From assembly GCA_965279035.1 (NCBI GenBank), contig OZ257142.1, positions 1,920,001 through 1,984,000 of the forward strand: a stretch of 64,000 nt of DNA. The letters run 5' to 3'. Made by a program: the position numbers and the translations under genes. Below are positions 1 through 64,000 of this stretch, piece by piece. Position 1 is the first letter of the stretch. The number at the start of each line of letters is the position of its first letter. The notes under the pieces were generated by a model. That model was given only the letters and a program-made list of their open reading frames with translations. It had not been told where the DNA came from and did no database searches. This stretch comes from Bacteroidia bacterium (GTDB taxonomy: Bacteria > Bacteroidota > Bacteroidia > M30B66).

Positions 1-66
1 TGAAGGGGAGGTTAATCCCTTTTTAAAAATGATGGTAGAGAAACCCTTGAGTAATTTTTTCAACAT
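1..66 (-). CDS. Possible 5' end of a gene running off the left edge
   Basis: ATG at 66 on the minus strand opens MLKKLLKGFSTIIFKKGLTSPS with no stop before position 1; divergent from the 239 gene. Too short to identify. Confidence 0.3.
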   Translation of the reverse strand, partial: MLKKLLKGFSTIIFKKGLTSPS

Positions 67-238
67 GCTTTTGGACGGTTTAAGTCGTCAATTCTAAGCA
101 AATACGGGGTTTTAAATAACTTCTGAACAAACAGATCCAAAGAGCAAATATGCATTTGTTAAATTCTGTTAAAATAATCTTTGGTAATTCGGAAAAATCA
201 GGGCAAATTTGCACCCAACTATATTTTAACCCACACTC

Positions 239-715
239 ATGAAAAACACACTAAAGTTTGCTGCTGTCGCTTTGATCGCAGTATTCGTTGTTGCCTGTTC
301 AGGCGGAAATGGTCCTGAAACTAACGCAAAAGCATATTTAGATGCTTTGAATGCTGAAGATTTCGACAAAGCAAAAGAATTTGCTACTGAAGACACAAAA
401 GGAATGCTTGATTTCATGAAGCAAATCGCTACTATGGGCGGTGAGAAGAAAGAAGCAAAAGAGAAAAAAGAAATTAAAGATTTGAAATGTACAGTTGAAG
501 GTGACACTACAGCTACATGTACTTACATGGCTGGTGACAAAGAAGAAAAACTGAACATGAAAAAATCAGGAGAAAAATGGTTAGTTCATCAACCAAAAGA
601 AAACCCAATGGGTGGTGGTGAAGAAGGTGGAGCAATGGAAGGTGATGCAGGAACAACAGATACTTCTGCTACTGCACCTGCTGCTGAACCAGCTCCAGCT
701 GCTGAACAACACTAA
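239..715 (+). CDS. DUF4878-like lipoprotein
   Basis: Lipobox VVAC-S; 'PETNAKAYLDALNAEDFDKAKEFAT' and 'KKSGEKWLV' match the NTF2-like DUF4878 pattern; low-complexity G/E/T/A/P tail. Confidence 0.75.
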   Translation: MKNTLKFAAVALIAVFVVACSGGNGPETNAKAYLDALNAEDFDKAKEFATEDTKGMLDFMKQIATMGGEKKEAKEKKEIKDLKCTVEGDTTATCTYMAGDKEEKLNMKKSGEKWLVHQPKENPMGGGEEGGAMEGDAGTTDTSATAPAAEPAPAAEQH

Positions 716-735
716 AATAAAACTTCCGTAACGGC

Positions 736-1380
736 ATGCGCAGGTTTCGGAAGATTTTACTTTTTACAATTGCCCTTTTTCTTGTAGGCGTAGGTTTTAT
801 CTTGTATAAAGCCTTTTGGGATCCTGAAAATACCAAACAGGTATATTATCCCATGAGCCAGCAGGAAAAAGGGCTTTTGCATGAAGGAGATATTATCCTT
901 CGTCGCGGATATGGAATGTTTTCCGATGGCATTGTTGAAGTTCAAAACAGTCCAGCCGCAGTTTCTCATTGTGCTATGATTATTGGCGAAGCTCCCAAAT
1001 GGCGTGTTGCGCATGCATTATCCAGTTCTGTTGCTTCAATTGATGGAGCACAAGAACAAAGTCTTCAACGTTTTCTTAATGAAAGTGTACCCAATAGCAT
1101 AATCGTAAAACGATTCAAAACAAGTCCCGATACACTAGCTATGATTGTGAATCGGGTTAAGTATTATGCTTCTATTCACAAACCTTTCGATCACAACTTC
1201 GATAAGGTGGATACAACAAAATTTTATTGTACCGAATTATTTCAACATTGCTTTCAAGATATTCTTCACAAAGACATTTTTTCGGGACAATTAGATACCA
1301 ATACAACGGGTATTTATGACCTCAGTACCTTTCAAGATACCTTACTTTTTGAAACAATTATTGATCATCATAAACGCTAA
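736..1380 (+). CDS. Permuted papain-like NlpC/P60 (YiiX/YebB-like) amidase, membrane-anchored
   Basis: N-terminal TM helix; 'LHEGDIILRRG', His in 'VSHCAM' before Cys in 'FYCTEL' (permuted order); 'PFDHNFD'. Confidence 0.8.
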   Translation: MRRFRKILLFTIALFLVGVGFILYKAFWDPENTKQVYYPMSQQEKGLLHEGDIILRRGYGMFSDGIVEVQNSPAAVSHCAMIIGEAPKWRVAHALSSSVASIDGAQEQSLQRFLNESVPNSIIVKRFKTSPDTLAMIVNRVKYYASIHKPFDHNFDKVDTTKFYCTELFQHCFQDILHKDIFSGQLDTNTTGIYDLSTFQDTLLFETIIDHHKR

Positions 1381-1456
1381 TCGTTAAATTTCACACAAAC
1401 CTGCTTTTCATCCGTAGCATTTGTCCTATATTCGAAACCGGAAACAGGAAATGCAC

Positions 1457-2476
1457 ATGAAAAAAGTAATTGCTACCAGTCTTTTATTACTGGGAATGCT
1501 ATCCCTTGATGCTCAGACCGAAGCAGCTATAGCAGCTTACAATCAAGGAATCAGCGAATACAACCTCAAAGATTTTCAATCAGCTGTTGCAAGTTTTGAT
1601 AAGGCAATTCTCGCCGATTCAACCTTTGGAAAAGCTTGGTTCAATCGTGCGGTATGTAAAGTTGACTTGAAGAATTATTCAGGTGCCGTTACTGATTATG
1701 CAAAATCGATGGTTTTAGAAGGAGAAAATGCTAAAACGTCTTACTTTATCGCCCAAGCTCGATTTTTAAATAACGATAAAGAAGGAGCATTAGCAGATTT
1801 TAAGAAAGCAAGTCAATTAGATCCTCAAAATGCAGAAGCTTATTTTTATGCTGGAGGAATTCTTTTCGAAAACGGAGATTATAATGCTGCGGTAGATTTA
1901 TTTACTTCTGCAATTAAAGCTCGTAACGATTATGCCGATGCATACAACGACCGTGGTAGTGCTAAATTAAAACTGGAAGATATTAAAGGAGCTATTGAAG
2001 ATTATCGCATGGCAACTAAAATGAATCCGAAATTAGTAGTTGCTTACAATAATTTGGCAGCTGCGCTCCGTCAATCGGGAGATCTTCAAGGAGCTTTGGT
2101 AGAATTTAATTATTCCATTTTAGCTGACCCTAACATGAGTACTTCTTATGTAAAACGTGGCCGTTTAAAAATGGAAATGAGCGATTTAGAAGGAGCTATG
2201 AGTGATTTTAACAAAGCAATTCAAGTAAATCCCAAAGATCAATACGCACTCAATAATCGAGGTTGTTTGAAAAATAAATTACACGATTATGCAGGAGCAA
2301 TTGCAGATTTAGATCAGGCTATTCGATTAAATCCTTCTTATGGTTATGCTTATTTAAATCGTGGAATTGCAAAAGAAAATATGAGAGATTTAACAGGAGC
2401 TTGCAAAGATTGGTCTGAGGCTGCTCAAAATGGAATTGATGCCGCCAAACAATTTGTAGATACAGAATGCAACTGA
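1457..2476 (+). CDS. Exported tetratricopeptide repeat protein
   Basis: Signal peptide MKKVIATSLLLLGMLSLDAQ; about 9 TPRs (AYNDRGSAKLKLEDIKGAIEDY etc.); C-terminal 'GACKDW...C'. Start placed at ATG 1457 (ORF track 1421). Confidence 0.88.
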   Translation: MKKVIATSLLLLGMLSLDAQTEAAIAAYNQGISEYNLKDFQSAVASFDKAILADSTFGKAWFNRAVCKVDLKNYSGAVTDYAKSMVLEGENAKTSYFIAQARFLNNDKEGALADFKKASQLDPQNAEAYFYAGGILFENGDYNAAVDLFTSAIKARNDYADAYNDRGSAKLKLEDIKGAIEDYRMATKMNPKLVVAYNNLAAALRQSGDLQGALVEFNYSILADPNMSTSYVKRGRLKMEMSDLEGAMSDFNKAIQVNPKDQYALNNRGCLKNKLHDYAGAIADLDQAIRLNPSYGYAYLNRGIAKENMRDLTGACKDWSEAAQNGIDAAKQFVDTECN

Positions 2477-2484
2477 TTATAGCC

Positions 2485-4560
2485 ATGAAGAAACGTATAC
2501 TCTTTTTTCTTTTTTTGCTACCAGTTATTCTGAGTGCGCAACAAAATGTAGAGTTCACCAAAGCGAATTTTCCCGACAATAAAGCCGGGCTAAAAGAAGC
2601 TCAAAAGAATATCGAAACAGGAGATAGTTATTATCTCGCAGCCGATTATTTGAAATACCTAGCGGTAGATTTTTATGTAAAAGCCAATAATTTCAATCCG
2701 AATAATGCTTTATTAAATTTTCGATTAGGACATTCCTATTTGTTTTCTCCTAATAAATACAAAGCCCTCGATTTTTTAAAGAAAGCATATCAAATGAATC
2801 CGGCTATTGATCCGGAAATCACCTTTTACCTTGGTGAAGCGTATCATTTAAATCATGATTTTGATAATGCCATCAAATTCTACACGCTTTACAAAACAAC
2901 CGCAACAAAAAAACAAGGTTTTGATCCTGATAAACGTATCACAGAATGTAACGAAGGCAAAATTTTAGTTGCCAACCCTGTTCGTGTTATGATTGAGAAT
3001 TTGGGACCTGTTGTTAATTCAAAATATCGTGAATATGCCGCTGTGATTACTGCCGATGAATCGGTGATGTTGTTTACTTCACGTCGTGATAATACTACAG
3101 GGCAAGCGATTGCCGAAGATGGGATGTTTTATGAAGACATCCTTTCAACTACCAAACAAAATAAAGCCTGGACACCTCCTGTTAATCTACCTGCTCCAGT
3201 TAACACGAAACTACACGACGCAACCATTGCCCTTTCGGCCGATGGACAAAAGTTGTTTATCTACACCGATGAAAATGAAGGAGATGTGCTCCTTTCTCGT
3301 CTCGAAGGAGATAAGTGGTCGAAACCAGAACCAGCCGGTGGAAATGCAATCAATACGCGTTATGCAGAAGTGCATGCTTGTTATTCGTACGATGAAAAAT
3401 CGATCTACTTTGTAAGTAATAAACCCGATGATAATTTTGGTGGTTTTGACATTTACGTAACACGCCAAGATGCGAATGGAAAATGGCAAAAGCCCGAAAA
3501 TCTTGGTCCAACAATCAATACTATTTACGACGAAGAAGGAGTGTATATGCATCCCGATGGGAAAACCATGTATTTCAGCTCAAAAGGACATCGTACTATG
3601 GGCAGTTATGATATTTTCCGAAGTGTATTTGAAGATGGAAAATGGTCTGAACCTGAAAATGTAGGTTACCCAATTAACTCAGCAGATAAGGATGCATTTT
3701 TCGTGGTTTCGGCATCAGGAAAACACGGATATTATTCTTCGGCAAGAATGGATGCCATTGGAGAAACTGATATCTACATGATTACGCTTTTAGGACCTGA
3801 AAAAGAACCAGTTCTCAATGTGGAAGATCAATTATTATTGAGTAGAACATTAAAATCAGATCTTCAATCAATTGCTGAAGCTCGAACTGAATTAGTTGTT
3901 GCTGCAAAAGCAGATAAAAATAAATTCCGGTCCGAAGTAACCATCTTAAAAGGAACTGTTGTTGATGCCTTGGATAAACATCCTTTAAATGCCATTATCG
4001 TTATTACTGACAACGAAAAAAATACGATCGTTTCGACGTTTCAAGCGAATTCCAAAACAGGACAATACTTAGTTTCTCTCCCTTCGGGTAAGAATTATGG
4101 AATTGCAGTTACTATGGATGATTATTTATTCCATTCCGAAAATGTTGACTTGCCAAAATCAACAGCTTACCAAGAAATAACCAAGGACATTGAATTAAGT
4201 AAACTCGAGATTGGAAAGAAAATCGTACTCCGAAATATCTTCTATGATTTCGATAAAGCCACACTTCGAACTGGTTCAATGGCAGAGCTTGATCGATTGG
4301 CTAAACTATTAGAACAAAATCCTAAAATCCGTATCGAAATTTCAAGTCACACCGATAATGTTGGTTCGGCTGCTTACAATCAAAAACTATCTACAAACAG
4401 AGCACTTTCTGTTGTCAATTATTTGGTAGATAAAAAAGGCATCAAGAAAGATCGTTTGGAATTTAAAGGATATGGTTTTGACGATCCAATTGCACCGAAT
4501 GATACTGATCAAGGACGACAATTAAATCGACGAACAGAATTCAAGATTCTTTCAAAATAA
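2485..4560 (+). CDS. OmpA-family protein with TPR, PD40 propeller and carboxypeptidase-regulatory-like domains (PorE-like architecture)
   Basis: TPRs, PD40 repeats (NLGPVVNSKYREY, NLGPTINT, NVGYPINS), OmpA C-terminus (NIFYDFDKATL, SHTDNVGS, NQKLSTNRA, NRRTEF). Start at ATG 2485. Confidence 0.9.
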   Translation: MKKRILFFLFLLPVILSAQQNVEFTKANFPDNKAGLKEAQKNIETGDSYYLAADYLKYLAVDFYVKANNFNPNNALLNFRLGHSYLFSPNKYKALDFLKKAYQMNPAIDPEITFYLGEAYHLNHDFDNAIKFYTLYKTTATKKQGFDPDKRITECNEGKILVANPVRVMIENLGPVVNSKYREYAAVITADESVMLFTSRRDNTTGQAIAEDGMFYEDILSTTKQNKAWTPPVNLPAPVNTKLHDATIALSADGQKLFIYTDENEGDVLLSRLEGDKWSKPEPAGGNAINTRYAEVHACYSYDEKSIYFVSNKPDDNFGGFDIYVTRQDANGKWQKPENLGPTINTIYDEEGVYMHPDGKTMYFSSKGHRTMGSYDIFRSVFEDGKWSEPENVGYPINSADKDAFFVVSASGKHGYYSSARMDAIGETDIYMITLLGPEKEPVLNVEDQLLLSRTLKSDLQSIAEARTELVVAAKADKNKFRSEVTILKGTVVDALDKHPLNAIIVITDNEKNTIVSTFQANSKTGQYLVSLPSGKNYGIAVTMDDYLFHSENVDLPKSTAYQEITKDIELSKLEIGKKIVLRNIFYDFDKATLRTGSMAELDRLAKLLEQNPKIRIEISSHTDNVGSAAYNQKLSTNRALSVVNYLVDKKGIKKDRLEFKGYGFDDPIAPNDTDQGRQLNRRTEFKILSK

Positions 4561-4575
4561 TTTCAATATTCAATT

Positions 4576-4613
4576 ACCGGGAATGAAGCTGAATCTTTGT
4601 TCCCGGTTTTTTT
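4576..4613 (+). terminator. Intrinsic terminator-like hairpin
   Basis: ACCGGGAA...TTCCCGGT followed by a T run, directly after the OmpA gene and abutting the next ATG. Confidence 0.6.
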
Positions 4614-5276
4614 ATGATTCAAATTCGCGAAACATCCGACGGCAGTCAAACGCTTTTTAGTGAAGAGCTCAATGAAACGTATCATTCAACACATGGTGCT
4701 GTTCAGGAGTCGATGCACGTATTTATTGAAAATGGATACAAACTAAAATCGAAAGAGAAAAATCACATTCATATTCTCGAAATTGGCTTTGGAACTGGCT
4801 TGAACGCATTGCTATGTTTAAGAGAAACAGGTATAAATCCTGAATTGAAAATTGATTATTTGAGTTTGGAACCATTTCCCATATCAGAAGCTATATATTC
4901 ACAACTACACTATGGAAATGCTTTAGAACAAGAGCAATTCCTTCAAATGCATCAGGTTGAATCTGGTAAAAAAATCGACCTAAACAATCAATTCTCATTT
5001 ACACGTTTGGAAATAGGAATTGAGGAATTTATTTCAGAACCAACATTTGATTTGGTTTTTTATGATGCGTTTGGACCACCAACACAACCGGAACTTTGGA
5101 CAACTGATATCATTAAGCGAAGCACTTCTGTACTTGTGGAAAATGGTATTTGGGTTAGCTATTGTGCAAAAGGAGATGTGCGGAGAAGCTTGATTTCGCT
5201 CGGCTTGGAAGTGAAACGCATCCCTGGGCCACCTGGAAAAAGACATATGCTATTTGCCCAAAAAGTAAAGGTGTAA
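4614..5276 (+). CDS. mnmD: Stand-alone MnmC methyltransferase domain (MnmD-type tRNA mnm5s2U34 methyltransferase)
   Basis: 'TSDGSQTL', 'YHSTHGAVQESMHVF', SAM motif 'ILEIGFGTGLN', 'FYDAFGP...PELW', 'PGPPGKRHM'. Confidence 0.85.
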   Translation: MIQIRETSDGSQTLFSEELNETYHSTHGAVQESMHVFIENGYKLKSKEKNHIHILEIGFGTGLNALLCLRETGINPELKIDYLSLEPFPISEAIYSQLHYGNALEQEQFLQMHQVESGKKIDLNNQFSFTRLEIGIEEFISEPTFDLVFYDAFGPPTQPELWTTDIIKRSTSVLVENGIWVSYCAKGDVRRSLISLGLEVKRIPGPPGKRHMLFAQKVKV

Positions 5277-5306
5277 ATTCCTAAATTGCAGCACTAAATT
5301 CAAACA

Positions 5307-5768
5307 ATGAAAAAAACGCTCTCAATCTTGATTCTACTCGTTTTCGGTGCAGTTCAAGGAAATGCTCAAAAGGCAGAATATTTTGGTAAGAAAATAAATA
5401 AAGACGGTGCTATTACTACCGAAGAATTTCAAAAACAAATTCAAGGGAAAGATTCACTTCTTGTAAAAATCGAAGCTCCAATTAACGAAGCTTGTCAGAA
5501 AAAAGGTTGCTGGATGAATGTTGATTTAGGTGGTGGAAAAGAAATGATGGTTCGTTTTAAGGATTATGGATTTTTTGTTCCAAAAGATTGTAATGGAAAA
5601 ACAGCCGTTATGAATGGCATAGCTTACAAAGAAGTTGTAAGCGTTGAAATGCTTCGTCATTATGCCGAAGATGCGGGTAAATCGAAAGAAGAAATTATGA
5701 AAATCACTCAACCCGAAACACGTTTATCTTTCGAAGCAGATGGTGTAATTATTTACGCCAAGAAATAA
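5307..5768 (+). CDS. DUF4920 exported protein
   Basis: Signal peptide; 'CQKKGCWM', 'VRFKDYGFFVP', 'LRHYAEDAGKS', 'FEADGV'. Confidence 0.85.
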   Translation: MKKTLSILILLVFGAVQGNAQKAEYFGKKINKDGAITTEEFQKQIQGKDSLLVKIEAPINEACQKKGCWMNVDLGGGKEMMVRFKDYGFFVPKDCNGKTAVMNGIAYKEVVSVEMLRHYAEDAGKSKEEIMKITQPETRLSFEADGVIIYAKK

Positions 5769-5772
5769 TTCA

Positions 5773-6168
5773 ATGAAGCGATTTGTCCTTTTTCTTTCGA
5801 TTGTATTTGCTGGATTCATAAGTATTTCGGCTATTCATCAAACACAAAGTCCGCTCAGTAAACTAATGCGTACGATGGCTGATGACATGAAAAAAGCCAG
5901 AGTTACTGTTATTGAAGGAAAAAAGCCAAAGAATTTCGGAAAGCATTATGATAAAATCTACACGGCAAAACCGAGTAGTGAATCGAAAAAAGGAGAGAAT
6001 TTCAAAGAATATGCAACGCTATTTCTTGCTCAAATGGATCGAATGAAAGTAGCTACTGCAGAAGATGCTAAAACCGAATACAATGCTTTAGCAAAGACCT
6101 GCATTCGATGTCACGAAAGCTATTGCCCCGGACCGATTAGCATGTTGCGAAAACTCAATATTCCTTAA
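5773..6168 (+). CDS. Small helical c-type cytochrome (class II / cytochrome c'-like)
   Basis: Signal peptide; helical body; CxxCH heme motif 'CIRCH' near the C-terminus. Confidence 0.7.
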   Translation: MKRFVLFLSIVFAGFISISAIHQTQSPLSKLMRTMADDMKKARVTVIEGKKPKNFGKHYDKIYTAKPSSESKKGENFKEYATLFLAQMDRMKVATAEDAKTEYNALAKTCIRCHESYCPGPISMLRKLNIP

Positions 6169-6173
6169 AATAT

Positions 6174-6209
6174 AAAAGCCCTGAAAGCAATTTTCAGGGC
6201 TTTTTTTTT
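6174..6209. terminator. Bidirectional intrinsic terminator
   Basis: AAAAGCCCTGAAA-GCAAT-TTTCAGGGCTTTT between convergent genes. Confidence 0.85.
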
Positions 6210-7896
6210 AATCAGGTTGAAGTCCCAATTTCTGCCTTAAAATTCCAAAGGAAGGATTTCGTTCTTCCATTGCTTTTAATTTTTCTTCAGCAGTATAAGG
6301 GCGAAATGTTTTTGTTGATTCAGATTTATCTAAAATAAAATCAAGCGAATAATTACGAAGTTCTTTTCTTAAAAAGCCTACTAAATTTGGTTTTTCGAGT
6401 TCGAGTTCACGTAATTGACTATCGTTATGAACTTGATATTTAACTTTATAATTCTCTGCCAATTCAGGTTCACTTAAGGTAAGTGTTCCAAGCATTGCTT
6501 TTCTTCCTTCTACAAGCAATTGATCACAATACGATTTCCAAACTCTTTTTAAATCATTCAATTCGAAATGCTGATTAGGGATTTCTTCGGTCACTGAATG
6601 TGTGACTTCAACCTGTTTTTTTTCTTGATCAGCAGTATTGCCCTTTTTTAAATGTTGATTGATTGAAACCGTCCTCAAAGGAGCATTTCCTCTGAAATTT
6701 AATACTGGTTTCTTTTCTATTTCAGGAACTGGAATGTTTGGAATTACTGGCGTTGATGGAATTGAACTCCTTATTTCAGGATTTTTTTTTTCTTCGGGAG
6801 AAACTTGAATCATACTCAATTGGAGCAATGCCAATTCAATATTCAAACGTTGATTTTTACTCATTCGTAAATTCTGTTCTGTCTTACTTAACAGATCAAG
6901 TGCACGAATTAATTCTACCGGAGAACATTGCTGACTCTGAGTTTGATATCTACTTTTAATTCCAGCACTTACTTCCAAAAGAGGTAGTGTAACAGCATCT
7001 TGACAAACCAATAAATTCCGAAAATGCTCCGCTAATCCTGAAATGAGATTGGATCCTTCAAAACCTTTTTCTAAAACGGTGTTGAATAACAGAAGAGCTT
7101 CAGAATATCTTCCTGCCCATAAATCTTCAGTTAGACGAAAGTAATATTCATAATCTAGGACATTCAAATTTTCGATTGCTCGATCGTAAGTAATGCTGGT
7201 TCCGCCTGAGAAACTAACAATTTGGTCGAACATCGATAAGGCATCACGTAAGCCTCCATCAGCTTTTTGAGCAATGACGTGCAATGCATCCGGATCTGCT
7301 TCAATTTTTTCGCTTTTAGCAACAAAGGCTAAATGGTTTGCGATATCATCAACCTTAATTCGGTTGAACGTAAAAACCTGGCAACGTGAAAGTATCGTTG
7401 GTAAAATTTTATGACGCTCCGTAGTTGCTAGAATGAAAATAGCATGTGCTGGCGGTTCTTCTAGCGTTTTGAGAAAGGCATTGAATGCAGCCGAACTAAG
7501 CATATGAACCTCATCAATAATATAGATGGAATATTTTCCAACTTGAGGTGCAAAGCGAACCTGATCAATCAATGCACGAATATCATCCACCGAATTATTC
7601 GATGCAGCATCTAATTCATGAATATTAAAGGAAGCGTTTTGATTAAAGGAAGTGCAACTCTCACAAGCATTACAGGGTTCTGTATCGGCTGATAAATTGA
7701 AGCAGTTGATGGTTTTAGCTAATATCCTTGCACAGGTCGTTTTTCCAACTCCTCTCGGCCCACAAAAAAGAAATGCTTGAGCTAACTGATTAATTCGAAT
7801 CGCATTCTTTAACGTACTTGTAATAGTCTCTTGTCCAACTACCGAATGAAAGGTGACTGGACGATATTTTCTCGCGGAGACGATGAAGTTTTCCAT
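6208..7896 (-). CDS. dnaX: DNA polymerase III subunit gamma/tau
   Basis: 'SARKYRP', Walker A 'GPRGVGKTT', Zn motif 'PCNACESC', 'ELDAASNNSVDDIR', 'IIDEVHML', 'TILSRCQ', 'GGLRDALS'. Start at ATG 7896. Confidence 0.97.
   Translation of the reverse strand: MENFIVSARKYRPVTFHSVVGQETITSTLKNAIRINQLAQAFLFCGPRGVGKTTCARILAKTINCFNLSADTEPCNACESCTSFNQNASFNIHELDAASNNSVDDIRALIDQVRFAPQVGKYSIYIIDEVHMLSSAAFNAFLKTLEEPPAHAIFILATTERHKILPTILSRCQVFTFNRIKVDDIANHLAFVAKSEKIEADPDALHVIAQKADGGLRDALSMFDQIVSFSGGTSITYDRAIENLNVLDYEYYFRLTEDLWAGRYSEALLLFNTVLEKGFEGSNLISGLAEHFRNLLVCQDAVTLPLLEVSAGIKSRYQTQSQQCSPVELIRALDLLSKTEQNLRMSKNQRLNIELALLQLSMIQVSPEEKKNPEIRSSIPSTPVIPNIPVPEIEKKPVLNFRGNAPLRTVSINQHLKKGNTADQEKKQVEVTHSVTEEIPNQHFELNDLKRVWKSYCDQLLVEGRKAMLGTLTLSEPELAENYKVKYQVHNDSQLRELELEKPNLVGFLRKELRNYSLDFILDKSESTKTFRPYTAEEKLKAMEERNPSFGILRQKLGLQPD
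6782..6791 (-). other. A10 slippery run in dnaX (candidate transcriptional slippage / frameshift site)
   Basis: Coding strand reads GAA GAA AAA AAA AAT CCT GAA ATA AGG at about codon 370; both shifted frames stop within a few codons. Confidence 0.7.
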
Positions 7897-7899
7897 GTA

Positions 7900-7907
7900 C
7901 AAATATA
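7900..7907 (-). promoter_or_regulatory. Bacteroidota sigma-70 -7 box for dnaX
   Basis: TATATTTG (TAnnTTTG) on the minus strand, 3 nt before the ATG. Confidence 0.65.
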
Positions 7908-8017
7908 ACCCGATGGATTCCCTGTTCCGAGGATGTTAACATCTTTTGAAAATATCGCTTTGATGCAGATTTAGCTATAACACAAGAATGAAAAATGGAT
8001 AAAATGTTGAAGTAATT

Positions 8018-8025
8018 TATATTTG
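8018..8025 (+). promoter_or_regulatory. -7 box for the cupredoxin gene
   Basis: TATATTTG upstream of ATG 8081. Confidence 0.55.
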
Positions 8026-8080
8026 AAATTCAGAAAACAATCAAGCATTCAAATTGTCTCTTAGGAAACAATTCTACATC

Positions 8081-8581
8081 ATGAAAAAAATCCTCGCATT
8101 CGTATTGCCTTTTGGAATTCTATTTTCTTCGTGCGGTGATTCAACGAAGCCTGTTGAAACACCCAAAGCCGATACGAGTTCAGTCAAAACTCCAACTACT
8201 CCCGGAGAGGCAAAAATTACCATTACCGTTACTGGTTCTAGCATGGCTGATATGGCGTATGAACCAACATCGACTTCTGTAAAAGCGGGCGATAACGTAA
8301 CACTCACATTAATTAATACCAACACAATGGAAGGAATGATTCATAATTGGGTGCTGGTAAAATTGGGGACAGGACAAGAAGTAGCAACAGCGGCAATTGC
8401 TGCAGGAATGGATAAAGGATATATTCCCGAAAATCCCAACGTGATTGCGGCATCTCCATTAGCTAAACCTAAAGAAACCGTAAGCTTTACTTTTACAGCT
8501 CCTGCTGCAGGTTCGTATAATTACATCTGCACTTTTCCAGGGCATTTTCCAAAAATGTTGGGGAAATTAATTGTTGAATAA
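8081..8581 (+). CDS. Azurin/auracyanin-like blue copper lipoprotein
   Basis: Lipobox FSSC; P/T linker; type 1 copper ligands 'HNWV' and 'YICTFPGHFPKM'. Start at ATG 8081. Confidence 0.88.
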   Translation: MKKILAFVLPFGILFSSCGDSTKPVETPKADTSSVKTPTTPGEAKITITVTGSSMADMAYEPTSTSVKAGDNVTLTLINTNTMEGMIHNWVLVKLGTGQEVATAAIAAGMDKGYIPENPNVIAASPLAKPKETVSFTFTAPAAGSYNYICTFPGHFPKMLGKLIVE

Positions 8582-8590
8582 AGAAAATTT

Positions 8591-8624
8591 GCGCGGCTTG
8601 AAGCATATTCTTAGCCGCGCTTTT
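8591..8624 (+). terminator. Intrinsic terminator
   Basis: GCGCGGCT...AGCCGCGC followed by TTTT. Confidence 0.7.
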
Positions 8625-8689
8625 ATCTAATCAACAACAGATCTCTGACAACTTTTTAAATTAATACATTGGATTTATTTCTGACTAGT

Positions 8690-8697
8690 TACTTTTG
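8690..8697 (+). promoter_or_regulatory. -7 box for ftsB
   Basis: TACTTTTG 5 nt before ATG 8703. Confidence 0.55.
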
Positions 8698-8702
8698 GAA
8701 TT

Positions 8703-9026
8703 ATGAATCCGATTAGCAATGTCGTACAACGTTTTCCTGTTCTTGGAAATAAGTATTTTCTAGTCATTGCTGGATTTTTAATTTGGATTTTATTCTTTGA
8801 TTCTAATAGCCTCATATCACAATACGAAGACAGGCAAGTATTGTACGAATTGAAAAAGGAGAAGCGATACTATCAAGAAGAAATTAGTAAAACACAAGAA
8901 CAGCTTAATGAATTGAAAACAGACAACCGTAGCCTCGAGAAATTTGCACGGGAGAAATATAAAATGAAAAAGGATAACGAGGAAATCTGGTTAGTTGTTG
9001 ATAAAACACCTAAGACGAAGGAATAA
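8703..9026 (+). CDS. ftsB: Septum formation initiator (FtsB/DivIC family)
   Basis: 'NKYFL..W.LFFDSNS' TM segment, coiled coil, 'LEKFAREKYKMKKDNE'. Confidence 0.85.
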   Translation: MNPISNVVQRFPVLGNKYFLVIAGFLIWILFFDSNSLISQYEDRQVLYELKKEKRYYQEEISKTQEQLNELKTDNRSLEKFAREKYKMKKDNEEIWLVVDKTPKTKE

Positions 9027-9086
9027 GAAATTCACGATTCATAAGGGAAACGATTTTATTACTTTTGTTCTCCTACCTGAACGCCC

Positions 9087-10898
9087 TTGGAACCTTTGTT
9101 TTCAGAATTTCCCGCTACACATTTTGATGATTGGAAAGCACGTTTGCTGAAAGATCTCAAAGCAGATTCAATCGATCGCATTCTTACTACGCAAATCGAA
9201 GAAATTACTACACCTGTTTACCTTGAACAGGAAAATGCTCCCAAGGCCAATTCCATTGCAGGAAGTCGAATCGCTCATCATCCCGAATTTGCCTTTTCCA
9301 ACGAATGGGAATTTTGTGTGAATGTCGATACTGCCGACCTTGTACTAGCTAATAAACAAGCATTAACAGCACTCGAACATGGAGCTTCAACAGTTCGTTT
9401 TACGGGTCATGAAATCAGCAATCAAGAGGAATTAATTCTCACCTTAAATAAAATCCTCCCCGAAATTGCCCGTATCCATTTCGATTGCGGGGAAGCATCC
9501 GCCTCTTTACTTTTTATGTATCAGGATGAAATTGCTCGTCGCAAACTCGATCCTCTTAGCATTCATGGTTCTGTAAGTCTCGATCCAATTGGTGATTTTG
9601 CATTTTCCGGAACGTTTCCATACAGCAAAGAAGAAAGCATTCAACTGCTTCAAGCCAGTGTCGATTTTGCAAGTACCAATTTACCGCTTTTTAAGACCAT
9701 TTCCGTTCAATCCGCTCGTTGGCATAATGCCGGAGCTTCTGCCGCTCAGGAATTGGCTTTTTCTATTTCAATCCTCAATGAATACCTTATTGAATTAGGA
9801 GCTGATAAAGAAAAAACTGCACGTTCCATGCAATTGAGAATGGCTTCTGGTGCAGAATATTTTCAACAAATTGCCAAATTCAGAAGTATCCGATTGCTTT
9901 GGAATATGCTTCTTCAAGGTCATGGTTTGGATGCGAATAATCTTCCGCTATGGCTTTGTACCGAAACGGCATTACGCAACAAAACGACGTACGATCCCTA
10001 TTTAAATTTGCTCCGATCTACAACCGAAACGATGGCTGCTGTCATTGCTGGTACCGACGAGCATACTGTTCATCCTCACGATTGCTTATTCAAAATTCCG
10101 GATATCGCTTCGCGCAGAATAGCGCTCAATATTCAGCATTTGCTTCACGATGAAAGTAATTTGGATAAAGTATCCGATGCTGCTTCTGGCGCTTATGTGA
10201 TTGAAAAAATGACTTCTGATTTGACCCAACAAGCTTGGGAACTTTTTCTCCAAATTGAAGCAAAAGGTGGTTTTGTTGCAGCCTTACGTTCCGGTTTTAT
10301 TCAAGAATTGATAGTTCGTAATCGAGCACAAATTGAAAACTCAATCCGAATGCGAAAGCGCTCTATCGTTGGCGTTTCGAGTTTTGCCGTTCCTCAATCG
10401 AAAGTACATGTTGAAATTCAATCTCAACGTGATCCACTTTCTAAATTGCCCGAAATTAAAGTGGTTGAAGAGTTTCGCGAAGCAGCCATATTCGAATCAT
10501 TGCGCAGAACATTTACGATGGATGGAAATCCCAATACCTTTTTAGCTGTTTTTGGTGATCCAATAAAACGTGCTGCACGTGCCGGTTTTGCTGCCGAATT
10601 TATTGCCATAGGAGGATTCATTCCCAAAAAAGGTGATGCTCAAGTTACACTCATTGATCAATTACATAGTGATGCTGCCCAATCAGCTCAAGTCATTATT
10701 CTTTGTGCTGCCGATGAAGACTATTTAGTTGCTGTTGAAACGATTCTCAAAGATGGCTGGCCAAGTGTACCTGTCCTCATTGCAGGAAAACCTTCCAACC
10801 AAAAAGAACTAGAAGAATTAGGCGTACACGATTTTATTTTTATTGGTTGCGACGCTGCCAATGTGTTGGGTGGTTTAAGTGAAGAAGTTCTCCATTAA
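9087..10898 (+). CDS. mutA: Methylmalonyl-CoA mutase small (non-catalytic) subunit
   Basis: 'LFSEFP', 'HNAGASAAQELA', 'YFQQIAKFRSIR', 'DPYLNLLRSTTETMAA', 'RAARAGFA'; lacks the DxHxxG B12 motif; TACTTTTG promoter box at 9060-9067. Confidence 0.9.
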   Translation: MEPLFSEFPATHFDDWKARLLKDLKADSIDRILTTQIEEITTPVYLEQENAPKANSIAGSRIAHHPEFAFSNEWEFCVNVDTADLVLANKQALTALEHGASTVRFTGHEISNQEELILTLNKILPEIARIHFDCGEASASLLFMYQDEIARRKLDPLSIHGSVSLDPIGDFAFSGTFPYSKEESIQLLQASVDFASTNLPLFKTISVQSARWHNAGASAAQELAFSISILNEYLIELGADKEKTARSMQLRMASGAEYFQQIAKFRSIRLLWNMLLQGHGLDANNLPLWLCTETALRNKTTYDPYLNLLRSTTETMAAVIAGTDEHTVHPHDCLFKIPDIASRRIALNIQHLLHDESNLDKVSDAASGAYVIEKMTSDLTQQAWELFLQIEAKGGFVAALRSGFIQELIVRNRAQIENSIRMRKRSIVGVSSFAVPQSKVHVEIQSQRDPLSKLPEIKVVEEFREAAIFESLRRTFTMDGNPNTFLAVFGDPIKRAARAGFAAEFIAIGGFIPKKGDAQVTLIDQLHSDAAQSAQVIILCAADEDYLVAVETILKDGWPSVPVLIAGKPSNQKELEELGVHDFIFIGCDAANVLGGLSEEVLH

Positions 10899-10915
10899 TT
10901 TCTAAAAGCTAAATC

Positions 10916-13039
10916 ATGCGCCCCGATTTCTCTCATATACAAATACCCAATCTCATAGCCGATTCTGAAACTGAACGTGATTGGCTTTCTCCTGAAGGAA
11001 TTCCAATCAAGCCCTATTTTCAAGTTTCCGATTTAAACGGCGTCGATCATTTGCATTTTTCTGCCGGATTGCCACCATTTCTGCGCGGTCCGTATTCCAG
11101 CATGTATGTAACTCGTCCTTGGACGATTCGCCAATATGCTGGATTTTCGACTGCCGAAGAAAGCAATGCCTTTTATAAAAAGAATTTAGCTGGTGGACAA
11201 AAAGGGCTTTCTGTTGCGTTCGATTTAGCAACGCACCGAGGATACGACAGTGATCACGAAAGGGTAGAAGGAGATGTTGGAAAAGCAGGTGTGGCGATAG
11301 ATTCGGTAGAGGACATGAAAATCTTGTTTGATCAAATTCCCTTGGATCAGATGAGCGTCTCGATGACCATGAATGGAGCAGTTTTGCCGATTATGGCTTT
11401 TTTCATTGTGGCTGCCGAAGAGCAAGGTGTGAAAGAAGAATTCCTCAGCGGAACCATTCAGAATGATATTTTGAAGGAGTTTATGGTGCGTAATACGTAC
11501 ATCTATCCACCAGCTCCGAGTATGCGCATCATTGCTGATATTTTTGCTTACACAGCTCAGCGCATGCCTAAATTTAACAGCATCAGCATTAGTGGTTATC
11601 ACATGCATGAAGCAGGCGCAACGGCTGATATTGAATTAGCTTACACGCTTAGTGATGGTTTAGAATACATACGCACTGGAATTGAAGCTGGTTTGAAAGT
11701 GGATGAATTCGCGCCACGTCTTTCCTTTTTCTGGGGAATAGGCATGAATCATTTTATGGAAATTGCTAAGATGCGCGCCGGTCGTATGCTTTGGGCAAAA
11801 CTGATTCAATCGTTTGATCCAAATTCGGTGAAATCCTTGATGTTGAGAACACATTGTCAAACGAGTGGCTGGAGCTTAACCGAACAGGATCCGTATAACA
11901 ACGTTGCTCGCACCACGGTTGAAGCATTAGCTGCTGTTTTAGGTGGAACACAAAGCTTACATACCAATGCCCTTGACGAAGCCATCGCATTACCAACAGA
12001 TGCATCGGCACGCATAGCACGAAATACCCAATTGTTTATTCAACAAGAAACTGGTGTAACAAAATTCATCGATCCTTGGGCAGGTTCTTATTACGTTGAA
12101 AAACTCACCGCCGATTTAGCTAGAAAAGCCTGGGAACTTATAGAAGAAGTGGAGAAGTTAGGTGGAATGGCGAAAGCGATTGAAACAGGAATTCCTAAAA
12201 TGCGCATCGAGGAAGCGGCTGCAAAAAAACAAGCAAGAATTGATGCTGGAGCGGAAGTGATTGTTGGTGTAAATCGATATCAGGTAAACGAAGAAACGGA
12301 TTTGGAAATTCGTGAAGTAGATAATACCCAAGTTCGTTTACAGCAACTGGCGAGATTAGCTCAAATCAAAAAAACGAGGAATCAAAAAGCAGTAGATCAA
12401 GCCTTGAATGCCTTGACTACAGCCGCCCAGAACAAATCAGGCAATTTGCTCGAATTGAGCGTAAATGCTGCTCGTGTTAGAGCAACATTAGGTGAAATTT
12501 CTTGGGCTTTAGAAAAAGTATATGGTCGTTATCAAGCTACCATTCGAAGTATTTCTGGTGTATATAATAACGAAGTGAAAAATAATCCTCAACTCGAAAA
12601 AGCACGTCAAATGGCTGATGAATTTTCGGCATTAGCTGGTCGTCGTCCACGTATTTTAGTTGCTAAAATGGGACAAGATGGTCATGATCGCGGTGCGAAA
12701 GTTATAAGTACCGGTTTTGCTGATATTGGGTTTGATGTGGATATTGGACCTTTGTTTCAAACTCCTGCCGAAGTTGCCAAACAAGCACTCGAAAACGATG
12801 TGCATATTTTAGGTGTTTCGTCATTAGCTGGTGGACATAAAACCTTAATTCCACAAGTGATTGAAGAATTAAAAAAAGCATGTCGATCGGATATTTTGGT
12901 TGTTGCTGGCGGTGTAATTCCTCAACAGGATTATGCGTATTTATTTGATGCTGGTGTGGCAGCTGTGTTTGGACCTGGAACAAGCATTCCTATTGCCGCT
13001 CAGGAAGTTTTGAGTATTTTAATTGAGGGATATTCTTAA
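10916..13039 (+). CDS. scpA: Methylmalonyl-CoA mutase large subunit (B12-dependent)
   Basis: '[17 protein letters not shown]', '[11 protein letters not shown]', 'GGTQSLHTN', B12 motif '[10 protein letters not shown]'. Confidence 0.97.
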
Positions 13040-13103
13040 AGAGATTTTTGGATTTTTTCTATCTTAAAATAATTAATAAAATTGTCAGATTAATTCGTTT
13101 GAA

Positions 13104-14399
13104 TTACTCCTTTTTTATGAAAATTCCATGAAATTCATCCGAACGATATTGATAAATTCCTGCTTGTAATTCACGAATATCAATTTTTTCATTTGCATTT
13201 AAATGCCCTGATTTTACACACTTTCCTAAAGAATTATATAAATAATAATTTTGATTTTTCGTTGAATTCATTTGAATAAAATCGCTTGTTGGATTAGGAA
13301 ATAAATTCATTGTATTATTGAATGTTTTTGCATTTTCAATTGCCTGAATTGAACCAAATAGTGATTCGAAATTTTGAGCATATTCATACGATTCCACATT
13401 GCATGAATTCACAGCATCCCAATTGATCGACCAAGTCATCATACCTCCTAAATCGGGATATCCAGCTGTTTGTGTTAAAACATAATTCCCCGGTTGATTT
13501 CCGGTTCCTCTTAAATAATGAATTGCCGATTGTACAATTTCTGTTGAAGTAAATCCACCGCCTGCTGCACTCGAACAAGCTGGTAAACCAACAACTACTT
13601 TGTTCGCTGAAAATCCTGCGAAATTCCCTCCAGAAGTGTTAAATCCTTGAATTAAGGCTTCGCTCATTGCAACAATAAAATCAGCACTAGCTTGCGTATA
13701 AATTCCACCATCAATTCCATATACACTTCCCGAATTATACAATTGAACATGAATGTAATTTATATCATTTCGTAATGCATCTAAAATGGGTAAATATCCA
13801 CCCCAAATTCCACCATATGCCGACATTCCGCCTTGCACATACGCTGTTTCAGGAGCAAACGTCAACATCATGTCATGTGATTTTACACTTAAAAAGTGGG
13901 ATTTAATTTGACGAATTGCTTCAATCAAATTCAAACAATCGGCAGAACTCGGATTAGCAATTGTGCCGCTTGCTAAAATGGAATTTCCATGTTCAATATC
14001 GATATCAATTCCATCAAAAGAATAGGTATCCAACAATGAATTCATCGAATTAATAAATACATCGCGGCTAGCTAAATCAGGAAGTGAAATGCTTGTGTTC
14101 GCTCCTCCAATGCTTAATAACACTTTCTTTCCTAGACCTTGTAAAGCTTGAATTTGTGTGTTGAATGTACTTTCAGAAACTGTTTCAGGAACAAATACCA
14201 TCGTCATATCCGAAGGTGAAACCGGCTCTCCAAAGGAAACACATACAACATCGTAACGAGAATCAATTTGATCCAATGGAATATATGGTGCATTAGCATC
14301 ATTCCAGTTTTGCCAATAACCAATCAATACTGGGTTTTGTGAAAATCCTAAAAAGTGAGAAAGCAAGAGTATTAAGAGTATGGAAAATATCTTTTTCAT
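13104..14399 (-). CDS. GH18 chitinase with T9SS C-terminal domain
   Basis: 'IGYWQNW', 'LLSIGGA', catalytic DxxDxDxE 'FDGIDIDIE', 'GMMTWSINWD'; CTD 'LFPNPTSD...LYNSLGK...AGIY'. Confidence 0.92.
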   Translation of the reverse strand: MKKIFSILLILLLSHFLGFSQNPVLIGYWQNWNDANAPYIPLDQIDSRYDVVCVSFGEPVSPSDMTMVFVPETVSESTFNTQIQALQGLGKKVLLSIGGANTSISLPDLASRDVFINSMNSLLDTYSFDGIDIDIEHGNSILASGTIANPSSADCLNLIEAIRQIKSHFLSVKSHDMMLTFAPETAYVQGGMSAYGGIWGGYLPILDALRNDINYIHVQLYNSGSVYGIDGGIYTQASADFIVAMSEALIQGFNTSGGNFAGFSANKVVVGLPACSSAAGGGFTSTEIVQSAIHYLRGTGNQPGNYVLTQTAGYPDLGGMMTWSINWDAVNSCNVESYEYAQNFESLFGSIQAIENAKTFNNTMNLFPNPTSDFIQMNSTKNQNYYLYNSLGKCVKSGHLNANEKIDIRELQAGIYQYRSDEFHGIFIKKE

Positions 14400-14516
14400 A
14401 ATTCAATTTCGTTCATCAAATATATTCCTAAATCAGTGTAATAATTTAATTTCTCCTAGAGTGATGAAGTACATGAATTCATTCTCATTTTCTACCTTCG
14501 CGCATCAATCATTCCC

Positions 14517-17003
14517 TTGATTTTATATCCAAATTCTACCGGACTTCCGGTTGCTGATATCCTTACGGAAGTTCAAGCTTCACTCCAAGTTAAAACATCC
14601 TTGATCGTTTCCGCTCCACCAGGCGCAGGAAAGAGTACGCTTTTGCCTCTCACTTTGATCGATGCTGATTGGTTAAAAGGACAAAAAATTCTCCTGCTCG
14701 AACCGCGTCGCTTAGCTGCTAAAACCATTGCCTCACGCATGGCCGACCTTTGGGGCGATGAACTTGGACAAACTATCGGTTACCGCATTCGTTTCGAAAA
14801 TCGCGTAAGTGCAAACACACGATTGGAAGTTCTTACCGAAGGAATTCTCACACGCATGTTGCAAACCGATAATGCTCTTGAAGGTGTTGGATTGGTGATT
14901 TTTGATGAGTTTCATGAACGGAGTTTGCATGCTGATTTAGCGTTGGCTTTATGTCGTGAAGCACAACAAGTACTTCGTCCCGATTTGAGAATTCTCATCA
15001 TGTCGGCAACGCTTAATTTACCTAAGTTGAGCGAACTTCTGCAAGCTCCAATCATCGAAAGTTTGGGGCGACAATATCCGGTTGAAATTCGGTATGCCGG
15101 CAGTCAAGACGAAACCTTGATTCCCGAATTAACAGCGCGCGTAGTAATTCAAGCCAGTAGAGAACATGAAGGCGATATCTTGGTTTTTCTACCGGGCGAA
15201 GGTGAAATTCGTTCCTGTGCAGAAATTTTAGGTAAATCCCTTTCCGGTTTCGCCATTCATCCATTATACGGACAATTACCTCCGCATGAGCAGTTTCTCG
15301 CCATCATGCCCAATAAACAGGGAAAACGGAAAATCGTACTGGCTACATCTATTGCCGAAACTAGTCTTACCATCGAAGGAATTCGCATTGTTGTAGATTC
15401 TGGCTTTGGAAAAACTTCCCGTTTCGATCCAGCTTCCGGTTTATCAAAACTTCAAACAGTAAAAATTTCGAAAGATTCTGCCGATCAACGCGCTGGTCGT
15501 GCCGGTAGATTAAGTGCTGGCGTTTGTTACCGCATGTGGACACTTGCCGATCATGAACGCCTAGCCGAATACCGAGTTCCCGAAATCTTGGAAGCTGACT
15601 TAACGCCATTGGTGCTCGATATGGCGCATTGGGGCGTGAACGATATTTCGAAATTAACTTGGTTAACTCAACCTCCTAAAGCAGCATTGTCGAGTGGAAA
15701 TGAAACGCTTCATCAATTGGATGCCTTGGAAAATGGGAAGATCACAGCACATGGAAAACAATTGCATCGACTGGCTTGTCACCCACGTATTGCTCACATG
15801 TTGCTCATGGCCAATACTGATCAAGCAAAGCAACTCGCCACCGACATTGCAGCCATTCTCGAAGAACGCGATCCACTCGGTCGTGAATCGGGCATCGATA
15901 TGAATTTGAGAATTGAAGCTTTACGCCGCGATCGGAAACGAAATTCGATAGGAAAACGATTTTCGCGGATTGCTAAAGTGGCAGAATCATATCGGCGCAT
16001 GTTGGATATTGTTGAGAATAATGAAGCAGTTGATCCATTCGAAACCGGATTGTTGCTGGCTTATGCTTATCCGGAGAGAATCGCATCAGCACGTCCTGGA
16101 AACAATGCACAATTTCAACTGGCCAATGGGAAAATAGCTATGGCCGGACACCAAGACGATTTAGCTCATCAACCCTGGCTTGCCATTGCTCACATGGATA
16201 TGCGTGATGGAATGGGGAAGATTTTCTTGGCTGCACCGCTTAATCCACGCGACTTAATGCCACTGGTGAAGGAAAAGGAAATTGTTGTTTGGGATACACG
16301 TAAAGGTGGACTCATTGCGAGTAAAGACTTACGCATTGGAAGTATTGTTCTACAATCAAAGCCGCTTCAACATCCAAATCCTTCGCGTGTGAAAGAAGCA
16401 ATTGTCCATGCTTTACGAAATGAAGGAGAAGCTTTACTCGATTTTACTGAGGAATTTATTCAGCTTCAAAACCGGATACAAAGTTTGAAAATGTGGAATC
16501 CTGAAGAATCTTGGCCGGATGTGAGTACTGCATTTTTACTCGAACAGGTGGATGATTGGTTGTCTTCCTATTTGGGTGATGTGAAGAAGCCAGAAGACTT
16601 GAAAAGAATTCCATTGAAACAAGCTTTACTTCAACATTTGGGTTGGGATTTTCAACAGAAACTTGAACAGCTCGCTCCAAGTAAAATGCAAGTTCCTAGT
16701 GGTTCATCTATCAAAATTGACTATTTACCGAATGGTGCTACACCCATTTTAGCTGTTCGTTTACAGGAATTATTTGGATTGAGCGACACACCTAAAATCA
16801 ATCAAGGAAAAACCTCAGTCGTTTTGCATTTACTTTCTCCCGGATATAAGCCAGTTCAGGTAACTAGCGATTTACGTAGCTTTTGGAATAACACCTATTT
16901 CGAAGTAAAGAAAGAGTTGAAACGACGTTATCCCAAACATGCCTGGCCCGATGATCCTTGGACAGCAATACCTATAGCCAAAGGAAGAAGCACGAAGAAT
17001 TAA
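14517..17003 (+). CDS. hrpB: ATP-dependent helicase HrpB
   Basis: 'APPGAGKST', 'EPRRLAA', 'FDEFHERS', 'MSAT', 'QRAGRAGR', C-terminal 'LLSPGYKPVQVTSDLRSFW...RYPKHAWP'. Confidence 0.96.
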   Translation: MILYPNSTGLPVADILTEVQASLQVKTSLIVSAPPGAGKSTLLPLTLIDADWLKGQKILLLEPRRLAAKTIASRMADLWGDELGQTIGYRIRFENRVSANTRLEVLTEGILTRMLQTDNALEGVGLVIFDEFHERSLHADLALALCREAQQVLRPDLRILIMSATLNLPKLSELLQAPIIESLGRQYPVEIRYAGSQDETLIPELTARVVIQASREHEGDILVFLPGEGEIRSCAEILGKSLSGFAIHPLYGQLPPHEQFLAIMPNKQGKRKIVLATSIAETSLTIEGIRIVVDSGFGKTSRFDPASGLSKLQTVKISKDSADQRAGRAGRLSAGVCYRMWTLADHERLAEYRVPEILEADLTPLVLDMAHWGVNDISKLTWLTQPPKAALSSGNETLHQLDALENGKITAHGKQLHRLACHPRIAHMLLMANTDQAKQLATDIAAILEERDPLGRESGIDMNLRIEALRRDRKRNSIGKRFSRIAKVAESYRRMLDIVENNEAVDPFETGLLLAYAYPERIASARPGNNAQFQLANGKIAMAGHQDDLAHQPWLAIAHMDMRDGMGKIFLAAPLNPRDLMPLVKEKEIVVWDTRKGGLIASKDLRIGSIVLQSKPLQHPNPSRVKEAIVHALRNEGEALLDFTEEFIQLQNRIQSLKMWNPEESWPDVSTAFLLEQVDDWLSSYLGDVKKPEDLKRIPLKQALLQHLGWDFQQKLEQLAPSKMQVPSGSSIKIDYLPNGATPILAVRLQELFGLSDTPKINQGKTSVVLHLLSPGYKPVQVTSDLRSFWNNTYFEVKKELKRRYPKHAWPDDPWTAIPIAKGRSTKN

Positions 17004-17018
17004 ACATGCTATAAAAAC

Positions 17019-17053
17019 AAAAAAGCACGAAGAATTATTTCCCTCGTGCTTTT
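17019..17053. terminator. Bidirectional terminator between hrpB and the M3 peptidase gene
   Basis: AAAAGCACGA...TCGTGCTTTT inverted repeat between convergent genes. Confidence 0.7.
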
Positions 17054-17071
17054 CGTTGTGTTGATTAAATT

Positions 17072-19243
17072 TTATTTAACCGGAAATCCTCGTTTCCTCA
17101 TCAAGGCTCCCGTTTGAGCATCATGTCCTCGGAATGATTTAAATCCAATTTCAGGATCAATCGTATTTCCAACAGAAAAAACGTATTGAATGAGTCGAGC
17201 AGCAACATTTTTATCATATGGACCTTTACCTTCGATAAACGCTTCGTAAGCATCGGCCGTTAGCACATCCGACCATAAATAGCTGTAATAGCCAGCCGAA
17301 TACCCATCACCCGAAAAGATATGTCCAAATTGAGGTGTACGATGACGCATGACCAATTCTGTTGGCATTCCCAAAGAACCCAAGGTTTGCTTTTCGAATG
17401 CATCAGGATCAATTCCAACAGATGCATCCGCCAAGTGAATTTTCATATCGATCAATGCGCTCGATAAATATTCGGTTGTAGCAAAACCTTCGTTAAATGT
17501 GGAGGCTTTTTCAATGCGTTCTACCAAACTTTTAGGAATAGGTTTTCCTGTTTGATAGTGCAATGCAAACTGAGAAAGCACTTCGGGTGTTCCTAACCAA
17601 TGCTCGAGTAATTGAGAAGGAAATTCAACATAATCGCGCACCACGTTTGTGCCCGATAAAGTTGGATAGGTTACGTTCGAACTTAATCCATGCAATGCAT
17701 GACCGAATTCATGAAATAAGGTACTCGCATCATCCCAAGAAATTAAAACTGGTTCTCCAGGATTTCCTTTTACGAAATTGGAATTATTCGATACGATGGT
17801 CGAGACTTCTTTATCCATGAGTTGTTGCTCACGATAGGCATTCATCCATGCGCCCGAACGCTTGCCTTCACGAGCATACGCATCGAAATACCAAAGCCCA
17901 ATATGTCGTCCTGTTTTTTTGTCTTTCACTTCCCACACGCGCACATCAGGATGGTAAACAGGAACATTTGTTATTGGAGTAAAGCTAAATCCGAAAAGTT
18001 CACCTGCCACCCAAAACATGCCTTCACGAAGCTTTTCCAATTGAAGATATTGCTTCACTTCGTTTTGATCTAAATCATATCGTGCTTTACGAACTTTCTC
18101 TGCGTAATAACGATAATCCCAAGGTTCAATTTTAATTTTCAAACCTTCTTTATCTGCAATGGCTTGCATATCGGCAACTTCTTCTTTTACGCGCGCAACG
18201 GCAGGTGTCCAAACAGATTCCATCAAGTCGATTGCTTTCTGTGGAGTTTTCGCCATGGTATTTTCCAATCTCCAATGTGCATGACTCTGAAATCCTAAAA
18301 GTTTGGCTCTTTCTTGACGCAATTCTAATATCGAAGTAATGATTGCATTGTTATCGTGTTCACCACCATTATCGCCACGATTGATAAACATTCGCCACAC
18401 TTTTTCACGGATTGCTCGATTGTCGGAATAGGTTAAAAATGGATCAACCGAAGAACGCGTATTGCTAATGACCCATTTTGAGTCGAGCAGTTTGGCTTTG
18501 GCTGTATTAGCTGCTCCATCGATCAAGGATTGTGGTAAACCAGCTAATTCTTCTTTGCTGTTTAATACCACTATTTGATCGCTTTCATCAGACAATAAAT
18601 TCTGGCTAAAACGCGTAAATAATCCAGCTAATTCTTGATTAATTTCCGATAATCTTTTTTTCGAAGTAGCATCCAATCTCGCTCCTGCACGAACAAAATT
18701 GTTATAATGCACGAAACATAAACGTTGTTGTTCTGAACTAAGCGATTTTTTTTCGGGTGAATTATATACTGCTTCGATTCGCTTAAAAAGCTTCTCGTTT
18801 TGAGTAATTAAATCACCAAAACCAGCCAATTTAGGTTCGTATTCTGTTTCAACTGCTTGGAATTCGGGTGTACTTAAATTCGATCCCCAAATTCCATAAA
18901 TAATAACTAAACGCGATAATTTCTGACCGCTTCGTTCTAATGCTGCAATCGTGTTTGCAAATGTTGCTGCTTCGGGATTTTGAGCTATTTTATCTATTTC
19001 AGAAAGATTCTCTGCCATAGCTGCTTCGAATGCTGGCTTGAAATCCGAAACTTTTACTTTATCAAAAGGAGGAATTCCTCCATACGGTCCGCTCCAATCG
19101 GCCAATAATGGATTGGTATCTACATTTTTTTCCACAGTATTTTTCTTTGGACTTGATGATTTTAAAGATGCATGATGATCTCCTGTCCCCGCTATGGCAA
19201 TACTTGCGAATAAAACCGCAGCAGGTAAAATGAATTTTTGCAT
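17072..19243 (-). CDS. dcp: M3 family metallopeptidase (peptidyl-dipeptidase Dcp-like), exported
   Basis: 'NPLL..W.GPYGG.PPF', 'KRSGAWM', HEXXH 'HEFGH', 'DYVEFPSQ', 'YSAGYYSYLWS'. Signal-peptide start at ATG 19243. Confidence 0.92.
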   Translation of the reverse strand: MQKFILPAAVLFASIAIAGTGDHHASLKSSSPKKNTVEKNVDTNPLLADWSGPYGGIPPFDKVKVSDFKPAFEAAMAENLSEIDKIAQNPEAATFANTIAALERSGQKLSRLVIIYGIWGSNLSTPEFQAVETEYEPKLAGFGDLITQNEKLFKRIEAVYNSPEKKSLSSEQQRLCFVHYNNFVRAGARLDATSKKRLSEINQELAGLFTRFSQNLLSDESDQIVVLNSKEELAGLPQSLIDGAANTAKAKLLDSKWVISNTRSSVDPFLTYSDNRAIREKVWRMFINRGDNGGEHDNNAIITSILELRQERAKLLGFQSHAHWRLENTMAKTPQKAIDLMESVWTPAVARVKEEVADMQAIADKEGLKIKIEPWDYRYYAEKVRKARYDLDQNEVKQYLQLEKLREGMFWVAGELFGFSFTPITNVPVYHPDVRVWEVKDKKTGRHIGLWYFDAYAREGKRSGAWMNAYREQQLMDKEVSTIVSNNSNFVKGNPGEPVLISWDDASTLFHEFGHALHGLSSNVTYPTLSGTNVVRDYVEFPSQLLEHWLGTPEVLSQFALHYQTGKPIPKSLVERIEKASTFNEGFATTEYLSSALIDMKIHLADASVGIDPDAFEKQTLGSLGMPTELVMRHRTPQFGHIFSGDGYSAGYYSYLWSDVLTADAYEAFIEGKGPYDKNVAARLIQYVFSVGNTIDPEIGFKSFRGHDAQTGALMRKRGFPVK

Positions 19244-19338
19244 AGTTCTGTTTTGGAATGGCAAGATGGTGAAAGCATTGGAAACCGTTTCTATTGACGG
19301 ATCGAATTCTAGCAAGTATAGTATTTCAATTGATTCAA

Positions 19339-20586
19339 TTAACGATTATAAACAAATCCTAAAACACTTCCATTTGTTTGAAATCCAATGGGATTTTCAA
19401 TCTGCTTTATTTTCGTTTGATTCAATAACTTGTCAATTGCCTGTATCACCTGAGCAACACCAATTTGCTTCATACATTGATTATCACCAGCACAAGGCGG
19501 CGTCATAAATTCGTGAACACAGGGACTGCAATACACATTCATATAAATGGGAATACACGTTTCCATTTGTCCATATTGATGCGGCGCACAAGGCCCGAAT
19601 AAACCAACTGTTGGCTTTTTAAGTGACAAAGCCATATGTAGAGGACCTGTATCATTAGTGACGACTCCTAAAGCAGAATCAATTAATGCCATTAATTCAT
19701 TTAAATTCAGTTTACCTGACGAATTAATTACACCTAAATCCTGACTGAATTCAGAAGAAATTTGATTTACATAATTTGCTTCTTGTTTATTTCCAATGAG
19801 TACTAATTGTATTTCGGGATGTTTATTTCTGAATTCTTTAATAAGCTGAATAAACGATGCAGAAGGCCATCTGCGCTCTAATCGTAAGTCAGAAGCATTC
19901 GGATTTACAACTAGATATTGTCCATTAAAATTCGACTGAATTGATTTTATTTTTTGTAGAAAATCTGTTTTGTAATTATCCGAAATTGGAGGTGGAATTA
20001 AATTCGAATCGACTTCTTTTAAAGGAAGAATTCGCGCCATTTGCAAATAGATTTCCGATAAAGGCGCTTTTATATTATAATACATTAGATGCGTAAATAA
20101 TCCGGCTCGATAATCTTTATCGCTTTTATAATAACCTAGTCGGTTGGTTGCCGCGCTTAAGGTGCAAAGCAAGGTGCTGTAATTGGAATATATTTCTAAA
20201 TCGATATATACCTGCGGACGAAATTTCCATAAGGAAATAATTGCTTTAAAAGTGGAAATCAAAACATTCGAAAAGCTTTTGTCATCCACTAATATTTCAC
20301 GATCAATACAGCTTTTATAAAAGTGTAGAATCCCCGAATTTGCTTTCGTGCTAACAAAACAAATTTCTGCTTGAGGATAATTTATTCTCAGCGTTTTTAA
20401 TAGGGCAGAAGCTTGAACAATACTGCCCATGCCTTTGAATTTACAAACAACAATGCGGTTAAATGGGCGATCGAGTTGATGATTGATGCGTAATAAAAAA
20501 CCAAGTATACGCACCATTCCATACAAGAGAATGTTCAGTACAGAACCTACCGATTTATCTAATAAAAGCTGAATTCGGGTACGCAT
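19339..20586 (-). CDS. Glycosyltransferase family 9 (heptosyltransferase-like)
   Basis: 'VVCKFKGMGSIV', 'NPNAS...RRWP', 'VTNDTGPLHMA', 'GLFGP', 'CSPC...C...CM'. Confidence 0.88.
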   Translation of the reverse strand: MRTRIQLLLDKSVGSVLNILLYGMVRILGFLLRINHQLDRPFNRIVVCKFKGMGSIVQASALLKTLRINYPQAEICFVSTKANSGILHFYKSCIDREILVDDKSFSNVLISTFKAIISLWKFRPQVYIDLEIYSNYSTLLCTLSAATNRLGYYKSDKDYRAGLFTHLMYYNIKAPLSEIYLQMARILPLKEVDSNLIPPPISDNYKTDFLQKIKSIQSNFNGQYLVVNPNASDLRLERRWPSASFIQLIKEFRNKHPEIQLVLIGNKQEANYVNQISSEFSQDLGVINSSGKLNLNELMALIDSALGVVTNDTGPLHMALSLKKPTVGLFGPCAPHQYGQMETCIPIYMNVYCSPCVHEFMTPPCAGDNQCMKQIGVAQVIQAIDKLLNQTKIKQIENPIGFQTNGSVLGFVYNR

Positions 20587-20587
20587 A

Positions 20588-23344
20588 TCAATCGTTCGGG
20601 CGAGCGAATATAACGTGATTTAATTTTAATGAATCTCCCAAGTCGATGCGAACCTTGTTTATATGTGCAAACCACCAACTATAATGAATGGAAGGACGGA
20701 TATAATAATGATTTTCTATTTGTGGGATAACCGTAAAATCAATTCCACCATAATCCGAAGAATCCCACATGAAATACGTTTGTATGCTGTGATCTAATTG
20801 CGCTTCTGATTGAATTTGAAAATCGAGAAATACCGGTTTCCCTTGAATCTGTTTTGGAATTTCTATAATGTAAGATGTATTTTTAGATGGAGCCTTTTCA
20901 ACTTTCAATTCAACCGAATTTAAAATGGCAGGACGCCAAAAAGCAGCTTGTTTTTTCATTGATAAATGTTCCCAAAAACGTTCTTCAAAAATAATCGGTG
21001 GAACTTCTATATTTCCCACTTTCTTTTCTTTCCAAATCTCATAACCATTTCGTTTCTCCCAAGGTTGATAGTGGGTGTAGAAATATTCAGCCATGATACT
21101 ATGACGCAATTCATTGGGAACACCATCTGTTTCGTCCCACCAATTGCGAGGTGCATGACGGAATAAAAGAATGGGTGCTTTATAAGTTTGTAAACGCTCA
21201 ATCCAATCCTTTTGTAGACTCAAGGAATGCACATTTTGCGGACTTTGATAAAAGAATGCCGGTACTTCTTTTTCAGCATAGAAATACAACATGGGCGTAT
21301 TTCCAAAATCGATAAATGTTTCGTCGTTCTTTAAATTCGATCTTAAAAATTCAACCAGTTGAAATAAATCCGTAGGAATTTCGTGTACATTCTGTTCTAA
21401 ACGCGGTACCAAGTGATGTGGCAATGCATGCATATGTATTGGACGATTCATTCCCGCCAATAACAAAGCATTTTCAGGTTGTCTTTGAGGATATCGTAAA
21501 AACAACATTTCAATAAACAATATCCCCAAGAAAGTCATCCAACGTCCCGATTCTTTAAATGGAAGTTTTAACGCAATGCATAAGGGCAAAAGAAAAAAGG
21601 CAAACGAAGAGAGGAAATTGTCTTGATTTTCAGCAAATCCATGACGAACAATCCCACGTGGGATATTCACTAAATAAAAAAGTCCGAGAAATAAGACAAT
21701 CAACCAAGGTAAAAGTTGCTTTGTTGTATTCGATTTATTGAGCAATTCTCGCAATGAAAGAACGATACATCCAATCACTAACAAAGGTAGTACTACGTGT
21801 TGCCAAATAAATGGAATGCTTGTTTGATCGCCCATGTATGACAAACCATACGACTGGGTTGAGGATAAATAATCGAGTGATAATCGAAGACTTTTCAACC
21901 AATCAATATCGCGAAGAATACAAATTAGGAGAAGGATGGATGAAAAAGCACACCCCGAAATAATTGTAGGAATGAGAAAACGCCACCGAATTTTTTTCAA
22001 CCAAAGGCTCAATGCAATGAGAAAGAATAAACAAATACACAGAGCAAATGCTAGATCAGCTCGCCAAGGCATTAATAAGACTGTACTTACACCAAAAGCC
22101 CAGGCATTTTTTGTGTTCGGATTTTTCCATTCACTGATTAAAATCAATAGTGGTATAAATGCAAAAATGTAATACGATGATAATGCTGAATCGGCAAATG
22201 GAAAGAGCGCTACGAAATAAAATGAAAGCAAAGTTTTACGCGTAATTACCTGCAAAAGCTGATAACATAGAATAATCCAAATAATCGATTCGAATAGATC
22301 AAACACTAAAAAATCCAATCCCTGATATCCATAAATGAGCTCATACAAAACCCCGAATCCATAATCAGAAACAAAATGCGATGATGCTTTATTTAGTAAA
22401 GGTATTGATTGAAAAAAATGCATCTCCATCAATGGAGTTGCTCGGTTAGCTAATTCAAATAATTCTTTGGGAGCTGTCCCATAAGGCAAATAAAACGTTT
22501 GAATTCCTAAGCCTATGGCTATAATCAACCAAATACGATTGAACATTTTAGGACGAGTGGAAGGCATCCAGTGTTTGTTACGAATGACCAATTCCAACAC
22601 CAACAAAAAGCTGAGATAGAAAAACGTTAAAAGTGCCGGAGCTACATTCGTTCCAGTTTTTAGTAAAAGAAAATAATGGACTTCGGTAACTACAAAAGGA
22701 CTAAAAACACTGAATGATAAAACAAAAGCCCAACTCATTAATTTCCCTGAATCGAGTGTGAATTTTTGCTCAATCACAGTGAGAATTCCAGTAAAACTCA
22801 AAGTCCATATTAGAAAATGTTGCCATGCTGGAATCGAAACGGGAAGCCACCAAAGGAGATTCAACCATAGGATCAAAGTCCAAGCTGCAGCTAAAGGCGC
22901 CGATAAGGTATGTGCCGATTTTCGAGGTAGTTTGCCACTAATGAAAATTCCAATATGAATCGCAACAAACAACAGTGCAAGAGGAATGAGGGCTGGTACA
23001 AATATGCCAGCAATGACTTGGACACAACCTGCTCTAGAAATACTTGAATTGAAACTAGAATAATCTGATTGAGGTTGGAAAAATGAAAACGAAAATGCCA
23101 CATTGGTCAATATCCAACCGACAGAAAAAGCAACTATGTAATAGTAAATATTGAATACACGGGCCGAAATATCAATGCCTTGCATATTCGCTTCTCCTAC
23201 TTGATTGCCCAAATTGGGTATCATTCCAGGATTCATTTCAGGCAAAAACAATGTACTAAATAGCAACGCATAAAATAATGACGTTGGTGAAAAACGAAAA
23301 ATACGGTCTAGAAATTTGAGCGTTGTTTCCATATGAACAATCAA
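20588..23344 (-). CDS. Large polytopic membrane protein, possibly GT-C-like
   Basis: Well over a dozen hydrophobic segments plus a soluble C-terminal domain; 1-bp gap to the GT9 gene. Function inferred only. Confidence 0.6.
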   Translation of the reverse strand: MIVHMETTLKFLDRIFRFSPTSLFYALLFSTLFLPEMNPGMIPNLGNQVGEANMQGIDISARVFNIYYYIVAFSVGWILTNVAFSFSFFQPQSDYSSFNSSISRAGCVQVIAGIFVPALIPLALLFVAIHIGIFISGKLPRKSAHTLSAPLAAAWTLILWLNLLWWLPVSIPAWQHFLIWTLSFTGILTVIEQKFTLDSGKLMSWAFVLSFSVFSPFVVTEVHYFLLLKTGTNVAPALLTFFYLSFLLVLELVIRNKHWMPSTRPKMFNRIWLIIAIGLGIQTFYLPYGTAPKELFELANRATPLMEMHFFQSIPLLNKASSHFVSDYGFGVLYELIYGYQGLDFLVFDLFESIIWIILCYQLLQVITRKTLLSFYFVALFPFADSALSSYYIFAFIPLLILISEWKNPNTKNAWAFGVSTVLLMPWRADLAFALCICLFFLIALSLWLKKIRWRFLIPTIISGCAFSSILLLICILRDIDWLKSLRLSLDYLSSTQSYGLSYMGDQTSIPFIWQHVVLPLLVIGCIVLSLRELLNKSNTTKQLLPWLIVLFLGLFYLVNIPRGIVRHGFAENQDNFLSSFAFFLLPLCIALKLPFKESGRWMTFLGILFIEMLFLRYPQRQPENALLLAGMNRPIHMHALPHHLVPRLEQNVHEIPTDLFQLVEFLRSNLKNDETFIDFGNTPMLYFYAEKEVPAFFYQSPQNVHSLSLQKDWIERLQTYKAPILLFRHAPRNWWDETDGVPNELRHSIMAEYFYTHYQPWEKRNGYEIWKEKKVGNIEVPPIIFEERFWEHLSMKKQAAFWRPAILNSVELKVEKAPSKNTSYIIEIPKQIQGKPVFLDFQIQSEAQLDHSIQTYFMWDSSDYGGIDFTVIPQIENHYYIRPSIHYSWWFAHINKVRIDLGDSLKLNHVIFARPND

Positions 23345-23371
23345 CGCAAGCTAATCAACCTTTGTGAATCT

Positions 23372-23980
23372 TCAGAAGGTCTTCTGAATTCCAATTCCTC
23401 CCGGCGATGCATAAAACAATTTCAACAGCTCATTTAATTCTTTCGAACTGCCCGATTCAACGGCATAAAAACTCAAATCAAACAAAAATAAAAACGCTCC
23501 TTGCAACACTAAACTTCGACCATATCCTCGAAATTGATCATGCTTTTTTATACTTGTCACATTGCGCGCTTTTTCCATCAACAATGCTCCTGTGGCAACA
23601 TACGCGATATCAAGTCCAGTATTAAATAAGAGTGATTTTTCCAACTTCATTTGCTTCTCCAACACCGACATAGGCTCTGAACTTGCAAACTCATTTTTTG
23701 CATTCAAATAACCCAAGGAAGCAATCCCCAAATTCACCGTATTCCACAATACGTTCATCTGATAAAAGTAAACGTCTTCGCCCGTCGATTTAGGCCGTAA
23801 TGCCAAGCCACTTGTCATATTGGCTAAAGACCATGATCCTAAAACCACCATCCCTTTTTTCTGATCTTCAATACGTCGTTGATCAAACAAGATTATCAAA
23901 CTATCGCGTTGACCAAAAACAGAAACGCTCTTCAATCCTAAAAAAACAAACAGGATAGAAATCTTAAAGGAAAAAGACAT
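23372..23980 (-). CDS. Conserved Bacteroidota membrane/exported protein (DUF6992-like)
   Basis: 'GMVVLGSWSLAN', 'FYQMNVLWNTVNLGIA', 'FNTGLDIAY', 'GYGRSLVLQGAFLFLFD'. Confidence 0.65.
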   Translation of the reverse strand: MSFSFKISILFVFLGLKSVSVFGQRDSLIILFDQRRIEDQKKGMVVLGSWSLANMTSGLALRPKSTGEDVYFYQMNVLWNTVNLGIASLGYLNAKNEFASSEPMSVLEKQMKLEKSLLFNTGLDIAYVATGALLMEKARNVTSIKKHDQFRGYGRSLVLQGAFLFLFDLSFYAVESGSSKELNELLKLFYASPGGIGIQKTF

Positions 23981-23982
23981 TC

Positions 23983-25257
23983 CTAGGTTTTTTGTTTTTT
24001 CTTTTTCGCTGCAGGGAAAAGAATATTATTCAATATCAATCGATATCCTGGCGAATTTGGATGCAAGGCTAAATCGGTTGGTGGATCGCCCACCTTATGC
24101 TCATAATCTTCCGGATCGTGCCCACCATAAAACGTCCAGGTTCCTTTTCCATATTCACCATGAATATAGCGAACCTCATTGGCTGCTTTATTTTCGCCCA
24201 TTACCAACACACTGCTCTTCACACTTTTCTTTAAAAATGCGGTGGTTTGCCCCATAAAGCCCTTGATAATTCGTTCATGGTTTTGACATAACATCGTAGG
24301 AACCGGATCCCATTTTGCCGAAAATTCAAACAAAGCAAAATAATCTTCCTTCTCAGGAATACGGCGCGATTGAGTAGCATCGATACTCGAGAATTCGTAC
24401 TCAGCTGGATTTTGACTCAAAATAAAATTCTCAAAAGCAAAACAATTATCTGTGTTGATTTTATTCTGCATATTCGGATCAGCCGGATCGCCATCAAACA
24501 TTTCGGCGCAAATATCAACTCCATCAGCAGCTAAGGCAATATCGTAGCTGTCGGTTGCCGAACACATCGCAAATAAAAATCCTCCGCCTACCGTAAAATC
24601 ACGAATCTTTTTAGCAACCGCTAATTTCAATTCCGAAACCTTGTTAAAACCAAGCTTATGTGCCATGTCCTCGGCACTTTTCTGATTATCAATGTACCAT
24701 TTCTGCGTCCTGTAAGCAGCCCAAAAACGACCATATTGTCCCGTAAAATCTTCATGATGCAAGTGAAGCCAATCGTACAATGGCAACTTATCACTCATTA
24801 TTTCTTCATCGTAAACTATGTCGTACGGAATTTCTGCATACGTTAAAGCCAGTGTTACCGCATCATCCCAAGGTTGTTTGTCTTTAGGCGAATACACAGC
24901 TACTTTGGGCGCTTTTTCCAGTTTTACCGCGTCCATATTCACTTCGGGAGCAGCAATCTCTAGCAATATCGCATTGGCTTGCGCATCAGCAATCGTTTGA
25001 TACGTCACACCACGAATAATGCACTCATTTTCAACCGCCTTCGAATTGCCCACCATGAAACTTCCTCCACGATAATTCACTAGCCAAAATAACTCTAGCT
25101 CATGCTGCAAAATCCAATAAGCAATGCCGTACGATTTCAAATGATTCTGCTGACTTTCATCCATCGGAATCAGGATCGACGCCGATCGCAGGTTTTGGTT
25201 CCCTAAATTCAGGAACAAGAGGAACAACAAGACGATTCGTTTCATATGAGTGTGCAA
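23983..25257 (-). CDS. Conserved exported Bacteroidota protein with class I amidotransferase-like fold (family often labelled 'asparagine synthetase B')
   Basis: Signal peptide; 'QNHLKSYG', 'WDDAVTL', 'WLHLHHEDFTGQYG', 'GGFLFAMCSATD', 'GHDPED'; no AsnB Ntn or synthetase motifs. Confidence 0.75.
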   Translation of the reverse strand: MHTHMKRIVLLFLLFLNLGNQNLRSASILIPMDESQQNHLKSYGIAYWILQHELELFWLVNYRGGSFMVGNSKAVENECIIRGVTYQTIADAQANAILLEIAAPEVNMDAVKLEKAPKVAVYSPKDKQPWDDAVTLALTYAEIPYDIVYDEEIMSDKLPLYDWLHLHHEDFTGQYGRFWAAYRTQKWYIDNQKSAEDMAHKLGFNKVSELKLAVAKKIRDFTVGGGFLFAMCSATDSYDIALAADGVDICAEMFDGDPADPNMQNKINTDNCFAFENFILSQNPAEYEFSSIDATQSRRIPEKEDYFALFEFSAKWDPVPTMLCQNHERIIKGFMGQTTAFLKKSVKSSVLVMGENKAANEVRYIHGEYGKGTWTFYGGHDPEDYEHKVGDPPTDLALHPNSPGYRLILNNILFPAAKKKKQKT

Positions 25258-25318
25258 CGTGAATTGTTGAACGGTATTTTTCAGTATTAGTTCAATTCAA
25301 TAAAAAATGATTCTTTTT

Positions 25319-25496
25319 GGGGCGTAACCTGCTAAAAGCTCCGCACAGCTTCGCATTTATCAGGTCGCGTCTTCCGCTGCTAGTCCTCCTTCGCTTTGAA
25401 TTCTAATTGAAAAACGAAGAGATTTCCATCATCTGTTTTTCAATTTCTGCATTTCATGTGCTCAGTCCGGGCTATTCGCTTCAACCGCTTACGCAA
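25319..25496 (-). ncRNA. Flavo-1-like structured RNA
   Basis: Terminal pairing GCGTAA/TTACGC, ACCTG/CAGGT stem, AGCCC/GGACT stem enclosing an AATTGAAAAAC/GTTTTTCAATT hairpin, two related motifs TGAAGCGAA and GCAGCGGAA; -7 box immediately upstream. Family resemblance is from memory. Confidence 0.7.
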
Positions 25497-25504
25497 ATCC
25501 GTTT

Positions 25505-25512
25505 CAAATATA
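25505..25512 (-). promoter_or_regulatory. -7 box driving the structured RNA and possibly the downstream genes
   Basis: TATATTTG on the minus strand, 10 nt before the GCGTAA that opens the element. Confidence 0.65.
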
Positions 25513-25593
25513 CTGAAGCCTTTCAAGTAAATCTACCTGAACAAATCCTCATTTTAACACCATGTTCCAACAATTTCTAACCAATCAATCTCC

Positions 25594-27177
25594 TTAGAAA
25601 GGAACATTGTCTGGATCCCAAGCATCACCACTACCAGTCTTTGGCGACTGATTCATCTTCGATCCAACCGTTATCGTTTCTTGAACTGAACTGTCAAAAT
25701 TGGTATTGGGCGCTAATCCCGATGGTCGATTTGCTCCACCAAAACTAGAATGATTATCATAATCTGTAAACTTCGCTAAATGTCCAATGTATTTCAGTGG
25801 AACCATACCCAAAGCTCCATTCCGATGTTTGGCAATGTGAATTTCTGCTAAGCCATCGGTCGGTGTTCCGTCTTCGTTTTCATTGATGTTATAATATTCC
25901 GGACGGTAAATAAACATAACCATATCAGCATCTTGCTCAATCGCTCCCGATTCACGTAAATCGCTCAATTGCGGCACTTTTGTTCCTCCGCGTTGCTCCA
26001 CATTACGACTCAATTGCGAAAGTGCAATCACCGGAATTTCCAATTCTTTAGCGATGCCTTTTAATGACCGAGAAATCTGTGAAATTTCTTGTTCTCGATT
26101 TCCACCACCACCACGGTTATCTCCACCAGCCGTCATCAATTGCAAATAATCGATAATGATCATTTGAATATCATGGTTTGCTTTCAATCTACGCGCTTTG
26201 GCTCGCAATTCAAATATCGATAGGGCAGGAGTATCATCAATAAACAAGGGAGCTTCGGTCAATTCCCGAATTTTCGAATCCAATTGATGCCATTCGTGTT
26301 GCTGCAAATCACCTTTCTTGAGTTTCTCTCCGGGTAATTCGGCTTCTCCCGAAATCAAACGCATCACCAACTGCACGCTCGACATCTCCAAGGAAAATAC
26401 AGCAATCGGACGTTTAAATGAAACCGCAGCATTTCGAGCTAATGAAAGTACAAAGGCGGTTTTACCCATACCGGGACGAGCAGCTAAAATCACCAAATCG
26501 GATTTTTGCCAACCTGCTGTAAATCGGTCCAAATCCTTAAATCCGGATGGTACTCCACTCAAACCATCTTGTTGTTGTCCGGCTTTTTCAATCTGTTTCT
26601 TCGCCTCGGTAATGAGTTCGCTCATCTTCGAGAAATTCTTCTTGATATTGCCCTCTGCAACAGCAAATAAATTCTTCTCGGCTTTGTCTAATAATTCAAG
26701 CGCATCGGTACTTTCCTCATACGCATCTTTGATAATCTCACTCGAAACACGAATTAACTCACGTTGAATCTGTTTCTGATTTAAAATCCGTGTATGATAT
26801 TCAATATTCGCTGTAGATGCTACTCGATTCGTTAATGAAGTAATGTAAGGTACACCACCAACCATCTCCAATTCACCACGTTTCTTCAACTCTTGAACAA
26901 CCGTCAAAATATCTACCGGCTTCGATGAGGCAAACAACTCGAATATCGCCCCGAAAATACGCTGATGCTCATCTCGGTAAAACGTATCCGTTTGCAAGGA
27001 ATCAATCACATTGGCCAGAGAATCCCGATCCAACATCAAAGCTCCCAAAACAGCTTCTTCCACATCCACCGCTTGTGGAGGCAATTTGCCAATTCCTGCA
27101 TCATATGGATTTACATTGATACCGGGATAAATGCGTTTTTTTCTGTCGGCGTTGGTTTGAGGAGCGTTCTCTTTCAT
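25594..27177 (-). CDS. dnaB: Replicative DNA helicase
   Basis: 'PPQAVDVEEAVLGALM', 'AARPGMGKT', 'FSLEMS', 'IDYLQLM', 'LSQLSR', 'DLRESGAIEQDAD', 'IAKHRNG'; no intein; -7 box TATATTTG at 27185-27192. Confidence 0.98.
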   Translation of the reverse strand: MKENAPQTNADRKKRIYPGINVNPYDAGIGKLPPQAVDVEEAVLGALMLDRDSLANVIDSLQTDTFYRDEHQRIFGAIFELFASSKPVDILTVVQELKKRGELEMVGGVPYITSLTNRVASTANIEYHTRILNQKQIQRELIRVSSEIIKDAYEESTDALELLDKAEKNLFAVAEGNIKKNFSKMSELITEAKKQIEKAGQQQDGLSGVPSGFKDLDRFTAGWQKSDLVILAARPGMGKTAFVLSLARNAAVSFKRPIAVFSLEMSSVQLVMRLISGEAELPGEKLKKGDLQQHEWHQLDSKIRELTEAPLFIDDTPALSIFELRAKARRLKANHDIQMIIIDYLQLMTAGGDNRGGGGNREQEISQISRSLKGIAKELEIPVIALSQLSRNVEQRGGTKVPQLSDLRESGAIEQDADMVMFIYRPEYYNINENEDGTPTDGLAEIHIAKHRNGALGMVPLKYIGHLAKFTDYDNHSSFGGANRPSGLAPNTNFDSSVQETITVGSKMNQSPKTGSGDAWDPDNVPF

Positions 27178-27436
27178 CGGACGACAAATATACCATTCGT
27201 CGACGGCTTAAAATAGATTGTTTATAAATCTTCTTTGGCTTTGTATGAGCCACTTAATTCAATAAATGGTTTTTGAAAATCAACGCTTTAATCGAAAAAT
27301 TTTGTTTTCTACTTATATAAATTGCATTCGACTCAAGACGATTAAATAGTAAACTGAACGCAATTTTATCGAAGTACAGAAAATGAAAACTATAAATGTC
27401 AAAATTTGGGACTAGTTCAATTAGCCGTTTATTTTT

Positions 27437-28105
27437 TCATGAATCAAATTTTGAATCATCCCATTCAACACCTTCAGGAAAAAGTTCACCTTTTCGTTTT
27501 ATCATTTCAGTAGCAATCAAAGCACTATTTCCGCCTTGTTCATTCAGTTTTGAAATAATAGTGAGATAACTTTCTTTATCTCTATTTTGACTAAGCTTAA
27601 ATACATTTTCAATTTTAGCTGCTTTTATTTCAAAACCAGCAATTGCGGGCATCATTTTATTTAGAAATTGATCAGGCAGATTATCATAAAATGTCAATGA
27701 TTGTGTATTGCCTTTTTCAAATTTCAAGGTCAGTTTTCGCATAAACATTTTCAATTCTTCATCTGACATAAAACGTATTTGTCCAGCAATGTGAACGCTC
27801 ATATAGTTCCATGTTGATCCAATGTGCGGATTGCTATACCAAGAAGCACTTACATAACAACTCGGTCCTGTAAATACAAGCAATGCATTTGGGTTTTCAG
27901 TAAAAGCTTTGTGATGATCTGTATTTCGCATGATATGTCCTTGCAAAAACAACTCACCATTTCGTTCTTCAAGTATAACAGGTATCTGGGTTGCCACTTG
28001 TTCTCCCAATAAAGTACTACCAGTTAAAAAGGCAAATGGATTTTCTTCTATGAAGTCCAATAGTACCTGTTTGTCTTTTTCTTTGAAGTAGGAAAAATGA
28101 TACAT
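27437..28105 (-). CDS. PaiB-like FMN-binding negative transcriptional regulator family protein
   Basis: 'FIEENPFA', 'GHIMRN', 'FTGPSCYVSASWY', 'TWNYMSVH', 'FKLSQNR'. Confidence 0.88.
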   Translation of the reverse strand: MYHFSYFKEKDKQVLLDFIEENPFAFLTGSTLLGEQVATQIPVILEERNGELFLQGHIMRNTDHHKAFTENPNALLVFTGPSCYVSASWYSNPHIGSTWNYMSVHIAGQIRFMSDEELKMFMRKLTLKFEKGNTQSLTFYDNLPDQFLNKMMPAIAGFEIKAAKIENVFKLSQNRDKESYLTIISKLNEQGGNSALIATEMIKRKGELFPEGVEWDDSKFDS

Positions 28106-28282
28106 TTTCTAATTGATTTTTTTGTCTTGTTTTAAATTATCGCAATTGTTTCGAGTACTAATGAGATTCGTATAAGGTGAATTGAACAATTCGTATTGTC
28201 GAATATAAACGAAAAATAAAAGTTTCAAAAATCAATATCCAAAATTGTATTAGTAGTAGCTACTATTTTTACATTCAAATTT

Positions 28283-29806
28283 TCACTCAATCTTCATCCA
28301 TTTCCTAGATAACCGAATTTGTGTTTTCTCGTTTTGTATTTCAACATAATAAATTCCTGATTTTAGATTAAATAATTCATCAGAAATTACAAATGCTCTT
28401 TTAAAATATAGATTATCGAATATTAATTTTCCCTGACTATCTCGAATGATTAACCTCACTGGCAAAGGTAAATCTGTTTTGAAATTCAATTCATTGGTTC
28501 CAGGATTAGGAAATAGATTAAAACTAAATGTTCCTACTTTTTTAATTCCGGTTTCATCATTAAGCCCTAAACTATCGCAAATAGAGCCATCTATTGGTCC
28601 AAGCAAGTGATTGGCTGAATTGGGTGGAGTATAATTAAAACCATAAAATGGTAACTCATAATAATAGGGAATAAACTCTGAGTTTAAACCAAGTTCATTT
28701 GGTTTTTTTAAAATACTGGCATACGGAACATTTGGTGTTGGGGTATATCCCATGCAGCAGAAACCACCTAACATATGCTTAAGGTTTGGAGTTAAACTAA
28801 ATACCCCCAAACTATCAGTAATTATAGTAACTGCTTGTGTTTCAATATCATATTGAAAATTATCAATAATATCAAAATTAGATTGATTTGTTTTAGTCAT
28901 GTATAATTTTGTACCATCTGAACTGAGACTGAATGGTGTAAAATCTGTAAACCATTCATTAATTACAATATTACTAAAATCATAAGTCTGTAAATTACTT
29001 AGTTCACCAGTACAGCGATCAAAGTCGAAAACTTGCAATTCCCGAATATGCCCACCAAACCAATGAACATATTTACTTCCATCGGCACTGAAAGATGCCC
29101 AGCCGAAGCTAACATAAGATGAATCATCATTCGTATAATAAGGTTCTAAAATGAATGAATTCGGACTAAGCAATCCTTTTAAATATTGATTTTTTTTCTG
29201 GCCAAATTTTAATAACCACCAATCTCTGCCATTTGCATGACGGCATGCATCTATGCCTCCCGGTACAGTTGAAATATTTAAGTTATACCTGGTAGTTTCT
29301 TCGATATTATAACCATTTTCATCAACTTTAATTTTAGTAATTGAAAATAAAGTATCAATCCCAACATTATATGGGTTAGATGAGTTTTGGAAATTGCCAC
29401 TATAACTATTGATTAAGTAGTAGTATTTATTATTTATTCTAGGTTTTAAAAAAATAAAACCACGATAAGCAATAATAACTTCATCAAATGGTAATTGAGT
29501 TAATTCCGTTAAAATATTCCCGCTAGAATCAAATAATGTTTTTCCATTAAAAGCCATAAGAAAATTACCCAAAGAATCGGATATTGTAGCTGATCCAAGC
29601 GAAAATGGTGCAGGAAAATATTTGGTGGTAATACTTTCTAATGAATCATCATTAAACTTCATGATACCTGTACCATTCAATCCATCATTTATGCCATCAC
29701 AACCAAATTCAGGGAAACAAGTTCCCCATATCCAATTATAAGCTTCTTTTTGAGCTATTGTAGATGATGAAATGAAAAGAAAAACTAAAAAAGAATATAC
29801 TCTCAT
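28283..29806 (-). CDS. T9SS-secreted protein of unknown function (beta-propeller-like)
   Basis: Signal peptide; 'ACRHANGRDWWLL', 'FSADGSKY', 'FDFDRCTGELSN', 'SSDGTKLY'; CTD 'LFPNPG...SGIYYVEI...KWMK'. Confidence 0.8.
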   Translation of the reverse strand: MRVYSFLVFLFISSSTIAQKEAYNWIWGTCFPEFGCDGINDGLNGTGIMKFNDDSLESITTKYFPAPFSLGSATISDSLGNFLMAFNGKTLFDSSGNILTELTQLPFDEVIIAYRGFIFLKPRINNKYYYLINSYSGNFQNSSNPYNVGIDTLFSITKIKVDENGYNIEETTRYNLNISTVPGGIDACRHANGRDWWLLKFGQKKNQYLKGLLSPNSFILEPYYTNDDSSYVSFGWASFSADGSKYVHWFGGHIRELQVFDFDRCTGELSNLQTYDFSNIVINEWFTDFTPFSLSSDGTKLYMTKTNQSNFDIIDNFQYDIETQAVTIITDSLGVFSLTPNLKHMLGGFCCMGYTPTPNVPYASILKKPNELGLNSEFIPYYYELPFYGFNYTPPNSANHLLGPIDGSICDSLGLNDETGIKKVGTFSFNLFPNPGTNELNFKTDLPLPVRLIIRDSQGKLIFDNLYFKRAFVISDELFNLKSGIYYVEIQNEKTQIRLSRKWMKIE

Positions 29807-29971
29807 GTTTAAACTATTTGTTTCATTTTAACCCCTACTATTGAAAATCCTCATGTTTAAAAATTGAAAATAGCCATACTTCGATTTTAATATAACGAAT
29901 GTTTCAGCGAAAATAAAATGTAACATTAACTAAATATAGCCATCCTATTTTACTCTGTTGAATGTTCGTCT

Positions 29972-30421
29972 TTATTGATCTGATTTTAATTTATTGATTA
30001 ATGCATTTGACAAACGGAAATTGGTTGATTGAATTTTTGTAATAATTTCATCTATGTCAGTGATTAATCCTTTTCTACAAGCTAGGATTAAAATTCCAAG
30101 AGATCCTGTGTATTTTAATTTTAATTCATCAGCAAGGCGCCTTGCCTTTAGATCATCTAATATAAGAAGGCTGTTTTCTATTTCTTTTGATAAGGCAATG
30201 GCTGATGCTTCACCTAGATCAACTATTTCAGAATAGGCATTTACATTTTTTGAATTTTCTGGATCTTTTATTTTAATCCAATCAGGAATTCTCTTTTTGA
30301 ATTCTTCTGCAATTTCAGAGGTAATAGTTACTTGCTGAAATAAATCTCTAAGAATAGTTAATTCACCTATTTTATCAAATAGAATAAGACAGGTAGTATC
30401 AGAGATTATTAAGGTCTGCAT
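29972..30421 (-). CDS. DUF3368 PIN-like domain protein (putative toxin)
   Basis: 'IISDTTCLI', 'DLGEASAIAL', 'LILDDLKARRLA', 'TGSLGIL', 'FRLS'. Confidence 0.85.
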   Translation of the reverse strand: MQTLIISDTTCLILFDKIGELTILRDLFQQVTITSEIAEEFKKRIPDWIKIKDPENSKNVNAYSEIVDLGEASAIALSKEIENSLLILDDLKARRLADELKLKYTGSLGILILACRKGLITDIDEIITKIQSTNFRLSNALINKLKSDQ

Positions 30422-30641
30422 TACGAGTATCGCGATCTATATCTTCAATAGGATAATTAAAAATGGACACACCAAATGTTCCAAGAATTTCTATAAACTC
30501 ACGTTTGTCATAACCTGCTAGTTGAGCAGCTTGCCCAATTGACAGTTTTCCCATTTCATAGAGCTGAGCAGCCATTGCTGTTACAGCCTCCAAATCAGAA
30601 ATGTTGTAATTCTCAGGAAACTCAATAACTATCCTTTTCAT
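30399..30641 (-). CDS. UPF0175 family protein (putative antitoxin)
   Basis: 'AAQLYEMGKLSIGQAAQLAG...FIEIL' HTH pattern; overlaps the DUF3368 start. Confidence 0.85.
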   Translation of the reverse strand: MKRIVIEFPENYNISDLEAVTAMAAQLYEMGKLSIGQAAQLAGYDKREFIEILGTFGVSIFNYPIEDIDRDTRNADLNNL

Positions 30642-30875
30642 TCTTGAAAGTTAAGAAAATATTTTGTGATATCTTATTCATCAGTGAATAATACGACGGT
30701 GTTTTTCGATAAGGCTCAGAACAAATTTTCTGAATTCAGAACATAAAAATCATAGAATCTATAAAGAATACGAAATACTTCTAGTTATAAATGCATATTC
30801 CTCAAAGCACGTTTTTTTCAATAAAATAATCAAAAATAAAATGATACGATATGATTCGTTTTGATACGAAATAAC

Positions 30876-31622
30876 TTATTCCTCAAAATAAGCCAGCCTC
30901 ATTTTCCCATCTCGTAATTCCCCATACGAACACCAATGAAACCAATCACCCAAATTGAAATATTTGCAATTGTTGCCCACTGCTAAATCCAAAGGCAAAT
31001 GCCGATGTCCAAAAACGAAATAATTGAGATCTGGATGAAGCAGCAATTGTTCTTTCGAGAAAATCAACAACCACTCATTTTCTTCTCCTAAAAAGACTTC
31101 TTTTTCAGGATTTGCTGCTCTACTTTTTCTCGACCAATAATCAGCCATGCCAATTCCAAAATTCGGATGCAAACGAGCAAATAACCATTGACACACTTTA
31201 CTAGCAAATACTTTCTTTATAAACTTATATCCATAATCACCCGGACCAAGTCCATCACCATGTCCGAGAAATAGTTTCTTCCCTTGAATTTCAGTAATTA
31301 TCGGTTTTCGATGAATAATTAAACCAATTTCTTTTTCCAAATAATCAAAAGCCCACATATCGTGGTTTCCAGTAAAAAAATGGATTTCAATTCCTGAATC
31401 TACTAGCGTAGCGAGCTTTCCTAATAAACGCGTGAAATATTTTGGAACGCTGTATTTGTATTCAAACCAAAAATCAAAAACATCACCCATTAAGTAAATG
31501 CGTTCCGCATCTGGAGCAATCATATCGAGCCAACGAATAATCTTCTTTTCCCGTTCTAAGCTGCGTGCATGATCGGGAATTCCTAAATGAAAATCACTGG
31601 CAAAATAGACCGCCTTCCCCAT
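30876..31622 (-). CDS. lpxH: UDP-2,3-diacylglucosamine diphosphatase
   Basis: Metallophosphoesterase motifs 'SDFHLG', 'GDVFDFWFE', 'GNHD', 'HGDGLG', 'FGHRH', 'NLGDW'. Confidence 0.92.
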   Translation of the reverse strand: MGKAVYFASDFHLGIPDHARSLEREKKIIRWLDMIAPDAERIYLMGDVFDFWFEYKYSVPKYFTRLLGKLATLVDSGIEIHFFTGNHDMWAFDYLEKEIGLIIHRKPIITEIQGKKLFLGHGDGLGPGDYGYKFIKKVFASKVCQWLFARLHPNFGIGMADYWSRKSRAANPEKEVFLGEENEWLLIFSKEQLLLHPDLNYFVFGHRHLPLDLAVGNNCKYFNLGDWFHWCSYGELRDGKMRLAYFEE

Positions 31623-31623
31623 T

Positions 31624-34600
31624 TTATAAATTCGCTTTTCTTAATCCTTGAATCGGGTTAAGCGCACGTAAATTCAATACAAAGCGAATGCGTTCGGCAA
31701 ATGTTACGTGATTCAAATCCATCGTTTTCTGAATTTGATTTGAAATAAGTAAAGGAACGTAGATTTCGAAATTATCGGGTATGAGCGAAACAATCGCCCC
31801 TACATTATAATTCAAAACATCACTATCTGTTTCACCATTTTTATAAGTTCCCAAATCAGCATAGATTTTCAAAGGGATTTTTCCTGGCAAACTTGTTCTA
31901 ATATTCAATGTGGCTAAATATTGATTCGTTTGGCCACGAATGCTATAAATTTTAAATCCACCATCTGTATTCGACATTTGTTGTGCCCACAATCCACTTG
32001 ATTCTTGACGTCCAAAATAAATATCGTTGAATAAATAATCCTGATTTCCAGTTTGTCCACTCAAGCGGAATCGCACATCGGGACCATTATTAAAATCGTT
32101 CGACTTCCACAAAAATGTTCCAGCAAACAATCTGAAATCAAGACCTTTTCCTTTTTTATTATAAGAAATTCGGTAGTTAAACGTCAAAGATGCTTTAGCA
32201 AATGTTTTCCCCTGTTGAACCTCAGCAGTAAACGAATATGGATTTATTACACGACTATTTTTATGTTGAAATACGACTTGATTATAGTCATACTTTTTCA
32301 TTCCCTGTGTACTTAAATCGGGTCCTAATAAATAGGGCGAATATTGAACATAAATATGCTTGTACTGAAGATCTGAACTTCGTTTTGAATACGTTGATCG
32401 TTTCTTAAATTCAAAATAAAAACCTGCAGTTATACGATCATAATTGGGCGAATACCGCAAAGCATAGCGTTCTGCACTAGCCGATAAAGTAAGGTTGCGG
32501 AAAAAAGCATGAGTCGGGCGAATAAAATAATCGACTTGTGCAGCTCCTGCTAATTCTGAATTTTTAAATCCATACATCGGCATTATAACGTATTCAAACT
32601 TCTTACGTAATACGCCCATATTGTGAAATGCTGCACCTAACATAAATCCATTATAACTATTCGCACCTAGAGTAGGAACAACATACAGCGGACTTACTCT
32701 AGGATTTTCTATTCCTGTACCTAATTGGATTTTCAATTTACCCATTTTTCGGAACAATCCATGAGTTCTCATTTCATCATTTTTGCAATTATAATCAGGA
32801 GCAGGATTTCCTTCATTTACCGAAATCAGATCGAAATCACCTGCAGGAAAAGGAAGTCGTTTCTTCCCTTTAAATCCATCAAACCATTTGGTATAAACCG
32901 AATCATTTTTGAATCCGCTCACACTTACGGGACCATCTATTTGTCCAACATTGCGTACTGTTACATACGACTCGCTCGCTTTTTTTGAATACCCACACAC
33001 TTTATAATTCACACGATCTACACTTGCCAATAAACCATCAAATAACCAAGGCATTGCTTTGCCATTGAATTTTTCTACATGTGCTCTAAAATCTTCGGGT
33101 TGTGGATGTTTGAATTTCCAGGTTTCATAATAGGCTTGCATCATTTCATCAAACCGCTGTTGCCCCATGTATGCTGCTAAATAATTATAAATATTCGCAG
33201 TTTTCTTATAAACAATTGCTCCATAATTTAACGAGGAATAATTGGCTGAGCTTAGCGCCAACGATTGATCATCGTTCCTACGAGCAACAAATAAATACAT
33301 GGCATTTTGCGTTGCATTCGGTTTGAATTCAGTGGTATGCAATAATTTATCTCCCCAATTCGGAATCATATTATTGAAATCAGTGCTTTGAGGATATTTC
33401 TGATGCATATAGCGTCCTTCATAATAGGAATTACTTCCTTCATCCATCCAAGGAAAATCGCGTTCGTTACTTCCTAATATTCCATAAAACCAATTATGTC
33501 CAACCTCGTGTGCAATTACATTATCTAAAGCAATTGGATTTCCTTGTGAAGCAATAATTGTAATTGTTGGATATTCCATCCCGGCACCAGCACTCAAAGC
33601 TCCATCAACCGCTTTGCAAACTTTGTAAGGATAATCACCCAACCATTTTGAATAATTATACACTGCATCGTTTACATAATGAGGAGCTTCAAACCAATCT
33701 TTCGCATCCTTATCAGCAAAATAACAATAGGTTTCAACTACACGATTGCTATTAGGTAAAGTAACTTGACTCTTTAAAATATGATATGATTTATCTGCAA
33801 ACCAGGCAAAATCATGGACATCAGCAAGTTTATAGGTAACGGTCTTTAGTTTTTCCGAAGAAGGAATCTCCACTTTATTTCCCTTTTTAGGTGCTCCAGC
33901 TTTCACCATCGCTTCAGTTTCCTGAATATTTTTTTCTATTTGTTCTTGTTCATCGGCATTTTCAACCAGTTCACCACTTGCAGCAATTACATAATTCGAT
34001 GGCGTTGTAATAGCTACTTTAAATGACCCATATTCAGAATAAAATTCTCCTTCATTTAAATAAGGGAAAGCATGCCATCCTTTTGCATCAAATACAGCTG
34101 GCTTTGGATACCATTGACACAATTGATATTGCTGTCCACTATGTCCTAAACGGGAAAATTTACTTGAAGGAATTTTAACCCGAAATGGTGTGGTGATTAT
34201 GATTTCAGCACCTGGTTCTAAAGCCGAATTCAAAACGATTCTGCCCATGTCGATATGAATAGAATCTTGAATGAATTTTACAGCTGTTCCATTCACTTTA
34301 AAATCGAGGCTATCGATATATCCACGCTCCTTTTCACTCGCATATTGAAACTTGGTTGAACCAACCAATAATTGTTGTTTGGCAAATGCTGTTTCATTGT
34401 TTTTATACCCATTTGGCCAAAGATGAAACCAGATCTCTTTCAAAGCTACTTTCGAATGATTCACATACCGAATGCTTTCTTGGGCTTTTAATACATGATG
34501 AACATCATCGAGTTTTACTCTGATTTCGTAATGTGCTTCCTGTTGAAAATAACCAGGAGGTAGTTCTTTCGATTGACTGTTTTGAGAAAATAATGGAGAG

Positions 34601-34641
34601 AACGAAATCACTCCCGAAATCAAGAATAAGAAATGCTTCAT
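31624..34641 (-). CDS. M1 family zinc aminopeptidase with a long beta-rich C-terminal extension
   Basis: Signal peptide; 'QWYPK', 'AGMEYP', 'HEVGHNWF...WMDEG', 'YKK'; C-terminal ~350 aa with alternating aromatic strands. Confidence 0.9.
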   Translation of the reverse strand: MKHFLFLISGVISFSPLFSQNSQSKELPPGYFQQEAHYEIRVKLDDVHHVLKAQESIRYVNHSKVALKEIWFHLWPNGYKNNETAFAKQQLLVGSTKFQYASEKERGYIDSLDFKVNGTAVKFIQDSIHIDMGRIVLNSALEPGAEIIITTPFRVKIPSSKFSRLGHSGQQYQLCQWYPKPAVFDAKGWHAFPYLNEGEFYSEYGSFKVAITTPSNYVIAASGELVENADEQEQIEKNIQETEAMVKAGAPKKGNKVEIPSSEKLKTVTYKLADVHDFAWFADKSYHILKSQVTLPNSNRVVETYCYFADKDAKDWFEAPHYVNDAVYNYSKWLGDYPYKVCKAVDGALSAGAGMEYPTITIIASQGNPIALDNVIAHEVGHNWFYGILGSNERDFPWMDEGSNSYYEGRYMHQKYPQSTDFNNMIPNWGDKLLHTTEFKPNATQNAMYLFVARRNDDQSLALSSANYSSLNYGAIVYKKTANIYNYLAAYMGQQRFDEMMQAYYETWKFKHPQPEDFRAHVEKFNGKAMPWLFDGLLASVDRVNYKVCGYSKKASESYVTVRNVGQIDGPVSVSGFKNDSVYTKWFDGFKGKKRLPFPAGDFDLISVNEGNPAPDYNCKNDEMRTHGLFRKMGKLKIQLGTGIENPRVSPLYVVPTLGANSYNGFMLGAAFHNMGVLRKKFEYVIMPMYGFKNSELAGAAQVDYFIRPTHAFFRNLTLSASAERYALRYSPNYDRITAGFYFEFKKRSTYSKRSSDLQYKHIYVQYSPYLLGPDLSTQGMKKYDYNQVVFQHKNSRVINPYSFTAEVQQGKTFAKASLTFNYRISYNKKGKGLDFRLFAGTFLWKSNDFNNGPDVRFRLSGQTGNQDYLFNDIYFGRQESSGLWAQQMSNTDGGFKIYSIRGQTNQYLATLNIRTSLPGKIPLKIYADLGTYKNGETDSDVLNYNVGAIVSLIPDNFEIYVPLLISNQIQKTMDLNHVTFAERIRFVLNLRALNPIQGLRKANL

Positions 34642-34644
34642 AAT

Positions 34645-35751
34645 TTATTTCAAGAGTAATTGAATGGCTTTTTCTAAATCAGGACCACGTAAACCTTTGG
34701 CTACAATCCGTCCTTCTTTATCAATTAAAACCGTAAACGGAATTCCCGAAAATCCATATTGCTTTACTACTGATGAACTCCAATAACCTAAATCGCTCAC
34801 ATGCGATGGCCAAATCAAACCATCTTGTTGAATCGCTTTTATCCAACTGGCTTTGTCTTTATCGAGTGATACACTGAAAATATCAAAGCCCTTGTCTTTA
34901 AATTCTCCATACATCTTCACCACATTGGGATTTTCTTTTCTACACGGGCCGCACCAACTCGCCCAAAAATCAATTAAAACAACTTTGCCTTTTAAAGACG
35001 ACAAAGCGATGTTTTGACCATCGGGTGAAGGAAGATTTATCTCAGGTGCCGGCATACCAATCGCCATACTGCGCATTTGATCAACGCGACTCATAAACGA
35101 TTGAGCAAAACCTGAATTCGGATAGTGTTTTTTTAGGTTGCTTGCCAACTCTTCATAATACTGAAAATCACGGTCCGGATCTAATAAATCAGCAGCTGTT
35201 ATTGGAGCAATTTTAGTCGGATTTTCATGAATGATTTTTCTCGCTCTATCCAATTGCTTATTAACGAATTGATTAAATTCCATTTCCATTCCCGCTTGGA
35301 TTTGTGCAACTTTATCTTGCGGACTTGTATTGAGAATTTGCATTAAAGAATCACGGTGTTTGTTGATTCCTTCTTTCACCGATTTTATTTCAAGAACCAA
35401 TTTCCCTTCTTCGCTTCCTGCTAAAGTATATTCTTGTTGAATTTGAATATTGTCATTTTTATATTCTACAGATTCTTTAGGATCAAGTACAATAAATACC
35501 ATGTTATTCGGTGTGACTCTCAATCGATAGAAATCTTTCACAGGAACAGCTTTCTTAAAACTGAAATTTCCTTTAGCATCTGTTTTTACCGAATCAATTC
35601 CGACAATGTTGGCTCCTTGAATTTGTTCTAAAAACAACCAAGCATTGGTATGTTTAGAAATGGATCCACTTAATTGTGGTTTATTCCCAGTATTACTGCA
35701 AGCTGCAATACTGAATAATAGTAAGATGAAGAGACTGCTTATTTTACGCAT
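34645..35751 (-). CDS. TlpA-family thiol-disulfide oxidoreductase lipoprotein (DUF4369 + redoxin)
   Basis: Lipobox IAAC; 'IDFWASWCGPCRKENP'; 'GIPFTVLID'. Confidence 0.92.
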   Translation of the reverse strand: MRKISSLFILLLFSIAACSNTGNKPQLSGSISKHTNAWLFLEQIQGANIVGIDSVKTDAKGNFSFKKAVPVKDFYRLRVTPNNMVFIVLDPKESVEYKNDNIQIQQEYTLAGSEEGKLVLEIKSVKEGINKHRDSLMQILNTSPQDKVAQIQAGMEMEFNQFVNKQLDRARKIIHENPTKIAPITAADLLDPDRDFQYYEELASNLKKHYPNSGFAQSFMSRVDQMRSMAIGMPAPEINLPSPDGQNIALSSLKGKVVLIDFWASWCGPCRKENPNVVKMYGEFKDKGFDIFSVSLDKDKASWIKAIQQDGLIWPSHVSDLGYWSSSVVKQYGFSGIPFTVLIDKEGRIVAKGLRGPDLEKAIQLLLK

Positions 35752-35766
35752 AGGGAGTTATTTTAT

Positions 35767-37215
35767 TCAGGCTTTAGAAAGAGCTTCATGTACGTGTTGA
35801 TTTGTTTTTTTAGGATCAGCTTTTCCTTTCGATAGTTTCATCACTTCACCCATAAACAAACCGATTAGTCCTGTTTTACCATTTTTGTATTCAAGAACTT
35901 TTTCAGGGTATTTCGCAATCACCTCTTGAATCCATTTTTCCATACTTTCACTATCATCCACTTGAAGCCAATTGTTTGATTCTGCAACTTCTATTGGATT
36001 CGCATTGGGATTTTCCGTTAAATAAGGAAACAACTTTTGACTCGCTACTGAAAAACTAATCTTGCCAGCATCAATCATTGAAATCAATTCAGCAATGATG
36101 GATGCTTTTAAAGGAAATTGATGCATCTCCAAAGCTCGTTCATTCAAATACGATTTCACCGGTCCATTCATCCAATTTGCTGCTGCTTTGTAATTGCTTG
36201 TATGTTTCGCTAATTCTACAAAATAGAGTGCAATAGGTTTGGTATCAGTTAAAATTCCAGCATCATAAAGCGATAAACCAAATTCATTTGTAAACTGATC
36301 GTGAAGTGCATCCGGTAAAGGTGGCATTAACGATTTAATCTGTTGAATGTACTCTTCAGTAACAATGAGTGGCGTTAAATCCGGTTCAGGGAAATAACGA
36401 TAATCATTTGCTTTCTCTTTACTTCTTAACGAAAATGTAGTTCCATTTACCGCATCAAAACTTCGGGTTTCTTGATCAATAATACCACCCGATTCGATCA
36501 CACTAATTTGTCGCTTGGTTTCAAACTCAATCGCTCGTTGAACATTCCGAATAGAGTTCATGTTTTTCACTTCTACCTTCACGCCGTATTCTGTAGCTCC
36601 TCGTTTACGAACCGAAATATTGGCATCACAACGCATGCTGCCTTCTTCCATATTTCCATCACAAATCTCTAAGTAACGAACCAGTTTTCTGACTTCTGTT
36701 AAGTAAGCATAGGCTTCTTCAGCACTGCGCATATCCGGCTCCGACACCATTTCCAACAAAGGAACACCTGCCCGATTCAAATCAACCAAGGAATCATATG
36801 CATCTTGATCATGCATGCTTTTTCCAGCATCCTCTTCCATGTGGATACGTGTTAATGCAACATCTTTTAGTTTGCCATCTAACTTAATTCGAATTCTGCC
36901 TCCAGTACAAATGGGCGTTTTGTCCTGAGTAATTTGATATCCTTTTGGAAGATCTGCGTAGAAATAGTTTTTTCGTGCAAACTGATTTTCCTCTCGAATA
37001 TCGCATCCGCAAGCCAATCCCAATTTGACTGCATATTCAGCTACTTGCTCGTTAAATCGAGGCAATGTGCCCGGGTGACCAAGCGTGATAACACTGATGT
37101 TTGTATTGGGTAATGCTCCATATTCAGCAGGATCCGATGAATACGCTTTGCTATGTGTGAGCAATTGAATATGGACTTCTAATCCAACAACGAGTTCGTA
37201 TAGTTCAAATGGCAT
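35767..37215 (-). CDS. gatB: Asp-tRNA(Asn)/Glu-tRNA(Gln) amidotransferase subunit B
   Basis: 'VGLEVHIQL', 'RKNYFYADLPKGYQITQ', 'HMEEDAGK', 'DLNRAGVPLLE', 'RCDANIS', 'YRYFPEPDL'. Start at ATG 37215; -7 box TATATTTG at 37243-37250. Confidence 0.96.
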   Translation of the reverse strand: MPFELYELVVGLEVHIQLLTHSKAYSSDPAEYGALPNTNISVITLGHPGTLPRFNEQVAEYAVKLGLACGCDIREENQFARKNYFYADLPKGYQITQDKTPICTGGRIRIKLDGKLKDVALTRIHMEEDAGKSMHDQDAYDSLVDLNRAGVPLLEMVSEPDMRSAEEAYAYLTEVRKLVRYLEICDGNMEEGSMRCDANISVRKRGATEYGVKVEVKNMNSIRNVQRAIEFETKRQISVIESGGIIDQETRSFDAVNGTTFSLRSKEKANDYRYFPEPDLTPLIVTEEYIQQIKSLMPPLPDALHDQFTNEFGLSLYDAGILTDTKPIALYFVELAKHTSNYKAAANWMNGPVKSYLNERALEMHQFPLKASIIAELISMIDAGKISFSVASQKLFPYLTENPNANPIEVAESNNWLQVDDSESMEKWIQEVIAKYPEKVLEYKNGKTGLIGLFMGEVMKLSKGKADPKKTNQHVHEALSKA

Positions 37216-37407
37216 AATGCGTAATTCCTTATTGGAAAAGGGCAAATATAAAGGTATTCAATCTAATTCTAAGTGCTTTACATGGTTTATAAATAGTCCT
37301 TTCCCTTAACCTTATTGACAATTCCATTGTGAATTGTTTTTATTTAAGCGCCTGATTTTCAGTAAATCAATTTGATACTTTCATGTAAGAAAAAAAACAT
37401 CATAAGC

Positions 37408-37434
37408 GCAACATTCAGCAGAACAAACCGTTTC
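37408..37434 (+). promoter_or_regulatory. ECF-sigma-like promoter
   Basis: GCAAC-N16-CGTTTC, matching the AAC/CGT ECF pattern, about 50 nt upstream of a small ORF. Confidence 0.4.
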
Positions 37435-37482
37435 AGTAATTAATCATCACAATTCATAAAACGAGTGCAAAAACAAAAAATA

Positions 37483-37563
37483 ATGAAAGCATTCACCAAG
37501 AAGTTGAGCACCATGGGAAAACGTGTTCTCTTCACCCTTCGTTATGTCAGACTTTTTTTCTGA
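37483..37563 (+). CDS. Candidate small protein, 26 aa (MKAFTKKLSTMGKRVLFTLRYVRLFF)
   Basis: A-rich context AAAACAAAAAATA-ATG, TGA at 37561, downstream terminator, upstream promoter-like motif; fills an otherwise empty 400-bp gap. Confidence 0.5.
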   Translation: MKAFTKKLSTMGKRVLFTLRYVRLFF

Positions 37564-37590
37564 TACTTCAAAAAGATTTGTGTTAAAATC

Positions 37591-37625
37591 AAAAAAGCCA
37601 TTCATGTTTATGAATGGCTTTTTTT
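37591..37625. terminator. Bidirectional intrinsic terminator
   Basis: AAAAAAGCCATTCAT-GTTT-ATGAATGGCTTTTTT perfect inverted repeat. Confidence 0.88.
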
Positions 37626-37641
37626 GTTGAATGAAATGAAA

Positions 37642-38481
37642 TTATCGAAGTACAATTTTCTTCAAATTTTCTTTACCAGCTCCTAAAACACGGAGGTAAT
37701 AAATGCCTTTAGGAAGTTCTTCAAGATTGATTTGGCTTGAAGCTGTATTTAATGTTTTCTTCAAAACAGTCGCTCCTAACATATTCATGATTTCCACTTT
37801 TACAGGATTGCTGAAATGAGCGAAATTCACATTGATAACATCATTGGCTGGATTTGGATAAACATTCATCGATTCTAAGGAAGTTGGCTCAATTGCAATA
37901 CTGGTTGGAGTATTAGTTTCAATCCGGTAATTATCGGTATCCAACCAAAAATCATTCACCGTTCCTCGAACTCCTTTTACTTTTATCTGAACCGATTGTC
38001 CTTCAAAGGAACTTAAATCAACTGTTTGTGAAGCGAAATTGACTGAAGTTGTGTGATTCGAAGCATTAATAGTTAAAAGTGGACTACCGAAATTTCCTGA
38101 ACCAGCAATGGCTGCATACACTTCAAAAACATCAGTCGTTAAATCATATCCACTTCCTGCAGTGCTTCCAATGTAGGTAGCAAATCGATAATCAAAATGG
38201 AAAGTACAACCTGCAGGTAAAACAGATGTAGCTGTTGTTATAGATGAATCTTTTGAAACAAACTGACTAAAATTGATACACAAGCCCTTGGTTGAAGTAG
38301 TGCCATGTGTTGAATAAACTCTCATACCTCCACCGAAATTTGTCGGTATAGTTCCAAATCCTTGATAGCTTTCGAAATCCTCCAAATAAATTGTTGTTTG
38401 GGCAGAAAGGATGAGGGATGAAGTCAGAAATAAAACGGATAGAATAGAACGTACCAATCTATATAGAGTAAAGTTTTTCAT
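37642..38481 (-). CDS. T9SS-secreted protein with a single beta-sandwich (cleaved-adhesin/MAM-like) domain
   Basis: Signal peptide, 'YLEDFES', 'VDLSSFEGQSVQI', 'WLDTDNY'; CTD 'VYPNPAND...PKGIYYL...KKIV'. Start at ATG 38481. Confidence 0.8.
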   Translation of the reverse strand: MKNFTLYRLVRSILSVLFLTSSLILSAQTTIYLEDFESYQGFGTIPTNFGGGMRVYSTHGTTSTKGLCINFSQFVSKDSSITTATSVLPAGCTFHFDYRFATYIGSTAGSGYDLTTDVFEVYAAIAGSGNFGSPLLTINASNHTTSVNFASQTVDLSSFEGQSVQIKVKGVRGTVNDFWLDTDNYRIETNTPTSIAIEPTSLESMNVYPNPANDVINVNFAHFSNPVKVEIMNMLGATVLKKTLNTASSQINLEELPKGIYYLRVLGAGKENLKKIVLR

Positions 38482-38675
38482 GAGATAAAGTTTAGAATTG
38501 TAGTTGGGAATAATTTCGGCCAACAAGAATCGAACCGAAAGTAACAAATTATATTAAAATCTGTTTTTGGAGGAATTTATTTTTTATCCGTTTTAAACGT
38601 ATATAAATGGATATGAAACGGATCGGTTGAATTGAATATTCAATATTTGAGGACTATTATTTAAATCTATATACT

Positions 38676-39050
38676 ATGTATCAATTACCCGATTATCGCG
38701 ATGCGCTCATTTGGAGAAAATCAATGGATTTAGCGATTGCTGTCAATCACAGTGTGCGTCATTTCCCAGAACGAGAAAGAGGTCCCAAAGGTCTTTATTC
38801 TCAATTGTTGCAAGCGTCTGTGAGGATTTCACTCAGAATAGCAGAAAGTAGTATGCCTTTGCTTGAATCAGAACGAGATATTTTACTTCGAGCTCGTTAT
38901 CATATTTCAGAAACTGAATTCCTTTTAGATGTATCCATGCATCTTGGTTACATACAAAAAGAAGAACGCATTCGTCTTAACGAGCACTGCCTTGAAGTAA
39001 GAGAATTGGTGAATCGCTATCTACACAGCGCACCTCAATACATTAAATAG
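38676..39050 (+). CDS. Four-helix-bundle protein (23S rRNA IVS protein-like family), divergent
   Basis: 'YRDALIWRKSMDLA', 'FPERE', 'LYSQL..ASV.I...IAE', 'SETE', 'LGYI'. Confidence 0.75.
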   Translation: MYQLPDYRDALIWRKSMDLAIAVNHSVRHFPERERGPKGLYSQLLQASVRISLRIAESSMPLLESERDILLRARYHISETEFLLDVSMHLGYIQKEERIRLNEHCLEVRELVNRYLHSAPQYIK

Positions 39051-39058
39051 CTGCTTGT

Positions 39059-40030
39059 TTAGTCAAATGCCTGATTCTCGGCACCTGAAATTTCTATCAT
39101 GCGAGAATAGTCTTCTGCAGTCAAATCGTTGTAATAGAAATTCACCGGATTAATTGGTTGTCCGTTTTTATGCACTTCATAATGCAAGTGTGGACCAACA
39201 GATTTCCCCGTATTTCCCACAAATCCGATGATATCTCCACGATGTACTCGTTGGCCTGGACGGACATTGATTTTACTCATATGTCCGTACAAGGTTAAAT
39301 AGCCATAACCATGGTTTATCCGCACGTGATTTCCATATCCTGAAGCATCAGCATCCGCACGAACAACAACACCATCGCCCGTTGCATAAATTTCAGTTCC
39401 AACGGGACTGGCAAAATCCATCCCTGCATGAAACTTTGTGGTTTTATAAATTGGATCAGTTCGATAACCAAAACCAGAAGCCATGCGTTTTAAATCTTTA
39501 TTATTTACTGGCTGAATGGCAGGAATAGCAGATAACATCGCCGATTTACTTTTGATCATTTCAAAAATTTCATCATACGATTTACTTTGAACTACAAGCT
39601 GCTTGGATAATACATCGACCTTTTTCATTGTTTCAATAACCAAGTCGCTGTTCTCTAAACCTTTGTATTTCTCATAACGGTTTATCCCGCCAAAACCTGC
39701 TTTTCGAATTTCATCGGGAATGGGCTCTGCTTCAAAAACAACTCGGTAAATATTATCATCTCGATCTTGTAGATCACCTAAGACGATATTGATTTGACGT
39801 AATCGTTGATTCAATAAATCATATTCTAATCGTAACTGATCTACTTCACGTTCTAAGGCTTTTTCTCTAGGCGAATCAATCGTATTATACGCAATCACAA
39901 CACCCAAGGCTGCGAAAACAATCCCTGTTCCGGCAAAGGATAAAAAGCGTAAAAGCCGGTCTTTAACTCCCAGCTTCACTCGCTCATAAGAAAGCGATTT
40001 TGTATTAAATTGATATCTTACTTTCGCCAC
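39059..40030 (-). CDS. M23 family peptidase
   Basis: 'AIPAIQP', 'SGFGYRTDP', 'HAGMDF', 'GYGNHV', 'YGHMS', 'GPHLHYEV'; divergent from alaS. Confidence 0.93.
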   Translation of the reverse strand: MAKVRYQFNTKSLSYERVKLGVKDRLLRFLSFAGTGIVFAALGVVIAYNTIDSPREKALEREVDQLRLEYDLLNQRLRQINIVLGDLQDRDDNIYRVVFEAEPIPDEIRKAGFGGINRYEKYKGLENSDLVIETMKKVDVLSKQLVVQSKSYDEIFEMIKSKSAMLSAIPAIQPVNNKDLKRMASGFGYRTDPIYKTTKFHAGMDFASPVGTEIYATGDGVVVRADADASGYGNHVRINHGYGYLTLYGHMSKINVRPGQRVHRGDIIGFVGNTGKSVGPHLHYEVHKNGQPINPVNFYYNDLTAEDYSRMIEISGAENQAFD

Positions 40031-40231
40031 GTGCGTAATTACAATCGAATAAATTCCCGTTTCTGATTTGGTTGAAAAACCGGAAACACATTTTCATTTG
40101 GATTGCGAATTTAGGAATCCTTCGAACTCAAAGAACCAATTTCACCTTCAAATCGGTTCGAATAAAGTACATGCTGCCTGTTTTACTACCTTTGAGCCCG
40201 TTTCAGAAATCATAAATTTTCTTAATTCAGT

Positions 40232-42847
40232 ATGCAGTCCAAGCAAATCCGGCAAACATTCCTCGATTTTTTCGCTTCAAAAGGGCATCAAATCGTTCCT
40301 TCAGCTCCTATGGTCATTAAGAATGATCCAACGCTGATGTTCACTAATGCCGGAATGAATCAATTTAAAGATCTCTTTTTGGGGAATTCTCCTATCGTTT
40401 ATCCGCGCATTGCTGATACCCAAAAGTGTTTGCGTGTATCTGGAAAACACAACGATCTGGAAGAAGTTGGAGTGGATACCTATCACCATACCATGTTCGA
40501 AATGCTTGGCAATTGGTCGTTTGGTGATTATTTTAAGAAAGATGCCATTGCTTGGGCATGGGAACTCCTTACGGATGTTTATAAAATTGATAAATCTCGC
40601 TTGTATGTCACTGTTTTCGAAGGTGATACTTCTGAGAATTTAGCATTTGATCAAGAAGCTTACGACACTTGGAAAGAACTCATCGATCCATCCCGTATTA
40701 TCAACGGAAATAAGAAAGATAATTTCTGGGAAATGGGCGATACCGGACCATGCGGACCTTGTTCTGAAATCCATGTAGATATTCGAAGTGAAGAAGAACG
40801 AGTTCGTATTGATGGAAAAGAACTTGTGAATGCTAGTCATCCGCAAGTCATCGAAATTTGGAATAATGTCTTCATGGAATTCAACCGGAAGGCTGATGGT
40901 AGCTTAGAAAAATTGCCTGCTCAACACGTTGATACCGGAATGGGTTTCGAACGTTTATGTGTTGTACTTCAAGGAAAACAATCGAATTACGATACGGATG
41001 TTTTTCAGCCACTCATTTCTTTCCTTGAAAATCTCAGCGGAAAGACATACAAAAGCAACGAAAAGGACGATATCGCCATGCGCGTTATTGCCGATCACAT
41101 TCGTACAATTTCATTTGCAATAGCTGATGGACAGCTTCCAAGCAATAACAAAGCAGGTTATGTTATTCGTCGGATTTTACGCCGTGCTGTTCGTTATGGT
41201 TATACATTTCTTGGATTGAAAGAACCATTTATGTATACCATGGTCGATACGCTTGCAGATCAAATGGGCGTGCAGTTTCCTGAACTCAATGCGCAACGTG
41301 GTTTGATAAAGAATGTGATGCATGAAGAAGAGCAATCTTTTTTACGTACGCTTGAAACTGGTATCAATCGATTTAACGATTTTGTAGCAAAGAATACGAA
41401 TCATGATCAAGTTCCGGGTGATTTTGCATTTGAACTATTTGATACCTATGGTTTTCCAATCGACTTAACCGAATTGATGGCTCGTGAGCAGAATTTGGCT
41501 GTTGACATGATTAGTTTTAACGAGAATCTTCAAAAACAAAAAGCACGTTCTCGTTCTGCCGCAGTAGTTGAAGCAGGCGATTGGATTGTGCTTTCGGAAG
41601 ATGATGACGAGGAATTTATTGGCTATGATTATTTAGAAGCTCAAGTAAAGATTACACGCTATAGAGAAGTAACAGCAAAAGGTAAAAAGCAGTTTCAACT
41701 CATATTCAACATAACTCCTTTTTATGCAGAAAGTGGCGGTCAGGTTGGTGATTCAGGGATTTTAAAAGATGGAAACGAAATCATAAACATCTTCGATACC
41801 AAGCGTGAACATGGAGTAATTGTGCATTTTGCCGATCGACTTCCTTCGAATATTCAATCAACATTTAAGGCTGAAGTTCATCAAGGAAAGCGTGTTTCGA
41901 CGATGCGTAATCATACTGCAACTCACTTAATGCATGCTGCTTTAAGGAAAGTTTTGGGTACACATGTGGAGCAAAAAGGTTCTTTGGTGAATGATCAGCA
42001 TTTGCGTTTCGACTTTTCTCATTTTGCCAAACTCAGTCGCGAAGAAACACGCCAGATTGAAGCCCTTGTGAATGAACAAATACGCGCCAATATTATACGT
42101 GACATTCAAGTTTTGCCTATCGAAGAAGCCCGTAAAACGGGTGCAATGGCCCTTTTTGGTGAGAAGTATGGCGATCTAGTTCGTGTGGTCACATTTGACA
42201 AATCGTATTCAGTTGAGCTCTGTGGAGGCACACACGTTTCTGCAACAGGTCAAATTGGATATTTTAAGATTGTGTCGGAAAGTGCTGTGGCTGCTGGTGT
42301 TCGAAGAATTGAAGCCATTACAGGAGAAGCAGCTGATTTGCAGATTTTGGAGGATGCAAACTTGGTAGAACAAATCAAAGAAGTCCTCAAAGGAGCAAAG
42401 GATCCACTGAAAGGAATTCAGCAAATTCTGGATGAGAAGCAGGAATTGGAAAAGAAACTGGAGCAGTTACAAAGAGAGAAGGCGGGACAAATACGTAAAT
42501 CACTCGATTCGAAAATTGAGCAAGCAGGTTCCTTAAAACGCTTGGTAGATACGTTGGATCTAGATTCTCCAGAATTAATTAAGAATATCGCATTTGACCT
42601 TAAGTCGATACACCCTGATTTGATTTTAGTTCTTGGACATCAAAGCAACGGAAAGCCTATGCTGACTGTAGCATTGGGTGATCAAGCGGTTAATCAAGGC
42701 CTCAATGCGAGTAATTTAGTGAAAGACTTAGCAAAAGAGATCAATGGAGGTGGTGGTGGACAAGTCTTTTATGCAACAGCCGGAGGATCAAAACCAGAAG
42801 GATTAAAAGCTGCGTTGGATAAGGCAAAAGAGTTAAAGGGCGTTTGA
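40232..42847 (+). CDS. alaS: Alanine--tRNA ligase
   Basis: 'DPTLMFTNAGMNQFK', 'HHTMFEMLGNWSFGDYFK', 'DTGMGFER', editing motifs 'HTATH' and 'ELCGGTH', 'GGGGG'; -7 box TACCTTTG at 40187-40194. Confidence 0.98.
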   Translation: MQSKQIRQTFLDFFASKGHQIVPSAPMVIKNDPTLMFTNAGMNQFKDLFLGNSPIVYPRIADTQKCLRVSGKHNDLEEVGVDTYHHTMFEMLGNWSFGDYFKKDAIAWAWELLTDVYKIDKSRLYVTVFEGDTSENLAFDQEAYDTWKELIDPSRIINGNKKDNFWEMGDTGPCGPCSEIHVDIRSEEERVRIDGKELVNASHPQVIEIWNNVFMEFNRKADGSLEKLPAQHVDTGMGFERLCVVLQGKQSNYDTDVFQPLISFLENLSGKTYKSNEKDDIAMRVIADHIRTISFAIADGQLPSNNKAGYVIRRILRRAVRYGYTFLGLKEPFMYTMVDTLADQMGVQFPELNAQRGLIKNVMHEEEQSFLRTLETGINRFNDFVAKNTNHDQVPGDFAFELFDTYGFPIDLTELMAREQNLAVDMISFNENLQKQKARSRSAAVVEAGDWIVLSEDDDEEFIGYDYLEAQVKITRYREVTAKGKKQFQLIFNITPFYAESGGQVGDSGILKDGNEIINIFDTKREHGVIVHFADRLPSNIQSTFKAEVHQGKRVSTMRNHTATHLMHAALRKVLGTHVEQKGSLVNDQHLRFDFSHFAKLSREETRQIEALVNEQIRANIIRDIQVLPIEEARKTGAMALFGEKYGDLVRVVTFDKSYSVELCGGTHVSATGQIGYFKIVSESAVAAGVRRIEAITGEAADLQILEDANLVEQIKEVLKGAKDPLKGIQQILDEKQELEKKLEQLQREKAGQIRKSLDSKIEQAGSLKRLVDTLDLDSPELIKNIAFDLKSIHPDLILVLGHQSNGKPMLTVALGDQAVNQGLNASNLVKDLAKEINGGGGGQVFYATAGGSKPEGLKAALDKAKELKGV

Positions 42848-42883
42848 AACGAATTGGGAATTTAAACCAATTGGATTTACCTC

Positions 42884-43630
42884 TTAAAACTTAAAAGAGT
42901 CTTTCGGATATTCTACTTCAATTAGAAAAAGTCCTGCTGCAGGAACACTGGCTCCGGCATTGGTTCGTTTGCCCGATTTCATAACGCGTTGTAGATCATC
43001 GGCTGGGCGTTTGTGTAGACCAATTTCGAGCAAAGTACCAACGATTGCACGCACCATGTTCCATAAAAAACGGTCGGCACTGATGCGAAAAATGAGCAAT
43101 TCATCTTGCTCTACCCATTCGGCTCGTGTAATGGTGCAGATGGTCGTTTTATTTTTCGAATGTGCTTTTGTAAACGCTCCAAAATCGTGGGTTCCGAGCA
43201 ATTCGGCAGAAACATTTCGAAGTAAATCGAGGTCAAGTTGATCGTGCACGTAAAAACTTCTTCCTTTTAAGAAAGGATTGAGACTATGCGTAATTCGGTA
43301 TTCATAACTACGACTTAAGGCACTAAATCGAGCATGAAGTCGTTCATCTACTTTGGTGATTCCACGGAATTCAATTCCTGGAACTCTCAATTCAGCAAGG
43401 GCTTTCAATAAAGCTTCGGTATCGAGATCTTGGTCAATATCAAAATGTGCATAATATTCTTCCGCATGCACTCCGGCATCAGTTCTTCCACAACCAATTG
43501 TCTCGATAGTTTCTTCTAGAAGTTGAGATAATTTCTCATTTACTACTCCTTGAATTGAAACAGCATTTGTCTGAAACTGCCAGCCATGGTAATGTGTTCC
43601 TTTATATCGTAATCGGATGAAATAGCGCAT
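42884..43630 (-). CDS. truA: tRNA pseudouridine(38-40) synthase
   Basis: 'YKGTHYHGWQ', 'GCGRTDAGVHA', 'HARFSA', 'RFLWNMVRAIVG', 'GLFL'. Confidence 0.95.
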   Translation of the reverse strand: MRYFIRLRYKGTHYHGWQFQTNAVSIQGVVNEKLSQLLEETIETIGCGRTDAGVHAEEYYAHFDIDQDLDTEALLKALAELRVPGIEFRGITKVDERLHARFSALSRSYEYRITHSLNPFLKGRSFYVHDQLDLDLLRNVSAELLGTHDFGAFTKAHSKNKTTICTITRAEWVEQDELLIFRISADRFLWNMVRAIVGTLLEIGLHKRPADDLQRVMKSGKRTNAGASVPAAGLFLIEVEYPKDSFKF

Positions 43631-43648
43631 GTGTTTTACTGAATATCC

Positions 43649-44494
43649 TTAGTGTTTTCCAAATGCCCATTTCAAAAAATACGGCATTGCTTTTCCCCAA
43701 GTCGGGACATCATGGTGACCATTTTTAACTTCATGATACACAACATCATAATAAGGTTTGTATCCTTTTTTGATTAGTTCAATCATCAAATCCAAGGTAT
43801 CGTCAATGGCATCAATGATACCGTTGTTATTGCGATCAGCTTTTTCATCCAATGTTCCTGCTTGGAACCAGAATTTCATTCCGGGGATAAATTTTCCATG
43901 TCGGATTTCGGAATGTAGGATGCGGTCATTGTCGGTATATCCTTTTAAGAGATCACGCTTTCGCCACCAAAAAGCACCCGAAAACGCGCCACATTTTTGG
44001 AAAATTCCTGGATTATTCCATGCAATATCAACTGCCGATAATCCTCCTAAAGAATATCCAGCAATGACATTCGCAGTATCAAATCGACTTACCGCATAAC
44101 CTGATTCAAGCCAAGGAAATAGATGATCGGTAATAAAGGCTGTGTATTGTTTGGCTCTTGCACCTCTTTTTTTATAATCAGCTTTCGCTGCAACACCATA
44201 TTCTTGAATGCGTTCGCCACAGTAAATCCCTACCACCACAAAAGGAACACATACATTTTCTAACCACAATTTATTTAAAATATCCAGCAAGCCCATATTT
44301 TCGCTATCCTGTCCATCATTCAACATTAACACAGGTAATTTCTCATTCATGGAATGATAGCCTGGCGGAAGGAAAATATCCACTTTGACTTCTCTGTCCA
44401 ATTCGATTGAGTGAATGCCTTGAAAAGTTTCGAGTGTCCAGCTAGTTTCCGAATTCGTTAAGATCTCCTTCTTAAGTTTTGAATGCCCTTCCAT
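43649..44494 (-). CDS. Alpha/beta-hydrolase (Fes-like esterase family)
   Basis: 'LPPGY', 'LNDGQD', nucleophile elbow 'GYSLGG', 'FSGAFWW', 'DRNNNGIID', His in 'GHHDVPTW'. Confidence 0.88.
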   Translation of the reverse strand: MEGHSKLKKEILTNSETSWTLETFQGIHSIELDREVKVDIFLPPGYHSMNEKLPVLMLNDGQDSENMGLLDILNKLWLENVCVPFVVVGIYCGERIQEYGVAAKADYKKRGARAKQYTAFITDHLFPWLESGYAVSRFDTANVIAGYSLGGLSAVDIAWNNPGIFQKCGAFSGAFWWRKRDLLKGYTDNDRILHSEIRHGKFIPGMKFWFQAGTLDEKADRNNNGIIDAIDDTLDLMIELIKKGYKPYYDVVYHEVKNGHHDVPTWGKAMPYFLKWAFGKH

Positions 44495-44790
44495 AATGGC
44501 AAATCTGCTTTATTTCTGTTTGCAATCGTTCAGAAATGCAAATTTCTTTCAACAGGTATCTCCATATTATTGAAATTGATATCTTTGTGCCCGAAAAATG
44601 AATATCCGATAGTGAATGAGCTATATTTTTGTTTAGTTTGTTTTCTTTCGGATGCTTTGTTAAGAAAATGTTAAGTGGATGATGCGATTTATTTTCATAG
44701 GTTTTAATAAACGAAACGGAACAGAATCAATTCCTTCTTAACTTTCCAACTCAAACTAGCACTCACATCAAAAAACTAATACACATCAAC

Positions 44791-45858
44791 ATGAAAAAAA
44801 TCGGAATTCTTCACGGCATGGAAAGCTCTTTTCCAGATGCAATTATTGAAAAGATAAATTCTATGGGATTGAAAGATATTCAGGCAGAACGCGTTCTGAT
44901 TGATATTGTATCACAATCGGAGCCAACAGATTATGCTGTTATCATCGATCGAATTTCTCAAGATGTGCCATTTTATCGTGCTTACCTTAAAAATGCTGCT
45001 ATTTCTGGTACTGCTGTCATCAATAATCCATTTTGGTGGAGTGCTGATGAGAAATTTTTCAATAATGCATTAGCAGTGAAATTAGGAGTTCCGGTTCCTA
45101 AAACGGTTTTACTTCCTTCTTTCGAACGTCCGGCTGATACTTCTGAAGCTTCTTTCCGGAATTTACATTTCCCTTTAAGTTGGGATGCTATTTTCGATCA
45201 CATCAAATTTCCAGCGTACATGAAACCTCATGCTGGTGGTGGTTGGAAAAGTGTTTACAAAGTGAACAATGCTGAAGAGCTTTTTACAGCATACCACGAA
45301 ACCAATCAATTGGTTATGATGCTTCAAGAAGAAATTATTTTTGAAGAATACTATCGTTGCTATTGCATTGGAGGAAAACATGTTCGCATCATGCAATATG
45401 AACCACGCAATCCACATCATTTACGTTATGTTGTTGATAGCAAACCTTCTAGTGCTAAGCTTCTTAAAACAATCGAAGACTATGTTCTTAAATTGAATCA
45501 TGCCTTAGGTTATGATTTCAATACGGTTGAATTTGCTGTTCGCGATGGCATTCCTTACGCAATCGATTTTTGCAATCCAGCTCCAGATGCTGATGTAGCT
45601 AGTGTTGGCCAAGAAAACTTTGATTGGGTTGTTGAAACTGCTGCTAATTACGCCATTGAACGCGCTCGTGCACAAAAAGATGGTCAAGACAATTTGACTT
45701 GGGGTACTTACATTAGCAAAGCAGCTTTAAAATTAAATCCTGCTGGCGAGGCACCAAAAACAGCTTCTGCTCCTAAAGCAAAAGCCGTAAAAGCCACAGA
45801 AGAAAAAGCTCCAGCGAAGAAATCTCCTGCAAAAAAGGTAGCAACAGCGAAAGCATAA
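44791..45858 (+). CDS. RimK-like ATP-grasp amide ligase with Lys/Ala/Pro-rich tail
   Basis: 'VINNP...DEKF', 'GVPVPKT', 'FPAYMKPHAGGGWKSV', 'LQEEI', 'VEFAV', 'IDFCNPAPD'. Confidence 0.85.
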   Translation: MKKIGILHGMESSFPDAIIEKINSMGLKDIQAERVLIDIVSQSEPTDYAVIIDRISQDVPFYRAYLKNAAISGTAVINNPFWWSADEKFFNNALAVKLGVPVPKTVLLPSFERPADTSEASFRNLHFPLSWDAIFDHIKFPAYMKPHAGGGWKSVYKVNNAEELFTAYHETNQLVMMLQEEIIFEEYYRCYCIGGKHVRIMQYEPRNPHHLRYVVDSKPSSAKLLKTIEDYVLKLNHALGYDFNTVEFAVRDGIPYAIDFCNPAPDADVASVGQENFDWVVETAANYAIERARAQKDGQDNLTWGTYISKAALKLNPAGEAPKTASAPKAKAVKATEEKAPAKKSPAKKVATAKA

Positions 45859-45869
45859 TAACCTGTTTA

Positions 45870-45910
45870 AAAAACACCGGAACTTCATACACGTTGTTTC
45901 CGGTGTTTTT
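45870..45910 (+). terminator. Terminator-like hairpin inside the ligase cluster
   Basis: AAAAACACCGGAA...TTCCGGTGTTTTT. Confidence 0.65.
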
Positions 45911-45953
45911 CTATTTTGCAGCGTTACTTTACTAACCTGATAAAATACATTCT

Positions 45954-47057
45954 GTGTCAATTCCTGCATTTACTCTCGGTATAGAAGAAGAATACATGGT
46001 TGTTAATCCCGAAACGCGGGAATTATCATCGCATGATCAAAAAATTGTAGAGCAAGCCAGTCGTGTTCTTGATGATCAGGTGAAAGCTGAAATGCATCAA
46101 GCGGTTGTTGAAGTTGGAACTGGGATTTGCAAAGATGTTTTTGAAGCAAAGAAAGATCTCGCCAATTTGCGTAAAACTGTTTCTCAAGTTGCAATAGATA
46201 ATGGATTACGTATTGGTGCTGCCGGAACACATCCCTTTTCTCATTGGAGCACGCAACTCATCACTCCCAATCCACGATACGAAGACATTGTAAATGAATT
46301 GCAAGATGCTGCTCGTTCCAATTTGATCTTTGGATTGCATGTGCACGTTGGTATCGCTGATAAACAAATGGCGATGCATATTGCGAATTCGGTTCGTTAC
46401 TTTCTTCCTCACGTTTATGCCTTAAGTACAAATTCACCATTTTGGGAAGGACGCAATACCGGATTTAAAAGCTTTCGTTCCAAAGTATTCGATAAATTTC
46501 CCCGTACGGGAATTCCCGATTATTTCAATACCTACGAAGATTTTATTGGCTATGTAAATCTGTTAGTGAAAACAGGATGCATCGATAACGCAAAGAAAAT
46601 TTGGTGGGATTTACGTGTTCATCCATTCTTCCCAACCATCGAATTCCGGATTTGTGATATTCCGATGTTGATTGATGAAACAATTTGTATAGCAGCTATT
46701 TTTCAAGCCTTGGTTGCTAAATTATACAAGTTACGCACAAGCAATCTCAATTTCATGCTGTATACACGTGCTCTCATTAATGAAAATAAATGGCGTGCAG
46801 GACGGTATGGAATAGATGGGAAAATGATTGATTTCGGGAAAGAAGAAGAAGTGAAAACACGCTTACTAATACTCGAATTGCTCGATTTTATTGATGATGT
46901 GGTGGATGATTTAGGAAGTCGCGATGCCATCAATTATGTTCACACCATGATTGAACGGGGAACAGGTGCTGATCGTCAATTGCAGGTTTATGAAGAAACA
47001 GGCGATCTAGTTAAAGTGGTAGATTATATTCTTGAACAAACGTTAATAGGAACATAG
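45954..47057 (+). CDS. Carboxylate-amine ligase, YbdK / glutamate--cysteine ligase family 2
   Basis: 'TLGIEEEY', 'AAGTHPF', 'FGLHVHVG', 'NSPFWEG', 'WWDLRVHP', 'TIEFRICD', 'ENKWRAGRYG'; GTG start. Confidence 0.92.
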   Translation: MSIPAFTLGIEEEYMVVNPETRELSSHDQKIVEQASRVLDDQVKAEMHQAVVEVGTGICKDVFEAKKDLANLRKTVSQVAIDNGLRIGAAGTHPFSHWSTQLITPNPRYEDIVNELQDAARSNLIFGLHVHVGIADKQMAMHIANSVRYFLPHVYALSTNSPFWEGRNTGFKSFRSKVFDKFPRTGIPDYFNTYEDFIGYVNLLVKTGCIDNAKKIWWDLRVHPFFPTIEFRICDIPMLIDETICIAAIFQALVAKLYKLRTSNLNFMLYTRALINENKWRAGRYGIDGKMIDFGKEEEVKTRLLILELLDFIDDVVDDLGSRDAINYVHTMIERGTGADRQLQVYEETGDLVKVVDYILEQTLIGT

Positions 47058-47096
47058 TTCTTCTTTATACGTTATGATTCAATAAAAAAACAATAC

Positions 47097-47933
47097 ATGT
47101 TAGAGCACTCATTGCGCATTGCGATTTTAGACTTATATGATGGTGAAGCCAATCAAGGTATGCGCTGTATTCGTGAAATACTTCATGATTTTGGCGTTGA
47201 CAATGCCATCCATATAGAAGTTGATGAATTTGATGTTCGAGGGAAATCTGAAATTCCAGATTTAAGTTTTGATGCCTACATTTCTACCGGTGGACCTGGT
47301 AGCCCAACCGACAGCGAAGGTTCCGAATGGGAAAAAGTGTATTTCGGTTTTATGGATGAATTGAAACTGAATAATCGACATCAACCCGAGAATAAAAAGT
47401 TTGTCTTTTTGATTTGCCATTCCTTTCAGATATATAGTCGATACTATGGTTTGGGCAAAGTTTCTAAGCGATTGTCCACTTCGTTTGGTGTTATGCCTAT
47501 ACATATGACTGGAGCGGGCACGCGTGAACCTTATTTTAAAGGACTCATGGATCCATTTTGGGCAGTTGATTCTCGCGATTGGCAGGTCACTGAACCCGAT
47601 ATGAAGAAAATTCATGCAGCTGGTGGTGATGTATTAAGTATTGAAAAATACCGACCACATGTTAAATTGGAACGTTGTGTTATGGCGATGCGTTTTGATG
47701 ATGCTATTTTTGGAACACAGTTTCATCCGGAAGCTGATTCACGAGGTATGTTAATTCATATGCTTACTGAAGAGAAGAAGAAAAACGTAATCGATCATCA
47801 TGGAGAAGAAAAATACCATAGCATGATTGAGCATTTGAATGATCCTGATAAAATCGTTTTTACACACGATACTATTTTACCTAATTTCCTTCAGCACGCC
47901 GTTTCGGCCGGCAAAGATTTGATACTTAAATAA
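47097..47933 (+). CDS. Class I glutamine amidotransferase-like protein
   Basis: Oxyanion 'STGGPGSP', nucleophile 'ICHSFQ', His-Glu 'TQFHPE': complete triad. Confidence 0.88.
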   Translation: MLEHSLRIAILDLYDGEANQGMRCIREILHDFGVDNAIHIEVDEFDVRGKSEIPDLSFDAYISTGGPGSPTDSEGSEWEKVYFGFMDELKLNNRHQPENKKFVFLICHSFQIYSRYYGLGKVSKRLSTSFGVMPIHMTGAGTREPYFKGLMDPFWAVDSRDWQVTEPDMKKIHAAGGDVLSIEKYRPHVKLERCVMAMRFDDAIFGTQFHPEADSRGMLIHMLTEEKKKNVIDHHGEEKYHSMIEHLNDPDKIVFTHDTILPNFLQHAVSAGKDLILK

Positions 47934-47935
47934 TC

Positions 47936-49135
47936 ATGATAAAAGCAATTCGAGAACGCTATAACCAAGAATTTACTGAGGAAAAATATCAAGCTTTTTT
48001 GGATGATGTAAATTCTCAATTCAATTATAAAGTTCATTTCAGAGTTGCTGAATCGCCAGTTTTCTTTCCAAAATCATTCAAGAATAAATTGATTGAAGCA
48101 GGAGAGAGTATCATTAAAACGTTATTGCGCGACGATTATAAGGAACTCACTCGTGCCGCTGTTCCCGAAGGTTTATTTGTGCCAAATGAAGACGAGCATT
48201 CCAATTTTTTAGCACTCGATTTTGCTGTTTGTTTGGATCAAGAGGGAGAATTAATTCCACAATTAATCGAATTACAAGGATTTCCTTCTTTATTCGCATT
48301 TCAGGATTTTATACAAGCTATGTATAAGAAACATTTTTATGTGCCTGAAAACTTCAGTGCTTTCTTCAGTGATCTCGATTCTTCGCATTATGTTGAACGG
48401 CTCAAGGCATTACTATTAAATGGACATCAACCTGAAAATGTTATTCTTTTAGAAATAGAGCCATATAAGCAAAGTACATCCATCGATTTTATTGTTACTC
48501 AAGAACGAACAGGAATTCGTCCCGTTTGCATCACCGAAATAATACGTGAAGGCAAGGATTTGTTTTATCTACGTGATGGAATTAAAACACCGATTCATCG
48601 AATTTATAACCGAGTGATTTTTGATGAATTCAGCCGACGTGATGATTTAAAATGTCAGTTTAATTTAACTGAGGATGTGAATGTAGAATGGGCTGGACAT
48701 CCCAATTGGTTCTTTCGTGTAAGTAAATACGTGATGCCATTTTTATCGAGCCCCTATGTTCCCGAATGTCGTTTTCTGCATGAGATAACAGAGATTCCAA
48801 GCGATCTCGAAAATTATGTTTTAAAACCACTTTTCTCATTTTCGGGGACAGGAGTGAAGTTTCATGTAGCGAAAGAAGACATTGATTCTATTCCAATGGA
48901 AGAACGATCGGGGTTTTTATTGCAACGAAAAGTGAAGTACGAACCAGTGTTGCAAGCTCCTGATGGATTGGTTAAAGTTGAAGTTCGCTTACTCTATTTC
49001 TGGGAAAATAAAAACGCGCTACCTCAATTGGTTGTTAATCTTTCGCGTTTGAGTAGAGGCGAAATGATTGGAGTGAAATTCAATAAAGATAAAACTTGGG
49101 TAGGAGGGAACGTGTGTTTCTTTGAGCAGGATTAG
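47936..49135 (+). CDS. Circularly permuted ATP-grasp-like ligase (glutathionylspermidine synthase-like)
   Basis: Early 'ALDF' and 'LIELQGFPS', then 'IYNR', 'HPNW...SK', 'YVLKPLFSFSGTGV', 'LLQRKV', 'EVRL': permuted motif order. Confidence 0.7.
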   Translation: MIKAIRERYNQEFTEEKYQAFLDDVNSQFNYKVHFRVAESPVFFPKSFKNKLIEAGESIIKTLLRDDYKELTRAAVPEGLFVPNEDEHSNFLALDFAVCLDQEGELIPQLIELQGFPSLFAFQDFIQAMYKKHFYVPENFSAFFSDLDSSHYVERLKALLLNGHQPENVILLEIEPYKQSTSIDFIVTQERTGIRPVCITEIIREGKDLFYLRDGIKTPIHRIYNRVIFDEFSRRDDLKCQFNLTEDVNVEWAGHPNWFFRVSKYVMPFLSSPYVPECRFLHEITEIPSDLENYVLKPLFSFSGTGVKFHVAKEDIDSIPMEERSGFLLQRKVKYEPVLQAPDGLVKVEVRLLYFWENKNALPQLVVNLSRLSRGEMIGVKFNKDKTWVGGNVCFFEQD

Positions 49136-49233
49136 AACGAAATTCTCATCTTAATTCTCGAACAATACAAGCATTTTTTTGCTAAGAATTCCTGTTGTAG
49201 TTTGCAGTCTTATTACTAAAACTGCACGCACGC

Positions 49234-51531
49234 ATGAAGACATTCAAAACAAAACGAATAACTATAAAACACATTCTGCTTTCTGCAATACTATTATTTT
49301 TTGCAGGAGTTTCATTTGGACAAACTGTTTTCTGGAGCGATAATTTTGATGCGCCATCAGGTGGTGCTGAAAATAATAACAATGGAGCAGGTTGGGTGCT
49401 TAATTCAGAAGGCAATAGTGGCAATCGCTGGTTTGTAAATGCACCAAGTGGAATTGGATGTTCAAGTAGTGGAAATGTTCTTCATATTTCTTGTTCTGCC
49501 GGACTTTGTGGATTCTTAGGTGGTCCTGATGAACCTATTTACAATGCAGCAAATTCAAATTTAAAAACAGCTGTATCTCCTACAATCAGTACATTAGGGC
49601 AGTCAAACATTACTTTAAGCTTTGATTTTATTTGCGAAGGGTATGCTGGAAGTGATTTTGGAACGTTGGCTTTGAGTAGCGATAATGGAACAAATTGGAC
49701 AGATCTTCCAGGTGTATATGTTGAAGTGAGTTCTTGCTCTACTAAAACAATCACATTACCAGCTCAATATCAAAACATCTCCACATTTAAAATGCGATTT
49801 AAATGGGTTGAAACAGATAATGGTGATGGAGTTGATCCTCCTTTTAGTGTGGATAATATCAAATTGACTGTTGCAACTTCCTCTTGTACACCACCAACCG
49901 TTAGTGCTGGATCGAATGTTTCAATTTGTCCTGGAGGATCAATTGCTATTGGCGGATCACCTACAGCAACTGGCGGTTCAGAAGCTGGAGCATTGGTTTA
50001 TTCATGGTCACCTGCAACAAATTTAAGCAGCGCATCTGTTGCAAATCCAACAGCCAATCCATCTGTAACCACACCTTATACTGTAACAGTTTACCGTAAT
50101 ACGCCATCTTGTTCAGCTACAGCAACAGTCACTGTCACAGTAAATACGCCTCAAACATTATCGGTTTCACCTTCGGGAAATCAAACCATTTGTCCAGGTG
50201 GAAATGTGAATTTATCTGCCGCTAACGGATTTACGAATTACGTTTGGACAACGCCATCAGGCACTCAAAATGGACAATCAATCACGGCTTCTGTTTTAGG
50301 TTCATATACAGTTTCTGCAAATGATGCGAATAATTGCTTGTCGACTGCTGCTCCTATTAACTTGACATCCGGTTCTTCACAATCCATCACAGTAACACCA
50401 TCTGGACCATTGAATTTCTGCCCTGGCGGCTCAGTTACACTCACTGCTGCTGCAGGTTTTACAACCTATACTTGGTCGAATGCACAAGTTGGACAAAGTA
50501 TAACTGTAACTGAAGCAGGAACATACTCTGTAATTGGATCTGGATCAGGATGCGGTGGACAATCAAGCGATATCATTGTTACGGTTAATCTACCTGCAGC
50601 ATTAGGTGTTACGGCTGATGGATCATTGGCACTTTGTCAAAATGGGGATGTTGTTTTAACAGCAGAATCTGGATTTACGAATTATGTATGGTCTAATACC
50701 CAAACAGGAGCTTCTGTTACAATTACTTCAGCAGGAAATTATACAGTTTCTGCTCAAGATGTGAATGGTTGTCAAGTACAATCATCGGTTCAAGCAGTTA
50801 CGAATGATCCACCATTTACAATCAATGTGACACCATCGGGCACTATTGGAATTTGTGTTGGTGATAACATAACACTTACAGCACAAAGTGGATATTCGAA
50901 TTATGTTTGGTCCAATACAACAACAGGAACAACCTTGAATGTTTCTTCTGCTGGTGCCTATTCTGTGAGTGCTCAAAATGCAAATGGTTGCTCTGGAACA
51001 TCCGATGCAATTTTTGTAAATTCTACTGTAGCTCCTGATGCTTCATTTACCTATTTACAAGTGGAAGATGTTTATACAGTAAACTTCAGCAGTACATTTA
51101 ATGCAGATACGTATTTGTGGAATTTTGGAAATAATCAAACAAGCACGGCATCTGATCCTTCTTTTACTTTCCCATTTGATAATACTTATCCCGTTACTTT
51201 AATTGCTACAAATGCTTGTGGATCGGATACGGTTACAGTAAATGTTGTTGTTATTAAAACTGGAATTGAGAGTTTGAAAACAGTAAATTCATTTTCTATC
51301 AGTCCTAATCCAGGAAAAGATTTTTTCAGAATAACAGGAAATTCTTCTAAGCCACAAGATTTAATCGTTCAGATTTATTCGTTGACAGGACAAATCATTC
51401 AACGCAAAGACATCTCCGTAAAAGGAATTTTTTCTGTTGATTTTTCAACCACTGAACTAGCTTCTGGCGTTTATATGATTCAAGTTTCTGATTCTATTTC
51501 TAAAATCTCTCAGAAATGGATTAAGAATTAA
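49234..51531 (+). CDS. T9SS-secreted protein: Cys-containing beta-sandwich N-domain, Ig-like repeats, PKD domain, CTD
   Basis: Signal peptide; repeated 'xCPGG...YxWS' units; PKD 'YLWNFGNNQTS...YPVTL'; CTD 'ISPNPG...SGVYMI...KWIK'. Confidence 0.85.
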   Translation: MKTFKTKRITIKHILLSAILLFFAGVSFGQTVFWSDNFDAPSGGAENNNNGAGWVLNSEGNSGNRWFVNAPSGIGCSSSGNVLHISCSAGLCGFLGGPDEPIYNAANSNLKTAVSPTISTLGQSNITLSFDFICEGYAGSDFGTLALSSDNGTNWTDLPGVYVEVSSCSTKTITLPAQYQNISTFKMRFKWVETDNGDGVDPPFSVDNIKLTVATSSCTPPTVSAGSNVSICPGGSIAIGGSPTATGGSEAGALVYSWSPATNLSSASVANPTANPSVTTPYTVTVYRNTPSCSATATVTVTVNTPQTLSVSPSGNQTICPGGNVNLSAANGFTNYVWTTPSGTQNGQSITASVLGSYTVSANDANNCLSTAAPINLTSGSSQSITVTPSGPLNFCPGGSVTLTAAAGFTTYTWSNAQVGQSITVTEAGTYSVIGSGSGCGGQSSDIIVTVNLPAALGVTADGSLALCQNGDVVLTAESGFTNYVWSNTQTGASVTITSAGNYTVSAQDVNGCQVQSSVQAVTNDPPFTINVTPSGTIGICVGDNITLTAQSGYSNYVWSNTTTGTTLNVSSAGAYSVSAQNANGCSGTSDAIFVNSTVAPDASFTYLQVEDVYTVNFSSTFNADTYLWNFGNNQTSTASDPSFTFPFDNTYPVTLIATNACGSDTVTVNVVVIKTGIESLKTVNSFSISPNPGKDFFRITGNSSKPQDLIVQIYSLTGQIIQRKDISVKGIFSVDFSTTELASGVYMIQVSDSISKISQKWIKN

Positions 51532-51551
51532 ATTGAATTTTTAATTTTTTG

Positions 51552-51589
51552 AAAGCGCTGTACTATATTCCTTGTACAGCGCTTTTTTT
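51552..51589 (+). terminator. Intrinsic terminator
   Basis: AAAGCGCTGTAC...GTACAGCGCTTT followed by a T run. Confidence 0.8.
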
Positions 51590-51680
51590 ATGAAGTTTCT
51601 ATCTTAAATCCATCTTATAACAAGTGTTTTTTTTAATAAAATCAATGCTTAGATTGCATAGGAACAAATGGGTTTTATTT

Positions 51681-54600
51681 ATGAAGACATTGCATTCGCT
51701 AAGGATTACAACATTCAAATTGCTTTTTGTATTCATTTTATTTCCACTGGTAAATGGATATAGTCAAACTGTTTTCTGGAGCGATAATTTTGATGCACCA
51801 TCGGGTGGTTTAGAAAATAACAATAACGGAGCCGGATGGGTGCTAAATTCAGAAGGAAATAATGGCAATCGTTGGTTTGTAAATGCACCTAATGGAATAG
51901 GATGTTCGAGTAGTGGAAATGTACTTCATATTTCCTGCTCAGGTGGTTTTTGTGGTTTTTTAGGTGGCCCAAATGAACCTATTTACAATGCAGCTGGTTC
52001 AAATTTGAAAACAGCAGTATCTCCTACTATTAGCACCATAGGTCAATCAAATATTACTTTAAGCTTTGATTTTATTTGCGAAGGCTATGCTGGAAGTGAT
52101 TTTGGAACTTTGGCATTGAGTAGCGATAATGGAGCAAACTGGACAGATCTTCCAGGTGTTTATGTTGAAGTGAGCTCTTGTTCTACTAAAACGATTACTG
52201 TTCCAGCTCAATATCAAAATATCTCCACGTTTAAAATGCGATTCAAATGGGTAGAATCAAGTTCTTTCGATGGAGTTGATCCTCCATTTAGTATTGATAA
52301 TATCAAATTAACCGTTGCAACTTCCTCTTGTACACCACCAACTGTTAGTGCTGGATCGGATGTTTCTATTTGCCCTGGTGGATCTATTGCTATTGGCGGA
52401 TCACCTACAGCAACGGGCGGTTCTGAATTAGGGGCACTCGTTTATTCTTGGTCGCCTACAACGAATTTAAGTAGCGCATCTGCTGCTAATCCAACTGCCA
52501 ATCCATCTGTAACAACACCTTATACTGTTACCGTTTACCGTAATACTCCTTCATGTTCTGCAACAGCAACAGTTACTGTCACTGTTAATACACCTCAAGT
52601 TTTAACCGTATCACCATCAGGAACGCAAACGATTTGTCCCGGAGGAAGTGTGAGTTTAGCTGCCGCCAACGGTTTTACGAATTATGTTTGGACTACACCA
52701 TCGGGCACACAAAACGGACAAGCAATTTCTGCAACAGCAGCAGGAAATTACACCGTCACAGCACATGATGCAAATACCTGTAATTCGACTTCAACGGCAG
52801 TTACCATAAGCATAGCAACACCACAAGTTTTAACGGTTTCACCTTCAGGAACGCAAACGATTTGTCCTGGCGGAAGTGTGAGTTTAGCCGCTGCCAACGG
52901 ATTTACAAATTACGTTTGGACAACTCCATCAGGCACTCAAAACGGACAAACCATTTCGGCAACAGTTGCAGGAAATTACACCGTCACTGCACACGATGCG
53001 AATAATTGTAATTCAACTTCATCGTCTGTCACAGTAAGCATTGCAACACCTCAAACATTATCGGTTTCACCATCGGGAACGCAAACCATTTGTCCGGGAG
53101 GAAGTGTGAATTTAGCTGCAGCCAATGGATTTACGAATTATGTGTGGACAACACCATCAGGCACACAAAACGGACAAACCATTTCGGCAACAGCAGCAGG
53201 AAATTACACCGTCACTGCACATGATGCAAATAACTGTAATTCGACTTCAACGGCAGTTACTGTGAGCATTGCAACACCTCAAGTTTTAACAGTTTCTCCT
53301 TCAGGAACACAAACAATTTGTCCCGGAGGAAGTGTGAGTTTAGCTGCCGTTAACGGATTTACAAATTACGTTTGGACAACGCCATCAGGCACACAAAACG
53401 GACAAACAATTTCAGCAACAGCAGCAGGAAATTACACTGTTACTGCGCATGATGCAAATAATTGTAATTCGACTTCAACGGCAGTCACGGTAAGCATTGC
53501 AACGCCACAAACTTTATCGGTTTCACCTTCGGGAACGCAGACCATTTGTCCGGGAGGAAGTGTGAATTTAGCCGCCGCCAACGGATTTACGAATTACGTT
53601 TGGATAACTCCATCAGGTACTCAAAACGGACAAACTATTTCGGCAACCACAGCAGGAAATTACACAGTCACTGCGCATGATGCAAATAATTGTAATTCGA
53701 CTTCAACAGCAGTTGTCGTAAGCATTGCAACACCTCAAACATTATCGGTTTCACCATCGGGAACGCAAACAATTTGTCCTGGCGGAAGTGTGAGTTTAGC
53801 TGCCGCCAACGGTTTTACGAATTATGTTTGGACAACTCCATCAGGTACTCAAAACGGACAAACAATTTCAGCAGCAGTTGCAGGAAATTACACCGTCACT
53901 GCACATGATGCGAATAACTGTAATTCGACTTCAGCGGCAGTCACAGTAAGCATTGCAACACCTGAAACATTATCGGTTTCACCATCCGGAACACAAACGA
54001 TTTGTCCGGGAGGAAGTGTGAGTTTATCGGCCGCTAATGGATTTACGAATTACGTTTGGACAACTCCATCAGGTACTCAAAACGGACAAACAATTTCAGC
54101 AGCAGTTGCAGGAAATTATACCGTCACTGCACATGATGCGAATAACTGTAATTCGACTTCAGCGGCAGTCACAGTAAGCATTGCAACACCTCAAGTTTTA
54201 ACAGTTTCTCCTTCAGGAACACAAACGATTTGTCCCGAATCTTCTATTACACTTTTTGCTGGAAATGGCTTTACAAATTACACCTGGACATCACCAGCCG
54301 GAATTCAAGTTGGACAATCAATAACAACCAGTTTAGAAGGAGATTATATCGTGAGTGCTATTGGGGCAAATTCATGTTTGTCGACCGCTGCAACAGTGAG
54401 CATAACATTTCTTCAACCACAATCCATCACGATTTCTCCTGCAAATGATTCAAGTATTTGCCCAGGATCAACCATTACATATGCAGCAACAAGTGGCTTG
54501 AGTAATTATAGTTGGAATACTCCAACAGGTACTATTTCAGGACAATCGATTACTGTTTCAGAAGCTGGAACTTATTCAGTTTCTGCCATTGGTTCGAATT

Positions 54601-56027
54601 CTTGCATAACGAATTCAAGTAATGTGAATTTATCAATTCAAATCCCTGAAATTCTAAGTATAACAAGTAGTGAAGGAACTACTTTATGTCCAGGAGCAAG
54701 TATTGATTTAACCGCATTGGATGGATTTATTAATTATCAATGGTTAACTCCATCGGGTGCTAGTTCTGGTCAATCAATTTCAGCAAATCAAATTGGGAAT
54801 TATTCTGTTTCTGCAACAGATCTGCATGGATGTCATTCCATTTCAGAACAAACAACTATTATTCAAGGAATTATAGAAACTATTTCGGTAAACCCAATTG
54901 GTCCATTGAATGTATGTGCAGGAGGTTCAGTTGAATTGATTGCAGCAGATGGCTTTACTACGTATACTTGGTCGAACAGTGAAGTAGGACAAAATTTAAT
55001 AGTAACTGAACCGGGAATTTATTTTGTCAATGGAAGCGGTTTGGGTTGTGGTGGGCAATCGAATAATGTGATTGTAACTTTTGATGAGCCTAATTTGCTT
55101 GATGTAACAGCCGATGGACCATTGGTATTATGTCAAAATGATGATGTTGTTTTGACTGCAGCTTCTGGTTTTACAAATTATCATTGGTCGAATTCTATTT
55201 TAGGGATTTCACAAACATTTTCGCAAGCTGGAAATTTTCAAGTTTCAGCTACAGATGCGAATGGATGTCAATACACTTCTGCTAATCAAATAATAAGTAT
55301 AGATCCACCATTTACTATTTCGATTAATCCATCCGGGAACATTACATTGTGTGAGGGTGATGAAATTGATCTTCAAGCACAAACGGGTTTTTCGAATTAT
55401 GTTTGGTCTAACTCAAGTTCCGGAAATAGTTTGACAGTGAATGCAGAAGGCATGTATTCGGTGAGTGCTCAAAATGCGAATGGGTGTTATGGAACTTCAG
55501 ATGTTGTATCAGTTCAACTCGTTTCAGAACCCAATGCAGCCTTTACATTTCAGCAAATTGTTGATCAGTATTCTGTCAGTTTTACGAGCAGTACTATCGC
55601 TCAGAATTACTTATGGAATTTTGGAAATAATCAAACGAGCACAGAAGCAAATCCGGTTTTTACTTTTCCTTTTGATGGGAATTATCCTGTTACTCTTATT
55701 ACGACCAATGCATGTGGTTCTGATACATTAACTCAAAATGTTCCTGTAATTAAAACCGCAATAAATCCATTGAATTCAATCAATCAATTGGAAATCTCAC
55801 CTAATCCAGGAATAAATTATGTTAGAATAAAGGGGAATTCTTCTGTTAATCAGGAAATTGGAATTAAACTTTATTCTTCATCTGGAGAAATCGTTTATGA
55901 TCAATTAGCCTATGTTAAAAATGACTTTCAATTTGATATTCCAACTAACCATTTAATGAAAGGAATCTATTTAATTATAATAACAAATGGGCGAAATCAA
56001 GTGGCACGGAAATGGCTTAAAGACTGA
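51681..56027 (+). CDS. T9SS-secreted paralog of the 49234 gene with an expanded repeat stalk
   Basis: Near-identical N-domain, many 76-aa repeats, PKD and CTD. Start at ATG 51681 (ORF track 51624). Confidence 0.85.
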   Translation: MKTLHSLRITTFKLLFVFILFPLVNGYSQTVFWSDNFDAPSGGLENNNNGAGWVLNSEGNNGNRWFVNAPNGIGCSSSGNVLHISCSGGFCGFLGGPNEPIYNAAGSNLKTAVSPTISTIGQSNITLSFDFICEGYAGSDFGTLALSSDNGANWTDLPGVYVEVSSCSTKTITVPAQYQNISTFKMRFKWVESSSFDGVDPPFSIDNIKLTVATSSCTPPTVSAGSDVSICPGGSIAIGGSPTATGGSELGALVYSWSPTTNLSSASAANPTANPSVTTPYTVTVYRNTPSCSATATVTVTVNTPQVLTVSPSGTQTICPGGSVSLAAANGFTNYVWTTPSGTQNGQAISATAAGNYTVTAHDANTCNSTSTAVTISIATPQVLTVSPSGTQTICPGGSVSLAAANGFTNYVWTTPSGTQNGQTISATVAGNYTVTAHDANNCNSTSSSVTVSIATPQTLSVSPSGTQTICPGGSVNLAAANGFTNYVWTTPSGTQNGQTISATAAGNYTVTAHDANNCNSTSTAVTVSIATPQVLTVSPSGTQTICPGGSVSLAAVNGFTNYVWTTPSGTQNGQTISATAAGNYTVTAHDANNCNSTSTAVTVSIATPQTLSVSPSGTQTICPGGSVNLAAANGFTNYVWITPSGTQNGQTISATTAGNYTVTAHDANNCNSTSTAVVVSIATPQTLSVSPSGTQTICPGGSVSLAAANGFTNYVWTTPSGTQNGQTISAAVAGNYTVTAHDANNCNSTSAAVTVSIATPETLSVSPSGTQTICPGGSVSLSAANGFTNYVWTTPSGTQNGQTISAAVAGNYTVTAHDANNCNSTSAAVTVSIATPQVLTVSPSGTQTICPESSITLFAGNGFTNYTWTSPAGIQVGQSITTSLEGDYIVSAIGANSCLSTAATVSITFLQPQSITISPANDSSICPGSTITYAATSGLSNYSWNTPTGTISGQSITVSEAGTYSVSAIGSNSCITNSSNVNLSIQIPEILSITSSEGTTLCPGASIDLTALDGFINYQWLTPSGASSGQSISANQIGNYSVSATDLHGCHSISEQTTIIQGIIETISVNPIGPLNVCAGGSVELIAADGFTTYTWSNSEVGQNLIVTEPGIYFVNGSGLGCGGQSNNVIVTFDEPNLLDVTADGPLVLCQNDDVVLTAASGFTNYHWSNSILGISQTFSQAGNFQVSATDANGCQYTSANQIISIDPPFTISINPSGNITLCEGDEIDLQAQTGFSNYVWSNSSSGNSLTVNAEGMYSVSAQNANGCYGTSDVVSVQLVSEPNAAFTFQQIVDQYSVSFTSSTIAQNYLWNFGNNQTSTEANPVFTFPFDGNYPVTLITTNACGSDTLTQNVPVIKTAINPLNSINQLEISPNPGINYVRIKGNSSVNQEIGIKLYSSSGEIVYDQLAYVKNDFQFDIPTNHLMKGIYLIIITNGRNQVARKWLKD
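52590..54185 (+). repeat. Seven near-identical 228-bp (76-aa) intragenic tandem repeats
   Basis: Unit TPQ(V/T)L(T/S)VSPSGTQTICPGGSV...HDANNCNSTS.AVTVSIA starts at 52590, 52818 and so on; a diverging eighth copy starts at 54186. Confidence 0.95.
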
Positions 56028-56040
56028 TATTCCGCAATAA

Positions 56041-56078
56041 AGAGGCGTCGTTTTGTTTATATAACAGGCGGCGCTTCT
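56041..56078. terminator. Imperfect hairpin between convergent genes
   Basis: AGAGGCGTCG...CGGCGCTTCT with G-U pairs. Confidence 0.45.
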
Positions 56079-56149
56079 GCATTTTAATAGATCGCTTGAA
56101 ATACTGTAATTATATTAAATTATAAATAGGATTAAAATAAATGGTTGTA

Positions 56150-58069
56150 TTAATTTTTTGAGCTGGATTGTGGGATTACTTTTCCTGTTTTATCAATCGT
56201 AAGCCATTGTCCAGGAATCCGAATTAGATTTAATAATGGATTTATTTCTAATTCAGGTTCAAATAAATCGGCTTTACGTGTGTAAGGAATACAATTTTCG
56301 GTAGAATATATTTTTCCAATTTTATTTAAGCATAAAGGCATTGGATTACTTTCTGTTAACTCATCTTCAATGCATGCACATGTACCATTAAAGTCGCCTA
56401 ATACTTGCATTTTATAAAGTGGAAAGGATTCTCGAATTGCTTTTATAGTATCGGCATTTGTAGTTGGAATAGTTTCTTCAAATATTGGAGTTTTTTGATA
56501 AAAAGGAATTTCTTCTCTTCCTTTATCATTAATAAATCCCCAATTTCCATTATAATTAACGGCAGCGCGTCCTGATGAAAAATTTCGAACAGCATCAAAA
56601 TGTGGACTAACAATTTCGACACCTGATTTATTGACAAAGCCCCATCCGTTTTTGTTTTTAACTGCAGCAAGACCGTCTGCAAAGCGAACTACTTCGTTGT
56701 ATTTTTCAAATTGAACTTCACGGCCGTATGGGTCAATTACAGACCATAAAAATGTCCCATCTTCTTTGGATGTTTTACCAAAAACTACTGCACCTTTATT
56801 AAATACTAATTCATCAAATTTAGGTTCTATCGATTCTTCTCCTTTTTGATTTAGAAAACCCCATAAGTTTCCTTTTCTAAAGGCAGCACAATAACTATAA
56901 TAGGGAAGGACTTCGTCGTATTCAGGGAGATTCAAGGTATCATCTCCATGAATTAAATAAAAACGATCGGGTAATTTTACATCAGCTTGACCATTTTTAA
57001 AACCACTTTTTATTTCAATAAATTGACAAGGTATTGCTTCATTTCCTTCAATATCAGCAAATCCCCATTTCCCCGATTTATATACTGCACAAAGCCCATC
57101 ACTAAACCAATCGATACTACTATAAGCAGCAGGTAATACCAATTTCCCATCGATATCAATTAAGCCTTTTAACCCATTTATTTGAAATAAATAATGTGCT
57201 TGATCGAAGCGATATAATTCATCATACCGAGGTTCAATAACGACTTCTCCTTTTGTATTTATCATTCCAGCTTCGTTGTGATCAACAAAAACAGCTGTAC
57301 CAGATTCAAAATTATCAAGAAACTTATAGCGTGGACTTAGAATAGTATTTCCTGTTTTATTAATAAATCCATATAAAACTGTATCCTTATTAATGGATGT
57401 AATAACAGAGTAACCTTCTTTTAAATCAAAAACTTGGTGGTAAGCACCTTCGATTTTAATGATGTTGCCATTTTTATTTATGAATGAAAAATCATTGGCA
57501 AGTTTAACAACAGCTTGCCCTTCTGAAAAAGAGAATGCTTCGTCAAATTGAGGTTGAATTTCAAATTGTCCTTTATGATTGATGTATCCCCATTTTTTTG
57601 ATGATTCATCTAGAACACAGGCTAAGTTTTCTTTAAAATCTCTTGCTCCAGTATAGCGGAATTTTATTTTTACTTCACCTTGGCAATCAACAAATCCATA
57701 TTTGCCTGTTCGTTCATTTAAAGTTCGAATTAAATTTTCTTGAATCGATTCAGGAACTAAATAGTGAGGGAATTCATAATTTAAAAAACCAGCATTTGAA
57801 ATGATTTGATAGGTTATTGAAACCGTTCCATCGATGGATGAGAAATTCAACTTTCTAGCAAGTGTCAAGGAATCATTATCAAAATCCCATATATAATCAT
57901 AATCAGCAGGAATAATAATTTGACCTGCTTCATTCTTCATTCCTTCGAGACTTAGTATTTGTCCGTCAGAACCAGCGCGTTGCACAGAAAATTTCAAAAG
58001 AATTGGCTGTTGAGCTAATAATTTTGAACCTGTTATAAATAAAAAAACAAGGAATCTTAGAATTTTCAT
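56150..58069 (-). CDS. WG-repeat exported protein
   Basis: Signal peptide; many 'KWGYINHKG...F.EGLA.V' type repeats. Confidence 0.88.
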   Translation of the reverse strand: MKILRFLVFLFITGSKLLAQQPILLKFSVQRAGSDGQILSLEGMKNEAGQIIIPADYDYIWDFDNDSLTLARKLNFSSIDGTVSITYQIISNAGFLNYEFPHYLVPESIQENLIRTLNERTGKYGFVDCQGEVKIKFRYTGARDFKENLACVLDESSKKWGYINHKGQFEIQPQFDEAFSFSEGQAVVKLANDFSFINKNGNIIKIEGAYHQVFDLKEGYSVITSINKDTVLYGFINKTGNTILSPRYKFLDNFESGTAVFVDHNEAGMINTKGEVVIEPRYDELYRFDQAHYLFQINGLKGLIDIDGKLVLPAAYSSIDWFSDGLCAVYKSGKWGFADIEGNEAIPCQFIEIKSGFKNGQADVKLPDRFYLIHGDDTLNLPEYDEVLPYYSYCAAFRKGNLWGFLNQKGEESIEPKFDELVFNKGAVVFGKTSKEDGTFLWSVIDPYGREVQFEKYNEVVRFADGLAAVKNKNGWGFVNKSGVEIVSPHFDAVRNFSSGRAAVNYNGNWGFINDKGREEIPFYQKTPIFEETIPTTNADTIKAIRESFPLYKMQVLGDFNGTCACIEDELTESNPMPLCLNKIGKIYSTENCIPYTRKADLFEPELEINPLLNLIRIPGQWLTIDKTGKVIPQSSSKN

Positions 58070-58213
58070 GGGCTTTAAAGCGATGTAAAATTACAAAGAT
58101 TCCTTGTCTGCCCTGCATGGGCTATAAATCCTTCTTGGAAGTTATTTTCAGGCATTAATATGAAATAGATGGTTGAATTTTCAATGCCTTACGAAATTCA
58201 TACCAAAGGAATT

Positions 58214-58660
58214 TCAATAAAAATCTTCTTGATCAGCAGGATTAGCAGGAGTATCTGTTGATTTTTGAGCTTCTTTCCTTTCTTGATAACGTTTCTTTTG
58301 TTCCTCCTTAAAAGTTAACCATGATTTCCATTGGTCGGCTGAAAGTATTTTCTGAAGTTTTGCTTCTGTTGATGTATTTATTTCATCAATTGCTGCTTTT
58401 TTCTCTTTGCCTTTTCCTGCTTTGCGAATCTCCACTTTTGCTTTTTCACGTTCAAGAATGATTTGTTTTACATCTGCTGCTTGAGCATCAGTTAAATGAG
58501 CTTTTGAAGTCATCATACGAACAACGCGTATTGCTCGATCTTCTGGACTTAGTTCTTTCTTCTGCTTGGGAGCTGTTGTAGTAGCTGGTGTTGCATTTTG
58601 GGCAATTAATGATAATCCAGAACTAGCAAGAACTAGGGATAAAAAAAGTGATTTGATCAT
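58214..58660 (-). CDS. Small exported helical protein (DUF4890/Spy-like)
   Basis: Signal peptide; 'SPEDRA...M...LTDAQ', 'KILSADQWK'; highly charged. Confidence 0.6.
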   Translation of the reverse strand: MIKSLFLSLVLASSGLSLIAQNATPATTTAPKQKKELSPEDRAIRVVRMMTSKAHLTDAQAADVKQIILEREKAKVEIRKAGKGKEKKAAIDEINTSTEAKLQKILSADQWKSWLTFKEEQKKRYQERKEAQKSTDTPANPADQEDFY

Positions 58661-58730
58661 GTTTGCGTTTTTTTAGGATGTGAACTTAAGAACAAATAAA
58701 ATGGAATTGGTTTATTGTTGAATATTTTTT

Positions 58731-59192
58731 TTAAATCAAAGACTTGACCATTAGAAAATGTTGGATTTTACCGAAAAGCATATAGCTTTTATCAATCATC
58801 TGATATCCTTGTCTTTCATAAAAAGGGATTGCACCTTCTCGTGCTTGAAGTAAAATTTGAATTAAGGAAGGATCTTCTTTTTGAGCTTTTCGTTCTAAAT
58901 AATGAAGTAAAGATTTTCCTAATCCTAAACCTTGCATATCGTCTCGAACAGCCATAAATCGTATTTGAGCTTGTTCTGGTCCAGTTGCATGAATTCTACC
59001 AACAGCAAGGGCTTCTCCTTTTTTATTAACGATCATTCCATGGTAAGAAACATCATCATCTTCGGCGAGTTCCGAACCGATTGGTTGATCCCATGGTTTT
59101 CTTAAAACCTCATATCGTAATAGGTAATATGCCCGCCATTGTTCAGGTGTTCCTGGTGGAATAATAGACCATTCAGCCATGGTATTATACAA
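58731..59192 (-). CDS. GNAT family N-acetyltransferase
   Basis: 'LRYEVLRKPW', 'QIRFMAV', acetyl-CoA motif 'QGLGLG', 'AREGAIPFYERQGY'. Confidence 0.9.
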   Translation of the reverse strand: MYNTMAEWSIIPPGTPEQWRAYYLLRYEVLRKPWDQPIGSELAEDDDVSYHGMIVNKKGEALAVGRIHATGPEQAQIRFMAVRDDMQGLGLGKSLLHYLERKAQKEDPSLIQILLQAREGAIPFYERQGYQMIDKSYMLFGKIQHFLMVKSLI

Positions 59193-59300
59193 TTTTATTT
59201 TTCTGACCGATTGTAAATGTAGTAGAAATGACTTATTAAAATAGAATCAATTGTTATATAATTATTACCTGCTTTTTATTCGATTCATTTATTACAAATA

Positions 59301-61088
59301 TTAATATTCATACTGCAAACGCGATAAATTCGAATATAAACCATTCGGTAATGCGATGAGTTCTTCATGTTTTCCGCTTTCAGAAACAACACCTTTATCG
59401 ATCACCAAAATTCTACTTGCATTTCGAATAGTCGATAAACGATGAGCTACAATAAACGTAGTTCTACCAACCATGAGTTTATCTAAAGCTTCTTGTACTA
59501 AGCGTTCTGACTCAGAATCTAATGAGGAAGTAGCTTCATCTAAAATCAAAATACTCGGATCTTTTAACACAGCTCTTGCAATAGCAATACGTTGACGCTG
59601 TCCACCACTCAATGTAATTCCACGTTCACCAACTATTGTTTCATATTTTTCTGGAAAGCTTTCTATGAAAACTCGAGCATTAGCTTTCTCTGCAGCACTT
59701 ATTACCTCTTCATTGCTCGCATCCGGTTTACCGTATAAAATGTTTTCTTTTATTGTTCCACCAAAGAGGATAACATCTTGTGGCACAATAGCCATATGAT
59801 CACGAAGTTCTGTTAGTGTATAATCGTTAGCATTTTTCCCATCAATCAAAATTGAACCGGAGTTGGGATCATAAAAGCGAAGTAACAATTGTGTAATTGT
59901 TGATTTTCCAGCACCGCTTGGACCAACAATCGCTATGCTTTCGCCGGGTTGTGCATGAAATGAAATACCATTTAATACCGATAATTCTGTTCGTGAAGGA
60001 TAAGAAAATCGAACATCCTTAAATTCAACTTCACCATTTAATCGTGTTGATACCGCTCTCGTTTCACGTAAATCGATGGATTCAGGTTTCTGATCAAGAA
60101 TTTCGAAAATTCGTTCTGTAGCTCCTACTGCTTTTTGAATTTGAGCATATAATTCTGCAATTCCACCGATGGATGCTCCAATAAATGAAGTGTAAATCAC
60201 AAACGATATGACATCTCCAAATTCGATTCCGCCGGCTTGCATTAAGATGGTTGCATACCAGATAATGGCTACGATTGCTCCAAACAAGGCGAAGATGATA
60301 AATGAAGCAAATAATCCACGCGAAAAAGCCGATTTCATTGAAAGTACAGCAATCTCTTTGATGGATTTTTGATAGCGTATTACTTCAATAAATTCATTCG
60401 CAAAGGCTTTCACATTCACAATGCCCTGCATCGTTTCTTGAACAATCGTATTGGATTCAGCAACACGATCTTGAACTTGTCTACTTATTTTTCGAATATA
60501 TCGACCGAAAATAATTCCAACAATAACTATTGCAGGAATCAAAGCCAACATGAATAAGGTTAATTGTGGAGATATATACGTGATGAAAATTAATCCTCCT
60601 ATGATGAGTATTAATTGACGTAAAAATTCAGCTAGCGTGGTGGTAAATGTGTCCTGAATTTGGGTGATGTCGGCCGAAATCCGAGAATTTATTTCACCTA
60701 CACGATTACTTGTAAAGAACGACATCGGCAATTGAATGAGATGACTATACAAATGCTTTCGAAGTCGAACTAGTGTATTTTCGGTTGTTTGGGCAAAAAG
60801 GTAAATTCTGAAAAAAGAAAAGAAGGCTTGAGCAATTAAAATTACAATTAGTAGTATCGCTTGTTTATTAATTGCTAGTGAACCACTTTCTTTGGCAGCG
60901 TTTACAAGGTCTCCAATAAGTATTGGAAATGCCAAAGCTGTAGCAGAAGTAAGCGCTAGAAAAATAAGTCCTGCAATGTATTTTCCTTTATCCGGTTTTA
61001 GATAACTGAATAAGCGGGTTGCTTTATGAAGTGAATTTCGGTTCAACTTTGCCTTAGGAAGGTCTTCGGAAGTATCTCTGCGCGCCAT
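59301..61088 (-). CDS. ABC exporter, fused permease/ATP-binding (MsbA/MdlB-like)
   Basis: TM domain; Walker A 'GPSGAGKS', 'LSGGQRQR', 'ILDEATSSLD', 'AHRLST'. Start likely ATG 61088, after a TAGGTTTG box. Confidence 0.93.
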   Translation of the reverse strand: MARRDTSEDLPKAKLNRNSLHKATRLFSYLKPDKGKYIAGLIFLALTSATALAFPILIGDLVNAAKESGSLAINKQAILLIVILIAQAFFSFFRIYLFAQTTENTLVRLRKHLYSHLIQLPMSFFTSNRVGEINSRISADITQIQDTFTTTLAEFLRQLILIIGGLIFITYISPQLTLFMLALIPAIVIVGIIFGRYIRKISRQVQDRVAESNTIVQETMQGIVNVKAFANEFIEVIRYQKSIKEIAVLSMKSAFSRGLFASFIIFALFGAIVAIIWYATILMQAGGIEFGDVISFVIYTSFIGASIGGIAELYAQIQKAVGATERIFEILDQKPESIDLRETRAVSTRLNGEVEFKDVRFSYPSRTELSVLNGISFHAQPGESIAIVGPSGAGKSTITQLLLRFYDPNSGSILIDGKNANDYTLTELRDHMAIVPQDVILFGGTIKENILYGKPDASNEEVISAAEKANARVFIESFPEKYETIVGERGITLSGGQRQRIAIARAVLKDPSILILDEATSSLDSESERLVQEALDKLMVGRTTFIVAHRLSTIRNASRILVIDKGVVSESGKHEELIALPNGLYSNLSRLQYEY

Positions 61089-61343
61089 AATAATAGATGC
61101 AAACCTAAACAATTCAGCTACTGGAATGAAACCCTGATAGAATTGTGACAGTTTGGTGACAAGAATTATTTTCAAATTTAAGTTGATGTTTTGATAGAAC
61201 ACCTCAGTGTATTTTTTGTTGTCAGGAAACTTGTCGACCTAAGTAAATGTTGACTAAAAATATGACATTTGCCATTGGTGTGAATTCGAATTTCTTCATA
61301 TTTGTATGAATAATTCAGAGTGAAATTCTTGAGAAATCTATCG

Positions 61344-62498
61344 ATGCAACGCGCAATTTTACATATGGATCTCGACAGTTTTTTTGTCAGCGTTGAGCGT
61401 TTGCGCGATTCCTCGTTAATAGGAAAACCATTAATTATTGGAGGATTGAGTGATCGCTCAGTGGTTTCATCTTGCAGTTATGAAGCGAGAGCTTTTGGTG
61501 TTCATTCAGCAATGCCCATGGTTCAAGCAAGAAAGCTTTGTCCACATGCTATAATTCTTGGTGGAGATATGCGGAATTATTCCCATTACTCATCGCTAGT
61601 TACACAAGTAATTGCTACTTCTGCACCTTTATTTGAAAAAGCATCAATAGATGAATTCTATCTTGATTTATCTGGAATGGATCGATTTTTTGGAACCTGG
61701 AAATGGTCGCTTGAATTGAAACAAACCATACTCAAAGAAACCGGATTGCCAATATCCTTTGCCTTGTCTTCCAATAAAACCGTTTCTAAAATTGGTACTG
61801 GACAATCGAAACCCAATGGAGCTCTTCACATTGAATTTGGAAAGGAAAAAGAATTTCTAGCCCCACTATCATTAAAGAAGATTCCCATGATTGGAGAAAA
61901 AACATTTCAGCAATTAAAACAAAAGGGATTTGAGTTTATAGCAAGTGTTCAATCAACAAGTGAGACCGATATGGAACGCTTATTTGGTAATCATGGTATA
62001 TACATTTGGAGGAAGGCAAATGGAATATGCACAAGCCCTGTACAATCATTTCATGAACAGAAATCAATTTCGAGTGAACATACATTTGAAGCGGATATCA
62101 CAGACATCCGCTATATAAAAGACTTGCTTACTGCGATGTCGGAAAAATTGGGTTTTAGTATTCGAAAAAAGAAGAAGTTAAGTGGATGTATAACGGTAAA
62201 GATTCGTTATTCAGATTTTGAAACTCAATCTCATCAAATGACTATTCCTTATACTGCTAATGATAATTCAATTCTCAAAGCAGCTCATTTATTATTCGAT
62301 AAATTGTATAAACCGGGAATGAAAGTTAGGTTAATTGGATTACGATTAAGTGATTTAGTTTCGGGCTCCTATCAATTGAATTTATTTGAGGATAAACCTG
62401 AAATTCATGATTTGTATGAAGCCTTAGACACAATTCGAAATAAGTACGGATTACGCCTCATTCAAAAAGCCAATTCAATTGGAAAAGGAAGACGTTAA
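61344..62498 (+). CDS. dinB: DNA polymerase IV (Y family)
   Basis: 'ILHMDLDSFFVSVE', 'SYEARAFGVHSAMP', 'SIDEFYLD', 'KPNG', 'KIRYSDF'. Start at ATG 61344. Confidence 0.94.
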   Translation: MQRAILHMDLDSFFVSVERLRDSSLIGKPLIIGGLSDRSVVSSCSYEARAFGVHSAMPMVQARKLCPHAIILGGDMRNYSHYSSLVTQVIATSAPLFEKASIDEFYLDLSGMDRFFGTWKWSLELKQTILKETGLPISFALSSNKTVSKIGTGQSKPNGALHIEFGKEKEFLAPLSLKKIPMIGEKTFQQLKQKGFEFIASVQSTSETDMERLFGNHGIYIWRKANGICTSPVQSFHEQKSISSEHTFEADITDIRYIKDLLTAMSEKLGFSIRKKKKLSGCITVKIRYSDFETQSHQMTIPYTANDNSILKAAHLLFDKLYKPGMKVRLIGLRLSDLVSGSYQLNLFEDKPEIHDLYEALDTIRNKYGLRLIQKANSIGKGRR

Positions 62499-62530
62499 TT
62501 TATTAGTTGGATGTAATTTAATTTCTTCAA

Positions 62531-62944
62531 CTATTTATTATTTTCTACGCTAAGCTTAAAGTTATCAAGGATTGCTTGCCATCCAGTACGCTGTAATTCT
62601 TCGGAGTTAAGCGTTTCTGGATCAAATGTTTCGGTAACGATAGTTTGACCTTCTTCTTCATTAAAATCTACACGTACTTTTCTACCATCTCCAAGTTCAT
62701 AAGCGATATGACTATGTTCGATAATGGAAGTATAAATCCCTCCAAAATCAAAACTGAAAGAACCATCTTTTGCTGCCATAGTATAACTAAAATTTTCACC
62801 AACATTTAGATTATTTATTGCAGCTGGACAATGCCAATCGGGCGAAGCAAAATTCCAAGTCATTATCTTATCTGGATTAGTCCAATAGTGCCAAACTTGA
62901 TGAACTGAAGAAAGTATACTTGTTTTTACTGTAATAGCCGACAT
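62531..62944 (-). CDS. SRPBCC/AHSA1 domain protein
   Basis: 'VWHYWTNP..I..WNFASPDWHCP', 'MAAKDGSFSFDF', 'GWQAILDNFK'; -7 box TATATTTG at 62971-62978. Confidence 0.88.
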   Translation of the reverse strand: MSAITVKTSILSSVHQVWHYWTNPDKIMTWNFASPDWHCPAAINNLNVGENFSYTMAAKDGSFSFDFGGIYTSIIEHSHIAYELGDGRKVRVDFNEEEGQTIVTETFDPETLNSEELQRTGWQAILDNFKLSVENNK

Positions 62945-63157
62945 ATATTAGGTTTTTTGAAAACAGGATGCAAATATATTTGAATTTAGTTTTTACAAAA
63001 TATTCTTGTAGAACATTTTGTAAAGTAATTCATATAGATACTATTTCTATGTAGGTGATTATAGAAAATTCAATGATTTATATAAGATTAAATATCAGAA
63101 TTATTCTTCTGTTTTTATATAAAAACAAATTCAATTTGGAAATTATTCTTATTAAAT

Positions 63158-64000
63158 TCAAATGTTAGGTACTTCAATTCCACGTAGATTTCTATATAAT
63201 TTTAGCGCATAAATATCGGTCATTCCTGAAGCATAATCGATCATGCACATGGCTTTTTTATAAGGGGAATCTGTTTCGTTAAATTGAAATTGCGATGGTA
63301 GTAATCCTAATAGATTTTTTTGCATGCTATTGCGTTTTGAAGCTTCTGTAAGAGCAGCACCAACGAAATCTTCCAATAAACCACCCATTATTCTAAATCC
63401 AGCCAATTCAATTTTTACTACAGGTGGGTAATTATAAATATGTTTAATTGATCGTGCATTCAAGTCCTTTAATACACTTTTTGTTTCAGGATGAAATGAA
63501 ATTAAATCTCCTTCAAATTCACCTTTCATTATTGCATCTGCATTTTGCTGAAAACATTCGGCGCAAAGCATGGTTAAATAACTAATCGATTTAGCTCTCA
63601 AATAAGCAATCTTTTCATTTACATCATCCACTGAATTTAAGGTGTCATCGATTTTTGAAAGATCTTCTCCTTCTTTCAACATAACAATACGTTTAAATAG
63701 TTCAATCACTTCCTCTGTTTTGAAAATTCCCAGTCGGTGTGCATCTTCAAAATCAATAATTGAATAACAAATATCATCAGCAGCTTCCACCAAATAAACA
63801 AAAGGATGTCGCTTATATATTATTTCTGATTGACTTGATTCAGAGATCATATGAAGTTTTTTTGCTACTTCCAGAAAAGCTTCTTTATCGGTTTGAAAAA
63901 ATCCATATTTCGAGCGATGTTTAGGTCCTTTTTTACCTAATGTAGCTGAGGCTTCGCAAGGATATTTTAAAATTGATCCTAAGGTTGAATAGGTTAATCG
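63158..64000 (-). CDS. dgt: dGTP triphosphohydrolase, 3' part (gene starts beyond the window)
   Basis: Frame is open to the window edge: 'RLTYSTLGSILKYP', 'KYGFFQ', 'RHPFVYLVEAADDICYSIIDFEDA', 'DYASGMTDIYA'. Confidence 0.92.
   Translation of the reverse strand, partial: RLTYSTLGSILKYPCEASATLGKKGPKHRSKYGFFQTDKEAFLEVAKKLHMISESSQSEIIYKRHPFVYLVEAADDICYSIIDFEDAHRLGIFKTEEVIELFKRIVMLKEGEDLSKIDDTLNSVDDVNEKIAYLRAKSISYLTMLCAECFQQNADAIMKGEFEGDLISFHPETKSVLKDLNARSIKHIYNYPPVVKIELAGFRIMGGLLEDFVGAALTEASKRNSMQKNLLGLLPSQFQFNETDSPYKKAMCMIDYASGMTDIYALKLYRNLRGIEVPNI

Follow-up and report, generated by a model that had tools for sequence, protein, structure and literature searches.

The segment at 44791-49135 of the window (the whole stretch of DNA analysed, 64,000 nucleotides long) is, with a probability of roughly 0.55, the copy that this genome has of a multi-amidoligase operon, widely conserved but uncharacterised by experiment, the ligases of which would act one after another on a small substrate. 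Both Bacteroidota and Acidobacteriota have the gene set repeatedly, and the usual form of the operon is esterase X, classical ATP-grasp ligase, GCS2 ligase, peptidase and permuted ATP-grasp ligase, X being our own label for the PF00756 esterase that is its usual first gene. In the window, grasp1, gcs2, a hydrolase gene (gat) and p5 are colinear on one strand, in the order of the conserved operon; X is lost, leaving only a divergent paralogous esterase (est). The features of the locus are:

43649-44494, minus strand: ORF of est, a PF00756 serine esterase, divergent from the operon
44495..44790, no strand: divergent intergenic region of 296 bp, the presumed operon promoter region
44791-45858, plus strand: grasp1, a classical (non-permuted) ATP-grasp ligase of 355 aa (weak TIGR00768 match; fold from a model)
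45954-47057, plus strand: gcs2, a GCS2/YbdK-family carboxylate-amine ligase of 367 aa with a GTG start (PF04107, NF010039)
47097-47933, plus strand: gat, a GATase-like protein of 278 aa with a divergent class I glutamine-amidotransferase fold (PF00117, Cys-His-Glu triad)
47936-49135, plus strand: p5, a circularly permuted ATP-grasp ligase of 399 aa whose family has no name (fold from a model)

All five genes, the gaps along the locus (296 bp between est and grasp1, 95 bp between grasp1 and gcs2, 39 bp between gcs2 and gat, and 2 bp between gat and p5), the Cys-His-Glu triad and the GxSxG motif, as described earlier in a sequence-only reading, were confirmed by ORF calls and alignments. As that reading also held, no signal peptide was seen in the encoded proteins, the N-termini being judged by eye only. 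The proteins of the four co-oriented genes all possess the conserved catalytic motifs of their respective folds, and alignments of grasp1 and P5 revealed conserved Lys/Gly-rich and acidic motifs. No terminator-like site was found on the plus strand at 43500-49400, which hints that grasp1-gcs2-gat-p5 may be one transcription unit. A search with Rfam gave 0 matches at E<=1 across 43000-50000.

Of 80 related Bacteroidota loci, 58 have grasp1-gcs2-gat-p5 colinear on one strand and inside 6 kb, and in 52 of these 58 X lies upstream of grasp1 in the same orientation. A second set, mostly acidobacterial, has grasp1-gcs2-M29-p5, where M29 denotes a Peptidase_M29 aminopeptidase; 54 of its 80 loci show this colinear order, and X is present in 50 of the 54. 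The four-gene arrangement is far beyond chance and constitutes a real evolutionary unit. The genes flanking the unit are heterogeneous, no conserved oxidase, dehydrogenase or aminotransferase was found in it, and clustering of the ORFs of at least 80 aa from 86 loci into families brought neither a conserved small ORF nor a target gene to the fore.

A pathway of all five genes had been proposed from the sequence; the neighbourhood survey shows the four co-oriented genes, but not the divergent esterase, to be conserved as a unit. Homologues of est lie inside the locus in 34 of 80 loci; those with at least 40% identity (25 of 80) are confined to close relatives. Est matches PF00756 with 106.9 bits (E 1.9e-30) and carries a GYSLG (GxSxG) motif. 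Its alignment with X of a related locus (L004) runs from end to end at 24% identity (E 2e-7), with GYSLGG opposite GCSFGG and the C-terminal His also aligned. Est is a paralogue of X, not X itself. The only match to X in the 64-kb window was this divergent paralogue, and tblastn at E<=1e-3 found no remnant of X in the 296-bp intergenic region. The conserved hydrolase of the system is X, not the divergent esterase. X is likewise missing in three relatives with room for it (L018, L025 and L034), so that the copy in the window and the standard operon may differ in function to some degree.

The three ligases were also followed in 401 Bacteroidota genomes, counting as GCS2 only PRK13515-type proteins above the cut-off. 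P5 was present in 105 genomes, grasp1 in 124 and GCS2 in 111; all three were found in 97 genomes and none in 270, leaving 34 with partial sets, among which 22 have grasp1 without P5. The three ligases are thus inherited together, and their co-occurrence holds even with the genes far apart on one contig (G122, G162, G068, G164, G044 and G172). In genomes with grasp1 and no P5, a CP_ATPgrasp_2 ligase can replace P5. Such a stand-in, together with the 34 partial sets, makes the pathway modular, not fixed.

GCS2 scored 212.4 bits against PF04107 (cut-off 21) and 536.8 bits against NF010039/PRK13515 (cut-off 371), and matched two YbdK structures, 1r8g and 1tt4 (E 1e-51 to 1e-53). Its GIEEE motif (residues 9-13) fits the GhExE Mg/ATP-site signature given by Iyer et al. 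(PMC2588565). It is a predicted carboxylate-amine ligase of the GCS2/YbdK family.

Grasp1 has no Pfam match, including none to PF08443. It had been called a RimK-type ATP-grasp ligase; the model sustains the ATP-grasp fold, but the score against TIGR00768 (rimK_fam; E 3.3e-10, 39.8 bits) is below the cut-off of 143.4, and "RimK-type" is therefore a loose label. The NCBIfam search gave a weak match to LysX as well, and Foldseek of the model (pLDDT 80.7, with a tail <50) retrieved Ddl, LysX/ArgX and PsnB, a RiPP ATP-grasp ligase, about equally (E ~1e-13). Residues ~316-355 form a disordered, Lys/Ala/Pro-rich basic tail. Basic tails (at least 12 aa, net charge of at least +4) recur among the orthologues (28 of 61 and 41 of 60), and are missing in many others, e.g. 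in Flavobacterium and Algoriphagus. One orthologue (L168) bears a tail of ~300 aa with KVAGKRGPKPKA-like repeats; another (L043) bears a long acidic-plus-helical extension that looks HhH-like by eye and has no Pfam match. The C-terminal extensions among orthologues are basic, AT-hook-like or HhH-like, and a macromolecular target (ribosome, nucleoid or protein) suits them no less than a small one.

P5 matched nothing in Pfam or NCBIfam at E<=0.01, specifically not PF03738 (GSP_synth), PF04174 (CP_ATPgrasp_1) or PF14403 (CP_ATPgrasp_2), and had no PDB sequence match; a P5 profile retrieved only YgiC from the PDB, at E 0.16. The family has 1696 representatives at 50% identity (E<=1e-3), and a distant one, P0267, matches PF04174 at E 1.9e-4, below the cut-off. 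The AlphaFold model (pLDDT 90.5) matched 49 PDB chains at E<=0.001 in Foldseek, including eukaryotic glutathione synthetase (1m0w, E 2e-14), 3n6x, YgiC (7uk8), GspS and trypanothione synthetase. Among the best 46 of these 49, the named matches are glutathione, homoglutathione, glutathionylspermidine (GspS) and trypanothione synthetases, YgiC/YjfC, 3n6x and Cp1B. These matches confirm the circularly permuted ATP-grasp fold that had been assigned to the last gene. The structural neighbours of P5 are without exception ligases of small molecules, and P5 is fused to a sodium:solute symporter (SSF) in L081, L082 and P0125; both observations support a small-molecule substrate.

The GATase-like protein scored 33 bits against PF00117 (cut-off 22.8), and C107, H210 and E212 are invariant in all 24 aligned homologues. 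It did not match PF07722 (Peptidase C26, the gamma-glutamyl hydrolase/PuuD type) at E<=0.01. The M29 aminopeptidase takes its slot in 58 of the 80 loci that make up the second set, and in two loci with distant p5 genes (L083 and L084) the slot holds an Amidohydro_3 gene overlapping p5 by 4 bp. The occurrence of unrelated peptidases in the gat slot makes it more likely that this protein is a thiol peptidase or amidase than an ammonia donor, and lends real support to the hydrolase reading proposed earlier. A C26-like thiol enzyme, an M29 peptidase and an Amidohydro_3 enzyme are unlikely to cut the same kind of bond, and so a shared role for them is an assumption. Genes for "glutamine amidotransferase-like thiol peptidases" adjoin carboxylate-amine ligases in the neighbourhoods outlined by Iyer et al. 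2008 (PMC2588565).

The most economical reading is a cytoplasmic build-and-trim pathway with a small amide-linked product; the compound that these genes probably make and cut back would be small and peptide-like. The three ATP-dependent ligases would most likely work one after another in the cytoplasm, starting from a small substrate, and it is by inference that we assign the order of steps, the substrates and a small metabolite as product. GCS2 would form a gamma-glutamyl-type carboxylate-amine bond. Grasp1 would add at least one further amino acid, possibly an acidic one in view of the recurrent basic tail. P5, like glutathione synthetase and glutathionylspermidine synthetase, would join a peptide carboxylate to an amino acid or an amine. 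Hydrolysis of the product or of an intermediate, in turnover or as proofreading, would fall to the Cys-His-Glu protein of GATase fold and to the esterase(s). The product may contain three such bonds, and may belong to one of the classes that the sequence-only reading inferred (glutathione-analogue thiol, storage oligopeptide, compatible solute or protein tag). That reading knew of no characterised product for this combination; a literature search likewise found none, and no characterisation of the operon.

The same genes could instead serve protein or ribosomal tagging, with grasp1 (cf. RimK, TTLs) and GCS2 (cf. its relative PafA) adding amino acids or a short peptide at the C-terminus or a side chain of a protein, P5 capping it and the peptidases removing the tag. 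The extensions of grasp1 are often of a nucleic-acid- or polyanion-binding type (the basic tails, L168 and L043), the pairing of ligase and peptidase is typical of such systems, and the Pup ligase has GCS2 as its closest relative according to PMC2588565. Tagging is nonetheless unlikely: neither a target gene nor a conserved small ORF stood out among the ORFs of at least 80 aa clustered from the 86 loci, P5 occurs as a fusion with a solute transporter and has structural neighbours that all act on small molecules, and many orthologues lack the grasp1 tail. Less likely still is a true glutamine amidotransferase, in which P5 (or GCS2) amidates a carboxylate with ammonia supplied by the GATase-like protein, on the pattern of MurT/GatD or carbamoyl-phosphate synthetase, to yield a peptide amide like the osmolyte NAGGN. 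The invariant triad, a Pfam match to GATase rather than Peptidase_C26, the 2-bp gat-p5 junction, which becomes an overlap in relatives, and the position of gat as the commonest p5 neighbour (adjoining it in 69 of 80 loci) would all suit this explanation. However, neither M29 nor Amidohydro_3, which take the slot elsewhere, yields ammonia from glutamine, and the closest solved sequence relatives of the GATase-like protein are the MetA acyltransferase and an uncharacterised protein.

Trapping or catabolism of imported amines or amino acids via gamma-glutamylation (cf. Puu, Ipu, GmaS), with a PuuD-like GATase-like enzyme later freeing the solute, seems equally improbable. The GATase fold is common to gamma-glutamyl hydrolases such as PuuD, the ligases are always accompanied by hydrolases, and the SSF fusions of P5 fit uptake of a solute; but three different ligases exceed the needs of such pathways, and the unit lacks a conserved oxidase, dehydrogenase or aminotransferase amid heterogeneous flanks. 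As for a non-canonical route to glutathione or glutathionylspermidine, the best structural matches of P5 point that way, YbdK-type GCS2 reportedly has weak gamma-Glu-Cys ligase activity (attributed to Lehmann 2004), and none of 5 genomes searched had a PF04262-type GshA. Yet one genome (G002, locus L051) has the operon together with a canonical gshB (406 bits, cut-off 299), which makes ordinary glutathione an unlikely product; this gshB, with a second GCS2 gene 1.4 kb from it, lies ~45 kb from the operon. Given also that P5 lacks matches to the three Pfam families named above, and that a third ligase and at least two hydrolases would be left without explanation, this route is very unlikely.

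Several known systems come close to the operon. Like the synthesis of glutathione, glutathionylspermidine and trypanothione, the operon combines a carboxylate-amine ligase of a GS-like fold with a permuted ATP-grasp (Foldseek E 2e-14 to 1e-7), and, as in the GspS synthetase-amidase, a dedicated hydrolase is encoded beside the synthetase, although in GspS the amidase is fused. It differs in that P5 lacks the Pfam matches of the glutathione, GspS, YgiC and YjfC families (YgiC profile E 0.16), a third, classical ATP-grasp ligase lies within the unit, the hydrolase fold is GATase-like, M29 or Amidohydro_3 rather than CHAP, and G002 has a canonical gshB besides the operon. Grasp1 resembles RimK and LysX-ArgX in its classical ATP-grasp fold, its weak rimK_fam and LysX matches and its structural matches to LysX/ArgX; unlike them, it is below the family cut-offs, lacks PF08443, matches Ddl and RiPP ligases equally well, and has no S6 or LysW-like partner gene nearby. 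In the NAGGN cassette (asnO-ngg plus a peptidase), a RimK-like ATP-grasp, an amidotransferase-fold enzyme and a peptidase in one operon give a small dipeptide-derived solute, an osmolyte. The operon shares this combination of functions, but has three ligases, and neither the class II (Ntn) amidotransferase represented by AsnO nor the GNAT domain borne by Ngg. Similar amidoligase neighbourhoods were reportedly predicted computationally by Iyer, Abhiman, Burroughs and Aravind in 2009 (Mol Biosyst 5:1636). Those outlined in PMC2588565 and PMC4431377 contain other ligase families than the present operon and, in the passages that describe them, have no assigned product. They too bring COOH-NH2 (GCS2-like) ligases together in operons with distinct ATP-grasp ligases and "glutamine amidotransferase-like thiol peptidases", and the prediction made there is that successive ligations yield peptide metabolites resembling glutathione (Iyer et al. 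2008, PMC2588565; Burroughs et al. 2015, PMC4431377).

The five genes delineated by the sequence-only reading were recovered at identical positions in an ORF listing, with the following family matches.

Genes of the window and their family matches
43649-44494, minus strand: esterase; PF00756, E 1.9e-30
44791-45858, plus strand: grasp1, a 355-aa ligase; no Pfam match; RimK family at 39.8 bits versus 143.4, sub-threshold
45954-47057, plus strand: GCS2, with a GTG start; PF04107 at 212 bits; NF010039 (the PRK13515 equivalog) at 536.8 bits (cut-off 371)
47097-47933, plus strand: GATase-like gene (gat); PF00117 at 33 bits (cut-off 22.8)
47936-49135, plus strand: P5, 399 aa; no Pfam or NCBIfam match

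In window order, the intergenic gaps are 296 bp (between the divergent genes), 95, 39 and 2 bp. GCS2 matched the YbdK structures 1r8g and 1tt4 (E 1e-51 to 1e-53), and its residues 9-13 (GIEEE) agree with the GhExE signature that PMC2588565 gives for carboxylate-amine ligases. An Rfam scan of window positions 43000-50000 at E<=1 gave no match, and a sigma-70 promoter scan, using a model ill-suited to Bacteroidota, found 18 sites against a mean of 18.7 in shuffles. Among the sequencing runs listed as containing the stretch, there were four from one sample, plus one freshwater metagenome run with a small share of it, and none was an RNA run. Signal peptides of the window proteins were assessed by eye. 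The upstream neighbours (window 39059-43630), likewise judged by eye from their translations, are ordinary housekeeping genes, namely an M23-type peptidase (minus strand), an alanyl-tRNA synthetase at 40232-42847 (plus strand) and a TruA-like pseudouridine synthase at 42884-43630 (minus strand). Positions 49234-51531 and 51624-56027 hold adjacent large paralogues of 765 and 1467 aa, whose N-terminal regions are near-identical and whose C-terminal ends resemble, by eye, T9SS sorting tails; in the longer one, repeated domains of ~76 aa are encoded by a tandem repeat of 228 bp (7.2 copies, 87% match, 52590-54235).

A P5 scan of species-representative genomes matched at least 599 stretches; 595 of these proved to be relatives, and the top 80 loci were retained (set 1). 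By tblastn, all 80 loci contain P5, 69 gat, 61 grasp1, 60 gcs2 and 34 the esterase. In 58 of the 80, the genes grasp1-gcs2-gat-p5 were colinear, sharing one strand and lying within 6 kb, so that the expected conservation as a unit was borne out for the four co-oriented genes. A second genome scan, seeded with G+C-rich representatives (sequence set A3), gave a further 80 loci (set 2), mostly from Terriglobia, Thermoanaerobaculia and other Acidobacteriota, with Ignavibacteria and some Bacteroidota. P5 was present in all 80, gcs2 in 65, grasp1 in 62 and an additional esterase gene, X, in 59; just 8 loci had gat. Each of the two scans recovered P5 relatives in at least 595 stretches from the species-representative collection; a related-locus scan from a single distant protein (P0194) returned one locus. 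The ORF families flanking the operon within ~7 kb were heterogeneous housekeeping genes, and the survey for a possible peptide substrate took in ORFs of 80 aa and above. In 12 Flavobacterium-type loci (L039, L040, L042, L049 and eight more), a convergent block just downstream of p5, at positions ~8.2-12 kb of the locus, encodes an ATP-grasp_4 ligase, an M17 aminopeptidase and a PF00756-like esterase, headed in four loci by an SMR transporter. Four loci labelled Limnohabitans, Caldilineaceae, Pseudanabaena and Heliobacteriaceae (L054, L045, L059 and L165, respectively) carry a Bacteroidota-like p5 (46-52% identity), and the entire synteny of L054 is common to Algoriphagus-type loci; these four are probably mis-binned MAG contigs.

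Clustering of all ORFs from the related loci identified X as a fifth conserved gene. It encodes ~235 aa with a PF00756/alpha-beta-hydrolase domain and a GCSFGG motif, and in 52 of the 58 colinear set-1 loci it directly precedes grasp1 on the same strand. Among the other six, three end at a contig boundary, and three (L018, L025 and L034) have room for X but lack it. When X was searched for across the 64-kb window, the sole match was the divergent esterase. The two proteins can be aligned over their whole length at 24% identity (E 2e-7), and both the nucleophile motif and the C-terminal His coincide; the window esterase is thus a paralogue of the esterase proper to the operon. Linkage of the window esterase at >=40% identity was confined to close relatives (25 of 80 loci). 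The divergent esterase had been counted as part of the system, a view that did not hold up: X is the conserved esterase. Loss of X seems to be the peculiarity of the window copy, and X may sit elsewhere in the same genome.

The GATase-like protein shares Cys107, His210 and Glu212 without exception with its aligned homologues (24 of 24, alignment A2); among solved structures, the closest to it in sequence are MetA and an uncharacterised protein. In set 2, the gcs2-p5 interval is mostly filled by a 348-aa gene with a Peptidase_M29 domain, found in 58 of the 80 loci; grasp1-gcs2-M29-p5 is colinear in 54 loci, 50 of which also carry X. In two further loci (L083 and L084), a distant p5 (32-35% identical) overlaps an Amidohydro_3 gene by 4 bp, and in L086 p5 is preceded by both gat and Amidohydro_3. 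Since three unrelated hydrolase folds share the same position beside P5, the GATase-like protein is read as a thiol peptidase or amidase rather than an ammonia donor, the swap being the strongest available argument for this assignment. Iyer et al. 2008 (PMC2588565) use the term "glutamine amidotransferase-like thiol peptidase" for genes beside carboxylate-amine ligases. A complex prediction for P5 with the GATase-like protein scored 0.00 (mark 0.32), a value that counts neither for nor against an association.

P5 was modelled from a 26-sequence alignment (A1) with a mean pLDDT of 90.5. A Foldseek search against the PDB matched the model to glutathione synthetase of yeast and human (E 2e-14 to 2e-13), and to homoglutathione synthetase, 3n6x, YgiC/YjfC, GspS, trypanothione synthetase and the fungal ligase Cp1B; its earlier description as a circularly permuted ATP-grasp enzyme is therefore right. 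At the sequence level, P5 falls outside all named families. PDB sequence searches with P5 and with grasp1, and with profiles, gave nothing useful, the P5 profile reaching YgiC alone (E 0.16). That profile nonetheless retrieved 1696 cluster representatives at E<=1e-3 from 1.84 billion proteins. In a collection of 5.8 billion proteins, P5 relatives with a source name are called "hypothetical protein", with a few rows reading "uncharacterized protein (UPF0248 family)", and no precomputed Pfam domain was found among them. P5 look-alikes in the ESM Atlas form large clusters in Acidobacteriota. The clusters returned by the Atlas were named only "hypothetical protein" or "ATP-grasp", and one has PF03738 on 15% of its members.

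In three proteins, P5 is joined to the C-terminal end of a PF00474 sodium:solute symporter domain (L081:3890-6538, 882 aa; L082:3637-6240, 867 aa; and P0125), the symporter part giving only sub-threshold, PanF/PutP-like matches in NCBIfam. The genomes with these fusions have grasp1 and GCS2 at other sites. Such fusions point to a small, imported substrate for P5. The N-terminal extensions of five other homologues (P0126, P0150, P0156, P0186 and P0196) had no match in Pfam. Those of the last four, from G+C-rich organisms, begin with a signal-peptide-like segment, odd for an ATP-dependent ligase, followed by an Ala-rich extension of ~150 aa.

The grasp1 model (pLDDT 80.7, residues 316-355 disordered) is about as close to Ddl as to LysX/ArgX and RiPP ATP-grasp ligases (E ~1e-13). 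grasp1 is a classical ATP-grasp ligase that these matches do not assign to a single family. Its tail in the window protein comprises ~40 Lys/Ala/Pro-rich residues, and basic tails (>=12 aa, net charge >=+4) recur on 28 of 61 orthologues in set 1 and 41 of 60 in set 2. The most extreme case is a 611-aa orthologue from Saprospiraceae genome G004 (L168:2733-4568, minus strand), in which a normal ligase domain precedes ~300 aa of KVAGKRGPKPKA-like basic repeats; this genome has P5 at another site and gave no GCS2 match. The recurrence of these basic, low-complexity tails suggests binding to a polyanion, which may be a growing acidic peptide, nucleic acid, the ribosome or the membrane. Two loci without gcs2 (L041 and L043) have a grasp1 with a long C-terminal extension, and the L041 orthologue (L041:4772-6004) contains an internal stop codon.

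Co-inheritance was scored in an even sample of 401 genomes across the phylum to which genome G001 belongs (Bacteroidota). P5 was found in 105, grasp1 in 124 and a PRK13515-type GCS2 above cut-off in 111; the three ligases occurred together in 97 genomes, 270 had none and 34 had partial sets. For P5 and grasp1, the counts were 102 with both, 3 with P5 alone, 22 with grasp1 alone and 274 with neither, a table whose Fisher value is not a probability, because the genomes are related. The co-occurrence persists when the genes lie far apart on a single contig (genomes G122, G162, G068, G164, G044 and G172), and where P5 stands alone at its locus, grasp1 and GCS2 are found elsewhere in the genome (G099, G186 and G122). 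One locus (L171:4659-9999, genome G018), which is devoid of GCS2 and P5, combines on one strand grasp1, a 471-aa CP_ATPgrasp_2 ligase, gat, a PF00756 esterase and an ATP-grasp_4 ligase. The system is modular.

The observed gene organisation, folds, motif conservation, co-inheritance and hydrolase replacement are consistent with an operon that makes a small, amide-linked cytoplasmic product by three successive ATP-dependent ligations, a reading to which we assign a probability of about 0.55. GCS2 would form a gamma-glutamyl-type bond, grasp1 would add further residues, and P5 would couple a peptide carboxylate with an amino acid or amine. Hydrolysis of the product or side products would fall to the Cys-His-Glu protein and the esterase(s). 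We infer the order of steps and the substrates by analogy with YbdK, RimK/LysX and GS/GspS.

Other readings were weighed against this one. Tagging or modification of proteins is kept alive by the polyanion-type basic tails of grasp1, though we consider it distinctly unlikely. We give little credence to a true amidotransferase complex, given that the slot beside P5 can also hold M29 or Amidohydro_3, and it is similarly doubtful that the genes trap or catabolise an imported amine by a gamma-glutamylation-type pathway. Plain glutathione or glutathionylspermidine has very little in its favor. An Algoriphagus genome (G002, locus L051) has, in addition to the operon and ~45 kb from it, a canonical gshB (406 bits, cut-off 299) whose neighbour is a second GCS2 gene; this coexistence makes it unlikely that ordinary glutathione is the product. 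PF04262-type GshA turned up in none of the five genomes tested.

A bolder reading is tentative, with the odds clearly against it: that the product is an abundant new oligopeptide or peptide-amine conjugate, or that the basic-tailed grasp1 attaches it to a ribosomal or nucleoid component, with P5 as a new symporter-coupled family. Such a conjugate would be a cytoplasmic, perhaps polyanionic, functional counterpart of glutathione or glutathionylspermidine, in about a quarter of the sampled Bacteroidota genomes and many of the acidobacterial loci examined. P5 would then be a new permuted ATP-grasp family, able to couple directly to solute uptake through symporter fusions. Should the product prove to be a major new small peptide, thiol, osmolyte or protein tag, this would close a gap in what is understood of the physiology of two phyla dominant in soils and fresh waters, and a large unnamed permuted ATP-grasp family would gain a function.

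The logic of the operon is like that of glutathione and glutathionylspermidine synthesis, and its arrangement like that of the amidoligase neighbourhoods which the Aravind group has predicted. A 2009 survey by Iyer et al. reportedly predicted such neighbourhoods computationally. A full-text literature search, whose scope did not extend to that survey, found no experimental characterisation of this gene set. The window cluster is another copy of a kind of operon already recognised but without experimental characterisation and, by itself, is notable mainly for the absence of the usual esterase gene. In a 2026 paper, RimK-like ligases and one YbdK-like ligase make gamma-Glu-2-thiohistidine and are encoded beside sulfoxide synthases; in contrast to the clusters described there, the window operon has no sulfoxide synthases. 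A general precedent is provided by Burroughs et al. 2015 (PMC4431377), in which operons pairing distinct ATP-grasp and COOH-NH2 ligases were seen in multiple instances, usually for successive ligations.
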